Shown here piece by piece: positions 1-64,000 of a DNA stretch of 64,000 nucleotides. The stretch lies in NCBI GenBank assembly GCA_963737905.1, contig CAVTUQ010000025.1:32001-96000 (forward strand), read 5' to 3'. The position numbers and the translations under genes were made by a program. Source of the DNA: an uncultured delta proteobacterium (lineage in GTDB: Bacteria > Desulfobacterota > Binatia > UBA9968). Each line of letters opens with the position of its first letter. The stretch's first letter is position 1. Under the pieces are notes generated by a model, which was not told the DNA's origin, did no database searches, and saw only the letters and a list, made by a program, of their open reading frames with translations.

Positions 1-178
1 CGAAAGCGTTTTCTTTTTCCCAACCTGTCAACCCTCAGACTGCTCAGAATCATCAGGAGGCTTGATTGTCCCGTCCTTATTGGATCACCCATCGCAGAAG
101 ATCGTCGTGGACCCGGGAGACCCCTGGCGTTAATTCAGCCTAGAGCCGAAGAAACGATTGCATAGAGAGACGGTGGTT

Positions 179-865
179 TTACTCGAGGGCTCGGGAGCTC
201 CAAGAAGCCACCTTCTGCGCCGCTTCGTCCAAAGCCTGATCGTCGGATCGACCGGTGCTCTTGAGTAGGTGAAACGAGTGATCGCCACCCTCAATGATGA
301 AAAGCTCGACTCGCTTGCCGAGACGAGCGCAAAGGGGTTTCAGCAGTTTGAGATCGGCCAGAGCATCTCGAGATCCCTGCAGGAATAGCATCGGCAACTT
401 GGTATCGAAAAGATGATGGCCCCGGTCTGCGGACGGTTTGCCGGCGGCATGCAGCGGGAAACCAAAATAAATCAAGCCGCGGACGTCATCCAATGGCTCC
501 CTTGCCGCGGCAATTGAAGTCATTCGCCCGCCCATGGATTTGCCGCCCGCAAAAAGTGGCAGGCCGCCGGCATATTTCTTTCCCGTGGCGACAGCCGCTC
601 GAACACTCGCGGTGAGAACCGCTTCGCTGTCCGGTCTCTTGCTGCCCTTTTCCGTGTACGGAAACTGATACCGCAGAGTCGCAACGCCATTGCCTGCCAA
701 TGTTTCCGCAGTATTTTGCATGAAAACGTGACGCATTCCAGCGCCGGCGCCGTGTGCCAGAATCAATAGTGACCTGGCCGCCTGCGGCAACAGAAGCAAG
801 CCGGAAACTGTTCCCGCTTTTTCACTCACCTCGAAATGAATCTCCTTAGTCAAATTCCTGCCCAT
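179..865 (-). CDS. alpha/beta-hydrolase family protein
   Basis: AHGAGAGM oxyanion region, GGKSMGG nucleophile elbow, GSRD and GGDHSF motifs; start trimmed to ATG at 865. Confidence 0.85.
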   Translation of the reverse strand: MGRNLTKEIHFEVSEKAGTVSGLLLLPQAARSLLILAHGAGAGMRHVFMQNTAETLAGNGVATLRYQFPYTEKGSKRPDSEAVLTASVRAAVATGKKYAGGLPLFAGGKSMGGRMTSIAAAREPLDDVRGLIYFGFPLHAAGKPSADRGHHLFDTKLPMLFLQGSRDALADLKLLKPLCARLGKRVELFIIEGGDHSFHLLKSTGRSDDQALDEAAQKVASWSSRALE

Positions 866-1005
866 ATTCGAGAAATCATCCGCTTCTGCTTGTAGCGGAT
901 AGCGCTTCCCTCTGATATTTATTCCGTGAGAAAACATAATACAAACGATCCAGAGCACAATGCGGTCAACGCCCTGCTCCCGAGATACTCGCAAACTCAG
1001 ATTCG

Positions 1006-2187
1006 ATGCCTAGGGTGAAATCCAAATCCATCTGGACCCCCGCCTTCGCTCTTCTCTGCTTGGCCCAACTCCTCGGCTACGCGCAGCATTCTATTCTTAC
1101 CCCGACCTTTCCGCTTTATGTGACGCAGCTCGGCGGCTCGCCTTTCGTCGTCGGATTGGTCCTTGCCTGCTTTGCCGTTACCAGCGTCATCGTCCGACCG
1201 ATTGTTGGCCACTGGGTAGATCGTTGGAACGAAGCCGGAATAATGATCTCGGGCCTTCTCTTTCTAGGCGTCAGTATTCTTTTATGTTTCGTCCCCCTGG
1301 TTGAAGCGACGATGCTCGCTAACGGCCTTCGAGGAATAGGCTGGGCCGGATTGAATGCAGGAGGCTACGCTCTACTCGCCTCGAGCGCGCCAGAAGCGAA
1401 GCGCGGCGAAGCTTCTGGCTATTACAGTGGAGTTCAGGGCAGCGCCACGATTTTATTTCCTGCCGTAGCCCTCTGGCTGATCTACGCCCCTTTCGGCGGC
1501 TTTAGGGTGGTATTCGCTGTGGCCGTTGCACTCGCCGTCATGGGCGCGGGCGTGGGAGCGGTCATGGCGCGCACCGTCCCAAGCACGGCCCATCGCCCGT
1601 CGCTCGAAGGAACAAGACCCTGGTGGCGCGAACTTTTTACTATTGTGGACCGCGATGTTTTGCTCCCTTCTGTGATGCTTTTCTCCCTGAACCTGTCTCT
1701 TCCCGCCGTGACCAGCTTTATTGTTCTCTACGCCCGTGACATCGGCATTGAAAACTTCGGGTCGTATTTCGTGGTGAGCGGAGCAACAAACCTTCTCGCG
1801 CGCCCTTTGCTTGGCCGCGCCTCCGATAAGATCGGCCGGAGTCGTTCCCTGGCAGCCGGCTTTATACTACAGGTGATCGCTCTATCTCTGCTGGTGATCG
1901 TTTCCAATCTCTTTGGCGTGCTCGTCTCAGGCGTTCTGTACATGCTTGGCAACGCCATCGGGAGCGCAACAACTCTGGCGCTCGCGGTGGAGCGGGCCAA
2001 TCCTCAGCGCCGTGGCAAAGCCATGGCTACCTTCTCCGTGGGCTACCCATTGAGTTACGGGGTCGGCTCACTCTTGATGGGAAGTATCGTAGAGATAGGG
2101 GGCTACATCGGAATGTTTGTTACAGCGGCAGGACTGTCCGCCGCCGGGCTCGCGCTCGCACTGGCGAAATGGTCGCGGCTAAAGTGA
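1006..2187 (+). CDS. MFS transporter
   Basis: 393 aa, about 12 hydrophobic segments, motif A-like GRASDKIGRSR. Confidence 0.9.
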   Translation: MPRVKSKSIWTPAFALLCLAQLLGYAQHSILTPTFPLYVTQLGGSPFVVGLVLACFAVTSVIVRPIVGHWVDRWNEAGIMISGLLFLGVSILLCFVPLVEATMLANGLRGIGWAGLNAGGYALLASSAPEAKRGEASGYYSGVQGSATILFPAVALWLIYAPFGGFRVVFAVAVALAVMGAGVGAVMARTVPSTAHRPSLEGTRPWWRELFTIVDRDVLLPSVMLFSLNLSLPAVTSFIVLYARDIGIENFGSYFVVSGATNLLARPLLGRASDKIGRSRSLAAGFILQVIALSLLVIVSNLFGVLVSGVLYMLGNAIGSATTLALAVERANPQRRGKAMATFSVGYPLSYGVGSLLMGSIVEIGGYIGMFVTAAGLSAAGLALALAKWSRLK

Positions 2188-2324
2188 AGAACCGGAACGG
2201 GTGAGAGAAAGAATTGGACGCGCTTGAAATAATCGACACATCGTTTAAACCCTCTTGTTGAACGGTACGGGATGCGCTAAGCCTGGTCGTGCTCGTGCCG
2301 GCAACCACAGAGGAGGTCGCGACG

Positions 2325-3317
2325 ATGAAAACCCGTCTCTTTTCGATAAGTTTTTTGGTGTCGCTCGGAGCTTTGCTGGCGGTCACCATGCCGGTTCACG
2401 CGAAGAGCTACATTGCCTATATCTCGGATTCTACGAGCTCTTCGGTGATCTACTGGCTGGCGAAAGACGTCGGCATCTTCAAAAAACATGGGCTGGACCT
2501 GGATACGATCTTTATTAACGGCAGCGTTCGCGGGATTCAAAGCCTGATCGCCGGTGATCTGGGATACAGCGGCGCGGTGGGAACCGCTGTGATCAACGCC
2601 AACCTTTCAGGAGGGGACATTGCCATCATTCAAAGCCAGATGAACACCTTGCCCTACTTCATCATCGGCAACGCGAGCATCAAGTCGCCCGAAGGTTTGA
2701 AGGGGCGCGCGGCGGCCGTGCATATCCCCGGCACCTCGGCAGATTTCGCCATGAGACTCGCGTTGATGAAAGTCAACATTCCCTACAAAGATATCAAAGC
2801 GATTACGGTCGGGGGTGCCCCGGCCCGGCTTGCCGCCGTCACGAGTGGCCAGGCCGATTTCACCGTCGTCACAGACGGCGAGAAAATGCAGGGTGAAAAA
2901 ATGGGGCTCAAGGTGATTATCGATATGGCTAAGCTGAACGTCCCTTTCCAGTTCAACTGCAGCGTAACCACCCGAAAAAAAATTCGTGAGAATCCCGACG
3001 AAGTGCGCCGCGTGGTATGGTCCATGGCGGAATCGATCCATTACTACAAAACCCACAAAGAGGAATCCATTAGAGTGATGCAGAAATACACGCGGGGCCT
3101 GAGCCGCGATATTCTCGAAGGAGCCTATGCCGCAAACACCTCGCTCCTAGTTGAAGATACTTATCCCACCTTGGAGGGGCTGAAGACCACGTTGGACGTC
3201 CAGGCGCTCACGGATGCGAGAGCCGCCAAAGCCAAAGTGGAGGATTTTGTCGAGCTCCGCTTTGTCGATGAAATGAGGAAAGGCGGATTTGTGGACAAGC
3301 TCTACGGGCGTCGCTGA
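2325..3317 (+). CDS. ABC substrate-binding protein, NMT1/THI5/SsuA-like
   Basis: AGGAGG RBS, signal peptide, GIFKKHGLD and LKGR..AV..PGTS motifs. Confidence 0.85.
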   Translation: MKTRLFSISFLVSLGALLAVTMPVHAKSYIAYISDSTSSSVIYWLAKDVGIFKKHGLDLDTIFINGSVRGIQSLIAGDLGYSGAVGTAVINANLSGGDIAIIQSQMNTLPYFIIGNASIKSPEGLKGRAAAVHIPGTSADFAMRLALMKVNIPYKDIKAITVGGAPARLAAVTSGQADFTVVTDGEKMQGEKMGLKVIIDMAKLNVPFQFNCSVTTRKKIRENPDEVRRVVWSMAESIHYYKTHKEESIRVMQKYTRGLSRDILEGAYAANTSLLVEDTYPTLEGLKTTLDVQALTDARAAKAKVEDFVELRFVDEMRKGGFVDKLYGRR

Positions 3318-3418
3318 TGGGGGGAACAAACCAGGAACATGAACAAATTGGCAGACCGTGAACAGTTTGAACGCGTCCTCTCATGGACGGTTGGTACTCT
3401 GCTGAGAGGGACTCGCCA

Positions 3419-4957
3419 ATGAAAATTCTGCTGCTCTCCATGCCGGATTCTTTCGAACATACGCCCACGGTTTGTATTCGCATGCCCAACGGTGCGCTCG
3501 CTTCTCTCGCCGGAAACGTCGATCCCCACCACCAAGTCGCCGTCACCGACCTCGTCCTGGCTCAGGATCGTGTTCGAACGACCATCGAAGAGCTGATGAA
3601 AAGGATCGAGCCCGACATCGTGGGGCTCTCGATCATGACATTCCAGCGAAAAACCGCCCAAAAAATTATCGCCCTGTTGCATTCCCTCAGAGCAAACTTG
3701 CGTATCGTCGTGGGCGGTTACGACCCGAGCATGGCTCCGGAAGCTTATGCTGACAGCGACGTTGATTTCATCGTCCGCGGCGAAGGTGAAATCACCTTTC
3801 GCGAGTTGCTGCGGGCAATCGAAAATAACCGCGATTATGAGGGCATCTTAGGCTTGTCTTACCAAGAAGCGGGCCGCTTTCACCACAATCCCGAACGGCC
3901 CGTGAGCGGTCTTGAGGGGATTGAGATACGGCTCCCTGACCGCAGCGCGCGGCTTCTCAATAATTATACGATGCTGGGTCGTCCGGTCGACGTCGTCGAG
4001 ACTTCTCGTGGTTGCACCTTCGACTGTAGTTTCTGCTCGATTATTGCGATGCGGGGTCGGCAATTTAACACCTATTCGTTCGATCGGGTGCTGGCGGACA
4101 TACGCGATGCTTCGGAACACGGCGCTCGGGCCATTTTCCTGGTCGATGACAACATCACCCTCAACGTGCGCCGATTCGAAGCGCTCTGCCAGGCAATCAT
4201 AGACGCGCGGCTGAATCATTTGGATTACATCGTGCAGGCGATGACCTCGGCCATCGCGAACTCCGGTGAAACCCTCGCACCCTTGATGCGCGAGGCGGGC
4301 TTTCGCTACGTCTTTCTTGGAATCGAGAATGTACTCGAGGCGGACCTTGATTTCCTACGCGCCGGCTCCAAAAATACCCGCCGCGAAAAAGGCAGCAAGA
4401 CCGGCAATGCCACCCTGAAGGCCATTCAGGCTCTCCACCACAATAAAATGTATGTCGTCGGCGGCCTTATCGTCGGCAACCCGGGCGACACGCGGGAATC
4501 GATCGAGACCAATCTCGATTTCGCACGGCACAACGTCGACTGGCCCTACATCCAGCATCCTACCCCTTACCCTCGCACGCCAATGACCCAAGATTTTCGT
4601 GACCGCGGACTGATCATCGATGACAATCCAGAGGACTACGACGGCACGACGGCAGTCGTACGCACCGATCATCTTACGGCCGAGGAGGTCGAATTTTTAA
4701 GGTGGCGGGCGGAGCGATGGATGAAAGTTCACCATTTGCCGGCGGCTTTCGTTCACAGTCCTATGTTCGTGCTGCGCAACGGACCGAAGATGTTAGCCCA
4801 CACGTTTCGCGGCTCCACCGTCAAAACGCTGCTGGGTCTCGAAGACGAACGCAAGGCCTTTCAGCGCTATCGTCGCAATCCGTCAGGCGGAGCGGGAGTA
4901 TGTCTGACGAGGGAAAGGACTAGAACTCCTCCGACAGATTTAAGTGAGTTAGTCTAA
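3419..4957 (+). CDS. B12-binding radical SAM protein; likely C-terminal frameshift (alternative end 4907, AIRQAEREYV*)
   Basis: N-terminal cobalamin-binding region (PDIVGLS, VVGG), SRGCTFDCSFC cluster motif, DDN and LGIE motifs. Confidence 0.85.
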   Translation: MKILLLSMPDSFEHTPTVCIRMPNGALASLAGNVDPHHQVAVTDLVLAQDRVRTTIEELMKRIEPDIVGLSIMTFQRKTAQKIIALLHSLRANLRIVVGGYDPSMAPEAYADSDVDFIVRGEGEITFRELLRAIENNRDYEGILGLSYQEAGRFHHNPERPVSGLEGIEIRLPDRSARLLNNYTMLGRPVDVVETSRGCTFDCSFCSIIAMRGRQFNTYSFDRVLADIRDASEHGARAIFLVDDNITLNVRRFEALCQAIIDARLNHLDYIVQAMTSAIANSGETLAPLMREAGFRYVFLGIENVLEADLDFLRAGSKNTRREKGSKTGNATLKAIQALHHNKMYVVGGLIVGNPGDTRESIETNLDFARHNVDWPYIQHPTPYPRTPMTQDFRDRGLIIDDNPEDYDGTTAVVRTDHLTAEEVEFLRWRAERWMKVHHLPAAFVHSPMFVLRNGPKMLAHTFRGSTVKTLLGLEDERKAFQRYRRNPSGGAGVCLTRERTRTPPTDLSELV

Positions 4958-5058
4958 AAGCTAGATTGTTTACGGTGTTCATGACGTTTCAGGGTGTTAA
5001 CGATTTGATTCAGGTTGTCAATGTCGGCAGTCTTGCGGGACTTTCCCGGGAGGCACCG

Positions 5059-6218
5059 ATGCACATTGGCAATCTCGTTTTCTCGCAACTCATGGAGTTC
5101 GCGCCGTGGCATACCTTTCGCCGTTTGGTGGTGAAATATCGCGGCGATTTCAACGTCCGCACTTTCAGCTGCTGGACAGTTTCTGTGGATGGCTTTTGCA
5201 CAGCTGACTTACCGCGAAAGCCTGCGCGACATCGAGGCGTGTCTGCGTGCGCAGCCGACCAAACTCTATCACATGGGGCTGCGTGGCAAAGTGAGCCGCA
5301 GCGCCTGGCCGACGCCAACGAGTCGCGCGACTGGCGTATTTATGCCGAGTTCGCCCACTCGCTTATCCGCACCGCCGCCGGCTGTATGCTCAGGAACCCC
5401 TTGCAGTGGATCTCGCCGAGACGGTCTACGCCCTGGATGCGACCACGATCGACTTGTGCCTGTCGCTGTTTCCGTGGGCCAAGTTTCGCAAAACCAAAGC
5501 GGCGGTGAAGCTGCACACGCTGCTCGACTTGCGCGGCTCTATCCCGAGCTTCATCCACATCTGCGACGGCAAACTGCACGATGTCAACGTCCTCGACGTG
5601 CTCATTGCCGAGCCGGGCGCCTTCTACGTGATGGATCGCGGCTACCTCGACTTCGAGCGGCTCTACGTCTCCATCAGGCCGCCAGCTTCTTTGTTACTCG
5701 CGCGAAATCCAACTTCAAATTCAAGCGCCTGTATTCTCGCCCGGTGGATCGTCAGCACGGGATTGCTCTGCGACCAAGAAGTAGAACTCGTGGTATTCTA
5801 CTCGCGCCGGCACTACCCGGCACGCCTGCGTCGCATCCGCTATCGCGATACCGAAGGGCGGCGACTGGTATTCTTGACCAATCATATGACGTTGGCGCCT
5901 TTGACCATTTGCGAGCTGTACCGCTCGCGCTGGCAAGTCGAACTGTTCTTCAAGTGGATCAAGCAACACCTGCGCATCAAGCGCTTCTTCGGCACCTCCG
6001 AGAACGCGGTGAAGACTCAGGTCTGGATCGCGGTCGCTGTCTACGTGTTAGTTGCTATCGTTCGCAGGCGTCTCAATCTGGAGTTGTCCTTGCACGAAAT
6101 GTTACAGATTCTGAGCATCACACCGTTCGAGAAAATCCCTATGATTCAGCTCCTTACCTACTCTGCAACCGACCAAAATTTACACGACGATCCCAATCAA
6201 CTGATTTTATTATTCTGA
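5059..6218 (+). mobile_element. IS4-family transposase (DUF4372 + DDE), multiply frameshifted
   Basis: FAQLTYRESLRDIE, ALDATTI, VMDRGY and YRSRWQVELFFKWIKQHL segments spread over several frames; terminal repeats not resolved. Confidence 0.9.
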
Positions 6219-6682
6219 TGAACGATTTGATCGCAGCTCTTGCCAGGTTGTCCCTGGGCCTGGCGATTCTGATTCTGCCAGGGTTCGTATATGCGGCCGA
6301 CCTTTCTCCGCTCGGCCTCTGGAAGACTATTGACGACAACACAGGACAACCCCGTGGCTTCGTACGCATTAGAGAGGTGAACGGACAGTACGAAGGCAAA
6401 GTTGAAAAAATTTTCCCCAAGCCCGGCGAGCCGCCGAATCCCAATTGCGAGAAATGCCAAGGCAACCGTCGCAATGAACCCGTGATGGGCATGATCATTT
6501 TGTGGGGTTTGACCAGACAAGGAGACGAATATCAAGGGGGAGAAATTTTGGATCCGGAAAACGGGAAGGTCTACCGCGCCCAGATGAAGCTCCTTGATAG
6601 TGGCCAAAAACTCGATGTGCGCGGCTTCATCGGTTTCTCTCTATTCGGCCGCAGCCAAATTTGGATTCGTGAAGGTGAGTGA
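6218..6682 (+). CDS. DUF2147-like exported protein
   Basis: Signal peptide, GLWKTIDD, GGEILDPENGKVY, LDVRGFIGFSLFGRSQIW. Confidence 0.85.
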   Translation: MNDLIAALARLSLGLAILILPGFVYAADLSPLGLWKTIDDNTGQPRGFVRIREVNGQYEGKVEKIFPKPGEPPNPNCEKCQGNRRNEPVMGMIILWGLTRQGDEYQGGEILDPENGKVYRAQMKLLDSGQKLDVRGFIGFSLFGRSQIWIREGE

Positions 6683-6871
6683 CCTGCCGGATTTGCATCC
6701 AGCGCTTTTCTCAGATTGCAAACTGTGTCTTCCCGAGACGGGACCCGAGCTTGTTACCGATTTCGATGTAGATATTTCCCTCGTCTTGGGATAAGAACGG
6801 TCATCTGGCGCACCTATGGTGTTCGAAGTCATGGCAAGCGTTAAACATCCCTGCACAAAGGAACCGCTCAT

Positions 6872-7873
6872 ATGAAATTTGGCATTTTCGTCTTCGGCGA
6901 TAATCCCCCCGATATCGGTCGTTCCAACCAAAAATATTATGAAGAAGTCCTGACCATGGCGGAGTGGGCCGAAGAGTTGGGATTCGATTCCTTCTGGCTC
7001 GGCGAGCACCACTTTTACTGGTACGGCACCTGTGTCTCACCGCCAATGATCATTGCAGCGCTCGCGCAGCGTACCAAGAAAATCCGGCTGGGACCAGCGA
7101 TAAGCGTTTTGCCGTTTCACCATCCGCTGATTGTGGCTGAGGAATATGCCTTGGCGGACAACCTCTGCGGCGGGCGGCTGAATTTTGCTGTCGGCAGTGG
7201 CTTTTCCCCGCTCGAATACAAGACTTTCGGGATGTCGATGGAGGAAGCGAGAGAAAGGTACTGGGAGGGTTTTGACGTCATCCTGAACGCATGGCGACAG
7301 AACGAGTTTTCCCACCAGGGGAAATTTTACCAGATCGAGAACTTCTCTTTATGGATGAAACCCGTGCAGAAGCCTATGCCGCCCACCTGGGTCGCGGCGT
7401 CAAGCGACGAGACTTTGATTAAGGCCGGGGAAATGGGACTCTCCATGATGGGGATTCCCTTTGCGCGATCGAGCAATATATTCGAGGTCAAAGAAAAAAA
7501 TGACCTTTTTAAGGAATCTTATTTTCGTGCCGGCCATAAGGAAGATCCGGATATTATTGTTGCGCTGCACGTTTGCCTGCAACGCAGCGAGGAAGATGCG
7601 GTTAAGTTATCCCGGCCGCACTTTGCCCGTGTCGCTGACTATCTAAAAACGTCTCGGCGCCCGGGAGCTAAGGTGCCTGATTTGGACAACATGAAAAACG
7701 AAAAACTCGCCGTCTTTACCAATCCTGAGGATGCCGTCGCAATTCTAAAGGACTACGAAAAGATCGGCGTCACCCACATCATCTGCATGGTCAACTTCGG
7801 CGGCCTCCCCATGACTGATGTGCGCAGAACCTTGGAGCTGATGTCAAAAGAAGTCTTTCCAAAGTTCAAATGA
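6872..7873 (+). CDS. LLM-class flavin-dependent oxidoreductase
   Basis: MKFGIF start, AEELGFDSFWLGEHH, PVQKPMPPTWVA. Confidence 0.9.
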   Translation: MKFGIFVFGDNPPDIGRSNQKYYEEVLTMAEWAEELGFDSFWLGEHHFYWYGTCVSPPMIIAALAQRTKKIRLGPAISVLPFHHPLIVAEEYALADNLCGGRLNFAVGSGFSPLEYKTFGMSMEEARERYWEGFDVILNAWRQNEFSHQGKFYQIENFSLWMKPVQKPMPPTWVAASSDETLIKAGEMGLSMMGIPFARSSNIFEVKEKNDLFKESYFRAGHKEDPDIIVALHVCLQRSEEDAVKLSRPHFARVADYLKTSRRPGAKVPDLDNMKNEKLAVFTNPEDAVAILKDYEKIGVTHIICMVNFGGLPMTDVRRTLELMSKEVFPKFK

Positions 7874-7883
7874 GAAACAATCG

Positions 7884-8411
7884 ATGGCACGCGTACCCTT
7901 GATTGCAGAAGAACAACATCCCGAGCTGTCCGAGCTTATCGCCAAAATCAAAGGCGCGCGGGGCGGGCGGCTCATCAATATTTACCGCTTGATGCTGCAC
8001 AGCCCGGCGCTGGCGAATGCTTGGTTCGATCTCAATCAGGCGGTGCGCTACGGCACCGAGATCGACGGGCAGTGCCGCGAGTTGGCAGTCATACGGGTGG
8101 CGATATTGAATCATGTCGGGTACGTTGTCCGCGCCCATGGACCAGCTTATGCCTTGAAAGAAGGACTCACGCCGGCGCAAGTTGAAGCGCTGGCGGATTG
8201 GAGTGCGTCGAATTTATTTACCGATAAGCAGCGCGCGTTGCTCGCCTACGTGGACGCGATGACCCGCGATATCGACGTGCCGGATGCGCTATTTGGCGAC
8301 GTGCGTAAGTATTTTAGCGAACGACAGACCGTTGAGTTAACGATGCTCATCAGCGCCTACAATATGCTCACGCGGTTCTTGAAGGCACTAAAGGTCGATC
8401 CGGAGCCTTAG
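7884..8411 (+). CDS. carboxymuconolactone decarboxylase/AhpD-like protein
   Basis: NIYRLMLHSP, RELAVIRVA, VELTMLISAYNM pattern. Confidence 0.8.
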   Translation: MARVPLIAEEQHPELSELIAKIKGARGGRLINIYRLMLHSPALANAWFDLNQAVRYGTEIDGQCRELAVIRVAILNHVGYVVRAHGPAYALKEGLTPAQVEALADWSASNLFTDKQRALLAYVDAMTRDIDVPDALFGDVRKYFSERQTVELTMLISAYNMLTRFLKALKVDPEP

Positions 8412-8415
8412 AACT

Positions 8416-8491
8416 GTTCAAGGTTCCAAGTTCAATGTTCAAAGTCAGAAACGGAGTTGAAAAGTTGAATCTAGAACTTTGAACCTTGAAC
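8416..8491. repeat. heptamer-periodic hairpin (GTTCAAR)n...(YTTGAAC)n
   Basis: gttcaag gttccaa gttcaat gttcaaa ... tttgaac cttgaac; related copies at 34363 and 37179. Confidence 0.75.
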
Positions 8492-8499
8492 GCGAATTT

Positions 8500-9594
8500 A
8501 TGGCTTCACTGCGCCCCAAACTAGTTGTCGAGAATGACAGCTTTCTCCGTTTGATCCAGGTCATGCTCGATCCGACATGCCCCTGCCGAGAGCGATCGCG
8601 GCGTTTTCTAATTTCTGCGCACATGATTTGCCGGACTTCAGCGGTTGGTGCGCCAAAGTGCGCGCGCAGGCTCAAAATCTTTATCCAACAGACGTCCGCC
8701 TGGTCGGCGACCAAGCGGAGCTACTGGAAAACCTGCCTGGCGCTCTGGCTATCGTCGTGGAATCTTTAACCGTTGGCCGCCAAGGAGATCGCAGCTACGG
8801 GAAGCACACTTAAAATTGTACAGAAATACGGCGTCACCACGCCGCGCATCGATCGGCCGGCATGCGAACAGGCCGGCGTTCAAGTATTGACGCTCAGACG
8901 CCGCGCCAATATTTCCACCGCCGAGCAAGGACTTACCTTGATGCTTGCGCTGGCCCGCCAGCTCAATCAGAACGCCAATCTTATCAGCGAGGAGCAGCTG
9001 CGTTCGGCTGGCTACTCGCCGACACGGTACGATCGCACGCACACGCCCAATGGCAACTGGGCGCGCATCACCGGGCTCATAACTCTTTACCAGCGGCAAC
9101 TCGGAATCATAGGACTGGGAGAAATCGGACGGGAGCTAGCGTTGCGGGCCGCGGCGCTGGAGATGCGCATCGTCTACACCCAGCGCCATAGGCTGCCAAC
9201 GGATGTCGAGCAGCGATACAGCGCGACTTATTGCAGTTTGGATGAATTACTGGCGACGTCGGACTGCGTCAGTCTAAATCTGCCCCGCGCCAATGAGACT
9301 CGCAACTTCATCGGCGCTCGAGAGCTTGCGATCATCAAGCCGGGCGCTTTTTTGATTAACGTTTCCCAGCCCAACCAGATTGACCGCCACGCGTTGCGCG
9401 AGGCGCTCGCCTCAGGCCGATTGGGCGGCTTTGGGCTCGACACTTTCTATGATGAGCCGGGCGATGCCAACGACCCGCTCCTCAAGTTCCGCAACGTCAT
9501 CATCTCGCCGCATCTCGGCGGTTCCCCCCGCTTCAATTCCCTCGACGATATTGAAGAGCTGGTGATCAACCTCGCACGGAAACTCGCGCCCTAG
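8500..9594 (+). CDS. D-2-hydroxyacid dehydrogenase family protein, two frameshifts (about 8580 and 8775)
   Basis: GIIGLGEIG Rossmann motif, LDTFYDEP, ISPHLGG; N-terminus in other frames. Confidence 0.8.
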
Positions 9595-9704
9595 TTAGGT
9601 TCGCTGACGGTCGTAGTGTGAAAGGCGCTATGAGTGCTTGGACAAGGCTCAGCACGAACGGTCATTTAACTTATGCGACAGACTCACGAGAAATTTGACA
9701 GTGC

Positions 9705-10802
9705 TTATTTGAGAACCGATTCCGCTAATTTCATACCGGGGAGCCAGGAGTTATTACATTTGTCTTCGGTGAAGTTCTGGAAACGACGAAACTCCTCGAG
9801 AGTGAGCGCATCTTTCGCAGCGATCCCCTCAAGGCCTTTCGTATCCACGTCCATCCGCCGGGTCGGTTGTTGCACCAGCTTGCCGTATAGCTCCTGTCCT
9901 TCCCGGCTGAGCAGCCAATTCAGAAACACCTTTGCCGCATTCGGATGCGGCGCTCCTTTGATGATACCGAGGATACCATTGCCGCCGCTGATGTAATTGC
10001 CTTCTTTGAACGGCGGCAGATGCTTTACCGGCAGGCCTGAGTCGATGAAAGGATCGAAGTCCCTGAAGCCGACTCCGATCGTGAGAGCCAGCCCCCCTTT
10101 GGCCAGCGCCTCGGCTAGCTGACGGGCGTTGCGACTGACAAACAGCTCCTGTTGGACGAGCTTCTTGATAAATTCCTCGCCCTTAAGATCGACGAGAAAC
10201 GCCCACACGGCCAGTCCACCGCCGGGAACGCGCGGATCTCTTATGCCAATTTTACCCTTCCATCTTGAATCGAGAAGATCATTGTAAGAACGGAATTCCT
10301 GCGGTTTAACCAGTGTGGTGTTGTAAAACAGCGACGGTGTCATTTGCGCAACAAAACTGTAAAGATAATTTTTGCCGGTTTGGTTGTCCGCCCAGAGGTG
10401 ACCGCCCCACCAGTTCGCCGGGTCTTTCACTTCCGGGAGAATCATCGCCGGCGGCAACGGCTCGAACAAATCCAACTTGAGCAGCGGATTCCCCGTGCAG
10501 GGACCGATCAAGAAAGCATCGACGGAAACCACGCCGGCCTGCTTTTCGGCGACGATTTTACTCATCAGGCTCGGTCCTGGTGCTTGAATAAATTCACTGT
10601 CGAGATCGAAACGCTTTTTCAGCACAGCCTGAACCTGGTTTCGAAAATCGATGCCAGGCGGCGCGCCGATGACGACCTTCCCTTCCTTCTTTGCCGCTGC
10701 GACGACTCGCTGCCATTCCGAATTGGTGTCCGCACCGAGCGCACGGCCGTGCATACCCAATAGTAAAACGACGATAGTCAGAATCGGTGCTCTTCTACCC
10801 AT
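9705..10802 (-). CDS. ABC extracellular solute-binding protein (iron/AfuA-like family)
   Basis: Signal peptide, AAAKKEGKV, DLLDSRWKGKI, APHPNAAKVFLNWLLSREGQ. Confidence 0.85.
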   Translation of the reverse strand: MGRRAPILTIVVLLLGMHGRALGADTNSEWQRVVAAAKKEGKVVIGAPPGIDFRNQVQAVLKKRFDLDSEFIQAPGPSLMSKIVAEKQAGVVSVDAFLIGPCTGNPLLKLDLFEPLPPAMILPEVKDPANWWGGHLWADNQTGKNYLYSFVAQMTPSLFYNTTLVKPQEFRSYNDLLDSRWKGKIGIRDPRVPGGGLAVWAFLVDLKGEEFIKKLVQQELFVSRNARQLAEALAKGGLALTIGVGFRDFDPFIDSGLPVKHLPPFKEGNYISGGNGILGIIKGAPHPNAAKVFLNWLLSREGQELYGKLVQQPTRRMDVDTKGLEGIAAKDALTLEEFRRFQNFTEDKCNNSWLPGMKLAESVLK

Positions 10803-11003
10803 AGAACAAACCTTTCTTCCGCAGTCAGTAAGCCTCATTCTACCGTTGCGGCGATCATAGCCAGGTTCGCGGTCAGATTCCACCACGCACTGCGGGACGC
10901 CTTCCAATCGCCACCCGCAAGTCCGATTGACAGCAAAATTGTCCCGGCGCTATATTTCGTCCATCACCACGGAACCTGTTCCTATTCGAGGGGAGCTAAT
11001 CCT

Positions 11004-11993
11004 ATGGGCCGCAGTTTCTGGCTGTTTCTTACCTTCGTCGGCTATTGCTTTTCATTGCCACAACCATTGGCAGCTCAGGAAAAAATGCGCATCGCTTGGG
11101 CGGGCAGCACCCCGTCAAACACACCCATCTGGGTCGCCGACCAAAAGGGTTTTTTCAAGAAGAACGGCTTGAACGCCGAAGTCATCGCTATCAGCGCGAG
11201 CACGATAGTGATACAGGCTTTGCTCACCGGCGAGGTCGATTGCATCATTGCGCCTTCCGCCACACTGGTAACATCCCGTTTGGCGGGTGCGGATACGATC
11301 ATGGTCTCAACCAACTTGCCGCTCTTCATCGATCACATAGTTTCGCTAGCCGATATAACGACCGTAGAACAGCTAAAGGGAAAAACGGGTGGGGTCAACC
11401 GTCTGGGAACAACCTCGGATATGACTCTGCGACTCGCTCTACGCCGCTATGGCATCGATCCGGAAAAGGAAACCAAAATCATTGCCACGGGTGAAAACCC
11501 GCAGCGGCTAGCAGCGCTATCACGCAACATTACGCAATTCACGCTGCTTGGCGAACCGTTGGTAAGAGAAGCGGAGAAGATGGGCTTCAGAGATTTGGTT
11601 GACATCGGCACGCTCAAAATTCCCTACCACGTCAATTCCGTCGTCACGCGTGAAAGCACCGTAAGAGCAAGGCGCCCCTTTGTGACCAAAGTGGTGCGCG
11701 CATTCACCGAAGCGCTTCACTACATTAAGACCGACAAAGAAGGCACGAAGGCAATTATCAGCAAGAATCTAAAAACCAACGATCCGGAAGGGTTAGAGCG
11801 GGCCTATCGAGCCTATAACGCGGCGTTCCCGGAGATCCCTTATCCAAATGCCGAGGGCGTAAAGACACTGTTAGATGATATGGCACCGCGCAATCCAAAG
11901 GCAGCCGCCGCGGATCCGAAAACGTTTGTTGATACCAGTTTTGTGCAGGAGCTAGAGACGTCGGGCTTTATCAAGCAGCTTTACAAGCGGTAG
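11004..11993 (+). CDS. ABC substrate-binding protein, NMT1/SsuA-like
   Basis: Signal peptide, GFFKKNGL, LKGKTGGVNRLGT. Confidence 0.85.
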   Translation: MGRSFWLFLTFVGYCFSLPQPLAAQEKMRIAWAGSTPSNTPIWVADQKGFFKKNGLNAEVIAISASTIVIQALLTGEVDCIIAPSATLVTSRLAGADTIMVSTNLPLFIDHIVSLADITTVEQLKGKTGGVNRLGTTSDMTLRLALRRYGIDPEKETKIIATGENPQRLAALSRNITQFTLLGEPLVREAEKMGFRDLVDIGTLKIPYHVNSVVTRESTVRARRPFVTKVVRAFTEALHYIKTDKEGTKAIISKNLKTNDPEGLERAYRAYNAAFPEIPYPNAEGVKTLLDDMAPRNPKAAAADPKTFVDTSFVQELETSGFIKQLYKR

Positions 11994-12014
11994 GGGCCGG
12001 CCGGTCGCCCCTAC
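11990..12014. repeat. GTAG-type REP-like hairpin between convergent genes
   Basis: GTAGGGGC-cggccggtc-GCCCCTAC. Confidence 0.5.
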
Positions 12015-12044
12015 GTTCTCTAGGTTGAATCCGTCTTGACTCCG

Positions 12045-13136
12045 CTATTGTGCCAAGCCGTAGAATGCCCGCGGATTGTCTTCGACGATTTTCTTGTGCA
12101 TCTCGGACGTAATTCCACCGCTCTCTTTCAAGGTGGTCAGAGCGTCCAGCTCCGTCGACGAATCGGCGTGGCCGTAATCCGTTCCGATCATGAGCGTGTT
12201 TTCACCCATACAGCTCTTGATCAAATAAGGCACGTCGTCGCCGATCTGGCAAGTGACAAAGATTCCGGAGCGCTCGAGAAAATCATTGGGCAACTTACTG
12301 TTCACCGTATCCAAGCGACGGCGCAGCTCGTAAACCACCCACGGAACCCAAGAGGCGGCCGTTTCAATGAATCCGAAGCGAAGCTTGGGAAACATCTTTG
12401 GCATGCTGCAATTCAGGATCCGAAATAGCGCGCCGACATTGAAAATTCGGTACTGGTTGAAAAAATCGCGGCTGCCGTCGGGGTTGACCATCATATCCAC
12501 GGCTGCCGCGCTGCCATTGGCTTGATGCAGCCCGATGCAAAAGTTTATCTTCTGCGCTTCTTCGTACAAGGGGAAAAAGTACGGGTCACTGATCTGCCGC
12601 GATCCTTCGAGCGGGCGCATGAAAACGCCGCACCCGCCATTTTCTTTCGCAAACTTCAACTGATCCAGCGCATCCGGCATGCTTAACAGAGGCAAAGTCG
12701 CCATCCAGCGCAAGCGGCCTTTACTTTGCTTCCAGACATCCGACATCCAACGATTGTATGCGCCGCACAGAGCCACGTCGGTATCCGGCCGATCCGTGCA
12801 TGGGTCGAGAAAAATGCTTGGGTAAAGCACCTGAACATCGATTCCCAACTCATCCATATGCTTGATGCGCGCCGCGACATCGGCAAGATCACGAGTTGCC
12901 ATCGTAGTGGTCATGTTTCTTCCGACTTGCTCAGATTTCCGGCTAACGTCTTCGGCGCTAAAGGTAAATCTGAATAGTCCACGGATCTTGCCGTCGATGA
13001 CCCAGTGCGCTTTTTGCGTCTCGCCCTCCGGCTTGAACAACTGCGGGCGAAACTTTTGCTCGGAAGGAAGTAGATATTCCCACGTGAGTGGGCTTTCGAC
13101 GACATGCGCATCAGCGTCTACCCATCCCATGTACAT
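12045..13136 (-). CDS. amidohydrolase family protein (Amidohydro_2)
   Basis: DADAHV, AYNRW, GTDYGH metal-binding motifs. Confidence 0.9.
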   Translation of the reverse strand: MYMGWVDADAHVVESPLTWEYLLPSEQKFRPQLFKPEGETQKAHWVIDGKIRGLFRFTFSAEDVSRKSEQVGRNMTTTMATRDLADVAARIKHMDELGIDVQVLYPSIFLDPCTDRPDTDVALCGAYNRWMSDVWKQSKGRLRWMATLPLLSMPDALDQLKFAKENGGCGVFMRPLEGSRQISDPYFFPLYEEAQKINFCIGLHQANGSAAAVDMMVNPDGSRDFFNQYRIFNVGALFRILNCSMPKMFPKLRFGFIETAASWVPWVVYELRRRLDTVNSKLPNDFLERSGIFVTCQIGDDVPYLIKSCMGENTLMIGTDYGHADSSTELDALTTLKESGGITSEMHKKIVEDNPRAFYGLAQ

Positions 13137-13164
13137 TTCCTCCTTCTTGTGGTCTCACTTTTTA

Positions 13165-13992
13165 CTAACTATGCCGCCTGACCCAATCGAGAATCAAGGC
13201 ATTGGTCTCTTCCGGGGCTTGCCAGAAAAAACCATGCGACTGCCCCTTCAAAACCTTCATCTCGGCGCCGGGTATGCGCTTCACCAACACTTCGGACTGT
13301 GCCATGTGGTTGCTCCCAATCGTATCCGCCTCGCCGATCACCACTAACGTCGGCGCTTTGACATCACCGAGACGGTGGGTGCCTTCCCAGTTGTGACGCG
13401 CCATGCAGAGATGGACGAACTCCGGGAGCTTGGCATGGGTTGCCCAGAAGAGTTTGAAGAACTCCTGCACTTTATCAGGATGGCGGTCGCGGTAGTCTTT
13501 GGTGAAGAACGTGTCGGAATCACAGACCTCGTGACGGACAAACTTCTCGAAACCCATCTCCACCATATCGACCACGAGGCGGTGGGGCAAGCCGGTGATG
13601 CAATCAGAGCCCGCCCGTGCCGCAGGGCCCGACCCGCTGGCCGCCATGATCAAACTCTTCACTCGCCCCGGATAGTTTTGCGTCAGGCAGAGCGCAATCC
13701 GCCCGCCCATGGAGTGACCTATAAGATGCGCCGAGGAAATTTTCAGATGATCCATTAAGGCGACGATGTCGCCAGCCATCTGTTCGATGGTGTAGACGCT
13801 TTGAGCAGCAACGGAACGGCCGCAGCCTCTAGGATCATGAAAGACGATATTCAATGACCGAGCCAGCGGCATCTGCGATGGTTTCCAGACTTCGCCGGAG
13901 TACGCGGTCGAGGGAACAAAGATAAGAGGCTCTCCCTGACCGTGAGATTCGTAATAGAGATCCACCCCTGTCGGTAACTTTACATTGGGCAT
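13165..13992 (-). CDS. alpha/beta hydrolase
   Basis: DPRGCGRS, GHSMGG, catalytic His in SHG. Confidence 0.9.
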   Translation of the reverse strand: MPNVKLPTGVDLYYESHGQGEPLIFVPSTAYSGEVWKPSQMPLARSLNIVFHDPRGCGRSVAAQSVYTIEQMAGDIVALMDHLKISSAHLIGHSMGGRIALCLTQNYPGRVKSLIMAASGSGPAARAGSDCITGLPHRLVVDMVEMGFEKFVRHEVCDSDTFFTKDYRDRHPDKVQEFFKLFWATHAKLPEFVHLCMARHNWEGTHRLGDVKAPTLVVIGEADTIGSNHMAQSEVLVKRIPGAEMKVLKGQSHGFFWQAPEETNALILDWVRRHS

Positions 13993-14029
13993 GATTTCAA
14001 TCCTCCCTTGGGTACGAGCTAAACGTGAC

Positions 14030-15028
14030 TCACTTTAGCGCCACGCTTTTGAAGAAGCCCTCCTTGTCCAACTGGCTCACGAAACGATGGTCAATGAAAT
14101 CTTCCGGTTTGGCTTGCTTTGCCTTGGGCTCGGTCGGCGCCAACTCGCCGAGTATCGCTTCAATACCCTTACGACTCACGTAGGGTGGCAACTCAATGTG
14201 CGCGCGGGCCTCGGCGTAGGTCAATTCCAAAATTTCAGCGTCTTGGATCCGAGCATATTTCTGAATAATCCGCATCGTCGCCGTCTTGTTAGTTTTGAGA
14301 AAGCCGATGGCTTCACTGTAGGCCCGGATGAACCGCCGTGTAATTTCTTCATTGGCGCGAACATAGGAACGCGTAGTGCCCACTGCCACGGAAACGTACT
14401 CCAGGTCCTCCTTCGTCAGATCGACGAGTTCGTTCAAAGCGGCTTTACGCCCGCGAAAACTGGTGGGCGGCGAAAGCGCGCCGGCATCGATCTGGCCTGC
14501 GACGATGGCCGTGAATACATTCGGCACTTCTACGAGCGGTACGAGCTGATACTCGTCCGGCTTGAGCCCCGCGCGGTTCATGATCCAAAGCGTTACGGTG
14601 TGGCTCGACGACCCGATGCGCGTAATGCCGATCCTCTTGCCACGAAGGTCGCTTATCTTTTTTATCTCCGGGCGCGCCATAAATGAGAACACGAAGCGAT
14701 TCGCGACGCCTGCCAGCATCACGACATCTGCGCCCCTCAGGGCGGCGGTCACGGCGTTGCGCCCGTCGGTATATGAGAAGGCGATCTCACCGGCGAGCAT
14801 GGTCTGAATCGCTCTTGAAGTCGATGGAATATGTAACAATTCGACCTCAAGACCATTTTTCTTGAAGAATCCCTCCTCGTAGGCTACCCAACTACCGCTC
14901 AGATTACTCGCGGGCGAAGTCCAGTTGAACCGCGCTTTCATCTGCGCGCCGGCGCCGGATGGCAACGCTGTCACGATGAGAAAGAGCACCGCGATCGCAA
15001 TTCGACGAGATTCAATAGATCGACCCAT
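14030..15028 (-). CDS. ABC substrate-binding protein, NMT1/SsuA-like
   Basis: Signal peptide, GFFKKNGLEVE, LRGKRIGITRIGSS. Confidence 0.85.
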   Translation of the reverse strand: MGRSIESRRIAIAVLFLIVTALPSGAGAQMKARFNWTSPASNLSGSWVAYEEGFFKKNGLEVELLHIPSTSRAIQTMLAGEIAFSYTDGRNAVTAALRGADVVMLAGVANRFVFSFMARPEIKKISDLRGKRIGITRIGSSSHTVTLWIMNRAGLKPDEYQLVPLVEVPNVFTAIVAGQIDAGALSPPTSFRGRKAALNELVDLTKEDLEYVSVAVGTTRSYVRANEEITRRFIRAYSEAIGFLKTNKTATMRIIQKYARIQDAEILELTYAEARAHIELPPYVSRKGIEAILGELAPTEPKAKQAKPEDFIDHRFVSQLDKEGFFKSVALK

Positions 15029-15256
15029 ATTATTCCTGGCGCTTGCAGCCGCTGTATAGACTGGAGTTCCATACCACACAAGTCCTTCCATGGTCGAGAC
15101 CGAACCGACCGGTCCGTGGCTCATGATGGCGCTGGAATCTAAGCCGGCGGGACTCGATCACGAGCAAAAAAGAGTTTGCTCCAAAGGTGACTACTGGCAT
15201 AGACTCTCCGCCGAAGACAGTGAAGAATGAGTGGCCCATCCGGGAGGGAGCAAACT

Positions 15257-16237
15257 ATGAAACGACTAATTATCAGCGGCGTCCTGATTGCCTTGCTATG
15301 TGCTTCCACCCTGTTTGCCGCGGACAGAATGAGGATCGGTTACAGCTCGATCAGTGGCGCTTACGTCGGCATCTGGGTCGCTCACGACGCCGGTTTCTTC
15401 GCCAAGGAAGGCCTGGACGACCAGATCGTTCTGATTCCCAACGGCACCCAGCTCGCCCAGGTCACCGTTGCGGGCGAAGTCGATATCGCGTCGTTAGGCG
15501 GGGCAGCGGCCCTGGCCGCAGCTTTTAGTGGCGCGGATTTTAAAGTCGTCGGGGCTAACGTCAATAAGTTGGTTTTTTCCATGTACGCACAGCCCGAAAT
15601 CAAACGGGTGGAAGATCTCAAAGGGAAAAAGATCGGCATCACCCGTTATGGAACCAGCGCCGATATTTCAGCCCGCTACGCCCTGCGGCAGCACAATCTC
15701 GACCCGCAGAAGGATGTCGTTCTGTTGCAGTTAGGGGCCATAACCAATGTTGCGGGCGCGCTCAGAGCCGGCACCATCGATGCCGGCATGGTGTCGCCGC
15801 CTACTCAATTTTTTATGGAAAAGCTCGGATTCAAAGAAATCGCCAGTATCACGGACATGAATCTTGCCTTTCCAAACCCCGCCTTGGTCGTGCTCGGCGA
15901 CATCATCAGGAAAAAACCGGATCTGATCGATCGCTTCATGCGCGCGTATGCCCGCGGAGTTCATCGGGCTAGAACCGACAGGGAGTTCACGATCAAGACT
16001 TATGCGAAGTACACCACCGTGCAAGACACCGCGATCTTACAAAAGGCTTACGACTTCTACGTCGAAAAGATCGTCGACAAGGCTCCTTATATCAACATGA
16101 CAGGAATGCAGAACGCCCTTGACGAGGTCGCCAAAACGATTCCCGCAGCTAAGAACGCCAAGCCGGAACAGTATGTCGATATGCGTTTCCTCGACAAACT
16201 GGAGAAGAGTGGCCTGCTAAACGAACTCTACAAGTAA
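15257..16237 (+). CDS. ABC substrate-binding protein, NMT1/SsuA-like
   Basis: GGAG RBS, signal peptide, GFFAKEGLD, LKGKKIGITRYGTS. Confidence 0.85.
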   Translation: MKRLIISGVLIALLCASTLFAADRMRIGYSSISGAYVGIWVAHDAGFFAKEGLDDQIVLIPNGTQLAQVTVAGEVDIASLGGAAALAAAFSGADFKVVGANVNKLVFSMYAQPEIKRVEDLKGKKIGITRYGTSADISARYALRQHNLDPQKDVVLLQLGAITNVAGALRAGTIDAGMVSPPTQFFMEKLGFKEIASITDMNLAFPNPALVVLGDIIRKKPDLIDRFMRAYARGVHRARTDREFTIKTYAKYTTVQDTAILQKAYDFYVEKIVDKAPYINMTGMQNALDEVAKTIPAAKNAKPEQYVDMRFLDKLEKSGLLNELYK

Positions 16238-16317
16238 GCGCGCGGTCGCGCTCACCAGTTCCGGGTTCAAAGTTCAAGGTTCAAAGTCGGAACTCAAACC
16301 CGCGCGAGAGCGGCGCG

Positions 16318-17316
16318 TCAGTTAGGCAGCCAGCACACCGCCGCGATCTCGCTGAGCTCTCTTCGTAGCTTCTCCCACGAAGCCCCGCGATCGTCACTGC
16401 GGTAAAGATAACCGTAACGGCTCGCCGCAAACAGAATGTTCGGATCCGCTGGATTCGTCCCGAATGTCCACACCGTGGAATTCGGCTCCACCGGCAAGGA
16501 CAGCAACTTCCAACTCTTGCCGAAATCGTTGGAGCGCGCGATGGCACCCGATGATCCCGGGGTAAAGTCGCCGAATCCCAAAAGGATGCTTTTCGGATCT
16601 GCCGAATCAACGGCGATACCGCGCAGGTAAGTTTCTTTTCTCGGATACTCCCAGGGAAGACTCGTCTGCATGCCGCGAGTTTCCCAAGTGGCGCCGTTAT
16701 CGGTGCTCGCGTAGATTTCACGGTTGGCCATGATGAAGACGGTTTTCGGCGGCCCCGCGGTTACCGCTACGTTGTGGATATCCTTACGGCCGGTCACCTC
16801 CACCAGCTCCCAGGTTTCCCCGCCGTCGCTGCTATGGCGCGCGCCGTCTACCTCAAGACTCACCCAAATGTTTTTCGGTTCCACCGGATCCACGGCAATG
16901 CCGGTGAATCTCGGCGTGCCTACGGCTTCGCACTCCGCAGCGACTTCCACCGACCGCTTCTCCCAAGTCCGACCGCCGTCCTTCGAACGAAAGAGCATCG
17001 CCGGCGTCGGCGTGCCGGTTCCGACATACATGTTGTCCGGGTTCACCGGATCGATCCCGATCGCCCAGATATAATAGGGATTGAGATCTGAGTCGATGTA
17101 CTGCCAGTTCGCTCCGCGATCCTCGCTGCGATAGAGCCCTCTTTCCGTACCCGCAAATAGGTTGGTGGGTCGTTTTGGATTCATCGCTATGCAGCGCACG
17201 GAGGCCTCGTAGGCAAATCCCCGTCGGGGCCCAATGCGCGCCCATGTTTGTCCATTGTCTTCACTGCGCATAATACTCTGCCCGATAGTACCAACGACGA
17301 TTGTCAAATCCTTCAT
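16318..17316 (-). CDS. BNR/Asp-box beta-propeller protein
   Basis: Seven repeats of S/TxDxGx(T/S/N)W. Confidence 0.85.
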   Translation of the reverse strand: MKDLTIVVGTIGQSIMRSEDNGQTWARIGPRRGFAYEASVRCIAMNPKRPTNLFAGTERGLYRSEDRGANWQYIDSDLNPYYIWAIGIDPVNPDNMYVGTGTPTPAMLFRSKDGGRTWEKRSVEVAAECEAVGTPRFTGIAVDPVEPKNIWVSLEVDGARHSSDGGETWELVEVTGRKDIHNVAVTAGPPKTVFIMANREIYASTDNGATWETRGMQTSLPWEYPRKETYLRGIAVDSADPKSILLGFGDFTPGSSGAIARSNDFGKSWKLLSLPVEPNSTVWTFGTNPADPNILFAASRYGYLYRSDDRGASWEKLRRELSEIAAVCWLPN

Positions 17317-17729
17317 AGCTCCCTCCTTAAAACTTGAAAGCCCGTAAGCAGCCCAAACAGATGAACATACCAGCCTCGGAATTAGCCACAGTTATCGCAG
17401 ATTGAACGATCGTGTCAAACTTGAATTTCACGATCCACGCGGTCATTTGAGGTTTTCTCGCGGCTAGTATCACGAGAGCAGAATCACCGACGAGTACTTA
17501 GCTGCGGAGCTCGAGGATTGACAACTTCTGACGAGCGTTGGAGAATCGAATCAGTGAGAGCGTCGAAAGGTTAAGCTATGAAAACGGTAAATCTAATCTG
17601 CGTGTTGACGATTTTCAAAAACCTGCCCGCCCGCTATACCTTTGAAAATATCGACCAGCATGCGAATTCCTTCTTCAAAGCGCACGGTGCTTTCAACTGC
17701 ATCGATGTTCATTCGGTTGAGAACCCGGG

Positions 17730-18045
17730 GATGACCACGGCCAGTACCGGCCGCTGGAGAGAAGGTCCGCGGCGGCGATTTCGCTGGCCAAAATCGCCGG
17801 ATGATGCAGTGGCATACTGATTATGCCGGTGAGAAAGCGAATGCGTTTCGCCCGCTGTGCCACGGCCAGGTATAGACCCAGAGGCAAAGGCGAGCAGGAA
17901 AACAGATCCTTGCCATAGCTTTCGGTCGTCGAGAAGAAGTCGTAGCCGAGTTCATCGGCAACGACGATCTGCTCCAAAACCTCCCGGTAAGTTTGCTGCT
18001 CCGATTTCCCGGATACGAAAACTCGGTAAACAACCCAATCTTCAT
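17730..18045 (-). pseudogene. truncated, frameshifted LLM oxidoreductase fragment
   Basis: MKIGLFTEF... then ADELGYDFFSTTE...HHPAILASEIAAADLLSSGR, then similarity ends. Confidence 0.7.
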
Positions 18046-18131
18046 CTGCGTATCGTTAACGGCCCTGAAATCGTTGAATTTTGATTTTTTAACTTTGAAC
18101 GTTGAACCTTGAACTTTGAACCGGCCGTTTT

Positions 18132-19085
18132 TTACGCTCCAATCACCATCCGCGTGCCAACACTGTTGGGTATGAAAGCATTGGGGAATTCTTGGGCGAT
18201 CAAATGCGTCGCCTTCCAACCGGTGCAATGCTCAGGCACGATGATGCTTGGGTTGAATTCCTTCAACACTTGAATGGTCGGCACAATAATGGGCTCGAAG
18301 ACCGGACCTGTGAGGTGGAACCCACCGATGACTGCATGAATACTATTGACGCCTGTCATATCTCGGGCGTGCTTCATCGTGTTTACCACGCCGGCGTGGC
18401 CGCAGCCGGTTAACACCACCAGACCTTTATTTTGTACGTTCAGGATCACAGCCTGATCGTCGTGAATCCATGGATCCGGTTGCCACTTGCCGTCGATCCA
18501 AGCCACTTGGGCCGGACTTCCTTTTTCAAAAGGCGTGGTTCGCGCGATCTGCCCCGTGACAAGCGCGTGTCCGCCGACTAGCATTGTCGGCCCTCTTTCT
18601 TCGACAATCTGGACATCCTCAGCCTCCAGATCGCGCTGGCTCGGCGGAATATGCTCGGTCTCATGCCCGTCGGGAAAGACGTTTTTTCTCTTGAGGAAGG
18701 CGTCGGGATGGAGAACAATCGGTATCCGCGGCCGGCCGTAGCGTTTAATCAATCCGATGAGGCCACGGGTGTGATCCGTGTGCCCGTGGCTGAGCACAAT
18801 TGCATGCAACTCGTTGGGTTTCACTTCCAGGGCGTCCATATTATGTAACACACCATCGATGGTTACGCCGGTATCGAAGAGAAATGAATCTTTGGTGCCG
18901 TTTCCGTAAATCGTCACGAGCATGGAAACGCCGTGCTCGGCTCGGAGCTGCGGCCGCGAGAACGAATCCCGCGCGCGCGCAGCTCGCCGGGCAATTGAAG
19001 TATTCCCCATGAGCACGTCGATTGAATTGTCCATGATGCTCAGTACTTCGACGCGGTCAACGGGTTTAAGGGCGACAACAGGCAT
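18132..19085 (-). CDS. MBL-fold metallo-hydrolase
   Basis: AEHGVS, FDTG, SHGHTDH, GCGHAG, GGFHL, HCTG. Confidence 0.85.
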   Translation of the reverse strand: MPVVALKPVDRVEVLSIMDNSIDVLMGNTSIARRAARARDSFSRPQLRAEHGVSMLVTIYGNGTKDSFLFDTGVTIDGVLHNMDALEVKPNELHAIVLSHGHTDHTRGLIGLIKRYGRPRIPIVLHPDAFLKRKNVFPDGHETEHIPPSQRDLEAEDVQIVEERGPTMLVGGHALVTGQIARTTPFEKGSPAQVAWIDGKWQPDPWIHDDQAVILNVQNKGLVVLTGCGHAGVVNTMKHARDMTGVNSIHAVIGGFHLTGPVFEPIIVPTIQVLKEFNPSIIVPEHCTGWKATHLIAQEFPNAFIPNSVGTRMVIGA

Positions 19086-19175
19086 TAGAACCTCCCTTGA
19101 AAAACAACGGCTAAGTTTGAACGATGAGGATGTCGAACTTTACTTCTCTCACTAACCTGGCATCAAGCTCAGAAT

Positions 19176-20039
19176 TCATTGAACTTCCTCACGGAACGGC
19201 TTCTTTAGCATCCAATTCACAATTTGCTCGACGGTTTCTGATTCCTTACCAAAATAACCATGCGGACTGAAAGGATCGCAAGGGCCGGATTCCGGCGCCC
19301 GGCCACCAACGACGGAAATGAGAGGATACTTCTCCGCAAGCCTGGCCGCGTCACTGTACGGAGTCAAGCCGCATTGATCGCTGACGTGGTGCACGAACAG
19401 AACAGGAACCTTGATGGATGTGAAGTCGAAGCGACTCAACCCCGGTCCGGGTTCGTTGGATCTCGCGCCTGCTGCGCGGAACATCGTTGAAGTCAAAACT
19501 ACACCGGACAGCCCCGAGCCGAAGCGAGCACCCAGAGCTGCGGCGGAGATAGTACCGCGGCTCGTCCCTATGAGAAATACCGGCAAACCGGAAAAACGTT
19601 TACCGAGATCGGCAACGATAGCCGAAACATCCGTGAAGTGATCTTCACCCAGGCGAAACTCATCACTCATTCCCCAGCCGGTTTGGTAATCGGAAGGCGC
19701 ATCCAGGATGGCGGCGACCACCCCACGCCTAACAAAATCGCTACGACTTCTAACCAGAAAGTTATTCTGACCAAATTTGATTTGACCATTTTCTTGGCGC
19801 AACCGAATCAAGCCGCCGGACCCGGGAAATAGCACGGCGATCGCCTGGGGATTCTGCGGCAGGCTCGCGATAAAGAACGACTGCGTCACGCCCGGCCGAG
19901 TCGAGAGCGTAACGATCTCCTGCGCCATAACCGCGGCGCCGCCAAACAGCAATGCACATGCCAAGAGCCAGGACAAGAACTCAAGGCGCACGGCCGCCAG
20001 TTTCTCTCTGTGTGGTTTGACTATTGATGTTTTTCCCAA
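19176..20039 (-). CDS. exported alpha/beta-hydrolase-like protein
   Basis: Signal-like segment, GTSRG nucleophile motif, PHGYFG. Confidence 0.7.
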   Translation of the reverse strand: MGKTSIVKPHREKLAAVRLEFLSWLLACALLFGGAAVMAQEIVTLSTRPGVTQSFFIASLPQNPQAIAVLFPGSGGLIRLRQENGQIKFGQNNFLVRSRSDFVRRGVVAAILDAPSDYQTGWGMSDEFRLGEDHFTDVSAIVADLGKRFSGLPVFLIGTSRGTISAAALGARFGSGLSGVVLTSTMFRAAGARSNEPGPGLSRFDFTSIKVPVLFVHHVSDQCGLTPYSDAARLAEKYPLISVVGGRAPESGPCDPFSPHGYFGKESETVEQIVNWMLKKPFREEVQ

Positions 20040-20042
20040 GCG

Positions 20043-20951
20043 CTACTTCTTCACCGACCTGTAGGCGGCTTCGATGTTGACTCCCAGACGGTCTTGGTCA
20101 TGCCAGTCGACATACTCAGGCATCTTGAGTTCTTTTTTGATCTCGGCAAGGGATTTACCCTGGGCCGCCATATCACCCACCCGCTTGAGCAACAAGGTAT
20201 AGAACCCTTCGTATTCGTCGAAGACTTTCGTCGTGCTCACCGGACCGTGACCGGTAACGACAACTTCCGGGTTCAGTGACTTCATCAGCTTATAGCTGGC
20301 AAGCACGTCCGGGATCATAACCGAGGGGCGGAGATTGATGAACCTTCTCACGTTGGCCGCCGACGCCGCGAACAACACCCGCTCCTTGGGCAACCAGATC
20401 GCCGTGTCCGCCTCGCTGTGAACGTTTTTTAGATAGATCAGCTCGAAAGTGCGTTCGCCGAGATTGATGGTCATCTTGTCCTTGTACTCGATCTGCGGCG
20501 CGATCATTTTATAACCCTGCAAGGCCTCGCGCATTTCGGGGGACTTTGCCGCGAGTGTTTCAGCCCGCTTGGGATCAAAGTCCTTTCTCATCGCAGCCCC
20601 GGCGCCCTCGTGACTGATGATCGTGGCCGGGGGTGAGAAAATGAAATGATTGGCCGTGTGATCAGTGTGCGTCTCGGTGTCGATCAGGAAGACGACGGGC
20701 TTATCCGTAACTTTTTTAATCAGCGCCGCCATTTTGCGGGAATCCAACGGGCTGTTGCAGCTATCGATCATCACCACGCCGTCCTGGGTAACGACGAAGC
20801 TGCACGTCGTGGTCGTCGCGTCGGGAGCGAAAGTGTAGATACCGTCCTTAATCTTTGTGAATCCCGGACCGAGCTCCTGTGCCTGCGCCGGGAAGCCGGT
20901 GAACAAAGTAGCAACAGAAACTAAAAAGATTAAACGCACTCTGATATTCAT
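20043..20951 (-). CDS. exported MBL-fold hydrolase
   Basis: GGAGG RBS, signal peptide, TETHTDH, HSEAD, VTGHG. Confidence 0.85.
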   Translation of the reverse strand: MNIRVRLIFLVSVATLFTGFPAQAQELGPGFTKIKDGIYTFAPDATTTTCSFVVTQDGVVMIDSCNSPLDSRKMAALIKKVTDKPVVFLIDTETHTDHTANHFIFSPPATIISHEGAGAAMRKDFDPKRAETLAAKSPEMREALQGYKMIAPQIEYKDKMTINLGERTFELIYLKNVHSEADTAIWLPKERVLFAASAANVRRFINLRPSVMIPDVLASYKLMKSLNPEVVVTGHGPVSTTKVFDEYEGFYTLLLKRVGDMAAQGKSLAEIKKELKMPEYVDWHDQDRLGVNIEAAYRSVKK

Positions 20952-21173
20952 ATTTGCCTCCTTAATTAATGATCGATCGGCTGCAATTGGTTCACGCTAG
21001 TCGAAACGGCAGTGACGCGTCAAGGGACTAAGGTCGGATTGCTGGCCCGGAAATTTTAATCCAAAGCAATTGACCAGGAGTAGTCATTTGTATTAAGAGG
21101 GCAGTGATTTAATGACTCCGACATACCAGATCGGGGATAACGACAAAGCTTCGAGAAACCGTGGGAGGAAAAA

Positions 21174-22202
21174 ATGAAGAGATTGACGTTTGCCATTTGC
21201 TTGCTTCTCCTTGGGGTTGCCGCAACCCAGGCGCAAACGCCTTACTACCAGGGCAAGACTATCAGGATCGTGACCGGCTATCCTGCCGGAGACGTCAACG
21301 ATCTCTGGCCGCGGCTCATCGCGCAATTCATGACGAAATATATTCCCGGCAACCCTACCTTCATCATCCAGAATATGCCGGGAGCGAGTTCAATGATTGC
21401 CGCGAACTATGTCTACAGCGTGGCCAAGCCGGACGGTCTTACCCTCGGCTGGATTGCGCCCGCTCTTTACTTTGATCAGCTCATGGGACGTAAAGAAGTT
21501 CAATACGACTGGGCCAAATACAGTTTCATCGGTTCGCCGGCGCAGAGCGAGCACCAACTTTACATGCGCACCGACAGTCCCTATAAGACTATCGAAGATG
21601 TTCGCAAAGCGTCCGAGCCCCCCAAATGCGGCTCCGGCGGAGCAACCGGGACGGGTTTTTACTTTCCAAGGCTGCTTGAAGAGACGGTCGGCGCCAAGTT
21701 CAACATTGTCCTCGGCTACCAAGGCGGCGGCCCCATCGATCTCGCCGTGGAAAAAGGCGAGATCCACTGCCGGGCTATGACCATCGAATCATTCTTTGCG
21801 CGCGAGCCGTTTCACACGTGGCGCAAGAACAACTTCGTCAAAAGCCTGGCGCAGTCAGGCCGCAAGCGGGATGCCCGTCTTCCCGATACGCCCACCATCT
21901 ACGAGATGATGGATCAGTACAAAACCCCGGAACAGCCGCGCCGGGTCGCCACTGTGATCCTTGCCGCCGGTGTTTTCGGGCGACCCATGGTCGGCCCCGC
22001 GGGCATACCCGCCGATCGGATGAAGGTCCTGCGAGCGGCCCTACTGAGCGCGTTGAAAGATCCGGAACTGAAAGGTGAAGCCGAGAAAAGGGGGTACGAA
22101 TTGGAGCCGGTTGGCGGCGAAGAATTGGAACGCCTCGCCAAGGAAGTCATGGCACAGCCACCGGAGGTGGTTGAGAGAATGAAGAAGGTGCTGGGAAACT
22201 AG
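21174..22202 (+). CDS. Bug/TctC tripartite tricarboxylate transporter substrate-binding protein
   Basis: YYQGKTI, QNMPGA, AKPDGLT, GYQGGG..LAVEKGE. Confidence 0.85.
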   Translation: MKRLTFAICLLLLGVAATQAQTPYYQGKTIRIVTGYPAGDVNDLWPRLIAQFMTKYIPGNPTFIIQNMPGASSMIAANYVYSVAKPDGLTLGWIAPALYFDQLMGRKEVQYDWAKYSFIGSPAQSEHQLYMRTDSPYKTIEDVRKASEPPKCGSGGATGTGFYFPRLLEETVGAKFNIVLGYQGGGPIDLAVEKGEIHCRAMTIESFFAREPFHTWRKNNFVKSLAQSGRKRDARLPDTPTIYEMMDQYKTPEQPRRVATVILAAGVFGRPMVGPAGIPADRMKVLRAALLSALKDPELKGEAEKRGYELEPVGGEELERLAKEVMAQPPEVVERMKKVLGN

Positions 22203-22319
22203 TCAGTATTATTCTCCGGAGCTAACCGCGACTTATCGAGAAGACTTTCCTTCCCGGATCTCCTTTATGAAAGAAACTAAAAGACTTCACGCAATAAACG
22301 CTTTATTCCGATCGGGATT

Positions 22320-22517
22320 TTAATTATCGATGCAACCGATGGTTACTTCGCGACAGAGCTGCATCAAGTCGGGGTCGATGGGACCGCAAGGACGACAAAG
22401 TCGAATCGGCCACGTGATGTCTCTGTCTGACTCCAGTCCTATCGTCGCGGACTTAGTGGCGCTTTTATCACAGACCTCACAGACAAAATCTTTGCTTTGC
22501 AGTTCCACGATGCGCAT
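22320..22517 (-). CDS. small Cys-rich hypothetical protein (CxxC...CxxC)
   Basis: GAGG RBS before ATG; CEVC and CRPC pairs. Confidence 0.4.
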   Translation of the reverse strand: MRIVELQSKDFVCEVCDKSATKSATIGLESDRDITWPIRLCRPCGPIDPDLMQLCREVTIGCIDN

Positions 22518-22537
22518 AAAAACCTCTCGGTTTACTC

Positions 22538-22573
22538 AAAACAAACCGCGGCTGGATAGTTCCAGCCGCGGTT
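22538..22573 (-). terminator. intrinsic terminator after the fasciclin gene
   Basis: 13-bp stem AACCGCGGCTGGA/TCCAGCCGCGGTT followed by a T-rich tract on the minus strand. Confidence 0.7.
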
Positions 22574-22592
22574 GCCGCTATGGATCCTCTCA

Positions 22593-23088
22593 TCAAGGAA
22601 TCATGACCGAGTCGATCACGTGGATGACTCCATTGGTGGCCATGATATCGGTTTGCACCACCCGAGCGTTTTCCACCATGACTTTTCCGTCTTGCGTGCT
22701 GATGTCAAGGGCGCGCCCGTTGACGGTCGGCGCGGAGCTCAAGGTGACCACTTCACTTGCGGTGACCCGGCCCGGCACTACATGGTAAGTCAGTATTGCC
22801 GTTAGCTTGTCCTTGTTCTCCGGCTTGAGCAGGTTTTCCACTGTACCCGCCGGCAAGTTTCGCGAACGCTTCATCGGTCGGAGCAAAAACAGTCAACGGC
22901 CCCTTCCCTTTCAGCGTATCCACCAATCCCGCCGCCTGTACGGCGGCAACCAACGTCTTGAAGGACCCCGCCGAAGCAGCGATTTCGACGATGTCCTTGT
23001 CCGGCATCGTTTCCGCTTTCACGGAACCCGACAACCCGAAACCCAACGTTAAAGCCAATACACCCAATGCAGTTTTGAAGACTCTCAT
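22593..23088 (-). CDS. fasciclin (FAS1) domain exported protein, one frameshift near 22855
   Basis: Signal peptide, [13 protein letters not shown]|[24 protein letters not shown]. Confidence 0.9.
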
Positions 23089-23133
23089 TTTTTTCCTCCT
23101 TTTTGTTTTTTTGTGTCTTCGCAACTCTGCATG

Positions 23134-23149
23134 AGCAACCGCGGTGCCA
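23134..23149 (-). promoter_or_regulatory. sigma54 (-24/-12) promoter of the fasciclin gene
   Basis: TGGCAC-CGCGG-TTGCT matches TGGCAC-N5-TTGCW, 45 bp upstream of the start codon. Confidence 0.8.
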
Positions 23150-23227
23150 TTCCGCGCTGGAATACAATTCATCCCGGTTTTACAAGCCTTTAGGTGCGAT
23201 CGCTCGGTGAGAACAAAAATCCGAGAC

Positions 23228-23261
23228 AAACGGTGAGACATTAAACTGTCTCAACACCGTT
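23228..23261. promoter_or_regulatory. putative enhancer (UAS) for the adjacent sigma54 activator
   Basis: Inverted repeat TGAGACA-N6-TGTCTCA, flanked by AAACGGTG/CACCGTTT, about 85-100 bp upstream of the promoter. Confidence 0.55.
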
Positions 23262-23290
23262 TCACGAATGTGTCAGCTGAGACGGCCTAA

Positions 23291-25046
23291 CTATTTCTCT
23301 TCGGAATTGATTTTGAGGTCGGCCAAGCGACGGTAAAGCGTAGCGCGACTGATGCCGAGAAGACGCGCCGCCAGGGCGCGATTTCCGCGCGAACGTTCCA
23401 GTGCCTGTAAAAATCGCGCCTTTTCATCGACCAACGGATCGCCGGGAATCACGTTTTCAAAGGCGGCGGGGTTAAGGATCTCGGGAGGTAAATCATCGGG
23501 CTGGATCACCGAGCCGCTGCAGGGGATCACCGCAAATTCAATGGCGCTTCTGAGCTCGCGAACATTACCGGGCCATGAGTAGTCCGCAAGCAAGCGTAGA
23601 GCATCATGGCTGAGTTCAGTCACGTGCTTTCCACCCGCCGCGGAAAACTGCGCGAGAAACGAAGCAGCCAGCAACGGGATATCTTCGCGCCGGGCGCGCA
23701 GCGGCGGCAAGCTGATCCGCGCCACCCGAATACGGTAGAACAAATCCGAACGGAAGCTTCCTTTTTCCACCTCGTCACTCAGGCTGCGGTGGGTCGCCGC
23801 CAATACCCGCACGTCGATCTTCCTCGGACGCGATTCTCCCAGGCGGGTAATCTCGCGCTCCTGAAGCACACGCAGCAGCTGGTTCTGCACCGTCATCGGT
23901 ATATCGCCGATCTCATCCAACAGCAGGGTGCCTCCATTGGCCGCTTCCAACAGTCCCTGGTGATCCTCAATAGCTCCGGTAAAAGCGCCGCGTTTGTGCC
24001 CGAACAGCTGGCTCGCCAGGAGCGATTCCGTGAGACCGGCACAGTTCACGGCAATGAAGGGCTTATCTTTGCGATGGCTTGAAGAATGGATTGCGCGAGC
24101 GACCAGCTCTTTTCCCGTCCCGGTATCGCCTTCGATCAGCACTGTCGAATCCACCCGCGCCACGTTGCGGATCTGCTGGTAAACTAGCTGCATGGCTTTG
24201 CTCTTGCCCAAAAGATCGTGAAACTGCGCCCGTTCGTCGAGCAGACGGCGGAGGTCATGAACTTCAGTGACATCATAGAAAAAGAAAATCTTGCCGCGTG
24301 GGTCGCGGGGATCGTCCTTAACATCCACTTCGAGCCAGACGCGCCGGCCGTCGGTTCGGTCCAGGTGAACCGGAATCTTGGCCCGTTCCTCCGGCGGTTT
24401 TTGAATCAGCGCTTGCAGTTGAAGCGTGTCTTCGGCATCCAAGCCAAACAGGTCTTTCCAAGTCATGTCCACCCTACCGGCCTCCGGCTGGGCAAACAGT
24501 TGCTGAGCGGCTGCGCTAAGAAATACGACATGGCCTTTTTCATCGGTCATGGCCGTGCCGATGCGCAGTTCATTCAATATCGAAAGAAGATCATTGCGGC
24601 TTTTTTCGACCTGCCGGAACATCTCTCTGAGCTGGTCATCGGCTAACTTCCGCGCGGTGACATTTCTCTGGATTGAAAGAAAATGACTGATTTGTCGGTC
24701 GGTACTGCGGATCGGGGTGATATCCCATTCCACATAATACTCACTGCCGTCTTTGCGATAGTTGACGGTCTCGCCTGAAAAAGGTTCTCCGCGCTTCAGC
24801 GTCTCGCGCAGCCGTTGCAGCATGGCGCGATCCGACTTGGGGCCTTGAAGGATACGCGGTGTTTTTTGCAGGATTTCTTCTTGGCTGTATCCGGTCATTT
24901 CGCTGAAGGCAGGATTTGCAAAAAGGATCTCGAGGTCCCGGTGGCTCGAGCTGAGCCGACGTGATGAGCACCGCCTCCTTCGCTTGCGCAACGGCAGTCT
25001 CCAGCAACTTCAGCAGCTGCCCTGTTTCAAGCAGGCGGTTTTCCAT
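23291..25046 (-). CDS. PAS-PAS sigma54-dependent activator (bEBP), frameshift near 24935
   Basis: PAS (NPAFSEMTGYS..E; NYRKDG), GDTGTGKE, GAFTGA, LDEIG, WPGNVREL, C-terminal Fis-type HTH. Confidence 0.9.
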
Positions 25047-25090
25047 CAACAGCTTGTCTCCTCGTCGCTTCCATAACTCGAAGGCTGAAA

Positions 25091-26312
25091 TTATCTCCAG
25101 ACAGATAGGTTTTCAATCCGTCCGCCGAGGACGGAGATCTTATGGATGACACGACAGATTAGTGCAGGTTTTTTCTTTCTCATTCCCCCTTCCACCATCT
25201 TGTACTCGAACAGACGGCACTCGAGAGCACCGTTATAAAGCGGGGTGCGCCTGGACACGGCGAGGCGGATGAGCGTGGGCAGGCGCATGTCGGCGCTGAG
25301 CAGGTAGACGCGCCACCCGCTGAACTGCTTTTTCAATACATCGCCCAACTTTGGGTAAAATTCCGCCAGTTCCTGCTGCTCGCCGAGGCGCACACCGTAA
25401 GGCGGGTTGGTGACGATGATTCCTTCCTTTGCAGGCGCGGAGATCTCCAGGACATTGGCCCGTTTGAGACTCACGACTTTCGCCAATCCAGCCGCCGCAA
25501 GATTAGCGCGGGCCGCTTTCAGCACGTCGCCTGAGAGATCGCTGCCATAAATCGGCAGCGGTACCTTGGGTTTTTGCCGGGCCGCGCTTCGTTGCCACAG
25601 CTCTCGCCAACCGCGCATATCGAAATTTTTGAACTTCTCGAAAGAAAAATGCCGCCCCAGACCAGGCGCGATATCGAGGGCCATGCAGGCCGCTTCCAGC
25701 AAGATCGTGCCGCTGCCGCACATGGGATCGAGCAGCGGAGCGCCGGGGACCCAACCTGCCAGACGCAGAATCCCGGCGGCGAGATTTTCCCGAAGCGGCG
25801 CCTCTCCCGTTGAGACGCGCTGGCCGCGCTTGAACAACGGCTCTCCCGTGGTGTCGAGATAGATCGCAAAACCGCGATCCGTCAGATGGGCCTGGATCGG
25901 AATATCGGGCTGCCGGGTATCCACGCTCGGGCGGCGGCCCGAGAGCCGGCGGACTTTATCGCACACTGCGTCCTTGATTTTAAGCGTGACGAAATTGAGA
26001 CTGGTGAGCGGACTCTTGGTCGCAGAGACATCGACCCGGATGGTGCGAGCCGGATCAAACCAATCGGTCCATGGCAGCGCGTAAGCGGCGCGGTAGATAT
26101 CGTCTTCGTTGCGGTAACCGCCGGTTGTTACCTGCCACAGAACGCGGCTGGCGATGCGGCTTTCGAGATTGGCCCGGTAAGCAGAGGAAGAAATCACCAC
26201 CGAACTCGACACCACCGCCGACCGTATGAGTCTTCTCCGCTTTGAGTTGCTGTAGTTCCTCCGCCAGGACGAGCTCGAGGCCGCGAGGACAGGTAGCAAA
26301 AAACCTTTCCAT
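25091..26312 (-). CDS. rlmL: THUMP-domain 23S rRNA methyltransferase (RlmL-like), frameshift near 26180
   Basis: FFATCPRGLE start, LFKRG, APLRENLAA, DPMCGSGT, NPPYG. Confidence 0.8.
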
Positions 26313-26490
26313 GCGAGATTTGGGTCGAAGGTTTGCGGGTCGGCGGATTTGAGATCCTGTCCGAGTTGTGACTTATTCTTCTCACCGATTGGATTACAAT
26401 TGCAACCGCGATCAAGAGCACAAGCGCAGACAGATACAAAGGATCGATGAAGCAAGACGAAGTGGCGGATAAAGATGAGTGAACTATTCG

Positions 26491-27555
26491 TCAGCAAATC
26501 CGCGGTAATTGCTCGCCGAACAGCAGGTCGACTACCCGCGTGCCGCCGATACCCGTTTTCATCAACACCATCCCCGGGTGATCGCTGACGACTTCTCCGA
26601 TGACCTGGGCGTCGCGCCCAAGCGGATGTTCGCGCATTCTTTGGAGGACAGCGGCTGCCGAGTCTGACGCGACGATCGCTAGCAGTTTACCCTCGTTAGC
26701 CACGTAGAGGGGGTCGAGTCCTAAAATTTCGCAAGCTCCTTGAACCGTCTCCCGCACCGGGATCTGCCGCTCGTCAATGACCATGCCGACCCGTGAGCTC
26801 GATGCGATTTCATTCAAGGTCGTCGCTACCCCGCCCCGTGTGGGGTCACGCAGGCAATGAATCTCCAGGCTGGCGCTGAGCATGCCAGCGACAAGCGCGT
26901 GGAGCGCCGCCGTGTCGCTCTCGATCGTCCCCTCGAATTCTAAATTCTCCCGCTGGGACATGATCGCCATGCCGTGATCCCCGATGGTGCCGCTCAGAAG
27001 AATCTTATCGCCCGGGCGCGCACGGTCGGCGGAGATTTGGATCGAAGGATCGACGAGGCCCAACCCCGTCGTGGTGATGAAAAGTTTGTCGCCCTTGCCT
27101 CGGTTAACGACCTTGGTGTCGCCGGTGACCAGCAGCACATTCGCTTCTCTCGCCGCCGCACTCATAGATTTGACTACGCGCTGCAGCTCATCCGTGGCCA
27201 GCCCTTCTTCCAGGATGAACGCCGCGGCAATGTACAACGGCTTCGCGCCGCTCATCGCCAAGTCGTTGACGGTCCCATTGATCGCTAGCCGGCCGATGTC
27301 GCCCCCGGGAAAAAATATCGGCGTTACGACAAAAGCATCGGTGGTGAAGGCAACCCGCGATCCGTTGAGTTGCAAAACGGCCTGGTCGTCGAGGCGGGAG
27401 AGGTAATCGTTATCAAAAGCCGGTAGGAAGACCTTTTGGATCAGGTCGCTGGTGAGCTTGCCGCCGCTGCCGTGCCCGAGGACGATCCGTTTGTGATTGA
27501 AAATCGGTGTCGGGCAAACGGCTCCAAGGAGATCCGCCGCAGTTTCTCGATTCAT
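26491..27555 (-). CDS. hypE: hydrogenase maturation carbamoyl dehydratase HypE
   Basis: GHGSGG, GTVNDLAM, RDPTRGG, ANEG, C-terminal PRIC. Confidence 0.95.
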   Translation of the reverse strand: MNRETAADLLGAVCPTPIFNHKRIVLGHGSGGKLTSDLIQKVFLPAFDNDYLSRLDDQAVLQLNGSRVAFTTDAFVVTPIFFPGGDIGRLAINGTVNDLAMSGAKPLYIAAAFILEEGLATDELQRVVKSMSAAAREANVLLVTGDTKVVNRGKGDKLFITTTGLGLVDPSIQISADRARPGDKILLSGTIGDHGMAIMSQRENLEFEGTIESDTAALHALVAGMLSASLEIHCLRDPTRGGVATTLNEIASSSRVGMVIDERQIPVRETVQGACEILGLDPLYVANEGKLLAIVASDSAAAVLQRMREHPLGRDAQVIGEVVSDHPGMVLMKTGIGGTRVVDLLFGEQLPRIC

Positions 27556-28178
27556 CAGATCACATCCTCCTCGCCCATGGCGACATGAACCAGATCCCAG
27601 ATGATGTGGAGCAAAGCGACGTGGCACTCTTGGATGCGGTGAATGCTAAAGCTGGGAACGGTAAAACAATACTCGGCCACCTTACGGATGCGACCGCCGT
27701 CTTTGCCCGCAAAGGCGATAGTCAGGAGACCTTTTTTTCGCGCCGCCTGTAAAGCATAAATCAGATTGGGTGATTGTCCACTGGTCGAGATGGCCAGCGC
27801 CATATCCCCCGGCTTACCCCAAAGTTCGAGTTGGTCGACGAAGATCTTGGCATAGTCTTTGTCGTTCGAGATCGCTGTCAGCACCGGTATCTGGCTCACC
27901 AGATCGAGCGCCGGCAAAGCACGCCGCTTGTCGATAATCGGGTGGATAAATTCCACGGCGACATGTTGGGCGTCACAGGCGCTGCCACCGTTGCCCATCA
28001 CCCAGAGTTTGTGCCCTTCCTGGAATTGTCGGGCCATCCTTTCGCACAGCTCGGCGATTTGATCGGCGCATTGAGCGAAAAACCGTTCTTTGACTTCCAC
28101 CGACTCACGGCACTTGCGCAAGACTCTCTGGCTCAAATCGTTTGCCGCAATACTGGCTCCGTAGCCTTCAGACAGCAT
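27555..28178 (-). CDS. SIS-domain GmhA-like protein within the hyp operon
   Basis: [26 protein letters not shown]. Confidence 0.85.
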
Positions 28179-29283
28179 GAGAATTCTCTCCCCTTTTGAG
28201 ATGGCGTCCATAGGCGTAGTAGGCGGCGCAAGCGCCTTCGGCGGAGACCATGGTGGCGCCCAGGGGAGTTTGCGGCGTGCAAAGCGTCCCGAAGGCCGGA
28301 CAGTCGTGCGGCTTCTTAATTCCCTTCAAGATCTGCCCGCTGATACAGATCGCGGGCTCCTTGGTATCGATCTCTTCAACTTCGAACAGCCGCTCGGCAT
28401 CATGATCGCGAAATTCGTAGCGCAGCCGGAAGCCGCTTTTAGGAATAGAACCGACGCCGCGCCATTTCCGATCACAGATCTCGAATACTTCCGAAACCAG
28501 CGTTTGCGCTGGTCGATTTCCCCCTCGCTCCACCGCCCGCGCGTATTGGTTTTCAACTTCGGCTCGTCCCGCTTCGAGCTGCCGCACGGTCATCAAGGTA
28601 CCCTCGAGGATGTCCAACGGCTCAAAGCCGGTGACGACGATCGGGACCTCGTAGCGAGCGCTGATCGCTTCATATTCGTGATAGCCCATGATCGCACACA
28701 CGTGTCCCGGCCCAAGAAAACCCTGGACGCGATTTTGCGGCGACTGCAGTATGGCCGCGATGGCCGGAGGCACCAGCACATGCGAAACGAGGATAGAGAA
28801 ATTCTTGACGGCATCCCGCTGCGCGCGCCAGACCGCCATGGCGTTGGCCGGAGCGGTGGTTTCAAAACCGACGGCGAAAAAAACCACTTTCTTATCCGGA
28901 TTCGCCCGCGCTATTTTCAGGCAATCCAGCGGCGAATAGACGATGCGTACGTCCGCGCCCCGTGATTTCAGCGCGAAGAGATCCTCCTCGGAGCCGGGCA
29001 CGCGCAACATGTCCCCGAAGGAACAAAAGATCACGTCGGAATGCCGGGCGATGGCGTGCGCCTTGTCGATCATCTCCAACGGTGTGACGCAAACAGGACA
29101 GCCCGGACCATGAACCAGCTCGATACTCGGCGGCAAGAGATAGTCCAATCCGTGTTTGACGATGGAATGCGTCTGTCCACCGCAGACCTCCATGATGACC
29201 CAGGGGCGCGTTTGAATGCGGCGGACTTCCTCGGTGATGTTGCGGGCGAGTTGCTCGCTCCGATACTCATCTACATATTTCAC
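28168..29283 (-). CDS. hypD: hydrogenase maturation protein HypD
   Basis: [33 protein letters not shown]. Confidence 0.95.
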
Positions 29284-29561
29284 GGCGACCTTCCGTTTCG
29301 AGGTTTCTCTTCGACCTCGGGAGCCGCAAGCTCGGCGAGCTGGCCCATTTCTTCAAGCAAGCGATAAGTCCGCGCGGCCTCTTCCTCGTTGACCTTGCTG
29401 ATAGCGAAACCGACATGAACGACGACGTAATCGCCCGTATCTGCCTCGGGAACGTACTGCAAGCAGGCTTCCCGCACGATGCCGCCGAACTGCACCTTGG
29501 CCATACGCAGCCCTTGCGATTCATACGACTCTAAGATTTTTCCAGGAATGCCCAAACACAC
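29280..29561 (-). CDS. hypC: HypC/HybG chaperone (copy 1, next to hypD)
   Basis: GTG start, CLGIPG N-terminus, VVVHVGFAI. Confidence 0.9.
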
Positions 29562-29562
29562 G

Positions 29563-31843
29563 TTAACCTCCCTGTTGCACGATTGCATTCGCAACCGCCG
29601 CCTGCCCAAGCGCGATACCGCCGTCGTTGATTGGAACTTTTCGATTTAGATAAATTTCAAACCCACCATCTCCAAGGGCTGGAACCAGCCGCTCCAGCAG
29701 ATATGCATTCTGAAAAGTCCCACCGCTGAGGCAGACGAGATTCAAGCCGTCAGTTTTACGTAGCCGCCGGCATGCTTCAACGATGACCGCAGCGAGAGTG
29801 TTATGAAACTTCGCCGCCATCAAATTCACTGAAACTTTCATCTGAATTTCCTGTACGAGGCGCTCGATGACAGGCCGCATATCAATTTCCCAGGGGCTTG
29901 TGTTGCGGATCTCAAAAGGATAGCTCTCCGAGATTCCTTCGAGCGCAGCCATTTCAAGTTCGATGGCTGCCTGTCCTTCGTAATTCACCTGATGGCGCAA
30001 GCCCATGATCGAAGCCACGGCGTCGAACAGCCGTCCGCAGGATGAGGTCTGGACCGTGTTGAGTCCCCGTTGCATCATCGATGTAACGATCTCGATCTTC
30101 TTTTCCGGAAGCGCGTCCCAACCGGGCAGGCCCAGAGACAATGGATCTTCCCCCAGAGCGTCGCGCAGATAACTCACCGCCATTCGCCAGGGCTCGCGAA
30201 TCGCGCGATCCCCGCCGACCAGAGGGACAGCACGCAAATGCGCGCGGCGCTCATAGCCGGAGAGTCTTGCCACCAGAAATTCGCCGCCCCAAATCGTACC
30301 GTCCTCGCCGTAGCCAAGACCGTCGAAGGCGACACCGATGACGGGTCCCGTTAGGCCGTGCTCGACCATGCAGCCAGCAATATGGGCATGATGATGCTGC
30401 ACGCCGATCTTGGTTAGCCCGTCAACTCCGACGGGCATACTTGGTGGAGAGGTATTCAGGGTGGAGATCGTGGGCGATTACGGAAGGCTCGATGGCGAAG
30501 AGATTTTTCCAGTGCTCGATCCCCTTGGCGAAGGAGTCCCACGTTTCGTAGTTTTCCAGGTCCCCGATATGGTGACTCATGAAGGCGTGGCGCTCTTTGG
30601 CCAGACAAAAAGTGTTCTTGAGATGGGCACCGCACGCGAGGATAGGTTGAACGAAGAACAACGCCACGGAGATGGGCTCCGGCGCATAGCCACGCGAGCG
30701 GCGGATCAGCAATTCCTGTTTGCCGACGGTCCGCGCCACCGAATCGTCGCAGCGCATATGAATCTCCCGATCATGAACCAGGAAATATTCAGTGATCTTA
30801 CCGAGCCTGCAAAGCGCATCGTCATCCTTGTAAGCGATGGGCTCTTCACTCAAGTTCCCGCTGGTCATCACCAGCGGGACGTCCGCGTCCGTAAGCAACA
30901 AATGATGCAGCGGCGTATACGGCAGCATCAACCCAAGATGTCGTTGGCCGGGAGCGACGGCTTCGGCGATTGGAATCTCCTTACGCTTGCGCAAAAGCAC
31001 GATCGGGCGCTCACGCGATCGCAGCATTATTTCCTCTTCATTGGAAACCAAGCAAAGCTGCTTGACCGCTCCAAGATCCCTGGCCATGAGCGCAAAGGGC
31101 TTATCCTCGCGATGTTTCCTCGCTCTAAGTCGCCGCACGGCGCCATGGTCCAGCGCATTACAGGCCAGGTGATATCCGCCGAGCCCTTTCACTGCCAGGA
31201 CCGCGCCTTGCCGCAGCAAGCGTGCGGCATGAGAGATCGGTTCGCCGTTCGAGATCTCGTGCCCATGAGCATCCAGCACGCGAACTCGCGGGCCGCACTG
31301 CGGGCATGCATTCGGCTGAGCATGAAAGCGCCGATCAGCGGGATCATGAAATTCGCGCGCGCAATCGCCGCACATCTCAAAATGTTCCATGGTGGTGCGC
31401 TCGCGATCGTAGGGAACGTCTTTAACGATCGTAAACCGGGGACCACAATTCGTGCAGTTGATAAAAGGATAGCGATAACGTCGATCGAGGGAATCGAAAA
31501 GCTCTTTGAGACAATCGTCACAGGTGGGCGTATCCGGTGAGATCAACACACTCCGTTCTTCTTGGCCGTGACTGCCAACGATATTGAAAGCAGACTCACC
31601 CTTCGGCGGGATGGTCCGGCAGTCAACAGTTTCTATCCGCGCCAAAGGCGGCGGCTGCTCGCGTAAATCGGTGAGAAAATTCTCCAGAGCCGGCGGCTCG
31701 CCTTCCAACTCGATGGTCACTCCCGCCGTGTCGTTCAGGACAAATCCGGCCAGGCCGTTTTTCATGGCGAGTCCATAAACAAACGGCCGGAATCCGACCC
31801 CCTGTACGATGCCTTCCACGGTGATGTGACGCCTTTCGTTCAT
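29563..31843 (-). CDS. hypF: carbamoyltransferase HypF, one frameshift near 30430
   Basis: VQGVGFRP, zinc fingers, HDLHPEY, QHHHAH, DGLGYG, NDGGIALGQ. Confidence 0.92.
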
Positions 31844-32124
31844 GACGTTCCCGGTCCGCTTGGATCCGGCATCTCCGCCAGCGGCAGCACTTGGTAACTC
31901 GAGAAATTAAAAACCGGCGACATCGCCAGCAGGCGATCCAGCTCTTCATTGGACGTGACGTTGTAGATCCAGGCGCCGCCATGACTGCCGACGACATGGT
32001 AGCGGCACTCGAGTTTGCCCTCCGACTCGAGCTTCTTGCCGTACTTGGACTGATCCATTACCGCTGCCATCATCTGCGGGCTGATTCGGCTCACTTCCAA
32101 ATGCCAGAGCACTAGAAACTTCAT
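31840..32124 (-). CDS. muconolactone-isomerase-like small alpha/beta protein
   Basis: MKFLV start, GGAWIYNV.SNEELDRLL..SP...YQVLPL; ATGA overlap with hypF. Confidence 0.6.
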   Translation of the reverse strand: MKFLVLWHLEVSRISPQMMAAVMDQSKYGKKLESEGKLECRYHVVGSHGGAWIYNVTSNEELDRLLAMSPVFNFSSYQVLPLAEMPDPSGPGTS

Positions 32125-32127
32125 GGC

Positions 32128-32421
32128 TCATTCTTTATCTTTGGATTCGCTGTCATCATTGTCTTCGTCCCACGCCGCTATTTCGTTGGTAAAGGCCTCG
32201 CCCATCCCCTGAAGGAAAGCCATCGATGCTTTCGCTTCGGCTTCATCCATCTTAGCGATAGCGAAGCCGACGTGGATGAGCACCCAGTCGCCGGGACCGA
32301 GCCCTTCGTTTGCCACCAGGCCGACGTTGATCACCCGCTCCACGCCAAAAACGTTAACGCGCGCAACGTCACTCGGCTCCGGCAAAAACTCAATAATTTG
32401 TCCCGCGATCCCCAAACACAT
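32128..32421 (-). CDS. hypC: HypC/HupF-like chaperone (copy 2), acidic tail
   Basis: MCLGIAG, WVLIHVGFAI. Confidence 0.88.
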   Translation of the reverse strand: MCLGIAGQIIEFLPEPSDVARVNVFGVERVINVGLVANEGLGPGDWVLIHVGFAIAKMDEAEAKASMAFLQGMGEAFTNEIAAWDEDNDDSESKDKE

Positions 32422-32424
32422 GGC

Positions 32425-32784
32425 TTACGTCGCGTTGGGCCCGCTGGGCCCGGCCTCGTATTGGATGGATTCGAGAATCAGTTCATCGCCCGCGGTGAGA
32501 TCGAGATCCGTAGCTCCGCACTTGGGACAGACAGCGATGATCTCGTTGGCCTCGACGACGATCCCACAGCCCGGACAGGTAGCGGATACCGGAATCACCA
32601 CGAGCTCCACCGCGGCGTGTTCTGCTTCCGTTCCTTCAGCCGCATGCGCGAAGGCCTGTTGAAACGCTGCTTCGACGACTCGATGGAGCGTGCCGACTCT
32701 CACGCGCACTCGCGCTACCGGGCGACCGGCGGCGCGTCGCTGCACAGCCTCGATGATTCCGTCGCACATACCAAATTCATGCAT
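32425..32784 (-). CDS. hypA: nickel metallochaperone HypA
   Basis: MHE N-terminus, CPGC and CPKCG, GDEL. Confidence 0.92.
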   Translation of the reverse strand: MHEFGMCDGIIEAVQRRAAGRPVARVRVRVGTLHRVVEAAFQQAFAHAAEGTEAEHAAVELVVIPVSATCPGCGIVVEANEIIAVCPKCGATDLDLTAGDELILESIQYEAGPSGPNAT

Positions 32785-33295
32785 CTTTCCTCCGTTCCGC
32801 GACGACGCGGAATCGAACCTTGACCTCCGGGTAAACCTGCAGCCCTAGAATGCGCGGCGGTGTTATTCCAAACCCGCGCACATCCAAGACGTATTCACCT
32901 TCCACGATCAGAGCCCCTTGTCCGTCCAGCGTCGGGGTCACATCGGCATGCAGCCGGCGCGTAATGCCGTGGAAGGTCAGGTCGCCCTGTAAACGATAAC
33001 GGTTGATCTGGCTAAGCGCCTTCGCCTGGACTAATTCGCCGATCACCGTTGGATACTTTTGCGCTTCAATCCGGCGACGCATCTCCATGTCCTGAAGAGC
33101 ATTCCCGGAACGTAATCGTTCCACCGGGAGTTCGATGCGAGCCTTGGGCGCTACGCTGAGATCAATCCGCCCATCGGTCACTTCAAGCTCCGCCTCGCCC
33201 TGAATCCCGGTTCCTTCTCCATGTATGGGATGAAGACTGGAACGAGCCTCGATCCATAGTTGCGACTGCTCCGGAATGACGCGAAATCCCGTCAT
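32777..33295 (-). CDS. YceI-like protein
   Basis: LRSGNALQD, LQGDLTFHGITR, FGITPP pattern typical of YceI barrels. Confidence 0.7.
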   Translation of the reverse strand: MTGFRVIPEQSQLWIEARSSLHPIHGEGTGIQGEAELEVTDGRIDLSVAPKARIELPVERLRSGNALQDMEMRRRIEAQKYPTVIGELVQAKALSQINRYRLQGDLTFHGITRRLHADVTPTLDGQGALIVEGEYVLDVRGFGITPPRILGLQVYPEVKVRFRVVAERRKDA

Positions 33296-33299
33296 CGCA

Positions 33300-33818
33300 T
33301 CACCTGCTCACAGCCTTTCGTTTCGAAACCTCCGTCAGAATTTCCTGGCTCAAACGATCGATAGTGACATAGAGAAGCTTGATGGCATCCTCCACGCCGC
33401 GGGCGACGGGCGCGCTGAGACCGATCCCTTCCTCCGTCTCCAGCGGCTCGCATCCGACGATATATAATCGCCCTCGCATACCTCCGAGTGTCTTAATCGT
33501 TTGGAGGACCACTTGTGGATCCATGCCGTGCGCATCCAGCGACGCAGGTTCTCGTGTATCGACCGTTTCAATATCCGGTTCGATGAGATAGACCGTTCCG
33601 GGTTCTTCCCCGCGCGAAGCGGCATCGACCAAAATCGCCGCATCATAGTCGCCATCGAGCAACTCGTAGGCGAGGTGGACACCGCGGATGCCAAAATCAG
33701 CAACGCGTACCCAGTCGGGAAGCGACTCTGGCGCTAGCCGCTTCACTACCTCCACTCCAAAACCATCGTCCTGGAGGAAGATGTTACCAACGCCTGCAAT
33801 GAGTACTCGCGGGCTCAT
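33300..33818 (-). CDS. hydrogenase maturation endopeptidase (HyaD/HupD family)
   Basis: GVGNIFLQDDGFG, VDA, DAHGM, GCEP. Confidence 0.92.
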   Translation of the reverse strand: MSPRVLIAGVGNIFLQDDGFGVEVVKRLAPESLPDWVRVADFGIRGVHLAYELLDGDYDAAILVDAASRGEEPGTVYLIEPDIETVDTREPASLDAHGMDPQVVLQTIKTLGGMRGRLYIVGCEPLETEEGIGLSAPVARGVEDAIKLLYVTIDRLSQEILTEVSKRKAVSR

Positions 33819-33834
33819 AACCTGGTTTCCTGCC

Positions 33835-34116
33835 TCATGCCGCTTTGCGGATCTCGGTTACCGCGGCGATAATTTGACTTAACTGGCCGCCCAGAAGCTC
33901 GCCAATTCGCTCTTTCACCGGACGAGTTTCCCCATCCGCATCAGAACCACTCTGCTGGCCGATGCGGTTGACGAGAGATAGCCCGGCCATCATTAGATTC
34001 TGAAATTCTTCCGTATTGGTGATTGTTTGCCAAGCTCCCTTCAGCTCCTCGAATTTCTCCTGTCCTCCCTTTGCGCCGAGAACATAATCGACCAAAAATC
34101 CGACTATCAAATCCAT
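33835..34116 (-). CDS. hypothetical protein of the hydrogenase cluster
   Basis: 93-aa co-oriented ORF with YVLGAKGG..KFEEL..AW motif. Confidence 0.65.
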   Translation of the reverse strand: MDLIVGFLVDYVLGAKGGQEKFEELKGAWQTITNTEEFQNLMMAGLSLVNRIGQQSGSDADGETRPVKERIGELLGGQLSQIIAAVTEIRKAA

Positions 34117-34171
34117 ATGGAAACCCCGCCTCTCTCCGCGTCTTGCGGAACCTGCACTCGTGAAATAAGCA

Positions 34172-34273
34172 CTACATCTTTCTGATCTTCATATAACGAG
34201 CCAAGTCCGGTAAGGTCTGGATCACAAGATAAGCCGCGGCCAACAGCGCCGCCTTGCGTATCAAAGCCCCCAT
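34172..34273 (-). CDS. 33-aa small membrane peptide (DUF6893-like), absent from the ORF track
   Basis: AGGAGG RBS; MGALIRKAALLAAAYLVIQTLPDLARYMKIRKM*. Confidence 0.7.
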   Translation of the reverse strand: MGALIRKAALLAAAYLVIQTLPDLARYMKIRKM

Positions 34274-34362
34274 TTTTGTTTCCTCCTTTCCTGAGAGTTT
34301 TCCTAGTCCGGATTGCTCATTGGCAGCGGAAGACCCGCGGGATCAAGTGCGGACATTTTTGA

Positions 34363-34437
34363 GTTCAAGGTTCAAAGTTCAATGTTCAAGGTCTGAAACG
34401 AGTCGAAACGTTGAACCTGGAACACTGAACCTTGAAC
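34363..34437. repeat. heptamer-periodic hairpin
   Basis: gttcaag gttcaaa gttcaat gttcaag ... ttgaac ctggaac actgaac cttgaac. Confidence 0.75.
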
Positions 34438-34498
34438 ACCATTCGCCTTCGCTCATTTCCAGCTCACCCCCTAGATCGTTCTGGTCTTCCTTCGCATG

Positions 34499-35869
34499 CT
34501 AGACGCCCGCCAAAGACTCCGCGCGCAGCGGCTCGATTTCATCCGGAGAAAAATAAAGAAATCGTCCGTGCCAGCGATGCAGGTCTGCGGCGAGATCGTC
34601 TGCCAAGGTCACCGCCACGTGGCTATCTCCGTCGACATCGTTGAATACTGCTTCCACTGTCGCAAGCCGCCCCGCGAGAAACATGTCCTGCGCGTCCGCG
34701 CGCCGCTGTCCGGGACAAAGCCGAACACGGCTGCCTTTCGATACCGAGACTCCAGCGATTTGCAGGGAGTCGGTTTCCGGCGAGACCGATGCATCGGCGC
34801 CGGGGTCCCACCACGGAACGTTCTCCGGCTCGCCTGTCGCCTTTTCCGTTGACTTGCGCAAATAGCGCACCGCCCCGTGCAGCCGATCGAGGATCTCGGC
34901 GGGCAAAGTATCAACCCGATCGATGATCGCCGCCGCGTGACTGTCGGTCGCCCGCGCTTCCGCTTTCTCGTCATCCGTCAAAGTCATCGTACGCAGGGCA
35001 AGAATCTCATCGATCTCAGTTGCGTCAAACAAATCTCCAGGGCTTTCCGGCGCGACCTGCGGGTAGTCATAGAGAATAATCGGCGATGACAGTATGACGT
35101 CGCGATCTCCTTCGTCGCCGACTAGAACCGGCCAGGTATGGAGGTTCACGCACGAGGCAACGGCTTGACGTGCCCACTCCGGCGGGTCGAGAAGAGATAT
35201 GAACGCCCCATCCCGCACAGCCAGCAGCGTATGGGCCCCGACGAGGGCGTGACGAAGGGCTCGAGTGCGCTTCGTTTTTTCGTCTTCTGCACACGGGCTC
35301 AAGTTCTCGATCCGAAGCCGAATCTTGATCAGACTCCCCATCGGCTCGCCGGTCACGCGAATGACTCCCGTTATCGGCAATCGATCGCGAATGATCCGTC
35401 CCTTGATTTCTCCACCCGCATCACGGATAAGCTCGATTTCTCGTCCCGTCGGTACCTCGACCGGAAACGCTCGTTCGGCAACGAGCAGCTCCGTGATGTT
35501 GACTCCTGGATAGTCCAGCTCACACTTGACTCCCTCGTCCCACGATACAAGCTGCCGCCCATTGAATTCGAAAGACTCCACCGGCCAATAAATACCCTGC
35601 TCCGCATTCACTGCCTTCTCCACAATTCGGGCCTGCACTTGGAGAAATCGGAGCCTCAGATCGAGAACGGGCGCGTCGCCCGGCTCGATGAGGCACTCGG
35701 TCTGCATCGTCCATGGCTCGGAGCCACCGTCCTCGCTATACCCACGGGGCATCACGACTCCGAACTGCCAGCGCACCTGATTTTTTATTGCGCTGGCGCG
35801 GTAGGGATAAAGCAAATAGCCTTCGTAAAGCACCGCGTCGGCGACTTTTTGCGCCATTTCGAATTTCAT
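34499..35869 (-). CDS. group 1h hydrogenase-associated protein (HhaC-like)
   Basis: ADAVLYEGYLLYPYR, SPIILYDYP.VAPES.GDLFDATEIDE, C-terminal YFSPDE. Confidence 0.75.
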   Translation of the reverse strand: MKFEMAQKVADAVLYEGYLLYPYRASAIKNQVRWQFGVVMPRGYSEDGGSEPWTMQTECLIEPGDAPVLDLRLRFLQVQARIVEKAVNAEQGIYWPVESFEFNGRQLVSWDEGVKCELDYPGVNITELLVAERAFPVEVPTGREIELIRDAGGEIKGRIIRDRLPITGVIRVTGEPMGSLIKIRLRIENLSPCAEDEKTKRTRALRHALVGAHTLLAVRDGAFISLLDPPEWARQAVASCVNLHTWPVLVGDEGDRDVILSSPIILYDYPQVAPESPGDLFDATEIDEILALRTMTLTDDEKAEARATDSHAAAIIDRVDTLPAEILDRLHGAVRYLRKSTEKATGEPENVPWWDPGADASVSPETDSLQIAGVSVSKGSRVRLCPGQRRADAQDMFLAGRLATVEAVFNDVDGDSHVAVTLADDLAADLHRWHGRFLYFSPDEIEPLRAESLAGV

Positions 35870-36510
35870 CTTTCTGCCCTCTCGTCGAAGCTGCTGAGCA
35901 GCGCCTCAACGGCATCGTCCCAGGTGGGCAGCGCTTGGCGGCCCTTGAATCGATACAGCGCATCGAAACTCTCGCGTCTGAGCCGGATCCAGGCGCTACC
36001 GGGGAAATAACGGTCCATAAGCTCGCGCCACAGTCGAACCGGAAGCCGGTAGGCAGCCTCCTTTTCCCAGGGTATTTGCTCGACGCTGAAGCCAAGCTGC
36101 CCTCGAGTGAAAATCGTCCCGCTGAAAAGAAAAAGCAGTGGCACCTCGCCCTCTTCAAGGGACTCCAGATATTTGGCCGCCACGACCTCGAAATCGTAAG
36201 TGCAAGTAATCGGTAGATCGATCACGGTCGTGCCTTGAAATCCCGGCACCATCAGTGTGGCGTGGGTCCACAACAGAGTTTTCAGCGTATCCCTCCAACG
36301 ATCGGGCTCGCCGAAGAGTTCCAGGAGCTGGCTTTCCTCACCGGACGAATAATGGCGTCGTCTTGGCTCAACTTGGATCTGACAGCGCAGCGCAACGGCA
36401 TGAATCTGTTCACCGGTCCCTTCGGCAATCTGCAACCGAAAAACTAAGGTCGGCACGACGGCATAAGGTTCAATCCGGGCATCGATAACGGTAAATGCAA
36501 GTTTGCTCAT
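35866..36510 (-). CDS. DUF6084-like hydrogenase-associated protein (HhaB-like)
   Basis: LFGEPDRW, CTYDFEV, FLFSGT; position in the operon. Confidence 0.75.
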   Translation of the reverse strand: MSKLAFTVIDARIEPYAVVPTLVFRLQIAEGTGEQIHAVALRCQIQVEPRRRHYSSGEESQLLELFGEPDRWRDTLKTLLWTHATLMVPGFQGTTVIDLPITCTYDFEVVAAKYLESLEEGEVPLLFLFSGTIFTRGQLGFSVEQIPWEKEAAYRLPVRLWRELMDRYFPGSAWIRLRRESFDALYRFKGRQALPTWDDAVEALLSSFDERAER

Positions 36511-37166
36511 CCGGCGTTAACCGCCTCGGTGTGAACTTCTGTGCTCCGTCCGCGTACATCCGCAAAAAATGCGTCGATTTCCTGCCACGCCTCTTCGCCG
36601 CCGTCGAATCCTTTCCACCGCCGTCGAATGCGTCCCACCAGCTCGTAACAAGCGTCGATGGGAACGATGTAGCATTCGAACTCTCCCCGCCTCTGGACGT
36701 TTCGCACCAGCAGCGCCTCCACGTCGGTAGCGAGGGTTGCGAGCAATGGATTCGTTCTGGCCAATTCATCCCAGGTCTCCAGGGAAAGCAGCGACTCCGT
36801 CGCCCCCACCGGACTCGGATAAAAAACCACCATGCGACCCAGCGATGTGTTGAAGAAGAAAAACGCGATACCGACCGGAATTTGCAACTGGCTCCATTGC
36901 GCATCGGTGAGGATCAAACCCGGGGCATAGAGATAGCGTTCGGGCACCGCCCTATACTTGCCTCTCGCCGCCCCTTCATGAGCGAACAGAAGATAACAGG
37001 GACGGCACACGCACATGAGAACCCGGGTCTCGGTATTGACCGCGTGGGAGTGCTTCTCGGCGATTTCTGCGCCGCAGAACTCGCAATCTTCCCTGGACCG
37101 CGGTTTCGGTTGCGGTTCGACGAAGCGTTTAAGCTTCGCGAAAGGCTGCTTAGTTTGCTCGGTCAC
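36507..37166 (-). CDS. DUF5947-like hydrogenase-associated protein (HhaA-like)
   Basis: CEFC, CVCRPC, FYPSPVGATES, WKGFDGG. Confidence 0.75.
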   Translation of the reverse strand: MTEQTKQPFAKLKRFVEPQPKPRSREDCEFCGAEIAEKHSHAVNTETRVLMCVCRPCYLLFAHEGAARGKYRAVPERYLYAPGLILTDAQWSQLQIPVGIAFFFFNTSLGRMVVFYPSPVGATESLLSLETWDELARTNPLLATLATDVEALLVRNVQRRGEFECYIVPIDACYELVGRIRRRWKGFDGGEEAWQEIDAFFADVRGRSTEVHTEAVNAG

Positions 37167-37178
37167 AGAAATCTTCCG

Positions 37179-37252
37179 GTTCAAAGTTCAAAGTTCAAGG
37201 TTCAAAGTCTGAATGGCCCCGATCCTTGAACCTTGAACGTGGAACCTTGAAC
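37179..37252. repeat. heptamer-periodic hairpin
   Basis: (gttcaaR)x4 ... cttgaac cttgaac gtggaac cttgaac. Confidence 0.75.
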
Positions 37253-37263
37253 TGTCGTTTCGA

Positions 37264-38148
37264 CTATCCCGTCGCGACCGCGATCTTCATGCCATCCTTC
37301 TCTATGAGCAGAGGCAATGGCGCCAGATGAAGCTCGCCCATGTCCAAACATTGCCCGGCAGTGCGCAAATCGTAACGCCGCGCGCAGGAGGAGCAGGTTA
37401 GTTGGTTCTCCTCGAGAGCGCTTCCGCCTAGCGTCGAGCCACAGGACGGGCAGGAGTCCTGATAGGCGTAGAAGGTCTCGCCGATCTTGCACAAAAGAAT
37501 GCTCATCCCTGCCAATTTTGTGAGAGCGAGATTTCCCGGAGTGAACTCAGGCAGCGTGTCGAGCGCTATCCACTGTCCCGAACTAATTTCGAGATCTTGC
37601 GTGGCTGTTGGGTTGCTCTTCGGGAAAGCGCCGTTTCCGTTCGAAGCGATAGTTGTGGATGGACTCGATCCCTCGACCTCAATGCGTACGACTTCGGGTG
37701 CCGCCTCTTCGATTGCCTTCTCGATCGCCAGTTTCATGGTGATCGTCGATGAAGGGCAACCGTCGCAGCTTCCTTCGAGGCGCAAGCGAACTATGCCCTC
37801 GTTTACACCGAGGAGCTTGACGTCGCCGCCATGGGAACCGAGGTAGGGGCGCACACGATCAAGAGCACGCGCGATTCGCGTTTCAACATTGAGTGGATGC
37901 AACCCATGAAGAACCAGCAGGCTCGCCACGAGATCGTCTGCCGCGAGCCGGTCAAATATTTTATCCGTCGACTCCGTGTCATCGACGATCTCCAGGATGC
38001 GGGCCAACGCGAAGCCATATAACTCCATCAACAGCCGGACCAACTCTTCAGCCTTCGCACGAACGCGGGGATCGGCAACGGTTCCGAGTTCCTGGAGCAG
38101 GCTCTCGATGCGGTCGCCCGCCGCGCGGAGATCTTTTTCCTGTGACAT
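37264..38148 (-). CDS. NifU-like + Rieske-like FeS protein (HhyE-like)
   Basis: LHGLHP, VRPYLGSHGGDV, GSCDGCPSS, C-terminal CPSC...CSSC. Confidence 0.85.
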   Translation of the reverse strand: MSQEKDLRAAGDRIESLLQELGTVADPRVRAKAEELVRLLMELYGFALARILEIVDDTESTDKIFDRLAADDLVASLLVLHGLHPLNVETRIARALDRVRPYLGSHGGDVKLLGVNEGIVRLRLEGSCDGCPSSTITMKLAIEKAIEEAAPEVVRIEVEGSSPSTTIASNGNGAFPKSNPTATQDLEISSGQWIALDTLPEFTPGNLALTKLAGMSILLCKIGETFYAYQDSCPSCGSTLGGSALEENQLTCSSCARRYDLRTAGQCLDMGELHLAPLPLLIEKDGMKIAVATG

Positions 38149-38175
38149 GAGAAGCTTCTTGCCGCTGAGTCGCTG

Positions 38176-38210
38176 CCCCTATCCTCACCTTCCCCCGAGG
38201 CGGGGGAAGG
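38176..38210. repeat. REP-like element, inverted partner at about 39808-39843
   Basis: cccctatcctcaccttcccccgaggcgggggaagg versus ctccccgcctcgggggaggattgcggtggggg. Confidence 0.55.
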
Positions 38211-38296
38211 AACCGGAAAAAGACAGAGCTAAGTTTCGGTTCTTACCTTCGAATTTTCCGAACTTGGCGCCCTTTGCGCCTCTTATGAAAATACAG

Positions 38297-39532
38297 TCAC
38301 GCAGCCATCTGCAATTTCTCCAAGCTGATTTCATAGCCGAGTTTTTGTAGCCGGGTCACGCAGCGTTTGGTGACAGCCTGACGGTCGCGTTCATCAAAGT
38401 AGTTCGCACCCAGATCCGAATAGGGCTGTTTGCGCGTGAGCAGATGATAAGCGATCACCAAAATCGAATGGCCGACCGCCACCTGAGCTTTCTTCTTGCC
38501 GCGCCGAGCACCGATGCGGTGATACTGGGAGCTCAAATATTTATTCTTGGTGTGCGCGGCCCCATGCGCGGCTTCCACCAGGCAGTGACGCAACCACGGG
38601 CTGCCTTTACGCGTGCGCCCGGTGCGACGCTTACCTGCCGACTCGTTGTTCCCAGGGCACATACCCGCCCACGATGCCAGATGCCGGGCGCTCGCAAAGC
38701 GGCTCATGTCACCACCGGTTTCCGCCCACAACACCTCGGCCGTGCGCTGGCTTACTCCGGGAATGGTATCGAGCCAGGCGATCTCTTGCTCAAAAGGGCG
38801 CAGTCTCGCCTCGATTTCACCGCTGAGCCGTTCGATCGCTCCTTCCAGATAGTCGATCTGCGCCAGATGCTCGGCGATCAGAAAGCTCTGATGGGGCTGC
38901 AGCCGACCCGAGAGCGCCTCTACCAGTTGCGCACGCTTCTCTTTGAGCCGGCCCTTGGCCAAGCTGGCCAGCTCTTGGGTGTCTCTTTGTCCCGCCACCA
39001 GCGCCTCCAGCATCAGTCGCGCCGAGACCCCGTCGATGTCGCTGACCACGTTCGACAACTTGATATTGGCCGCCTCCAGCACCTTCTGAAGTCGGTTGAG
39101 GGTGCGGGCGCGGTCGCGCACCAAGGAGCTCCGATACCGCGTCAACTCGCGCAATTCACGGACATCGGCGGGTGGTACAAAACTACCTCGCAGCAATCCG
39201 TGCGCGAGCAACTCCGCTATCCACTCGGCATCGCGAACATCGGTCTTGCGACCGGGCACCGCTTTGAGATGCTGCGCGTTGACCACCAGCAACTCAAATT
39301 GCCCTTCCAGAATGTTATAGACCGGCTTCCAATAAACCCCCGTCGATTCCATCGCCACGTGCGTGCACCCTTCCTGCGCCAGCCAATCCGCCAGCCCCAG
39401 CAGATCCTTGGTCATCGTCCCAAACTGTCGAATCTCTCTTTCCCAAGCACTACCCAACCACTTCAGCCGACACGCCGTGATACTTCGCTTGTGAACGTCC
39501 AACCCACAACAGCGTTGGTAAATCACTTGCAT
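38297..39532 (-). CDS. IS110 DEDD recombinase, intact
   Basis: GLDVHK, AMESTG, KTDVRDA, TIPGV, ESAGK. Confidence 0.95.
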   Translation of the reverse strand: MQVIYQRCCGLDVHKRSITACRLKWLGSAWEREIRQFGTMTKDLLGLADWLAQEGCTHVAMESTGVYWKPVYNILEGQFELLVVNAQHLKAVPGRKTDVRDAEWIAELLAHGLLRGSFVPPADVRELRELTRYRSSLVRDRARTLNRLQKVLEAANIKLSNVVSDIDGVSARLMLEALVAGQRDTQELASLAKGRLKEKRAQLVEALSGRLQPHQSFLIAEHLAQIDYLEGAIERLSGEIEARLRPFEQEIAWLDTIPGVSQRTAEVLWAETGGDMSRFASARHLASWAGMCPGNNESAGKRRTGRTRKGSPWLRHCLVEAAHGAAHTKNKYLSSQYHRIGARRGKKKAQVAVGHSILVIAYHLLTRKQPYSDLGANYFDERDRQAVTKRCVTRLQKLGYEISLEKLQMAA

Positions 39533-39539
39533 TGCCTCA

Positions 39540-39760
39540 CCCCCTATCGAAAGCTAATTTCCCAAGACCAAAGGAGCACTCGTCTTGAAAAGATTCTCTT
39601 ATGCGTGCTTCCCTATACTGGGAGCAACAGACCGTGTTTCCTTAGAATGCTCGGGTCCTACTTTGCCCAGGCTCTTGGCGCTAGACGCAAATCGACCGCC
39701 GGTCATTGGCCTTCGGCAATGCGACGCTACCATTTTCATCCGCCGTGTTGTACCGATTGG
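39540..39760 (-). ncRNA. putative IS110 bridge RNA
   Basis: 5' non-coding end with segments matching the target (TTTGCGTCT, GCAAAG) and the donor junction (CATAAGAG, TTGCT); boundaries approximate. Confidence 0.6.
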
Positions 39761-39849
39761 TACATGAATTACTTTGCGCGAGATATCTTCTTTCCGCTCC
39801 CTTGTTTTCTCCTCCCCGCCTCGGGGGAGGATTGCGGTGGGGGCGTTCC

Positions 39850-41622
39850 TTATTCCACCTGATTCAGCAAGGTTGGCGAGTGCCGCTTCTCCAAGACCTT
39901 GCCGTTCCCTAGATACATGTGCACGCCGCATGGCAAGCACGGATCGAAGCTCCGCACCGTGCGCATGATGTCAATGCCTTTGAATTTATCTCCAGGTCCG
40001 TTCTCCTCGAATATCGGCGAGTCCTGTACAGCGTCTTCGTAGGGCCCGGGAGTACCGTAGATGTCACGCGGGTTGGCATTCCACGGCGTGGGCGGATAGG
40101 GATGATAGTTGGCAATTTTTCCGTCGCGAATCACCATGTGATGCGAAAGCACGCCCCGCACAGCTTCCGTAAAACCACAGCCGATGGCGTCCTTGGGTAC
40201 CTTGAAAGGTTCCCAAGTTTTGGTGTGCCCGGCCCGCACCTCCTTCAACGCCTGCTCGATAAAATGCAACGCACAGGCGGCGGAATAGGCCTGAAAATAA
40301 GTCCGCGCCCGATCGCGCTCGATGGTATTGCTCCACTTTGGAATCTTCCATTCAAAGGTCACTTCGGGCTTGGTCGCTGTCTTGGGCAGGTTGATGACGA
40401 CGCTTTTGCCGGTCGCTTTCACGTAGCCGATGTCGACCAGTCCTGCCAGCGCTGTCACCCACAACCGCGCAATAGGTCCACCGCCGGTGTCTAGCGCGAG
40501 ATGATCTTTACCGTCGTACCACCGGGGCGACATCACCCAGCTATACTTGTCGTCGAAGTTTCGCTTCTGGGGCTTGGGAATCGTGTGTTGATTCCAGGGA
40601 TGAAGCTCGTCCACCGGATTACCCAGCGGGTCGTTTTTCACAAAGATCTCTTTCCCTTCCCAGTTCTCGTAATACGAATGTCCCAGCAGGATACGGATAC
40701 CGAGGTTGATCTTGACGAGATCTGTAGTCAAAAGTTTGCCGTCCACGACAATACCCGGGGTCACGAACATCTTGCGCCCCCATTCGGTCATGTCGCGATA
40801 ATTGAAATTGCAGTGCTCGGGGTCCTGCAAGCTACCCCAGCAACCGAGCAGGATGCGGCGATCGCCTACTTTTTCGTACCCGGGTAGAGCGTCGTAGAAA
40901 AAATCGAAGAGATCGTCGTGCATGGGAACGACCCGCTTCATGAACTCGACGTAACGCATCAGACGGGTCAGGTAGTCGGTGAACAATTGGATCGTTGCCA
41001 CTGTGCCGACGCCGCCCGGGTAGAGCGTGGATGGATGGACGTGGCGTCCCTCCATCAGACAGAACATTTCCCGGGTCATGCGGCTTACCTGCAGAGCTTC
41101 GCGGTAGAATTCGCCCTCGAGCGGATTGAGTGACTTCATGATGTCGCCAATGGTCTTGTAGCCGTGCGCGCTCGCTTGCGGAGCTTGGGTCTTGGCGGCC
41201 TTCTCCCAGACGCCGGGATTGGTCTCGCGCACCATCTTCTCGCAGAAGTCGACCCCCACGAGATTCTCCTGGAAGATGTTGTGATCGAACATGTATTCCG
41301 CTGCCTCTCCCAGGTTGACGATCCACTCGCCCAGATGCGGCGGCCTGACGCCATAGGCCATATTCTGGGTATAGCAGGAGCAGGTGGCATGATTGTCGCC
41401 GCATATTCCGCAGATCCGGCTGGTGATGAAATGGGCATCGCGAGGATCCTTGCCCTTCATGAAAATGCTATAGCCGCGAAAGATCGACGACGTGCTGTGA
41501 CACTCGGCGACTTTACGCTTGCCAAAGTCGATCTTGGTGTAAATACCCAAGCTCCCGACGATCCGAGTAATCGGGTCCCATGCCATTTCCACGAGATCGT
41601 TGTTCGCCTGTGCCTTGGCCAT
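39850..41622 (-). CDS. hhyL: group 1h [NiFe]-hydrogenase large subunit
   Basis: L1 TSRICGICGDNH, L2 SFDPCLPCGVH, cleavable C-terminal extension. Confidence 0.95.
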   Translation of the reverse strand: MAKAQANNDLVEMAWDPITRIVGSLGIYTKIDFGKRKVAECHSTSSIFRGYSIFMKGKDPRDAHFITSRICGICGDNHATCSCYTQNMAYGVRPPHLGEWIVNLGEAAEYMFDHNIFQENLVGVDFCEKMVRETNPGVWEKAAKTQAPQASAHGYKTIGDIMKSLNPLEGEFYREALQVSRMTREMFCLMEGRHVHPSTLYPGGVGTVATIQLFTDYLTRLMRYVEFMKRVVPMHDDLFDFFYDALPGYEKVGDRRILLGCWGSLQDPEHCNFNYRDMTEWGRKMFVTPGIVVDGKLLTTDLVKINLGIRILLGHSYYENWEGKEIFVKNDPLGNPVDELHPWNQHTIPKPQKRNFDDKYSWVMSPRWYDGKDHLALDTGGGPIARLWVTALAGLVDIGYVKATGKSVVINLPKTATKPEVTFEWKIPKWSNTIERDRARTYFQAYSAACALHFIEQALKEVRAGHTKTWEPFKVPKDAIGCGFTEAVRGVLSHHMVIRDGKIANYHPYPPTPWNANPRDIYGTPGPYEDAVQDSPIFEENGPGDKFKGIDIMRTVRSFDPCLPCGVHMYLGNGKVLEKRHSPTLLNQVE

Positions 41623-41702
41623 GTTTTTAGCCCTCCTTCATTCGACTTTCGTTTTTGGCCGTCCGACCGGCGCGCGCCTAAATTTCTCTTGCATCCTCAC
41701 CA

Positions 41703-42755
41703 CTATCTTTGGTACCCGGTTGTCAATTCAGTGCCCCGATGCCGCCATTTAGGTTCTTTATCAACTGTCTTTAGAGTGATGCTCCGCAAGCCTCGGATCA
41801 TGCTTCCATAAAGCCCGCTAATTCCCGCAGAGACCTTACTTCCCGGAGGTTCGTCCATAAAAGGCATGAACTTGTCCGGGAACCCCGGCATAGTGCAGCC
41901 GATGCAGATTCCACCCACGTTCGGGCAGCCGCCGATGCCGTTAATCCAGCCGCGTTTGGGCACGTTGCACTTGACCACCGGCCCCCAGCAACCGAGCTTG
42001 ACGATGCACTTGGGCGATCCGTATTCCGTTGCAAAGTCACCCTGTTCGTAATAACCGGCCCGATCACAGCCCTCGTGCACCGTTTGACCGAAAAGCCATG
42101 TGGGACGCAGCTGATCGTCCAGCGGAATCATCGGGGCCTGGCCGGTTGCCTGATAAAGCAAATAGAGAATCGTCTCCGACAGGTTGTCGGGATGGATCGG
42201 GCAGCCGGGGACGCAAACGATCGGAATGCCGGCTTTCGACTTCCAACTCCATCCGAGATAATCGGGCACGCCCATAGCGCCGGTAGGATTGCCGGCCATC
42301 GCATGGATGCCGCCATATGTCGCACAGGTTCCTACGGCCATGACGGCCAGCGCTTTAGGAGCCAGCCGGTCAAGCCATTCGCTCGTCGTCATCGGTTGTC
42401 CGGTCTCGAAGTTATTGCCAAAGCCGCACCAGTAGCCCTCCTTCTTGATCGCTTCATTGGGGATGGATCCTTCAACGACCAGCACGAATGGATCGATCTC
42501 ACCCCGCTCGGCCTTATAAAACCATTTGATGAACGTGTCGGCTCCCGGCTCGCCCATGCCGCCGGGACCGCATTCGAAGTCGATCAGCGGCCAGTGAACC
42601 GCGACCTTCGGCAAGCCCGGCAGCGCGCCGAGCACAATCTCCTCGATGCTCGGCTGCGTGGCGGCGGTGAGCGCCACCGAGTCCCCATCACAGCTCAACC
42701 CGGCATTGATCCACAACACGTGCACTAGAGTCTCATCTGTTTTTGGCGCAGCCAT
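41703..42755 (-). CDS. hhyS: group 1h [NiFe]-hydrogenase small subunit
   Basis: GLSCDGDS, VGTCATYGG, PGCP, HEGCDRAGYY, LGCWGP, GGCP..GGICIGC; no Tat signal. Confidence 0.95.
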   Translation of the reverse strand: MAAPKTDETLVHVLWINAGLSCDGDSVALTAATQPSIEEIVLGALPGLPKVAVHWPLIDFECGPGGMGEPGADTFIKWFYKAERGEIDPFVLVVEGSIPNEAIKKEGYWCGFGNNFETGQPMTTSEWLDRLAPKALAVMAVGTCATYGGIHAMAGNPTGAMGVPDYLGWSWKSKAGIPIVCVPGCPIHPDNLSETILYLLYQATGQAPMIPLDDQLRPTWLFGQTVHEGCDRAGYYEQGDFATEYGSPKCIVKLGCWGPVVKCNVPKRGWINGIGGCPNVGGICIGCTMPGFPDKFMPFMDEPPGSKVSAGISGLYGSMIRGLRSITLKTVDKEPKWRHRGTELTTGYQR

Positions 42756-42994
42756 GTTCATTGCCTCCTTTGTGTGCTAGCGAACCGCTCCCGCTCGGAG
42801 CTACGCTCCAGGAAAAGATGGGCCTACAGATTCAATTAACGTGATTAATGTAGTCGGCGCATACTCGCAATACGGAGTACGCCCGTTTCTTTTATGAGGG
42901 ATTAGCCGGTTCGCTCCTAGGGGATTCCCCTAGCAAAACTGCAGTACTGGAATGATGAACAATCACTGCTGCAGATAAATAATTCTTTTCAAAA

Positions 42995-43012
42995 CTGTCC
43001 ACTATTAGACAG
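42995..43012. promoter_or_regulatory. palindromic operator-like site (second copy at 52235-52252)
   Basis: CTGTC-CACTATTA-GACAG, conserved upstream of both membrane-protein paralogs. Confidence 0.5.
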
Positions 43013-43204
43013 CAATCCTTCCCGAGTATGGTTATATTACCCCAGAGAGCTGTAATGGCGTGCAAGAGGTAGAAGACCGGGCCACACACTCAACGGTGAC
43101 ATGGACTTCGGCTCCGGTTTGAATAGCGAACGTATTCCTGGTGCTGACCCCTCTCCCTCTTCCAATATCCAAAGGCTATCAAGAGCCTCAAAAAGGAGAG
43201 AGTT

Positions 43205-43765
43205 ATGAATCCTCTATTGATCATCGCCGTCCCCCTAGGGTTGGTGATTTTGGGCATGGTGCTAAACGGCATCGGCCTTGCTTACGATCAACCCCCCGGT
43301 TCAGAAGAACAAGATCCTACGAAAAGAGTGGCAGCGGAAAAGGAGATTTACCGAAAGTTCTTCAATCTCCAGAGAACCCGATCTGTAACCAGGCAGAAAA
43401 GGGTCGGCCAGTATGGCTGGTTGCTGATGGCTGCCTTTATCGGCGCTTTCATCTGGCTCTATATGTATACCGTGAACAAAACCACCGCGACGACTCGAAT
43501 TGCCACGCTGCAGACACTGCCGATGGAAGAAGGGAAGGGGACGGTTCTCTTGCTCACGCTGAAGGACGGGAGCAGTGTCAAATACCTGATCAAATCACCC
43601 CCACCCGATACCTCGGATGCCGCCACGAAAGAAGGAATTTCGAAACAGAAGGTCTCATCCTGGGACATGGAACAATCAGGTACGGTCTTGAGTATCGGCG
43701 AGAGTCCATTGCCTCTCGGTGTCGCCCTGAAAGTGTCCGTCGACCCGACAGTAAAAAAAGACTGA
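43205..43765 (+). CDS. hypothetical two-TM membrane protein, paralog A
   Basis: AAGGAG RBS; colinear paralog at 52301-52858. Confidence 0.8.
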   Translation: MNPLLIIAVPLGLVILGMVLNGIGLAYDQPPGSEEQDPTKRVAAEKEIYRKFFNLQRTRSVTRQKRVGQYGWLLMAAFIGAFIWLYMYTVNKTTATTRIATLQTLPMEEGKGTVLLLTLKDGSSVKYLIKSPPPDTSDAATKEGISKQKVSSWDMEQSGTVLSIGESPLPLGVALKVSVDPTVKKD

Positions 43766-43808
43766 GTTAAAGCCTCGCCAAAAAAATGGGCGAAGCTTGA
43801 CTGAACGT

Positions 43809-43845
43809 CATTTCCACGTTTCGAGAATTCTCGAAACGTGGAAGT
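43809..43845 (+). repeat. 37-bp palindromic repeat, copy 1
   Basis: CATTTCCACGTTTCGAGAATTCTCGAAACGTGGAAGT with a perfect 32-bp palindromic core. Confidence 0.9.
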
Positions 43846-44010
43846 GTCTTCACGAAAAACGAACACGAGCACGGCTCTTCAGTCTTTATCCTTCCAAACC
43901 CTTAAATAGTCGCCGCGAAATCGCCTAAACTCCGGGCCATGTCTTGAAAGATGACATGGATTTTCGGGTTTCATCCTTTAATCCCTTTGCCTTTCTCCTT
44001 TGAATGAGGT

Positions 44011-44066
44011 GGCAGTATCTTAGATGGGCGACCACGGATCACGAGCAAGATCACGGTGGTTTCCCC
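44011..44066 (+). repeat. linker repeat family B (copies at 45310-45422 and 51152-51207)
   Basis: GGCAGT..CTTAGA..GGCGACCACGGATC.CGAGCA.GATCACGGTGGT. Confidence 0.7.
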
Positions 44067-44175
44067 GAGCATGCGGCCGTACGTTCGTGGTGCGTTCGTC
44101 GAACCATGAAACAGACTCTCCTTGCGGAGGCGTCTATCCCTTGCTTTCACTTTGAAAGCACCTTAGGCTTACTGG

Positions 44176-44667
44176 ATGCGAGGGGCCGCTTTTGACAGCT
44201 CGTTTTGGGTCAATGCAGTTTATCTGGATCTTATCGAGTTCCTGCTTTCGGATTTTGAGTTGATCTGTACTAAGGCGGTGGAAGACGAGTTAGGGCGCGA
44301 TAATTTAACGAGCCGCCGACTCAAGGCATTACTCGCTGACGAGAGTATCAAAAGAGCTGCACCAAGATCGGAAAGGATTAAACTGTATGGAGATGGGGAG
44401 AGAGCCGCTATTAACCTCGCGCTGGAGCGAAAAGTCCTATTGCTCATTGATGACTGGAGGCCTTATGAGGCGGCACAGGCAGCCGGAGTTGAGGTTATCA
44501 ACTCTCTAGCCTACTTGGTCGGGCTTTACGAACAGAAACGAATTACCCTAGAGCGGGCGTTACATGCCCTGGCCAAAACAACGCGCCGCGGAACTTTGAG
44601 ACCCGAATGGATCCAGTCCGCGGTAAGGGTTGTAGCGGAGATCCGACGCAAAGGAGAAAACCGATGA
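44176..44667 (+). CDS. PIN-domain toxin (DUF3368-like)
   Basis: AFDSS, GERAAINLA, LLIDD. Confidence 0.75.
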   Translation: MRGAAFDSSFWVNAVYLDLIEFLLSDFELICTKAVEDELGRDNLTSRRLKALLADESIKRAAPRSERIKLYGDGERAAINLALERKVLLLIDDWRPYEAAQAAGVEVINSLAYLVGLYEQKRITLERALHALAKTTRRGTLRPEWIQSAVRVVAEIRRKGENR

Positions 44668-45035
44668 AAAAGGAAAAACACGAGAAAACGACTGTTACCG
44701 TAAGACTAACAGACGAGGAAGATCAGGTCTTGAGCCGTCTCTGCATACTTAAGAAGACCAGCAAAACTGGATACCTTGCTCGTCTCGCTAAGGAGCAGGC
44801 CAAGCAGGAGCTTCTCCGTTACGCCGCCGAAGAATACCTGGGAGAAAGGGCATCCTTAAGCGAGCTGGCGAAAAAGACCGGCCTGGATGTGCCCACCATT
44901 ATGGATGAGGTTGCCAATCTCAAAGGGGAGGACAAGCGTGCGGTGGAGGCTTTTTTGTCGGCCGTGGAAACGATCTCGAAGTTAAACAAAGATCCAGAGT
45001 TCTATAATCTTGCCATCAATGCCGTCAGAGAATAA
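44664..45035 (+). CDS. putative antitoxin (RHH + HTH, UPF0175-like)
   Basis: ATGA coupling; TTVTVRL, ASLSELAKKTGL. Confidence 0.65.
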   Translation: MKKEKHEKTTVTVRLTDEEDQVLSRLCILKKTSKTGYLARLAKEQAKQELLRYAAEEYLGERASLSELAKKTGLDVPTIMDEVANLKGEDKRAVEAFLSAVETISKLNKDPEFYNLAINAVRE

Positions 45036-45099
45036 ATGCGGCTCCACGGCGACAGCACGTCCGGACCGGGCAGCCCGGTACAGGAGAGCATAGAGCATT

Positions 45100-45186
45100 C
45101 GTTTCCACGTTTTTGGAATTCCGAAAACGTGGAAGTGTTACTGGGACTTCATTTCGACGTTTTGAGAATTATCAAAACGTGAAAGT
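45100..45186 (+). repeat. 37-bp palindromic repeat, copies 2 and 3 (13-bp gap)
   Basis: CGTTTCCACGTTTTTGGAATTCCGAAAACGTGGAAGT and CATTTCGACGTTTTGAGAATTATCAAAACGTGAAAGT. Confidence 0.9.
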
Positions 45187-45443
45187 TCCCCCAGGAACGA
45201 CGATGAGCACGGCTTTTTCCTCTCCTTGTCTCCGCACCTCTTTGTCCCGTGGACCGATTTCTGATCGCCTCACCCTTCACGCCTTACCCGGCACAATTTA
45301 TTTGATGTTGGCAGTTACTTAGACGCGGCGACCACGGATCGCGAGCACGATCACGGTGGTTACCCGTGCACGAGACCCGGGCACGGCTCTTTGCTTTCCT
45401 TCCGCTTCCAGCTTTGATCATTTATCTTTGTCGTTGTTTGGTC

Positions 45444-45799
45444 TTAAAGCGGTAGGAAAACAATTGTCTCCTCCCACTCTTCGGCGGTAGTGGCTTCTGC
45501 GATGAGCACCAGGTCATCAATCACTTGTCCTAAAGCAGCAGTCTGAGGCACCAAGATGAGACCGGTCATCGGCAGTCCTGCTTTTAGCCTTTCTTCCGCA
45601 CAGGGACGCATGGTCCGGTGATCATGTGTGATTACAACCCGACCTTGGGTCGCTGCCCAATCAAGGACCGCGGGGTCGGAGGCTTCAGGGAGATCTACTT
45701 CCTGTACAGTGGTGGAATCGAGATCAGATATTCTTCGGCGCACTCCGCGCACGATTCGCCCGTTGAGGTCTTCGTCGAAAGATACTTGACCCGGCTCAC
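45444..45799 (-). CDS. DUF5615 PIN-like toxin, frameshift in a homopolymer near 45780
   Basis: KYL(F)DEDL, D..VLDWA...RVVITHD; GTGA overlap with DUF433. Confidence 0.75.
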
Positions 45800-46137
45800 G
45801 AAGGCGTGGGTGATTGGCGGCTGGATAGTAGTTGCTGGCGAAGCTTACTCAGGAAGTCTCTGTGGCGACCGTTGAGCTCCTGTTGGAGCTTTTCTGCGCC
45901 GTCACGGCCCGCTCGAAGGTAGGCATCCACTTTGTCCCGCTTTTTCAGATAGTAGGCAATGGCTTCGTAGACTTGCGCTAGAGAGAGAGACGGAAAGTCC
46001 TGGCAAATTTCTTCCGGCGTCGCGCCCTCCCAGAAGGAATGGATCACGCTGTCTAGAGACACCCGAGTGCCGGCGATACGCCAGGTTCCTTGTGGCGTGC
46101 AGGTCAGCAGATCCGGCAGATCAAGATCGGGATTCAT
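45796..46137 (-). CDS. DUF433 antitoxin
   Basis: IAGTRV, GATPEEI..DFPSL...QVYEAIAYY. Confidence 0.85.
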   Translation of the reverse strand: MNPDLDLPDLLTCTPQGTWRIAGTRVSLDSVIHSFWEGATPEEICQDFPSLSLAQVYEAIAYYLKKRDKVDAYLRAGRDGAEKLQQELNGRHRDFLSKLRQQLLSSRQSPTPS

Positions 46138-46217
46138 AAAAAGCCATATTAGACCAGCCAGTTGTTAAGGGCAAATCGCTATTGTGTGTCACTTCCGCCC
46201 TTGGCCCCTCATTACTT

Positions 46218-46255
46218 CATTTCGCCGGTTCGAGAATTCCAAGGAACGTGGTAAG
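46218..46255 (+). repeat. 37-bp palindromic repeat, copy 4 (degenerate, abuts IS21 end)
   Basis: CATTTCGCCGGTTCGAGAATTCCAAGGAACGTGG. Confidence 0.65.
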
Positions 46256-46399
46256 ATGCGTATTCCGATGAAATCGCCACCGATTCCGAAACAAAGTGGC
46301 ACTGATTCCGGCGCAAATCGGCAGTCCGAGAAATCGGAGCGAAGCGACGCTGGGATTTTGTTCATAGCCTAAAGGTTCTCTTTATTGCAAGTCCGGTGA

Positions 46400-47128
46400 T
46401 CATTTTTTCGTTTTTCTGATCGATTCTCCTTTCAGTTCGATTTTAAAACTGTGGTGAAGCAGGCGATCCAAGATGGCATCGGCGACGGTGGGCTCCCCGA
46501 TGATTGTGTGCCAGTCTTTGATCGGGCACTGGCTGGTAATGACGGTGGGAGCCTTATGGTAGCGGTCCTCGATGATTTCGAGCAGATCATTGCGTTGAGA
46601 ATCATCGAGCGGAGTCAGAAACAGATCATCGACGATGAGCAGTTGGACCTTGGCCAGCCGGGTCAGCATTTTAAGATGCGAGCCATCCGCTTTAGCCCCA
46701 AGCAGCATTTCGAACAGACGTGGAGCGCGCAGATAGAGAACCGTATGGCCGTGGCGGGCAGCGAAGTTACCGAGGGCACAGGCAATGTAGCTTTTACCCA
46801 CGCCGGTGGGGCCAGTCAAAAGCATAGTTTGATGACGAGTGATCCAGTCTGAAGAAGAGAGTTCCAAGAGGGTTTGTTTGTTTAAGCCACGGGGATGTTT
46901 GTAATCGATGTCTTCGAGACAAGCGGGTTGGGTGAGCTTAGCGTTTAGGAGGAGGCGTTTAAGGCGGAGATTATCGCGGTAAGTTTTTTCGTCCTGGACA
47001 ATCAGGCCGAAGAACTCCTGGTGGGAGAGATCGACGGATGAGGGATGAGCGATCTTGTCGGTAAAGCTTCGGGCCATACCGAAGAGTTTGAGGGAGTTGA
47101 GGGTGTGCAGAGTTTGTTCGGTAAGCAT
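46400..47128 (-). CDS. istB: IS21 helper ATPase IstB
   Basis: GPTGVGKS, LLIVDD, DAILDRLLH. Confidence 0.92.
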   Translation of the reverse strand: MLTEQTLHTLNSLKLFGMARSFTDKIAHPSSVDLSHQEFFGLIVQDEKTYRDNLRLKRLLLNAKLTQPACLEDIDYKHPRGLNKQTLLELSSSDWITRHQTMLLTGPTGVGKSYIACALGNFAARHGHTVLYLRAPRLFEMLLGAKADGSHLKMLTRLAKVQLLIVDDLFLTPLDDSQRNDLLEIIEDRYHKAPTVITSQCPIKDWHTIIGEPTVADAILDRLLHHSFKIELKGESIRKTKK

Positions 47129-47259
47129 CAGAGATTTTCCTTTCTAGTTTTGGTTGCGGTTTAAAATTGGGGGTAGTCTACCCCTTCAGCCCATTGAGAA
47201 CGTGCGTTAATGAGGCTTTAAACGCGTCGTTTTTTGTTTCGATCATCTGATTTTCACCC

Positions 47260-48033
47260 TCAGTGGTAAGACTGGCCGCCGCGGATGTTGTCGTGGGCCG
47301 GCAGCACCGCCGTCGAGCCCGAGTCTCTTTGTTCCAACCGATCCAGTCCGTTCTCCAACATTTTGCGCAGCGCTTTGAGCGAGAGATTCGAGTAGCGCAG
47401 CGCCCGAGCGGCGGCGTTTTCCAGACGCTCTTTGGGATAGTGCTTATCGAGGCGCAGGATGCCCAGACACGAGCGGTAGGCTTGTTCGGGGTGGGAGCGG
47501 CTCTCGATGATGGTTTTAACCAGTCGAGCGGTGTGCGGACCGGTCTTTTCGGCCCAGCGGATGAATCGCGACGGGCTCCATTCGGCATAGGCCCGGTGGG
47601 TCGGTGGCATGTGTTCTTTGAGCGTGGTGTGCTGATGGGGCACAAAACTTCGCAGGTGGGTGGCTATGCGCTGGCCTTTGCGAAAGGCCTCCACCGTGTG
47701 GGCAGTAAGCCGCACTTGGAGTCTTTCGCCTTTAAGTTTATACGGCACGCTGTAGTAGTGCTCGTCGACTTCGATGTGGTAATCGATGTTGACACCGGCG
47801 ATCTTCCACTCGGCGTACTGGTAAGATTTCTGGGGCAGGGCCAGAGCGTTGGGCTGATCGAAGAGTAAAAAGAGCTGGCGGCGCGATTGCTTGAGTTTGC
47901 GCAGTGCTCGGTTATTCAAAGGTTGGAGCAGTTCACCGATGGCGGCAATAGAGATCGGCCAAGGTGTAAAACAGTCCGATGGCGCAAGACGGCCAGGATC
48001 CAGCGCTTGGCGATCAGCACGCCATTTTCCACC
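47260..48033 (-). pseudogene. istA: IstA transposase C-terminal fragment
   Basis: DYHIEVD.HYYSVPY, HMPPTHR, AYRSCLG, HDNIRG; catalytic N-terminal half missing. Confidence 0.85.
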
Positions 48034-48099
48034 TGCCTTATGAAAGTGTACATTTGAAATCTACCATTTAGAAAATGGATGGGATGGGCGGTTTGCTAC

Positions 48100-48152
48100 T
48101 AAACGACGGCTTGAACGGAGCGAAGCGATTGAACGGCTGGAACGATTGGAAC
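48100..48152 (-). repeat. nonamer-periodic repeat (CGTTC[AC]A..)
   Basis: Reverse complement of the tracts at 56283 and 60103. Confidence 0.65.
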
Positions 48153-48240
48153 GTGTGCCCGCTATGTTGGCATCGCTGGAGAGCCGTGCTAGGATGCATC
48201 ACTACGCTGCACTGTTGATGCACAAGAATTGAGGGGGGCC

Positions 48241-48504
48241 ATGAAGGCAATCACTTTAAGAAACCTACCGCCGGACCTGGCGAAAGCCGTGCGCAGGGAA
48301 GCAGAGCGTAAGCGGACAAGTATCAACAAGGCGGTCATCAGCTTGCTGGAGAGCAAGGCGGATATTCAGAAGAAAAAGAAGGGTCGAAAACCGCATCACC
48401 AAGAGCTGGACGCTTTGGCCGGGTCATGGAGTAAGAAAGAGGCGGAGGAGTTCGACAAAGCGTTGGCCGCTCAGAGACCCATTGATCCCGATTTGTGGAA
48501 GTAA
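48241..48504 (+). CDS. RHH antitoxin (FitA/VapB-like)
   Basis: ITLRNLP, SINKAVISLL, LDALAGSWS. Confidence 0.8.
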   Translation: MKAITLRNLPPDLAKAVRREAERKRTSINKAVISLLESKADIQKKKKGRKPHHQELDALAGSWSKKEAEEFDKALAAQRPIDPDLWK

Positions 48505-48903
48505 ATGCGGTTGTTGCTCGACACCTCCGCTTATTCAGCGTTTATGAGGGGACATGCGGAGATTAGGGCTGCCGTTCAGAGCAATGAAGAGATCTTTCTA
48601 AACTCGGTTATTTTGGGCGAACTCATCGCGGGGTTCATCAAAGGCGGGCGGAGGAGGAAAAACGAAAATGAGCTTCGAAGGTTTCTGGCGTCTCCTCGCG
48701 TAGGGGTTTTGAACGTGACTGAGGAGACGGCCGAAAGATATGCGGTCATTCTCAACTTCCTCTGGCGTGCCGGCACACCTATACCGACAAACGATATCTG
48801 GATTGCGGCCAGTGCTATGGAGCACGGCCTTCGCGTGGTGACGACTGATGATCACTATCAGAAGGTCCCTCAGGTCATGACCGATTATTTCCCGGTCGTA
48901 TAG
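48505..48903 (+). CDS. vapC: VapC PIN toxin
   Basis: LLDTSA, GEL, NDIWIAASA, TTDDH. Confidence 0.9.
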   Translation: MRLLLDTSAYSAFMRGHAEIRAAVQSNEEIFLNSVILGELIAGFIKGGRRRKNENELRRFLASPRVGVLNVTEETAERYAVILNFLWRAGTPIPTNDIWIAASAMEHGLRVVTTDDHYQKVPQVMTDYFPVV

Positions 48904-48910
48904 GCTAATT

Positions 48911-48948
48911 CATTTTGACATTTCGGGAATTCTCGAAAGACTGAAATG
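48911..48948 (+). repeat. 37-bp palindromic repeat, copy 5
   Basis: CATTTTGACATTTCGGGAATTCTCGAAAGACTGAAATG, 7 bp after the vapC stop. Confidence 0.75.
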
Positions 48949-49023
48949 TCACGATAAGTTTGCCGCAGTAATTTGTTCCACGGCTTCCTTGACAACTGTC
49001 ACATTTTTTGGGTACACATATCT

Positions 49024-49218
49024 ATGGGTCGATGGAAGCGTCATGGCGTCATAGTCGTGCTGTTTTCCACCGACCACGATCCGAAGCACGTTCATGTGTT
49101 TGAGGACAGGAAGCGCCTTCTGAAGTTCAATCTCGAAACGTGGACGGTGATGGAGGGAAAGATGACGCCGAAGGCGAAGAAGGCTTTGGAGACTTTACGG
49201 AAAGAGGGGATTTTATGA
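49024..49218 (+). CDS. DUF4160-like small toxin
   Basis: DHDPKHVHV motif; ATGA coupling to the next gene. Confidence 0.7.
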   Translation: MGRWKRHGVIVVLFSTDHDPKHVHVFEDRKRLLKFNLETWTVMEGKMTPKAKKALETLRKEGIL

Positions 49219-49703
49219 GAAACCCGAAATTTAAGGAAATCAAACCGAACTACCGAAAGAACGTACTGGAGATCACGCTGCGCGATGGAAAGAAGATAAA
49301 GAGCTACAGTTTACCCTTCGCGGTCTTCAGGGATGTGAAGGTTAGCAGTAGGAATCGATTTACGTCGATGACGATAGATCGCGAGCTGGGTGACCAAGCG
49401 GTGTCCTTTGTTCTCGAAGATGGATCCAAGGGGGATTTCCCGGCTGACTTCGTCTTGTACTATTGTGATCCCACCTACCATTGGTCGCCGTTGAATCAGC
49501 TAAAGAGTGCACTGAAGGACAAGATTTCAACTTCCAGACTATCTGTTCGTGTGATTGCGGACGCTCTTGATACGTCTCCGTCCCAGGTGGCGCGCTTGCT
49601 CCAAGAAAACAAAACCTCCAAACATATTGTCCAGCTCATTCGGCTGGCCGAACTGGCTGGCTATCAGATCGAGTTTTCCCTCAAGAAGAAGAGAGCAGCC
49701 TAG
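49215..49703 (+). CDS. putative antitoxin with C-terminal HTH
   Basis: SVRVIADALDTSPSQVARLL HTH. Confidence 0.7.
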   Translation: MRNPKFKEIKPNYRKNVLEITLRDGKKIKSYSLPFAVFRDVKVSSRNRFTSMTIDRELGDQAVSFVLEDGSKGDFPADFVLYYCDPTYHWSPLNQLKSALKDKISTSRLSVRVIADALDTSPSQVARLLQENKTSKHIVQLIRLAELAGYQIEFSLKKKRAA

Positions 49704-49769
49704 GATTGCGAGGTTCTGGGGTTTGCTCATTCTGACGGTTTCAACGGTATTTCGGGGGCGGAGGTTTCT

Positions 49770-49943
49770 ATGAAGATAAAATACTCGCGTGACGCGGACG
49801 TTTTGACTATCAAATTACGGGAAGGTAAACCCTCGGATTCGCGAGACATAGCCGAAGGAATCATTGTCCACCTGACGGCCAAAGGGCAGCCTCTAGAGAT
49901 CGAAATTCTCGATGCCTCCAAGGTAGTCTGCGTATTCCGATGA
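49770..49943 (+). pseudogene. DUF2283 gene cut by an IS21 terminal remnant
   Basis: MKIKYSRDADVLTI...IEILDAS, then TGCGTATTCCGATGAAATCG at 49929. Confidence 0.7.
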
Positions 49944-50019
49944 AATCGGCTCATTCACCTATTCAACACCCAGAACTTCATCCCTTGCGGCTAACGTTAG
50001 TTGTGTATATACATAATTG

Positions 50020-50118
50020 ATGTTCGATTGGGACCCTCCAAAGGCAAAGGCTAATCAGCTCAAGCACGGGGTCTCTTTTGAAGAAGCAGCTACGGCATTT
50101 CTTGATAAAAGTTTCTAG
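50020..50118 (+). pseudogene. truncated BrnT toxin
   Basis: MFDWDPPKAKANQLKHGVSFEEA, stops after 32 aa; upstream near-palindrome TTGTGTATATACATAA. Confidence 0.75.
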
Positions 50119-50131
50119 AAAATTTAGCTTG

Positions 50132-50257
50132 CAGGCTGCTCAAAAAGACTCAGAGGCAAGGCGCGCGAACATCGATGAGCGGAGGCGTACTTTTCCTGTA
50201 CGTTGACGCGAAATCGGTCGAGTGCAACGAGGCATATGAGTCTTTTTCAGCAGGCTG
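50132..50257. mobile_element. MITE-like element with about 21-bp terminal inverted repeats
   Basis: CAGGCTGCTCAAAAAGACTCA ... TGAGTCTTTTTCAGCAGGCTG, non-coding. Confidence 0.65.
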
Positions 50258-50273
50258 TTAAGGAGACAAGACC

Positions 50274-50567
50274 ATGAAGCGGTCACGCGGATCATCAGCG
50301 CGAGGCGGGCGAGCCGGAAGGAAAGGAAAGGTTACGAGGAAAAAAAAGATTGACTTTTCGGACATTCCGGAGCTTTCCGAGAAGCAGCTTTCCCGAATGC
50401 GTCGGGTGGGAAGGCCGACGGTGGGTGAGGAACCAAGAAAACTCATCGCGATACGCTTAGATCCGAAAGTCTTGGGTTGGTTGCGCGAAACCGCTGAGAA
50501 AAAGGGATTGCCTTATCAGTCGCTCGTCAATCAGATCTTGGCAGAGGAAATGAAGAAGGCAAGCTAG
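50274..50567 (+). CDS. BrnA antitoxin
   Basis: IDFSDIPEL, GRP, IRLD..VL.W, YQS..NQIL. Confidence 0.85.
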   Translation: MKRSRGSSARGGRAGRKGKVTRKKKIDFSDIPELSEKQLSRMRRVGRPTVGEEPRKLIAIRLDPKVLGWLRETAEKKGLPYQSLVNQILAEEMKKAS

Positions 50568-50589
50568 ACCGGAATAGCAACGCTGCTCA

Positions 50590-50698
50590 GTCCAAGGCCG
50601 TCCTCGACGCGATTCGGCAGCTCATGGCGCCGCCGGAGCCGAACAAACGGAAAATCGGCTTTCTGGTTGAGGAAAAAGCAGCACGCTACGGAAGGTGA
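50590..50698 (+). pseudogene. C-terminal remnant of an ORF6N-like protein
   Basis: VLDAIRQLMAPPEPNKRKIGF...AARY*. Confidence 0.55.
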
Positions 50699-50709
50699 TA
50701 GCGACCTGT

Positions 50710-50746
50710 CATTTTGACGTTTCGAGAATTATCAAAACGTGGAAGT
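50710..50746 (+). repeat. 37-bp palindromic repeat, copy 6
   Basis: CATTTTGACGTTTCGAGAATTATCAAAACGTGGAAGT. Confidence 0.9.
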
Positions 50747-50759
50747 CCCCCCGGTTATT

Positions 50760-50897
50760 GTTGTGAAGAAGGGTAAACCCTTTGCGGCAGTAGTCGCTGC
50801 GTTGGAAGAGACGAGCCCGAAAGTTTATATCATTACAGCCTACGAACCGAATCTGGAGCACTTCGAGAATAACTTTAGAACGAGGAGAAAGAGGTGA
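50760..50897 (+). pseudogene. 5'-truncated DUF4258 toxin remnant
   Basis: VYIITAYEPNLEHFENNFRTRR* with no start; begins just after repeat copy 6. Confidence 0.6.
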
Positions 50898-51133
50898 ATA
50901 AGAAGAAGGCGTCAACCCTGTGCCCAATTTGTTCTGGTCGCAAAAAGCGGGGGACTACGACCTTCACCGCCGATTTGGATTTCGGTGTCGTTGTAGTGCG
51001 GAAGGTACCGGCAACAGTCTGTAGTCAATGCGGCGCGGACTGGATTGAGGATAGGATCGCCAGGCAGCTCGAAGATATTGTTAAGGACGCCCGGAAAAGG
51101 CGACTGGAAGTAGAAGTTACCTCTTTCAGTTGA
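50894..51133 (+). CDS. YgiT/MqsA-type zinc-finger antitoxin
   Basis: CPIC...VPATVCSQCG. Confidence 0.8.
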   Translation: MNKKKASTLCPICSGRKKRGTTTFTADLDFGVVVVRKVPATVCSQCGADWIEDRIARQLEDIVKDARKRRLEVEVTSFS

Positions 51134-51308
51134 GTAGCTTCGGAGAGGCTCGGCAGTGAGACCCGGGCACGGCTCTTTGCCTTCTTTCACTTTCGGCTTT
51201 GACCATTCATCCTTGTTTAACCCGCCGGTGACCGGAGATGCGGGCTCGAAAATCGAGCCTAACAGGTGATATAGACGAGCCGCTCGCTATCGTGTAGAAT
51301 TTTCGCTG

Positions 51309-51539
51309 ATGAAAATACTCAAAGCTAAGTATGAAAACGGGCAAGTGAAATTGACGGAGCCGGCGCCAGAAGCCGGACCCGTCGATGTGGAGGTCGTGTT
51401 TCTTGACCGAGATGATCAGCGTTGGGACGAAATCATTCGAGACCCTGGGCTCAGGCCGGCTCTTTGCGCTGAGGCCGATCAGGTTCTTGAGGACTATCGG
51501 GTAGGTAAAACGGCGCCTCTGGACCCCGAAAAACTCTGA
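51309..51539 (+). CDS. putative antitoxin (AF2212/DUF104-like N-terminus)
   Basis: LKAKYENGQV; acidic C-terminus; coupled to the downstream toxin. Confidence 0.65.
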   Translation: MKILKAKYENGQVKLTEPAPEAGPVDVEVVFLDRDDQRWDEIIRDPGLRPALCAEADQVLEDYRVGKTAPLDPEKL

Positions 51540-51805
51540 ACAGCCGAACACATCCTCGCTTTTGGGACCGCTACCGTAAACTTCCTGCTCAGGTTCAGGA
51601 AGAAGCCAGAAAAGCCTATCGCCTTTTCAGTCAAAACCCCGCTCACCCGAGTTTGCGGTTTGAGCGGCTGGCCTACGATCCTCGTCTCTGGTCGGTCCGC
51701 GTAACAAGTTCATATCGTGCCGTAGGTGTACGCGAAGGAGAGGAGATCATCTGGTTCTGGATCGGATCTCACGACGAATTTGACCGAACGTTCCCTCGCC
51801 GATAG
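51536..51805 (+). CDS. RelE/ParE-like toxin with apparent CTG start, absent from the ORF track
   Basis: 89-aa open frame: FWDRYRKLP...NPAHPSLRF...WSVRV...YRA...WFWIGSHDEFD; CTGA overlap. Confidence 0.75.
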   Translation: MNSRTHPRFWDRYRKLPAQVQEEARKAYRLFSQNPAHPSLRFERLAYDPRLWSVRVTSSYRAVGVREGEEIIWFWIGSHDEFDRTFPRR

Positions 51806-51954
51806 CTTCTTCTCTAAATTGCTGTATTCTGTCCCAAGGAAATCCGCTGACGCCGAGAAGCGGGCGATCGTCCACCATCTTCAGCGCAAATTCGCGGAGA
51901 CCTCGGATTGGTCAGCAACAGTGGGAGACCGCTTACCCGAAGCCGGTTGAGGTA

Positions 51955-51991
51955 CATTTCGAGGTTTCGAGAATTATCAAAACGTGGAAGT
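51955..51991 (+). repeat. 37-bp palindromic repeat, copy 7
   Basis: CATTTCGAGGTTTCGAGAATTATCAAAACGTGGAAGT. Confidence 0.9.
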
Positions 51992-52300
51992 TCCGCCAGG
52001 AACGGAGGACTAAGTCCCGCAGGATCTCCGAACACGATCACGAGCCACGAACATGGCCCTTTACCCCTTTTGTCAGAACCGGGCCATGCGGGCGCCGGGG
52101 TTACGGATAAGACCAAGCCGCACGATCCTTTTCTCGAGGATGGAGCCAAGCGGAAAATGCGCTCCTTCTGTTCACGCCCTCCACGGCGCTCTTTACGGAG
52201 AGCGATCTTTTTATCGCGATAATTCTTTTCAAGACTGTCCAATATTAGACAGCAATCCCTCCCGGGAGAGGCTATCAAGAGCCTTAAAAAGGAGAGAGTT

Positions 52301-52858
52301 ATGAATCCTCTAATATTGATCGCTGTACCCTTAGGGTTGGTGATCCTGGGCATGATATTGAACAGCCACGATCTCGGGTTCAATCAACCGCCAAGCTCGA
52401 CGGAGCAAGATCCGGTTAAGAGATTGACTGCGGAAAAGGAATCTTACCGCCAGTTTTTTGACCGGCAGCGCAAACGAGCGGTGACCAGGCAGAAACGGGT
52501 CGGGCAATATGGCTGGTTGCTGATGGCCGCCTTTATCGGCGCTTTCATCTGGCTATATATGGATACGGTGAATAAGACCAGCCTTTCGAGTCGAGTTGCC
52601 GCGCTTCAAACATTGGGAACGGAAGAAGGTAAACAGATGGTTCTCTCGGTGACGCTGAGCGACGGGAACAATGTCAAATACTTGATCAAATTACCCCAAG
52701 CCGACAAATTAAATGCTCCCGCAAAAGAAGACGTTAAGATAGAAAAGGTCTCATCCTGGGAGCTGGAAAGATTAGGCACGGCATTGAGTACCGGCGATAA
52801 TCCGTTACCTATGGGTGTCGCGCTGAAGATTTCCCAAGTAGCAAAGGAAGCCAGATAG
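52301..52858 (+). CDS. hypothetical two-TM membrane protein, paralog B
   Basis: Shares the identical 27-aa stretch VTRQKRVGQYGWLLMAAFIGAFIWLYM and upstream DNA with 43205-43765. Confidence 0.8.
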   Translation: MNPLILIAVPLGLVILGMILNSHDLGFNQPPSSTEQDPVKRLTAEKESYRQFFDRQRKRAVTRQKRVGQYGWLLMAAFIGAFIWLYMDTVNKTSLSSRVAALQTLGTEEGKQMVLSVTLSDGNNVKYLIKLPQADKLNAPAKEDVKIEKVSSWELERLGTALSTGDNPLPMGVALKISQVAKEAR

Positions 52859-52946
52859 AGCCGGGGATTTCTAGAGATCGTCGTTGGCGCAGATGCGTCT
52901 CGCATAAATGGCTCTAAGTTTAATCTACAAAAGGAGGTAACTGAAA

Positions 52947-53510
52947 ATGGAAAACAATATCGAGACCAATCCCATGAACCATGACATCTTGGCGGGAAGG
53001 TGGAAGCAAATGCGCGGCGAGCTCAAAACGTGGTGGGGCAAACTCACCGATGACGACGTCGATAGAATCGGCGGTCAGAAGGACAAGCTGATCGGTCTGA
53101 TCCAAGAGCGATACGGGTATACTCGCGAGCAGGCCGAGCAAGAGATTGAGCGGCGCTTTCAAGAGTATGGCGACAAGACAGGCGGGGTCGTTGCCAGTAT
53201 GTCGGCCAAGGCCCGAGAGCTCGGCTCGACTGCAGCGAGAAAGGCGAACGAAGGGGCACCCGTTATCGGTGAGAAGATGAAATCGCTGGCGAGCGTGATC
53301 CGTGAAAAGGCGCCGCGCGAAGGCAAGATAGGCACAACTGCAACCAAAGTAGCGGGCGGGTTAGAATCGGCGAGTTATTATCTGCAAGAGAAGAAATTCG
53401 AGCATCTGGGAGAAGACTTGAGTGGCCTGGTTCGTCGCTACCCGCTGCAGGCGCTGTTGGTCGGTCTTGGTTTAGGCTTTTTGCTCGCCGGACGTAAGAA
53501 AAAGGAATGA
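52947..53510 (+). CDS. CsbD-family stress protein with C-terminal membrane anchor
   Basis: GRWKQ.RG...WWGKLTDDD...IQERYG; ends VRRYPLQALLVGLGLGFLL. Confidence 0.85.
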   Translation: MENNIETNPMNHDILAGRWKQMRGELKTWWGKLTDDDVDRIGGQKDKLIGLIQERYGYTREQAEQEIERRFQEYGDKTGGVVASMSAKARELGSTAARKANEGAPVIGEKMKSLASVIREKAPREGKIGTTATKVAGGLESASYYLQEKKFEHLGEDLSGLVRRYPLQALLVGLGLGFLLAGRKKKE

Positions 53511-53782
53511 ATGATCAGAAAAGCTATAAGAGAAGCATGAGCACCTCTAGCAAGGGTGCTGAAAAAGAAATCCAAGATCAGACTTGAGTTCCCGAATTGG
53601 CACCTCAAGCTGGTGATTCTCGGGTTCTTGTCAGAGGGAGGTGATTTTTTATGGCGCATGATCACAAATATATTATCGCGGACGATCAGGAGACCAGTGA
53701 AATCAGCTCACTAAAGGGGGCGGGTCCTGGGGTCAAATCTTTATTCTTGACATTCATGCCTCGCTTCGCATAAAAAATCGAC

Positions 53783-54250
53783 ATGGCGCGACCACTGAGA
53801 ATAAACTACCCCGGAGCTTTTTATCACGTGACCTGCCGCGGCAATGAACGGAAGACCATTTTCGCTGATGACCGGGATCGGTCGATCTTTCTCGACAAGG
53901 TCAAAACATCCAATGAGATTTATCAGGTTCGGATCCATGCCTACGTGTTGATGAGCAATCACTTTCATTTGATTGTTGAGACGCCGAAAGGGAACCTTTC
54001 CGAGTTCATGCGGCATTTCAATATCACTTACACTGCAGCCTATAATCGCCGCCACAACCGGATTGGCCACCTCTACCAGGGAAGATTCAAAGCGATCTTG
54101 ATCGATGCTGACAATTACCTGCTGGAACTCAGCCGATATGTGCACTTAAATCCAGTACGATTGGCCTCGTATAAGGGGCGGATGAGCGTGAAAAGATCAA
54201 GGATCTAAAGTGCTATCGGTGGAGCAGTCTTGGAGGATATCTCAGCTCGC
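53783..54250 (+). pseudogene. Y1 HUH transposase (RAYT-like), frameshifted and 3'-truncated
   Basis: MARPLR, YHVTCRGN, MSNHFHL, YVHLNPVR; YRWSS appears in another frame near 54215. Confidence 0.8.
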
Positions 54251-55416
54251 TCCCGCCTATACACGATAACCTGATGTTTGCGCTCTGGATCGTATCCCTG
54301 CCATTTCGCCGCAGCCACGTCCTCTGGAGCAACTCGGCGAAATCCGTGTCGCTCAAACAATCGCTGAGCTCCTTCCTGAGTCGTACTAGCAAACAAATAC
54401 GAAAAGCCGCGCTGTTCTCCTTCCGCGATCATCGCTGCTACCAAGCGGCCGCCAATTCCCTCTCCCTGGAATCGCGTGATGGTGTACAGCCCAACAATTT
54501 CACCGGCATTTTCCTCGGGATAGGGAAGCAAGGCGCAGAAGCCAGCGAAATCTCCGGAGACAGTCCCGAGTCGCGCACCATATCCATGCAACAGTAGCTG
54601 ACCAATCTCTTCGGGCGCACGTGCCTTGAGATATCTTTCTCGCTCGCCACGTTCGAGTAGCTTCTCGACCTCATGGAAATCGTCAATGCCTAAACGTTCG
54701 ACTCTGCAGTAGTCAGTCAGGGTGAATAAGGTTCCAGACCCCTCATAAGTGAACAACTCTCGCGCGAGACCAGCGATGGGGCACAGCGAAACTGAAGAGA
54801 CACCTCCTTCCAACACGGCTCGAACCGTCTCCAGCAAGGCACGACGGTCGCCCAGGCCGGCCCACTCGGCTTCTCCCTGTCGCAGAAGTTCTCCCAGAAC
54901 AGGACCATTCATGAAAGACAGACGACTGCCGCCCATGCTGACGCCACCCGTGGGATCGAGGAGAATCAATTTGTGCACTTTGAGGCGAACCGCGAGCTGT
55001 TGAACACAGGAAATAAATGACGGGGGCACCTGCGAAGACCAGAGGCCAACAAAGAGCGGATAGGTACGCAGAACGGACCAAATCTCGGCGAGACGCAAAT
55101 TTTCACTCGTTTTCTGCGAGAGATCGATGGGAGAAACACAATGAGCGGCGGTTTTCAGAGCGAGTTGCTTGGACAAGCGATCGACCACCATCTCCACCCC
55201 GTGCCGATCGCGCGGGTTGTCGCCTACTTCGATCAGCAGCAAGACACGAGTTTCGTTTGTCAATAGTGCGCTGCATACCTCTACGAGTTCCTGGGCATCG
55301 TTTTCTGTCGCCGCATCGGCAGCGTGCAGGGCAAAAAAGAAACTTGTGTCATGAAACTCATCGAGGAAGAAATCCTTCTCGGCAAGCGGCAATATCGAGG
55401 TGTTCACTTGTTCCAC
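54205..55416 (-). CDS. amino-acid N-acetyltransferase-like (ArgA: kinase-like + GNAT)
   Basis: ELFTYEGSGT, CALLPY, FQGEGIG acetyl-CoA motif. Confidence 0.7.
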   Translation of the reverse strand: MEQVNTSILPLAEKDFFLDEFHDTSFFFALHAADAATENDAQELVEVCSALLTNETRVLLLIEVGDNPRDRHGVEMVVDRLSKQLALKTAAHCVSPIDLSQKTSENLRLAEIWSVLRTYPLFVGLWSSQVPPSFISCVQQLAVRLKVHKLILLDPTGGVSMGGSRLSFMNGPVLGELLRQGEAEWAGLGDRRALLETVRAVLEGGVSSVSLCPIAGLARELFTYEGSGTLFTLTDYCRVERLGIDDFHEVEKLLERGERERYLKARAPEEIGQLLLHGYGARLGTVSGDFAGFCALLPYPEENAGEIVGLYTITRFQGEGIGGRLVAAMIAEGEQRGFSYLFASTTQEGAQRLFERHGFRRVAPEDVAAAKWQGYDPERKHQVIVYRRERAEISSKTAPPIAL

Positions 55417-55675
55417 TCGAATGTTCCTGCAATAGGAATCAGCATCTTATCTGCCCCCCACAACCACGTCACTTCCGGTTTCATTACGAACGACCGTCAT
55501 GGGCAGATTATATCCGCAATGTTGCGTCTAATTGATAGTATATCGAGATTCGCTGAGTATCTATGACCCCTTTTTTTCTGGCTCGCGCAAAAGAAAGTTC
55601 ACTTCTATTCATTGTCTAGTCGGATTCCGGTCTGAGTTGCGAAAGCGGTCTTAGCTTGGTACGGGTTATTGCGAA

Positions 55676-55930
55676 ATGAAACCCATAAGACTCTCGGTGC
55701 ATGCGTTGAGTTATATCGTCAAGCGAGGATTTACAGTTGCCGAGGTGGAAGACACGATAGGGACTGGCCGGTGGGAACCGGCGGAACTCGGCCGGATGGA
55801 TTGCCGCAAGACATTTCTGTTTAACCGAAAATGGAACGAGAGACTCTATGCAAATAAGGAAGGGCGGCCAATTTTCGTTGAAGAAGCGGATGAAATCGTG
55901 GTTGTGACGGTTTATACTTATTACTCATGA
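55676..55930 (+). CDS. DUF4258 toxin-like protein
   Basis: SVHA....KRG, IVVVTVY. Confidence 0.75.
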   Translation: MKPIRLSVHALSYIVKRGFTVAEVEDTIGTGRWEPAELGRMDCRKTFLFNRKWNERLYANKEGRPIFVEEADEIVVVTVYTYYS

Positions 55931-55945
55931 CGGGGGAAACATTAT

Positions 55946-56164
55946 ATGAAGATTAGTTACGATTCAGAAGTCGACGCGCTGAGCATCACGTTCCGCGAAA
56001 CAACCGTGACCACCAAGCATTTGGGAGAAGGGATAGCGGCTGACTACGACGCAGACGGAAAGTTGGCCGGCATAGAAATCCTGGATGCTATCAAGCGCTT
56101 CGGCGGGAAAGAAACGTTACGTCAGGTCGTTATTGAGGGCCTCGGTCCCACGCAAACCACTTAA
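55946..56164 (+). CDS. DUF2283 protein
   Basis: MKISYDSEVDAL, DYDADGKLAGIEILDA. Confidence 0.85.
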   Translation: MKISYDSEVDALSITFRETTVTTKHLGEGIAADYDADGKLAGIEILDAIKRFGGKETLRQVVIEGLGPTQTT

Positions 56165-56200
56165 ACTTGTCCGCCAAAATGTTTCGCTTGTTGAACGAAG

Positions 56201-56495
56201 CCCGGTACCGGGTCGCCCAGCGCAACGCATTGATTAAACGATAGAAGACTGTATCAATAGCGCGGTCTATCTAAACAGCAGCCAGTTCCAGTCGTTCCAA
56301 TCGTTCAATCGCTTCGCTCCATTCATCACGGGGATCAGTCCGTTCCCGGTTTTCCAATCGTTCAATCGCTGCGATTACCAAAACGAAGCCACTTCGTTCA
56401 AATCGTTCAAGCCGTTCAACCGCTTCGCTCCGTTCAAACCGTTTTAAGCCTAATGCAGGTTCCAAGCGTTCCAAAGTTCCAGTTGTTCCAATCGC
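56201..56495 (+). repeat. boundary element C plus nonamer tract (copies at 59941 and 63151)
   Basis: CCCGGTACCGGG...GCATTGATT...AATAGCGCGGTCTA...CCAGTTC followed by CGTTC(A/C)A repeats. Confidence 0.75.
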
Positions 56496-56651
56496 TCATA
56501 ACTGGTAATAAAACCATTCCAGTTCTATACACAAAAATAGCAAGTCAAAGACTTTGGCTATGAGGATAGCAAGTTGGGGCGCTACAATTTCCTGAGCCCG
56601 GCCGTTCTTATAGCAGATTGCGTTCTACCGGGGTTCTTATAAATTAGGTGC

Positions 56652-56876
56652 ATGCCTATCGATCGTATCACGATCAAACCGGATGTGTGCGGTGGTGAGC
56701 CGACAATTCGCGGCATGCGAATTACGGTGAGCCATGTGCTTGAAATGCTTGCCGGCGGAATGACACCGGAGCAAGTCCTGCAAGACTTCCCGTATCTTGA
56801 AAAAGCCGACATTGATGCGTGCCTTGAATATGCGGCACGTCACGTGGCCCATCGCGAAATCCCGCTGACCCAGTGA
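56652..56876 (+). CDS. DUF433 antitoxin
   Basis: RITIKPDVCGGEPTIRGMRI, DFPYL. Confidence 0.9.
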   Translation: MPIDRITIKPDVCGGEPTIRGMRITVSHVLEMLAGGMTPEQVLQDFPYLEKADIDACLEYAARHVAHREIPLTQ

Positions 56877-56888
56877 AGTTTCTTGTCG

Positions 56889-57866
56889 ATGTCGAAACTC
56901 AAGCTCACGCTCGCGTGCTGGGACTATGATCGCACCCGTCCGCTCATCGATGGTCGCGTCCAAGCGGAAGGCATCGATTTGGAGATCAAGGTCATGCGTC
57001 CGCGCGAGACCTTTCCCCGGATGCTGGAGCACCAAGAGTTCGAGGTTTCGGAGCTATCGCTCGGCTCTTACGTGAGCCTGAAGGGTCGCGGCACTTGCCC
57101 CTTCGTTGCCGTGCCCGTTGCGCTGTCCAAGATCTTTCGCCACTCGTGTATTTACATACGGACCGATGCGGGTATCAGGACGCCTCAGGACCTCCGGGGC
57201 AAACGGGTGGGAACTACGCAGCTCGGCTCTACCGCCACCATCTTCATGAATGGGATGCTGCAACACGAGTACGGTGTGACATTGGACGATATTCAATGGT
57301 TCATTGGCGGATTAACAACGCCGACCCAGCGACCGTTGATTCCGTTGAAGCTGCCGGAGAAAATCAAGGTCGAGTTTCTGCCGTCGGACCGGACACTGGA
57401 GGGAATGCTGGAGAGCGGGGATCTTGACGCGTTGCTTGCGATATTTATCCCCTCCCTCTTTCAGAATGGCTCGCCTTGCATAGCGCGCCTGTTTCCGAAC
57501 TACTATGAGGTAGAGGAGGACTATTATCGCCGCACCGGCATCTTCCCGATCATGCATACGGTGGTGGTGCGCGACGATATTTATCGAGAGCACCCGTGGG
57601 TGGCCCGGAGCATGTATAGGGCCTTCTGCGAAGCTAGGGATCTAGCGATCGACGGACTCTACGACACGGACGCGCTGCGCCTTTCGCTTCCTTGGCTGAT
57701 CAATCACATCGAGGAGACCTGGCGGGTTTTGGGGAAGAATTTCTGGGCGTACGGGTTGGAGCCGAACCGGCCGGCGCTGGAGGCTATCGGCCAGTATGTC
57801 TACGAACAGCGTTTCTCACCCCGCGTCGTTAGGCCTGAGGAGCTGTTCGTAGCGAACGTGGAGTAA
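56889..57866 (+). CDS. 4,5-dihydroxyphthalate decarboxylase-like protein
   Basis: LACWDYDRT, EVSELS, FRHS, TGIFPIMH, YGLEPN. Confidence 0.8.
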   Translation: MSKLKLTLACWDYDRTRPLIDGRVQAEGIDLEIKVMRPRETFPRMLEHQEFEVSELSLGSYVSLKGRGTCPFVAVPVALSKIFRHSCIYIRTDAGIRTPQDLRGKRVGTTQLGSTATIFMNGMLQHEYGVTLDDIQWFIGGLTTPTQRPLIPLKLPEKIKVEFLPSDRTLEGMLESGDLDALLAIFIPSLFQNGSPCIARLFPNYYEVEEDYYRRTGIFPIMHTVVVRDDIYREHPWVARSMYRAFCEARDLAIDGLYDTDALRLSLPWLINHIEETWRVLGKNFWAYGLEPNRPALEAIGQYVYEQRFSPRVVRPEELFVANVE

Positions 57867-57901
57867 TGAATGGATGAACGGCACTCGCGGACACCGGAAT
57901 G

Positions 57902-57929
57902 TCTCCCGCAAAGGCGCCAAGGCGCGAAG
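57902..57929. repeat. REP-like repeat resembling the empty IS110 target
   Basis: TCTCCCGCAAAGGCGCCAAGGCGCGAAG versus reconstructed TCTCGCGCAAAGGCGCAAAGGGCGCCAAG. Confidence 0.6.
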
Positions 57930-58029
57930 TGAACCAAACCGTCCTTGCCACGACGCTGCCCCATAGAATAGGATAAGACTCTGTTTCAGCCAGTGTTCGT
58001 GACTCGAGGAAATCTACGAGGGGCACGCC

Positions 58030-59337
58030 ATGTTCGACCCTAAAAGCCTGATCATAGACAACCCGAAAGAGGGCGTCTTCCGAGTCCATCGCTCCGCCAT
58101 GACATCACTCGAGGTTCTTCAGACGGAGCAGGAGCGGATATTCAACAAATGCTGGCTGTATTTGTGCCACGAATCAGAAGTAGAGAATCCGGGCGATTAC
58201 CGGCGCCGGAATGTGGCGGGGAGGCCGCTTTTCTTCGTGCGCGGCAGCGATGGCAAGCTCCGGGTTTTCCTGAACACATGCACGCACAGAGGCGCGCTCA
58301 TTTGCCGGCACGACCAGGGGCATGCCGACGTTTTGCAATGCTTCTATCATGCCTGGACCTTCAACAATCAGGGCGATCTCGTAGGCGTGCCGGATGAGGC
58401 AGGATACGGCAACTGTTTCAACCGAGCGGAGATGGGCCTCAAGTCGCCGCCGCGGGTAGATAGTTACCGCGGCTTTATTTTTGTGAGCTTCAATCCCGAT
58501 GTTGAAGAACTGGTGACCTATCTAGCGGGCGCTCGGGAGTATCTGGACCTGATTGTCGACCAGGCCGAAGAAGGCATGAGGATAATCCGGGGTTCCAATC
58601 GATACTCTATCAAGGCCAACTGGAAGCTGCTGGTCGAGAACAGCCTGGATGGATACCACGTCAGGCCGACTCACAAGACTTACTTTGAATATGTAAACAG
58701 CCTGGGGATAAACACAAGCGGGGTGCAAACCGCATTCAGCCGGCCCGCCCGGGTCCTCGGCAACGGTCATGCGGTGGAGGAACACGACGGGATAAGGGGC
58801 CGGCCCATCGCTCGTTGGAGCCCGCTCTTCGGGGAAGAGAACAAAGAGGAAATCGCCACGATCCGCGCAAGACTAGTGCGGAAGTTCGGCGAGCAGAGGG
58901 CTCGTCATATGGCGGATATAAGCCGAAACCTCCTAGTCTATCCTAATCTCCTCATCATCGACTCTATCGACATCACCGTAAGAATATTTTGGCCCATAGC
59001 TCCGGACCTGATGGAGGTGACAGCCTGGCAGTTGGCTCCCAAGCAAGAGAAACCCGAACTCCTCGCGCGCCGGCTGGACAATTTCCTTACCTTCCATGGG
59101 CCGGGAGGATTCGCCACACCGGACGACGTCGAAGCGATCGAATCCTGTCAAGCGGGCTATAAAGCCGAGGGGGTCGAATGGTCCGAACTATCCAGAGGCA
59201 TGCACCGAGAAGCGATCGCCGAGGACGAGCTTCAGCTGCGGGCGTTCTGGCGCCAGTGGTTGGGCCATATGTCAGGGCTGGGGAAAGTTGAAACCAACGA
59301 CCCGCTGGTCAGGGAGAGGGCGGCGCTAGCCCGCTAA
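58030..59337 (+). CDS. Rieske ring-hydroxylating dioxygenase alpha subunit
   Basis: CTHRG...CFYHAW Rieske motif; NWK..EN..DGYH...TH mononuclear iron site; TPDD. Confidence 0.93.
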   Translation: MFDPKSLIIDNPKEGVFRVHRSAMTSLEVLQTEQERIFNKCWLYLCHESEVENPGDYRRRNVAGRPLFFVRGSDGKLRVFLNTCTHRGALICRHDQGHADVLQCFYHAWTFNNQGDLVGVPDEAGYGNCFNRAEMGLKSPPRVDSYRGFIFVSFNPDVEELVTYLAGAREYLDLIVDQAEEGMRIIRGSNRYSIKANWKLLVENSLDGYHVRPTHKTYFEYVNSLGINTSGVQTAFSRPARVLGNGHAVEEHDGIRGRPIARWSPLFGEENKEEIATIRARLVRKFGEQRARHMADISRNLLVYPNLLIIDSIDITVRIFWPIAPDLMEVTAWQLAPKQEKPELLARRLDNFLTFHGPGGFATPDDVEAIESCQAGYKAEGVEWSELSRGMHREAIAEDELQLRAFWRQWLGHMSGLGKVETNDPLVRERAALAR

Positions 59338-59351
59338 CGACGAGAGCGATC

Positions 59352-59864
59352 ATGGCGGAAGCAATCCCCGCTGGGAACCATAGCAGCGTACTTGCTTTGC
59401 GCGAGAGGGTGGAGGACTTTCTTTATCAAGAGGCGGCTCTTCTGGATGCATGGCGCTTGGATGAGTGGTTGGCTCTTTTCACCGCCGATGGCAGATATGT
59501 GGTCCCGACCACGGACCTTCCGGACGGAGATCCCCAGAAGGACCTGGTGTTTATCGACGATGACATGGTACGGCTGCGGGCCCGGGTGGAAAGACTGAAG
59601 AGCCGCCACGGTCACAGAGAATATCCTTCCTCTCGCACCCGGCGCTTCATTACCAATGTACGGATCAAAGTAGAAGACGGCGGCATCGTCGTGACTTCCT
59701 CGTTTCTCGTCTATCGTTTCCGCATGGCGGAATCGAGCCCCTATGTGGGTTGGTACGAGCATAGACTGAAACAGGTGGACGGGCAGTTGAAGATCCACCA
59801 CAGGAAAGCCGTTCTCGACATGGAAGCGCTGAGGGAGCACGGAGCGGTGAGCATCATCCTATAA
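59352..59864 (+). CDS. ring-hydroxylating dioxygenase beta subunit
   Basis: FLYQEAALLD, RTRRFITNV. Confidence 0.9.
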   Translation: MAEAIPAGNHSSVLALRERVEDFLYQEAALLDAWRLDEWLALFTADGRYVVPTTDLPDGDPQKDLVFIDDDMVRLRARVERLKSRHGHREYPSSRTRRFITNVRIKVEDGGIVVTSSFLVYRFRMAESSPYVGWYEHRLKQVDGQLKIHHRKAVLDMEALREHGAVSIIL

Positions 59865-59940
59865 GGCTCTGACGCTAAACATTTCCGGCCTTTACCAGAA
59901 ATCATCGGCGGATCGAAAAATCCTGCTCGAAAATAAAGCT

Positions 59941-60200
59941 ACCTGCACCGAGTCGGTCCGGCGCAAGGCATTGATTTAGGAAAAGAAGATTGTATAAATA
60001 GCGCGGTCTAGCTTCCGCCAGTTCAAAGTTCAATGTTCAAGAGTTCAAGGTGAACTTCCACCTTGCTGCGTTGAAACCGACGCTCTCACGCAAAGGAAGT
60101 TTGTTCAAGTCGTTCAACCGCTTCGCTCCGTTCAAAACGTTTTCAGGCTAACATCCGTTCCAAGAGTTCCAAAGTTCCAGTTGTTCCAATCGTTCCGCTC
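59941..60200 (+). repeat. boundary element C copy 2 with heptamer and nonamer tracts
   Basis: GGCATTGATTTAGGAAAAGAAGATTGTATAAATAGCGCGGTCTAG; 60103-60195 closely resembles 56425-56495. Confidence 0.75.
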
Positions 60201-60304
60201 CAAGTATCAGGAAAGATCGAGACTTGGCGGGTAACGTGTTGCCCATGGGAATTCCTAAAATCCACGTTTTTGTGATAGCAACGACGACAGGCTAAGGAAC
60301 ATCC

Positions 60305-60490
60305 GTGGCGATCCTTCTGTATTTCGATACAAATGTGCTTCGCCGCCCTTTCCAGATCAGACAATAAGAAGGATTCGGAGGGAGACCGAAGCCCTTGAAC
60401 GCATCCTAGAAAAGACACAAAGCAAGGAGGCTGCCTTTATTACGTCGGATATCCTCGTTTTTGAGATTCAAAGGATTGTCTCGCCGGGCT
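60305..60490 (+). pseudogene. PIN-domain toxin remnant
   Basis: LYFDTNVLRRPF|DQT.RRIRRETEA...SDIL.FEI, frameshifted and truncated. Confidence 0.55.
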
Positions 60491-60694
60491 CCGTATGCCT
60501 CAATGAACGTATCGTTCGATTGCTCTTTGAAATGATTGACAGTCCTTTTGCCCGTGATATTGGTCTCCTAGGCACAGGCCAATAAGAAACGGTGCCCGCG
60601 ATGCAAGATCGCGTAAAGCGCAAGCGAACCACGATCGCTATCGCCCTTTTCACTGTAAAAGTCTGATGGCCGGAACGAGGGAGGAAAAGAAAAC

Positions 60695-62326
60695 GTGGTA
60701 GAGAAAGCACTCGTGGTGCAGGGTGGAAAACTGATCGACGGCACGGGGCGGCCTCCGGTCGAGAATTCCGTCATCGTTATCCAGGCAGGCAGGTTCCAAG
60801 CGGTCGGCAGGAGCGGGGACGTCTCTATTCCTGCCGACGCGCAGGTGATTGATGTCAAGGGCAAGACCGTTCTGCCGGGCTTCATCGACGGCCACGGCCA
60901 CCTGGAGGATTTCCACGGAGAGCTCTATCTGCATCTGGGAATTACGACCTGCGCCTCGATCGAAACCTCCCAGGACGGCCCATGGACCCTCGCTCAAAAA
61001 CAGGGCACCGACTTGGGAAAAATTCGCGGGCCGCGGATATGGATGTCCGGCCGGGCAGTCGGCGGCGTCAGCACCGGGCACGATGCACCCAGCTCGAGAA
61101 CAGTCCGCGGCAACATCATCGTCACAACGCCGCAAGAGGCGCGAAAAACGGTGCAGCGGAAAAAGGAACTCGGATGCGACATCCTCAAAGTCAATGAGTT
61201 TCTTTCCATGGAGCTGCTCAAGGTCGCCGTCGATGAAGCTCATCGGTTGGGCATGCCGGTAGCCGCGCACAGTTGGGACGTCATCGGCTCCGTCAACGCG
61301 GGCGTCGACTCGATCGAGCACATCTGGTCGGTCGGCTACAGCTCCATCCCCTATGCACCGGCCCGGCGCAAGCTGGCCGAAGACCGGCTGGGAGGAAGGA
61401 TCGACCAGGAGATCGCCGGGTCCTATTACCAAACCGAAAATTACGACCGGGTGATCGGCGCGATGGTGGAGCATCGCGTCGCGTGGACCCCGACCATTGC
61501 CAAATGGCTCCGTCCGCTTTCGCCCAGCGCCGAGCGCTTCAGAAAAAGAGCGAACGAAATCTTGAACGACCCGAATGCCGATCTCCCCGCGGCGGTCCGC
61601 GCGGTGAGCGAAAGCGCCTACGACAAGTTGCTCAAACGTTACACGCCCGAGCAGCTCGAGCGCGCCAAGATCGGCTATGAAAAAGCCAACGAATTCATCC
61701 GCCGTTTCGTCCAGGCGGGCGGGATCCTGAAGGAGGGCTCGGACCCGCCCCGCGGCATGGCGGCGTTGCTGATGCATGAGGCCCTGGCGATGGACGTTGA
61801 AGCCGGGGTAGCGCCGATGACGGCGATCCAAGCGGCCACCTCCAATGTCGCCAGGACTTTCAACAAGGACAAGGACTACGGCAGCGTCGAAGCCGGCAAA
61901 GTCGCGGACCTGTCGATCGTCGAGGGGAACCCGCTGGAGGACATCTGGATGACCCAGAACGTCAAGATGGTCATCATGGACGGGAAGGTCGTCGATATCG
62001 GATTCCAAAAATACAAGAACCCGATTCCGTCGTTCTACTCCTACCAGAGCTTGCCAGCGAACATCGAAATATCCCCCCTCTTTCTCACCCAGGGTTCCGG
62101 TCCCACGGTATTGAAACTATGGGGGGAGGGGATGTGGCCATTCCACCGCGTCATGCTGAATGGCGAGCCGCTACCGACCAGTTTCGTCTCAAGGAACGAG
62201 CTTCAGGCGATCATTTCGCCGGAAGCGATCGCAAAGGTGGGCACGTACATCGTCACGCTCAAGAGCGAAGGAGAAGTTCTGCCCGAGTCCCATCGCGCCC
62301 ATCTCGTGGTGGGCTATAAGCAATAG
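60695..62326 (+). CDS. amidohydrolase (Amidohydro_1) with C-terminal beta-sandwich
   Basis: LPGFIDGHGH, VAAH, SIEH, GSD, GKVADL. Confidence 0.88.
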   Translation: MVEKALVVQGGKLIDGTGRPPVENSVIVIQAGRFQAVGRSGDVSIPADAQVIDVKGKTVLPGFIDGHGHLEDFHGELYLHLGITTCASIETSQDGPWTLAQKQGTDLGKIRGPRIWMSGRAVGGVSTGHDAPSSRTVRGNIIVTTPQEARKTVQRKKELGCDILKVNEFLSMELLKVAVDEAHRLGMPVAAHSWDVIGSVNAGVDSIEHIWSVGYSSIPYAPARRKLAEDRLGGRIDQEIAGSYYQTENYDRVIGAMVEHRVAWTPTIAKWLRPLSPSAERFRKRANEILNDPNADLPAAVRAVSESAYDKLLKRYTPEQLERAKIGYEKANEFIRRFVQAGGILKEGSDPPRGMAALLMHEALAMDVEAGVAPMTAIQAATSNVARTFNKDKDYGSVEAGKVADLSIVEGNPLEDIWMTQNVKMVIMDGKVVDIGFQKYKNPIPSFYSYQSLPANIEISPLFLTQGSGPTVLKLWGEGMWPFHRVMLNGEPLPTSFVSRNELQAIISPEAIAKVGTYIVTLKSEGEVLPESHRAHLVVGYKQ

Positions 62327-62448
62327 CGCACTCCAACCGGGTCGGGGCGCAAGGAAGGCGGCTGGCGAGGGTAACGAAGAGAAAACGAAGTATACTGTCC
62401 CTGGAAATCCTGTTGACTCGTTTTGTACGCCCTTGTACACTTCAGTGC

Positions 62449-62715
62449 ATGAAATTGTCGATCAGTGAAGCACGCAAACGGCTCCCGGAGTTGGTGCGCC
62501 AGGTAAGGAAAGAGGCCGGCGCCAAAGTCGAGATCATGGTGCGTGACGAAGTCGTGGCGGAACTGCGCGCGGCGCTGCCGGAGCCCGAGCCGGGAGCCGC
62601 CGCCAAAAAGCTCGTTGAATTGATGCGCAGGCTTCCCAAACAGAGGGGGAGAAAAACGAACGTATCCGCGCACGTTAAAGAACACCTCTATGGCTCCGGC
62701 GCAAAGAGCCGTTAA
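62449..62715 (+). CDS. Phd/YefM antitoxin
   Basis: SISEARKRLPELV; upstream TTGTAC-N4-TTGTAC. Confidence 0.85.
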   Translation: MKLSISEARKRLPELVRQVRKEAGAKVEIMVRDEVVAELRAALPEPEPGAAAKKLVELMRRLPKQRGRKTNVSAHVKEHLYGSGAKSR

Positions 62716-63131
62716 TGGCGCTCCCAGCCCGTCTGTTCTGTGACACATCTTTCTTTTACGCCTGCTTCGACCAACACGATGTCAACCACGAACGGGCCAA
62801 GCATCTCAGCGAAGAGGCCGCTACCGTAGGCTCCGCGCTCTATGTAACCTGGGATATCATCAGTGAAACAGTGACGCTGCTTCGCTACCGGCGAACCTAC
62901 CGCGAAGCACTAACCTTTCTTACTGAGATTAAGCCTCACCTGCGGATCGTAAATTACGGCGAGACCGTGCGCACAGAAGCGGAACAAATTTTCCGGCGGT
63001 ACGGCCGCGACCATAAACTCTCTTTCTGCGATGCGATATCATTTGTCATTGTAACTACGCTCCTTGATGACGTGCCTTCTCTCGCGTTTGATACGGACTT
63101 CCGCAGCTTGGGGCTCGCCGTCATTCCTTAG
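62715..63131 (+). CDS. vapC: VapC PIN toxin
   Basis: FCDTS, D.NH, SET, SFCDAISF, AFDTDF. Confidence 0.88.
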   Translation: MALPARLFCDTSFFYACFDQHDVNHERAKHLSEEAATVGSALYVTWDIISETVTLLRYRRTYREALTFLTEIKPHLRIVNYGETVRTEAEQIFRRYGRDHKLSFCDAISFVIVTTLLDDVPSLAFDTDFRSLGLAVIP

Positions 63132-63150
63132 TTGCCCCCTGACACATTTG

Positions 63151-63250
63151 GCCCGGTACCGGGTCGCCCAGCGAAAGGCATTGATTTAGGAAAGCAAAAG
63201 TGCAAATAGGCTCGGTTAGCTAACCCCAGTTCAAGGTTCAAGAGTTCAAA
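63151..63250 (+). repeat. boundary element C copy 3
   Basis: CCCGGTACCGGGTCGCCCAGCGAAAGGCATTGATTTAGGAAAG...CCAGTTCAAGGTTCAAG. Confidence 0.75.
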
Positions 63251-63421
63251 GAAAGAGCAACTCGATCGGAACTTCCAAGTTTCAGGAATTGGGACGGAAA
63301 ACGAAACCGCCGCCGTTACCGCGGGCAGCAACAATTGACAAATAGCCTTAAGCGTCCCGCTGTTTGTTTTAAAGGATACGGTTCATTAAGATCTCCACAA
63401 CGATCTCAAGGAGGTGCCAAG

Positions 63422-64000
63422 ATGGTTGCCGCGCGTGCATTGGTATTTTTCGTTTTCATTGTTACCGGCATGGTCGTCGGGCGCTCGTTGCCTCGGAGCG
63501 AAGCGGCGGAGTCGTGGGAGGCTGAGTGGGATAAAACCGTCAAAGCGGCCGAAGAAGAGGGACAAGTCTCGCTTTACATTGCCGGCTACGAGAAAGTGAT
63601 CGACTCAGGAGAATTTCAAAAAGCTTATCCTAAAATCAAAGTGATTAGCGTCACCGGTTCGGGCACGCAACTCAGCAAGCGTATCGCGGCGGAAAGGCGG
63701 GCCGAGAAATATCTCGCCGACGTCTACAACGGGGGCGGCAACTCGCTTTACCAGGTGCTCTTCTTGAACAAAATTCTCGATCCCATCAAGCCCTCCCTGG
63801 TCTTGCCGGAAACTCTCGATACCTCCAAGTGGTGGGAGAACAAACATAAGTACGTCGACAAGGAAGGCGAGTATATTTTCGTGTATGAAGGCAATGTCTC
63901 GGGGGGTGCCAACCCGGGGTTCAACACCCAACAAATAAATCTTGGCGACTTCAAATCCTATTGGGACTTTCTAAGTCCGAAGCTCAAAGGCAAAATCATC
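63422..64000 (+). CDS. ABC solute-binding protein, runs off the window
   Basis: GGAGG RBS; WDKTVKAAEEEG, AERRAEKYLADV; same family as 9705-10802. Confidence 0.8.
   Translation, partial: MVAARALVFFVFIVTGMVVGRSLPRSEAAESWEAEWDKTVKAAEEEGQVSLYIAGYEKVIDSGEFQKAYPKIKVISVTGSGTQLSKRIAAERRAEKYLADVYNGGGNSLYQVLFLNKILDPIKPSLVLPETLDTSKWWENKHKYVDKEGEYIFVYEGNVSGGANPGFNTQQINLGDFKSYWDFLSPKLKGKII

Follow-up and report, generated by a model that had tools for sequence, protein, structure and literature searches.

Bridge recombinases are under development as programmable DNA-insertion tools, and the rules for them come nearly all from IS621 and its close relatives. IS621 and its bridge RNA are described from Escherichia coli (Durrant et al. 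2024, PMC11208160; PMC13626964; in both cases the portion of the text available). In IS621 junctions and arms taken from E. coli W, the 5' target arm is a sense copy of the left flank plus CT, and CT plus the right flank appears as its reverse complement in the 3' target arm. For IS1111-type elements, the available part of Siddiquee et al. 2024 (PMC11187229) gives a segment order that is the reverse of that of the IS110-type ISEc21. ISPpu10 and ISPpu9 of Pseudomonas putida are described, in the accessible portions of the two sources, as inserting, under the direction of the target loop, into a repeat that is dispersed, lies between genes and often occurs as convergent pairs (bioRxiv 10.64898/2026.03.19.712850; PMC12288879). 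The bridge-RNA mechanism is known, and both REP targeting and the reversed segment order of IS1111 types are already in print; a preprint on IS110/Nop5 evolution and the Caloranaerobacter preprint say nothing on arm order.

The element analysed here lies in a 64,000-nucleotide stretch of DNA (the window), with a [NiFe]-hydrogenase large-subunit gene on one side and a NifU/Rieske gene on the other (coordinates in Table 1; the ends of the element are named in transposase sense, its borders as numbered in the window). Its transposase has an N-terminal DEDD RuvC-like domain (DEDD_Tnp_IS110, PF01548; E 1.4e-32, residues 9-154) and a C-terminal Tnp domain (Transposase_20, PF02371; E 1e-22, residues 254-337), both nearly full length, and it matches the structure of ISCro4 and, as a distant relative, that of the IS621 transposase (8wt6, E 3.2e-11). 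These domains, together with site- and orientation-specific insertion, the absence of a target duplication and an identical dinucleotide at the two borders, place the element in the IS110 family. The RNA region lies upstream of the gene in a non-coding left end of 239 nt, which is long beside the 15 nt that follow the stop codon at the right end; this is the layout of the IS110 group.

The left border reads TTTGCGC (38273-38279), CT (38280-81) and CTTATG (38282-87), and the right border reads CATGAATTA (39763-71), CT (39772-73) and TTGCGC (39774-79), in agreement with the rejoined flanks (TTTGCGC-CT-TTGCGC) and element ends with CT given in an earlier note on this DNA. A second copy, on another contig of the genome (C37:84890-86379), is 100% identical over 1,490 bp, and it occupies the same repeat core in the same orientation relative to that core. 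The corresponding empty site is present in a soil metagenome contig from a haplotype that is ~98% identical to the window, in which position 38279 is joined to 39772 with a 2-nt overlap.

Table 1. Positions of the element, its RNA features and members of the target repeat in the window.
Feature	Position	Strand	Basis
IS110-family insertion sequence, 1,490 bp	38282..39771	-	CT core at both borders (38280-81, 39772-73); sequence, second copy and empty-site contig
Transposase (bridge recombinase) gene, 411 aa	38297..39532	-	open frame and Pfam
Right end, 15 nt, ends ...ATTTTCATAAG in RNA sense	38282..38296	-	last 6 nt and core repeated in donor-loop 3' arm
Non-coding left end encoding putative bridge RNA	39558..39771	-	conserved scaffold
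5' hairpin UGUACC-AAUC-GGUACA, right after conserved TCATG of left end	39749..39764	-	helix 1: 6/6 pairs changed on both sides, 92.8% of cells pair
Conserved ATGAAAAT, inverted repeat of ATTTTCAT conserved at right end	39732..39739	-	nearly invariant columns in alignment A3
Target-binding loop (predicted), outer stem GGUC/GACC	39654..39697	-	helices 2 and 3
Target-loop 5' arm UUUGCGUCU = reverse complement of core and right flank	39691-39683	-	arm-flank match
Target-loop inner hairpin	39683-39668	-	helices 2 and 3
Target-loop 3' arm GGCAAAG = left flank and core	39667-39661	-	arm-flank covariation
Handshake UA = first 2 nt of element	39660-59	-	comparison of relatives
Donor-binding loop (predicted), outer stem GAGCAUUC/GAGUGCUC, inner stem UGU-GCU-CCC/GGG-A-GC-ACG	39574..39652	-	helices 4-6
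Donor-loop 3' arm CAUAAGAG = right end and core	39603-39596	-	covariation with right end
Left half of occupied repeat, ..GAACTTGGCGCCC TTTGCGC CT	38259..38281	+	border sequence, repeat family
Right half of occupied repeat, CT TTGCGC GAGATAT	39772..39786	+	identical at both copies
Unoccupied diverged repeat member, 2 mismatches to target 15-mer	57906..57920	-	repeat-family search

The left end contains a scaffold that is conserved among relatives. In a profile search it was located upstream of the transposase gene in 79 of the 81 sequences searched, always in the same direction and just before the start. The profile was built from 11 of the 12 closest relatives that were aligned (row L022 was left out), and a further alignment, A3, was used beside it; these took the place of a MAFFT alignment that spanned all 72 upstream regions and contained too many gaps. 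The conserved fold comprises six helices with 32 pairs and contains two internal loops, as is characteristic of a bridge RNA. Over 42 sequences, 91.4% of cells pair, compared with 76.7% in shuffles (none of 500 reached the observed pairing) and 33-44% when the partners are slid, and 25 of the 32 pairs have changes on both sides. Folding and covariation had been named in the earlier note as checks on the guides; single-sequence folding of 39533-39773 was no better than shuffles (z = -0.19), and it is the comparison of relatives that supports the fold. The RNA region matched no Rfam family at E up to 1. Contigs from RNA libraries (X15 and X16) cover relatives with 90-95% identity, including the RNA region, but contigs cannot show transcription and we set them aside as evidence of it.

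The target loop is delimited by the outer stem and divided by the inner hairpin into two arms. On the minus strand it consists of GGTC (39697-39694), GA, TTTGCGTCT (39691-39683), the hairpin, GGGCAAAG (39668-39661), TAG and GACC (39657-39654); the guide sequences proposed earlier are therefore as stated, with the start of GGTC moved by one nucleotide from 39696. The two arms had been said to match the target halves with one mismatch each. For the left half, the sole mismatch in the window copy is a U-G wobble, and the second copy, which has TTTGCGT-CT at this position, matches the arm at 9/9 nucleotides. At each of the two occupied sites the 3' arm forms a G-G mismatch, and the genome contains no site that would match it perfectly.

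Dozens of relatives show corresponding matches, with sequences that differ from those here. The longest and best covarying of the arms is the 3' one: its longest word shared with its own left region is at least 8 nt in 39 of 51 distinct guides, as against 23 of 2,550 mismatched pairs. The 5' arm shares at least 5 contiguous nucleotides with the core plus right flank in 13 of 64 relatives (44 of 3,960 mismatched pairs), and its signal is weak in many of them, with only one contiguous match in 23 of the 64. The dinucleotide that follows the 3' arm, corresponding to the handshake of IS621, equals the first two nucleotides of the element in 35 of 38 cases (15% in mismatched pairs). Covariation across 38-51 distinct relatives supports the fold and three of the four guide segments that the earlier note had proposed.

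When rejoined, the flanks read TTTGCGY-CT-TTGCGC. This is a repeat scattered over the genome, mostly between genes, and 24 exact copies of it are unoccupied (14 C variants and 10 T variants). The C-variant 15-mer, TTTGCGCCTTTGCGC, thus occurs 14 times where 0.015 occurrences are expected from base composition for one 15-mer, and 11 of the 14 lie outside long frames, although long frames make up 85.7% of the genome. The repeat is built of TTKGCGY units in tandem and includes small GCGC palindromes, but a long palindrome was not clearly evident; at least six inverted pairs, 50-90 bp apart, are present among the matches listed. On these sequence features we describe the repeat as REP-like. The earlier description of the element as targeting a REP fits this arrangement, in that both copies occupy one core of a dispersed, mostly intergenic and often inverted-paired repeat; occupancy is 2 of the 26 best sites. 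A look-alike target reported at 57902 is indeed an unoccupied, diverged member of the family, offset by 4 nt from that position. Because the target would be the core of a dispersed intergenic repeat, insertion would be mostly harmless to the host. In the present genome, the landing of a repeat-homing element in the spacer between hydrogenase genes was apparently recent.

The assignment of arms to flanks differs from that of IS621. When the IS621-type assignment is applied, the scores are at background, with means of 3.22 and 2.93 at the own locus and 3.23 and 2.99 at other loci, and when the assignment is swapped the means are 8.26 versus 3.51 and 4.33 versus 3.22. Nor does the element show the order of the IS621/ISEc21 type, in which the first target segment is a sense copy of the left flank and core and so has the bottom strand as its partner. 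The guide order had been described as flipped relative to IS621, and this is accurate for the assignment of arms to flanks; the order of the loops and the chemistry of the arms (CU and AG ends) are as in IS621. Sequence comparison confirms that, with the RNA and transposase genes as reference, it is the attachment site that is inverted: the CT core is antisense to the RNA gene. Because of this antisense position, the arm ending in CU would address the right flank and the arm ending in AG the left flank. The inverted layout is present throughout the clade, whose members come from many phyla (Acidobacteriota, Chloroflexota, Cyanobacteria and Bacillota) and include a copy on a betaproteobacterial plasmid, from Caballeronia. 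A relative on a Streptomyces plasmid (L092) was not matched by the profile and gave no confident reading of its target arms.

For the donor loop, two segments had been proposed on the minus strand, TTGCT (39627-39623) and CATAAGAG (39603-39596). The second matches the right end plus core at 8/8 positions, and among relatives the donor-loop 3' arm shares at least 7 nt with its own downstream region in 35 of 39 cases, compared with 45 of 1,482 mismatched pairs. The core dinucleotide is the same in the target and donor loops of all 42 relatives (37 AG, 4 AC, 1 AA). The first segment fails as a donor guide: TTGCT belongs to helix 5, an invariant stem formed by UGUYGCU and AGCACG, and it does not covary with the left end. 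More generally, over 38 loci the sequence on the donor loop's 5' side does not covary with the left end (4.97 for own and 5.04 for other loci), and when a guide for the left end was sought over the whole RNA, the only enriched position was the target-loop handshake (7 observed, 1.1 expected). Covariation with the guides is strong for the left flank and the right end, significant but weaker for the right flank, and confined to the 2-nt handshake for the left end; the core agrees in 42 of 42. As no donor-loop guide was found for the left end, one of the four contacts of the IS621 type is either missing or located elsewhere.

These last results bear on a variant in which guidance is hybrid: the RNA would set the target and the right end, and the left end would be recognised, with no fourth arm, by the protein or through the sub-terminal inverted repeat. 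Besides the lack of a left-end guide signal, a conserved TCATG is found at the left end, together with a hairpin and CCAC, and the register of the inverted 8-mer is fixed. At the right end, a TTTT run stops at a distance of exactly 8 nt from the flank in 46 of the 50 distinct sequences from relatives, and the left copy is at +28 to +35 in 34 of 38 left ends. However, covariation is not to be expected where guide and end are both conserved, so the missing signal is weak evidence, and IS621 donor guides tolerate mismatches as well, according to the available text of Durrant et al. 2024 (PMC11208160). We regard hybrid guidance as possible but rather unlikely; it is nearer to what has been suggested for IS1111-type elements, and it would refine the main explanation without excluding it.

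That main explanation is that the element is intact, was probably active in the recent past, and encodes in its non-coding left end a predicted bridge RNA in which the target-binding loop precedes the donor-binding loop; we consider this very probable. It might instead be supposed that the arm-flank matches are the fossil of an older system and that the copies are immobile, given that only two copies face 24 free exact sites and that scans of the linear element and of the computed circle junction detected no sigma-70-like promoter, a result that says little for a non-enteric host. The element had been called intact in the earlier note, and this is borne out by its open reading frame, its two complete domains, the identity of the two copies and the precise empty site in the closely related haplotype; these features make immobility improbable. 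Decay does occur in a diverged relative in the same genome (C26), whose frame is broken at 233 aa.

It is very improbable that the RNA is read from the + strand and that the flip is a strand artefact. Helices exist on either strand of a structured region, but the fold includes two U-G pairs, one invariant (42/42) and one present in 37 of 42 sequences, which are consistent with the transposase-sense strand only, as both would become C-A mismatches on the opposite strand. The arms would also start with the core rather than end with it, unlike in IS621, and the scaffold always has the direction of the transposase gene and lies just upstream of its start. Least credible of all is an ordinary transposon with an 8-bp duplication and a chance internal likeness: CTTTGCGC does occur on both sides of the window copy (38274-38281 and 39772-39779), but the sides of the second copy differ (TTTTGCGT and CTTTGCGC), the unoccupied members and the empty-site contig hold both units in tandem, and the arm-flank matches recur with other sequences in relatives; we reject this model.

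For the bridge-RNA reading, a mechanism may be outlined with the pairing rule adopted from the accessible portion of Durrant et al. 2024 (PMC11208160). The target-loop 5' arm would pair with the transposase-sense strand of the core and right flank, and the 3' arm, GGCAAAG-UA, with the opposite strand of the left flank and core, its two handshake nucleotides matching the first bases of the element. The donor-loop 3' arm would pair likewise with the right end of the element and the core. By analogy with IS621, the RNA-bound recombinase would then unite the circularised element (junction ...CATAAG-AG-TAATTC...) with genomic TTTGCGY-CT-TTGCGC in the core of the dispersed intergenic repeat, and the predicted recombination target for RNA plus recombinase is TTTGCGTCTTTGCGC. 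Strand exchange at the CT/AG dinucleotide would yield insertion without duplication and in one orientation. That the element is transcribed, that its RNA is bound by the protein and that it recombines are what we infer from this analogy.

Compared with IS621, the element has the same DEDD and Tnp domains, the long non-coding left end and short right end, a CT core at both borders with no target duplication, and a target loop followed by a donor loop. The 5' arms end in CU and the 3' arms in AG. The two elements also agree in the two handshake nucleotides that come after the 3' target arm, in a left-target contact that includes a wobble, and in having repeats as natural targets. The proteins, however, are distant (411 versus 328 aa). 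IS621 has its CT core in RNA sense and a 5' target arm that equals the left flank; here the core is antisense and the assignment is swapped, the 3' arm is the longest, and a left-end donor guide was not found. ISPpu10, in the part of its description available, shares the U-G wobble in the left-target contact, but it was mapped by the IS621 pairing logic with the CT core in RNA sense, unlike the present element; the repeat here is built of tandem TTKGCGY units and is not the Pseudomonas REP.

With the IS1111 types and their seekRNA (ISEc11, ISPa11 and ISKpn4, as presented in the accessible part of Siddiquee et al. 2024, PMC11187229) the element shares the order of the segments, the first being complementary to the top (transposase-sense) strand and the second to the bottom strand, and it has a conserved sub-terminal inverted repeat that may correspond to theirs. 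It differs from them in that its RNA gene lies upstream rather than downstream of the transposase gene, where only the 15 nt after the stop codon are available. IS1111 elements have sub-terminal inverted repeats of 7-17 bp close to the ends and a transposase of 330-350 aa; here the repeat is 8 bp, with its left copy about 30 nt inside the end, and the transposase has 411 aa.

As a natural and widespread group, the clade would widen the design space of programmable insertion: the RNA architecture of IS621 is combined with an attachment site whose polarity is reversed, the 3' target arm is long, and natural cores other than CT occur. It also provides a test case for which contacts are needed, in particular for whether RNA or protein makes the donor contact at the left end. 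We tentatively propose, with a confidence that stays somewhat below even, that the clade represents a third, undescribed topology. It would combine an RNA located upstream, as in IS621, with an attachment site inverted as in IS1111 elements, target choice dominated by the 3' arm, one donor half-site that has no RNA guide and is perhaps read via the sub-terminal inverted repeat, and natural GT and TT cores beside CT. If this third topology is correct, the way in which the crossover site is oriented with respect to the guide gene is free to change in evolution, and the four-arm scheme of IS621 is not the sole working design.

The insertion in the hydrogenase cluster (36507-42761, comprising small and large [NiFe] subunits, the insertion, a NifU/Rieske gene and a DUF5947 gene) is a real element, a variant of the known IS110/bridge-RNA type. 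Its transposase contains DEDD_Tnp_IS110 and Transposase_20 domains, both complete, and the solved IS621 transposase (8wt6) is a distant match (E 3.2e-11). A search of its own genome with the element gave six matches in all: the window copy and a second copy on contig C37 (84890-86379) match over their full length with 100% identity, and the remaining four are pieces of 67-75% identity on contigs C26 and C33.

Features of the element, its neighbors and its bridge RNA arms (window coordinates)
Feature	Position	Strand	Sequence or remark
Insertion element	38282-39771	(-)	1,490 bp; CT at 38280-81 and 39772-73
Transposase open reading frame	38297-39532	(-)	411 aa; one frame in element
[NiFe]-hydrogenase large-subunit gene	39850-41622	(-)	one neighbor of element
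NifU/Rieske gene	37264-38148	(-)	other neighbor of element
Diverged unoccupied repeat member	57906-57920	(-)	2 mismatches to target 15-mer
Target-loop 5' arm			UUUGCGUCU; 9/9 at second copy, U-G wobble at window copy
Target-loop 3' arm			GGCAAAG-UA; one G-G mismatch further out
Donor-loop 3' arm			CAUAAGAG; 8/8 match

The flanks of the second copy (..TTTTGCGT/CT/element/CT/TTGCGCGAGATAT) show that both copies occupy an identical core in the same orientation. An 8-bp target duplication fits the window copy by accident only, and fails on C37. Rejoined, the flanks give TTTGCGY-CT-TTGCGC, a dispersed repeat of the genome with 14 exact copies carrying C and 10 carrying T, against 0.015 copies expected from base composition for one 15-mer; 40 places match with at most one mismatch and 119 with at most two (some being overlapping registers). 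Exact copies lie mostly outside long frames (11 of the 14 with C are outside stop-to-stop frames of at least 150 codons, although such frames take up 85.7% of the genome), the repeat flanks are conserved (..CCGAACTTGGCGnnC..GAGAnAT), and at least six inverted pairs, 50-90 bp apart, occur among the matches listed. The look-alike target that had been placed at 57902 is a diverged member of this repeat; the table gives its corrected position. Two hairpin-like G+C-rich blocks, CCCCCGAGGCGGGGG (38176-38215) and CCCCGCCTCGGGGG (39805-39840), are mutually inverted and flank the occupied repeat.

One contig of X1, a DNA run searched for contigs matching the window, joins 38279 to 39772 (two letters fit either side), and differs from the window by two letters and one indel over 177 nt. 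The contig represents a closely related haplotype in which the site is precisely empty and the target uninterrupted; X1 may be the source sample of the genome, so the contig is not independent evidence of habitat. In RNA-library contigs of relatives, 38221 is joined to 39851 across an intervening stretch of just 15-17 other letters, and these relatives therefore lack both repeat and element in the hydrogenase spacer. The two identical copies, the intact frame and the empty-site haplotype speak for recent activity, while the 24 free exact target sites may speak against it. So may the promoter search: a sigma-70-like scan, which says little for a non-enteric host, matched nothing within the linear element or across the computed circle junction. 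Because the element is co-oriented with the hydrogenase genes, read-through transcription, which has been reported for IS621 (PMC13626964), could supply both RNA and enzyme.

The bridge RNA scaffold was defined from relatives in public genomes (495 confirmed; 79 loci kept, with 51-69% protein identity). A profile of a 131-position core of the region upstream of the transposase gene matches 79 of the 81 sequences searched, always 5' of the gene and in the same direction. Six helices were named on a 42-sequence MAFFT alignment (A3): a 5' hairpin, the outer stem and inner hairpin of the first (target) loop, and the outer stem and two-part inner stem of the second (donor) loop. Pairing over 1,289 cells is 91.4%, vs 76.7% in shuffles (0/500 reach 91.4%), and falls to 33-44% when partners are slid 1-3 columns, a control that is somewhat flattering since the structure was derived partly from the tested sequences; the both-side changes seen in 25 of 32 pairs are independent of that. 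Two pairs are U-G in 42/42 and 37/42 sequences, so that only the transposase-sense strand fits. Two loci each contain two profile matches, the copies being head to tail or closely spaced (L052, about 1348 and 2802; L064, about 196 and 1746).

Variable arms sit between the conserved stems, and those of the target loop covary with the flanks of their own elements. With register left free, the target-loop 3' arm (11 nt past the first inner hairpin) shares a word of at least 8 nt with its own 120-nt upstream region for 39/51 distinct guides, vs 23/2,550 mismatched pairs, the match always stopping just short of the conserved left-end TCATG. The 5' arm is the weaker match: its reverse complement has at least five contiguous positions in common with the core and right flank in 13/64 cases vs 44/3,960, with means over nine positions of 5.47 (own) and 3.92 (mismatched). 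The donor-loop 3' arm (8 nt past the invariant AGCACG) is found in its own downstream region, at 7 nt or more, in 35/39 cases vs 45/1,482 mismatched, always preceded by a TTTT run ending 8 nt before the flank (46/50). The core dinucleotide closing both 3' arms is identical in 42/42 (AG 37, AC 4, AA 1), and the two nucleotides that follow it in the target-loop 3' arm are those that open the element in 35/38 (15% of mismatched pairs); this second dinucleotide is the counterpart of the IS621 handshake guide. In five natural relatives (L011, L024, L046 and L049, core AC; L047, core AA) the crossover dinucleotide is GT or TT rather than CT, a change mirrored in both RNA loops.

Complementarity of the donor-loop 5' side to the left end of the same element does not exceed that to the left ends of other loci (4.97 vs 5.04, 38 loci), and a whole-RNA scan for left-end matches shows enrichment at the handshake position only. 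Of the four contacts known from IS621, three are thus supported, the fourth being missing or conserved beyond detection. TTGCT, previously read as a donor guide, belongs to the invariant stem UGUYGCU/AGCACG (helix 5 of A3); the other donor guide, the 8-nt arm, stands, and the first reading of the element is correct apart from this one arm. A conserved ATGAAAAT at 39732-39739, some 30 nt in from the left end, has its inverted repeat in a conserved right-end ATTTTCAT (38288-38295), next to the six variable nucleotides of that end; the corresponding places in relatives show the same arrangement. The pair could act as a sub-terminal inverted repeat, or could make an additional contact between RNA and DNA.

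The genome contains a second, different clade member (L003-L006; C33 at about 30.8-32.4 kb, C26 at about 211.2-212.8 kb, the latter with its frame broken at 233 aa), in which the same scaffold of the RNA is recognized (E 8.8e-8 and 1.8e-5 by nhmmer). Both left flanks of this member read CCACGAAG/TG and are matched by its 3' target arm, ACACGAAG-UG; it therefore homes to another repeat. Six copies in one Anaerolineae genome (L038, L039, L041, L042, L043, L075) have left flanks ending TCAGGAG, and CCATG 5-9 nt into the right flanks; their target looks like the spacer between ribosome-binding site and start codon, which recalls the description of IS900-type elements. The phrase "bridge RNA" was not found in literature on IS900, IS116, IS901, IS1110 or IS117, among the matches listed.

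For IS621, the pairing rule is stated by Durrant et al. 2024 (PMC11208160), and in the LE-recombinase-RE arrangement each border has a CT core (PMC13626964). As reference we read directly three E. coli W copies annotated as IS621-family transposase. In transposase sense their junctions are ..ATCAGGC-CT-TGTATT.. and ..ACAGTAT-CT-ACG.., the 5' arm ATCGGGCCT is a copy of the left flank plus CT, and CT plus the right flank recurs, reverse-complemented, as the 3' arm TTGCGTAG. Read in the same sense, the window element has junctions ..GCGCAA-AG-TAATTC.. and ..CATAAG-AG-RCGCAAA, and, unlike in IS621, the CU-ending arm answers the right flank and the AG-ending arm the left flank. Across 46 relatives the swapped assignment is above background (8.26 vs 3.51 and 4.33 vs 3.22; the left-flank window in this score is located by the match itself, the free-register word test being the unbiased version), whereas the IS621-type assignment is at background (3.22 vs 3.23 and 2.93 vs 2.99). 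The flipped guide order of the earlier note is borne out in this sense: loop order and arm chemistry are unchanged from IS621, and the inversion concerns the attachment site, as seen from the genes for RNA and transposase. The same layout recurs in a copy on a Caballeronia plasmid.

IS621 and ISPpu10 (bioRxiv 10.64898/2026.03.19.712850) are established cases of REP targeting via the target loop, with wobble pairs as well as convergent repeat pairs. Siddiquee et al. 2024 (PMC11187229) distinguish subgroups according to the length of the transposase (395-455 aa in the IS110 subgroup proper), and report that the order of strand-matching segments is reversed in IS1111-type seekRNAs relative to the IS110-type ISEc21. 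In IS1111 types the seekRNA is downstream of the gene, whereas in the present clade an upstream RNA is combined with the IS1111-type order. We did not find this combination stated in the running text of the bridge-RNA and seekRNA papers covered, an absence that is weak evidence. A 2026 preprint describes 32,190 bridge RNAs by 86 covariance models; many deviate from IS621, and the present clade may be included.

Follow-up and report, generated by a model that had tools for sequence, protein, structure and literature searches.

A co-oriented palindrome restricted to one family of uncultured soil bacteria marks cassette breakpoints in arrays rich in toxin-antitoxin genes

The window, that is the whole stretch of DNA analysed, comprises 64,000 nucleotides from an uncultured delta proteobacterium (GCA_963737905.1 CAVTUQ010000025.1:32001-96000). 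It contains seven copies of a short palindrome interspersed with small gene modules, and the features identified in and around this array are as follows.

42979..43035, +, conserved 57-nt element D5, upstream of gene A1; second copy at 52219-52275
43205..43765, +, gene A1, encoding a predicted membrane protein of 186 aa without Pfam or NCBIfam match
43809..43845, +, palindrome copy 1, near-perfect, with 19-nt arms that are 95% complementary
43930..44078, +, repeated module D7, rich in CACGAN hexamers, after the palindrome (repeat search; D7, D8, D14)
44176..45035, +, two-gene module of 163 aa and 123 aa (ORF calls), without Pfam or NCBIfam match
45100..45136, +, palindrome copy 2, with 16-nt arms that are 94% complementary
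45150..45186, +, palindrome copy 3, a variant with TTTTGAG...ATCAAAA arms and one G·A mismatch, 50 bp after copy 2
45444..46137, -, DUF5615 (PIN-like) and DUF433 pair (E 9e-8 and 4.9e-13), in opposite orientation to the repeats
46218..46254, +, palindrome copy 4, with an intact left and a degenerate right arm; the end of the IS21 element abuts it
46254..48039, -, truncated IS21-family element, IstB intact, IstA with its C-terminal part only
48229..48903, +, FitA-like RHH antitoxin and PIN (VapC-type) toxin (domain search)
48911..48947, +, palindrome copy 5, with an internal 5-nt mismatch block and a degenerate right arm
48973..49750, +, DUF4160 gene and partner gene, a cassette with a 93% identical counterpart on contig C2
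49770..49943, +, DUF2283 gene (E 5.9e-15)
50020..50567, +, BrnT-like 5' fragment (recognised by eye), MITE and BrnA antitoxin gene (domain search)
50710..50746, +, palindrome copy 6, arms mismatched
50739..51133, +, probable DUF4258-type 3' fragment, beginning within copy 6, and YgiT/MqsA-type zinc-finger gene
51158..51812, +, ParE-like module, matched by G001:C156:2573-3238 at 91% identity
51955..51991, +, palindrome copy 7, with mismatches between the arms
52301..52858, +, gene A2, paralogous to A1 (DNA about 76-78% identical) and not followed by a palindrome
53783..54208, +, truncated IS200-like Y1 (HUH) gene (PF01797, E 4.7e-13), a neighbour of the array

A repeat search of the window recovered a seven-copy family starting at 43805, 45096, 45146, 46214, 48907, 50706 and 51951, each member corresponding to one of the palindromes listed above, which are about 37-41 bp long with the consensus TCATTTCGACGTTTCGAGAATTCTCGAAACGTGGAAGTRTC. 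The same search returned a 41-nt family of six copies from which the degenerate copy 4 was left out. A 24-nt core, searched with up to three mismatches, matched four of the seven sites (43816, 45157, 50717 and 51962; 0.00 expected in 100 shuffles), the remaining three copies being more diverged, and a profile made from all seven recovered each of them in the window's contig. The single extra match of the profile within the window was non-significant (E = 1.9). These searches bear out the initial annotation of the sequence, which had placed seven copies at the listed palindrome positions and none elsewhere in the window.

Gene A1 is a recurrent cassette gene followed by the palindrome 40-90 bp past its stop codon, and homologues from three other genera lie directly 5' of a palindrome at loci L028, L034 (twice), L035 and L042. 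The two D5 elements are 86% identical and have about ten further copies in the genome. Copies of module D7 in G000:C2 and G001:C156 contain a promoter-like TTGCCA-17/18-TAGAAT when read by eye, which a computed scan of the region did not recover. The IS21 element matched IstB_IS21 (E 3e-67) and Mu-transpos_C_2 and has 85% identical copies on contigs C2, C22 and C4, while the BrnT-like fragment is split by the MITE (150 bp, 50110-50260), which has inverted ends and about 30 copies in the genome; the BrnA gene itself spans 50274-50567. The array had been described as a series of varied toxin-antitoxin modules; family matches were obtained for the DUF5615/DUF433, RHH plus PIN, DUF4160, DUF2283, BrnA, YgiT/MqsA-type (TIGR03831, E 2.6e-10) and ParE-like modules, and none for the genes at 44176-45035. 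Copy 6, said to sit where a DUF4258 gene is cut off, does abut an ORF, but in a single comparison this ORF matched the C-terminal 43 residues of a DUF4258 protein weakly (28% identity, E = 0.057).

The palindrome is restricted to a single family of uncultured bacteria from soil (Binatia). Its core was found in 30 of 36 genomes of this family and in none of 24 genomes from two sister families; in a class-level screen it occurred in 17 of 25 genomes of the family and in none of the 275 genomes that represented 19 other families. Reversed-pattern controls gave no match in either screen, and in a further search the reversed pattern matched twice in one genome, G013. Exact matches to a 29-mer among species representatives numbered 35; apart from one short contig under another label, all were in Binatia-type MAGs. 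There are 1-47 copies per genome, mostly in arrays (1-28 core matches in the screen of relatives at up to three mismatches), as in G032, where 22 copies out of 47 core matches in that genome fall within 24 kb. The palindromes of relatives likewise form co-oriented, toxin-antitoxin-rich arrays, and more than 20 genera retain the primary sequence although the cassettes that bear it are unrelated. In the 6.7-Mb genome of the window, a profile search found about 12 copies, seven in 8.2 kb and about five elsewhere. The scan of this and related genomes that had been proposed thus found the repeat clustered and conserved across the family, and because only about five further copies exist in 6.7 Mb it is not an evenly spread REP.

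Singleton copies follow a P-type ATPase gene (C39), lie just past hydantoinase B (C26) or follow a phosphopantetheinyl transferase gene (C2), all of them positions where a gene ends or two genes converge. Such positions, together with a median distance of 88 nt from stop codon to hairpin, would suit a passive hairpin, either REP-like or a terminator, stabiliser or processing site of transcripts, that small selfish modules carry at their 3' end. The modules would then pile up in islands to give arrays, shuffled homologously as the 40-bp repeats recombine by ordinary homology. This is the main rival to a recombination site, and we consider it rather unlikely. REPs are palindromes of 20-40 bp and, in the one account drawn on here, carry GTAG or CGTC at one end (PMC3733652), and the present repeat resembles REP/REPIN sequences, which are short (20-40 nt), lineage-specific extragenic hairpins with one-strand recognition and are known rearrangement hot spots. 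Neither tetranucleotide was found at the ends of the consensus, CGTC being confined to the interior of the stem on the bottom strand, and unlike REP/REPINs with RAYT (TnpA-REP), of which hundreds would be scattered, the palindrome is low in copy number, clustered and co-oriented, with neither inverted doublets nor a Y1 gene flanked by it. It was rejected as a REP/REPIN on these grounds. Terminators do not show such conservation of primary sequence among genera and unrelated cassettes, and among 13 terminator-like calls (GC-rich stem and T-run) at 42700-53000 none coincided with a palindrome, which has no T-run, so that an intrinsic terminator was rejected also. With a crude ORF caller, the ORF upstream of the palindrome was on the same strand in 58 and on the opposite strand in 37 of 95 cases, the latter speaking against a passive hairpin. 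An Rfam scan of 42000-54000 returned no family, the one match being due to chance (E 0.97).

All seven copies score higher on the plus strand, as expected from the single orientation first reported; these scores alone are circular because the profile was built from plus-strand copies. The same asymmetry, detailed below, recurs among 127 copies from other genomes, and in 22 of 25 distinct multi-copy loci all copies are co-oriented, the other three having one odd copy each. Covariation was assessed on the 127 copies from other genomes. Positions 14/25 are C-G in 70 and T-A in 45 copies, positions 16/23 A-T in 87 and G-C in 19, and positions 6/33 C-G in 61 and T-A in 31; none of 500 shuffles reached any of five covariation measures, and slid partners scored lower. 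A T·G wobble at positions 3/36 (89 of 127 copies) and a non-pair, the G·G mismatch at positions 7/32 (also 89 of 127), mark one strand of the palindrome, an asymmetry expected of a site used as folded single-stranded DNA. Copy 1 is predicted to fold as single-stranded DNA at -17.6 kcal/mol (z -5.6), copies 6 and 7, with C·A and G·A mismatches, gave no single-strand fold, and the two strands fold nearly alike as DNA (-17.6 versus -17.5 and -12.4 versus -10.5 kcal/mol).

The T·G wobble would suit an RNA hairpin on the sense strand as well. As a G·U pair on the strand common to most genes it would also accord with a passive hairpin. The two-fold symmetry of the consensus and its invariant ACGTTT...AAACGT blocks are what an operator would show if a dimeric DNA-binding protein co-regulated the cassettes. 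This we regard as very improbable: different symmetric variants with compensatory changes coexist within one genome, which speaks for base-pairing and not for the reading of half-sites, the sites are mostly downstream of genes, and a symmetric dimer gives a conserved strand asymmetry no role.

Comparison of flanks showed that the palindrome stays with the upstream cassette and that similarity breaks at its 3' foot. Among flank-sharing pairs, drawn from few flank families and not independent of each other, ten had only the left flank in common and 14 only the right. Identity in the left-sharing pairs was 1.00 through position 38 (background 0.28) and at background level at position 39; in the right-sharing pairs the variable arm positions were unlinked and identity returned from position 43, positions 39-42 forming a hypervariable tetranucleotide after the hairpin foot. 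Between arrays, 32 ends of similarity fell at the 3' foot against 2.7 expected (about 12-fold). Turnover of modules at the repeat, as anticipated in the initial annotation, is thus seen at this foot, but 240 of 499 ends lay more than 200 bp from any copy. The other array repeats, D7/D11, the MITE and IS21, mark breakpoints too, in line with a passive hairpin, whereas the concentration of breaks at one edge and the linkage of the whole palindrome to the left flank, with no random split, run counter to it.

Individual loci add detail on module turnover. At a locus with the same right flank, G000:C2 has one cassette and G001:C156, from the same genus, three different ones, and copy 5 with its 3' flank and next cassette is duplicated at G000:C2:521080-522035. 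Soil-metagenome contigs of relatives, representing DNA of other organisms, contain the junctions 43845/48982 and 43845/48106, position 43845 being where copy 1 ends, as well as 46183/50708. No circular or excised cassette forms were seen among assembled contigs. The ParE module common with G001 starts inside repeat D11 and stops 143 bp short of copy 7, and no palindrome is present at the end of the DUF4160 cassette (about 49750), either in the window or on C2.

A breakpoint at the hairpin foot followed by the hypervariable tetranucleotide, and the Y1_Tnp gene 1.8 kb to the right of copy 7, raise the question of whether the repeats are subterminal hairpins of non-autonomous IS200/IS605-type (HUH, Y1) elements, with cassettes as peel-and-paste units that a Y1 transposase moves, for instance one from the family to which the truncated gene at 53783-54208 belongs (full-length relatives have about 300-330 aa). 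The likeness to IS200/IS605-derived palindrome-associated elements is that hairpins are recognised on one strand and cleavage occurs near the hairpin foot, as in IS608. Two site variants are often paired closely (12 of 17 pairs less than 150 bp apart are mixed), but this excess is weak (p about 0.05) with pairs related to each other, and along arrays the variants do not alternate, same-variant runs being common. Unlike in IS200/IS605 elements, no two distinct hairpins form the left and right ends and no Y1 gene is linked; neither the repeat nor a shared hairpin flanks any of the genome's five Y1 loci, and the Y1 family is found in 32 of 36 genomes of the family but equally in the sister families that have no repeat (5 of 5 and 17 of 19). 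Mobilisation of this kind therefore appears improbable.

No integron integrase is encoded within the window, as had been noted, but the genome carries one on another contig (C7:226498-227442, 456 bits versus a cut-off of 265). At 18 IntI-bearing loci from 15 genomes the palindrome profile had no matches (E <= 1), and the IntI genes of the family adjoin classical attC sites (L030, L033 and L055) of 57-99 nt, for example GCCTAAC...GTTAGGC. No recombinase gene recurs next to the arrays (138 ORFs, 36 array loci). The sole transposase or recombinase domain was an rve integrase-core ORF at L053:430-1944, 371 nt upstream of the palindrome at L053:2315 and absent at the other array loci.

The palindrome looks like an integron-like recombination site because it marks points of cassette swapping. 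As in integron attC/CALIN arrays, each cassette is followed by an imperfect palindrome in the common orientation, this site is kept with the upstream cassette and exchange is at its 3' end, and the arrays are rich in toxin-antitoxin genes, far from an integrase and variable between close relatives; the sequence is taxon-specific, as is that of attC. The attC consensus has R'' (RYYYAAC) at the 5' end and the complementary R' (GTTRRRY) at the 3' end. The palindrome ends with neither box, in accordance with the initial annotation, and has core GTT and AAC triplets on opposite arms. In attC hairpins an unpaired central spacer and extrahelical bases mark the recombined strand; the palindrome, 37-41 nt long with an almost continuous stem, has the conserved G·G mismatch and T·G wobble but no bulged bases or unpaired spacer. 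Textbook attC sites, and never the palindrome, flank the IntI genes of the family. Many of its cassettes also seem to carry their own promoter-like module, unlike attC cassettes. A crude attC-like regular expression (xxYTAAC...GTTRRxx, complementary ends) matched once in 258,824 bp of palindrome-array loci and five times in 169,085 bp of IntI loci. CALINs are, as far as the source used here describes them, at least two attC sites without a nearby intI, half of them in genomes encoding IntI (PMC4889954). The arrays match this in layout alone (no integrase in the array, IntI elsewhere in the genome), and classification as CALIN was rejected because the palindromes are not attC by sequence. The pdif modules of Acinetobacter plasmids, to the extent that the account available covers them, are likewise small, often toxin-antitoxin modules that move between replicons in an Xer-dependent manner and have short, partly palindromic sites at their borders, with the recombinase encoded elsewhere. 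In these plasmid-borne 28-bp XerC/XerD sites a 6-bp spacer separates two different 11-bp arms, and the orientation of the sites alternates. Judged against these features, a Xer dif/pdif site was rejected, as the palindromes are co-oriented, chromosomal and longer, with arms that covary like a stem.

The suggestion of recombination sites of an undescribed cassette-capture system thus agrees with the junction behaviour, clustering, conservation, co-orientation and separation from attC/IntI, but no recombinase is linked to the sites. We give about even chances to the palindrome serving, much as attC does, as a hairpin recombination site in a non-canonical, integron-like cassette system, with a candidate recombinase encoded away from the array that would act in trans. 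Against this stand the many breakpoints far from any copy, the ends of the ParE and DUF4160 modules, the only mild bias in gene orientation, the nearly equal folding of the two strands, the lost folding of copies 6 and 7, and the fit of the T·G wobble to an RNA hairpin. A cassette would consist of a promoter-bearing small gene set, mostly a toxin-antitoxin pair, followed by the hairpin, which may fold as single-stranded DNA with the T·G wobble and G·G mismatch marking one strand for recognition. Excision and integration would proceed by exchange at the hairpin 3' foot, at about repeat positions 38/39, and since exchange would take place there, arrays could grow and reshuffle in one orientation. 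The enzyme may possibly be the integron integrase of the family itself, with the palindrome as a second kind of substrate site; probably it is something else. If true, the palindrome system differs from the classical integron that the same bacteria carry.

The palindrome, a 37-nt hairpin repeat, formed an in-register family of seven members starting at window positions 43805, 45096, 45146, 46214, 48907, 50706 and 51951, in agreement with the seven copies reported in the initial annotation. A repeat search of the window returned a 41-nt family holding six of the seven copies, and the 24-nt palindrome core, allowing up to three mismatches, matched four sites against 0.00 expected from 100 shuffles, the remaining three copies being more diverged than these four. 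Copies 1 and 2 were near-perfect (arm complementarity 95% and 94%) and copy 3 contained a single mismatch; the right arms of copies 4 and 5 were damaged, and copies 6 and 7 each had two arm mismatches and had lost single-strand folding. A profile built from the seven window copies was searched against the whole 6.7-Mb assembly, in which the window corresponds to C25:32001-96000; besides these seven, it identified four unambiguous singletons and a half copy.

Palindrome copies of this genome identified by profile search beyond the seven in the window (contig:position)
C2:522010, singleton
C39:25145, singleton
C40:121467, singleton
C21:81934, singleton
C26:242120, half copy

Three weak profile matches on contig C7 represented a different repeat, flanked by GTTCAA. 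With few copies in the genome, and these clustered, the palindrome is therefore not an evenly spread REP, the reading that had been set against cassette capture at the outset.

The palindrome core was present in 30 of 36 genomes, representing 22 of 23 genera, of the Binatia family to which this genome belongs and in none of the 24 sampled from two sister families; a reversed-pattern control gave no matches. G006 and G012, both among the 30, carry an unpublished flag, and leaving them out gives 28 of 34. An even class-wide sample gave 17 of 25 genomes of this family compared with 0 of 275 genomes of 19 other families. An exact 29-mer had 35 matches among 185 579 species representatives, all but one in MAGs labelled as Binatia or, in older entries, as delta-proteobacteria. 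The exception among palindrome contigs (L085, 4648 bp), labelled Candidatus Udaeobacter and thus a Verrucomicrobia MAG, is the same contig as C147 of genome G014, and its label probably reflects a problem of binning or labelling. No matches to the core were found in viral contigs, and none of the public sequencing runs contained more than 0.16 of the sampled words, and no RNA run was listed as containing them.

Arrays were also found in relatives. The near-complete genome G032 had 22 copies within 24 kb (its contig C2, 1245038-1268957), 21 of them sharing one orientation, together with HigB/Gp49-HTH, DUF4258-MqsA, DUF433, HepT-MNT, HicAB and PIN modules; other array loci encoded PIN, Zeta, HEPN, AbiEi/AbiEii, DUF5615/DUF433, NERD and four-helix-bundle proteins. 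Copy orientation was uniform in 22 of 25 distinct loci with at least two palindromes. The median spacing was 927 bp, with 57 of 76 intervals between 150 and 3000 bp and 16 below 150 bp. Close pairs, 37–142 bp apart (in loci L031, L032, L036, L042, L052 and L053, and at window 45100-45186), mixed the two main sequence variants in 12 of 17 cases against 47% expected (p ~0.05), the pairs being mutually related; recombination may remove tandem sites of the same variant, a possibility that these numbers suggest weakly. A test for replication-strand bias based on local GC skew around six loci revealed no consistent relation to palindrome orientation.

An alignment of 127 distinct copies, in which 19 stem pairs were counted, showed compensatory changes (positions numbered along the repeat). 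Positions 14/25 were C-G in 70 copies and T-A in 45, positions 16/23 A-T in 87 and G-C in 19, and positions 6/33 C-G in 61 and T-A in 31. The observed covariation was reached by none of 500 shuffles on any of five measures, and every measure was lower with slid partners. Since one genome can hold several symmetric variants, these data argue for base-pairing over reading of half-sites by a dimer. Two conserved asymmetries, T·G at positions 3/36 and a non-pair, mostly G·G, at 7/32 (each in 89 of 127 copies), define the orientation of the palindrome and make the top strand the better DNA hairpin by at most ~2 kcal/mol. In RNA, the conserved T·G would just as well form a G·U wobble, which is the chief point for reading the palindrome as an RNA element; none of the hairpins was called in an intrinsic-terminator scan, and an Rfam scan of the region gave only a chance match.

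Pfam and NCBIfam scans supported a series of modules between the copies (listed below); the first two-gene module of the array matched no family in these scans.

Modules of the window array (identified by family scan unless stated)
DUF5615/DUF433 pair, inverted relative to the repeats
FitA-like RHH antitoxin and PIN toxin
DUF4160 gene and partner gene
DUF2283 gene
BrnA gene, with a BrnT-like start 5′ of it (the latter read by eye)
YgiT/MqsA-type zinc-finger gene
ParE-like toxin

Of the DUF4258 gene described as cut off at copy 6, a probable 3′ fragment with a weak match was recovered, beginning inside copy 6 and located 5′ of the zinc-finger gene. The BrnT-like start is broken by a MITE-like element of 150 bp with inverted ends (50110-50260; ~30 genome copies), and a truncated IS21 (46254-48039) adjoins copy 4. 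The IS21 end beside copy 4 (46250-46276) has a 27-nt match (89%) at the 3′ end of the DUF2283 gene (49922-49948), which may be a solo IS21 end from an earlier rearrangement. The array is bracketed by the paralogous genes A1 (43205-43765) and A2 (52301-52858), forming repeat family D1 and encoding a 186-aa predicted membrane protein, with copy 1 lying after A1. In three other genera, a homolog of A1 lay immediately 5′ of a palindrome, at five places in total, and gene A is on this basis read as a putative recurrent cassette rather than a fixed anchor.

Additional elements accompany these genes. Located 5′ of members of the gene A family (42979-43035, 52219-52275 and ~10 other genome places) is a conserved 57-nt element, D5, that contains an inverted repeat (GACTGTC...GACAG). 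A repeated module often follows palindromes, both in the window (43930-44078, 45280-45431, 51158-51216 and 52029-52141) and beyond (G000:C2:522089-522207 of this genome; L045:2400-2640). It comprises a promoter-like part, read by eye in the C2 copy and in that of the related genome G001 (TTGCCA, 17–18 nt, TAGAAT), successive CACGAN hexamers, and a small GC hairpin whose tail is T-rich (GGGCACGGCTCTTTGCC); the module could serve as promoter and leader of a cassette, or represent a small RNA. Small TA-type genes also lie to the right of the array, where there is no palindrome: those at 55677-56165 and 56650-56877 appeared DUF4258-like, DUF2283-like and DUF433-like by eye, and a PIN gene at 62715-63131 had a Pfam match.

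Pairwise comparison of 50 nt on either side of all palindrome copies identified ten pairs with only the left flank in common and fourteen with only the right, drawn from few flank families and hence not independent. In left-sharing pairs position 38 was fully identical (background 0.28) and position 39 was at background level. In right-sharing pairs the variable arm positions 2, 6, 14, 16, 22 and 25 were at background, with high identity again from position 43; positions 39–42 were linked to neither flank. Judged from these identity patterns, the palindrome is part of the upstream cassette and exchange maps to its 3′ foot, the same logic as in attC, the classical cassette site, which likewise stays with the upstream cassette and is exchanged at its 3′ end. 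One copy in G032 had the left flank and arm variant of a second copy and the right flank of a third that carries a different arm variant. A less conditioned test, using 499 unique similarity ends between array loci, placed 32 ends within −5 to +8 of position 38 (2.7 expected) and 25 in the left half of the palindrome (4.7 expected). Module breaks at the repeat, as proposed initially, were therefore evident at the 3′ foot, but 240 of the 499 ends were more than 200 bp from any copy.

Individual loci illustrate both kinds of boundary. Contigs C156 of G001, a genome of the same genus, and C2 of this genome end in a common right flank (a D5 repeat element and a gene A remnant), with RHH-PIN, ParE-like and nucleotidyltransferase cassettes in the former versus one DUF4160 cassette in the latter. 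Downstream of a Meth_synt_2 gene, G001, G002 and G023 have ~105 bp followed by a palindrome, and the sequence common to G001 and G002 extends as far as the palindrome right arm before diverging; no clean attB-like empty site was readable at this position in the present genome because its sequence there is unrelated to those of the three relatives. In assembled soil-metagenome contigs of other, related organisms, sequence joints lay at copies; in one of them, the final base of copy 1 is joined to where the DUF4160 cassette starts. The ParE module common to G001 starts inside repeat D11 and stops 143 bp short of copy 7, and the DUF4160 cassette ends at ~49750 without a palindrome, both in the window and on C2. 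IS21, MITEs and D7/D11 modules have also rearranged these islands.

The absence of an integron integrase (IntI) noted initially applied to the window but not to the genome, in which contig C7 encodes a full-length IntI (226498-227442; 456 bits; cut-off 265), the only one of this genome. Its neighbors (G000:C7:222000-227442; L007 and L008) were by eye lexA, imuA/imuB-like and HigA-like genes with GTTCAA 9-mer repeats. Neither the 20 kb upstream nor the 14 kb downstream of this IntI contained a visible cassette array, and two crude regex scans of the genome gave no convincing classical attC clusters. Arrays of the 9-bp unit GTTCAANNC occur in at least ~20 genome places (among them window 48095-48152 and 56270-56500, and L007:15680-19110 on C7). 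Beside this IntI they flank, in inverted orientation, ORFs that by eye resemble 23S-IVS-type four-helix-bundle genes, which were Pfam-supported in other array loci; array and flanked ORFs together look like another small mobile unit.

IntI matches (E ≤ 1e-40) occurred in 20 of 36 genomes of the family; in the sister families, 0 of 19 genomes of one and 2 of 5 of the other had a match, the latter two being partial. Textbook attC sites of 57–99 nt (for example, GCCTAAC...GTTAGGC) adjoin IntI in G032, G021 and G018. The palindrome profile (E ≤ 1) found nothing in 18 IntI-bearing loci (169 085 bp), and a crude attC regex matched once in 258 824 bp of palindrome-array loci versus five times in the IntI loci. 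Fairly complete genomes without an IntI match also carried palindrome arrays (G001, G005, G011 and G025). As observed initially, attC R-boxes are absent from the palindrome; its GTT and AAC triplets, moreover, lie on swapped arms compared with attC. Based on R-boxes, the crude regex and the IntI loci, the palindromes are therefore not classed as attC, nor the arrays as CALINs, despite working in a similar way.

The HUH nuclease suggested as an enzyme for the hairpin was not borne out, as none of the five loci of Y1 (an IS200-like HUH gene) in this genome was flanked by a palindrome. The Y1 gene at 53783-54208 is not supported as a partner, its family being present in 32 of 36 genomes of the palindrome-bearing family and, in the palindrome-free sister families, in all 5 genomes of one and 17 of 19 of the other. 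This gene is cut short at 141 aa compared with ~300–330 aa in relatives, and its family had 19 matches in G009 and 20 in G015 (matches, not copy numbers), with a single match in the sister family. Among 138 ORFs of 36 array loci, transposase or recombinase domains were absent but for an rve integrase-core ORF (L053:430-1944), located 371 nt upstream of the palindrome at L053:2315 and at no other array locus.

The palindrome is a real element that is specific to one family, has a paired structure and is marked on one strand; it is enriched at cassette junctions, where it has a defined polarity. This enrichment and polarity, together with the family-wide arrays, lend partial support to the cassette-capture system proposed initially. 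We consider the chances about even that the palindrome serves as the non-canonical recombination site of an integron-like cassette system, with a putative recombinase acting in trans. That it is a passive hairpin seems less likely; if only structural, it would still be a clean case of a family-specific repeat organizing rearrangement hot spots. Only tentatively, and on the doubtful side, do we suggest that one Binatia family has two cassette systems, IntI/attC and a second, undescribed one in which a 37-nt hairpin would be cut at its 3′ foot by a non-IntI recombinase and which would be specialized in promoter-bearing TA/defence cassettes.

Literature searches found no paper on Binatia with integrons, and for TA cassette arrays and palindromic or attC sites returned classical integron work only; no description of the palindrome was found in these searches. 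To our knowledge, among systems that stockpile genes as cassettes via a folded single-strand site, integrons alone are well understood. If the palindrome is a second class of such sites, cassette capture would have arisen, or diversified, on more than one occasion, given that the palindrome differs in sequence, has a shorter, near-perfect stem and, within the genomes concerned, is unlinked to the integrase platform. Search tools based on the classical attC model would miss the palindrome, so such arrays may be under-counted. The system, if confirmed, would also provide a handle on how TA/defence islands are assembled in uncultured soil bacteria.
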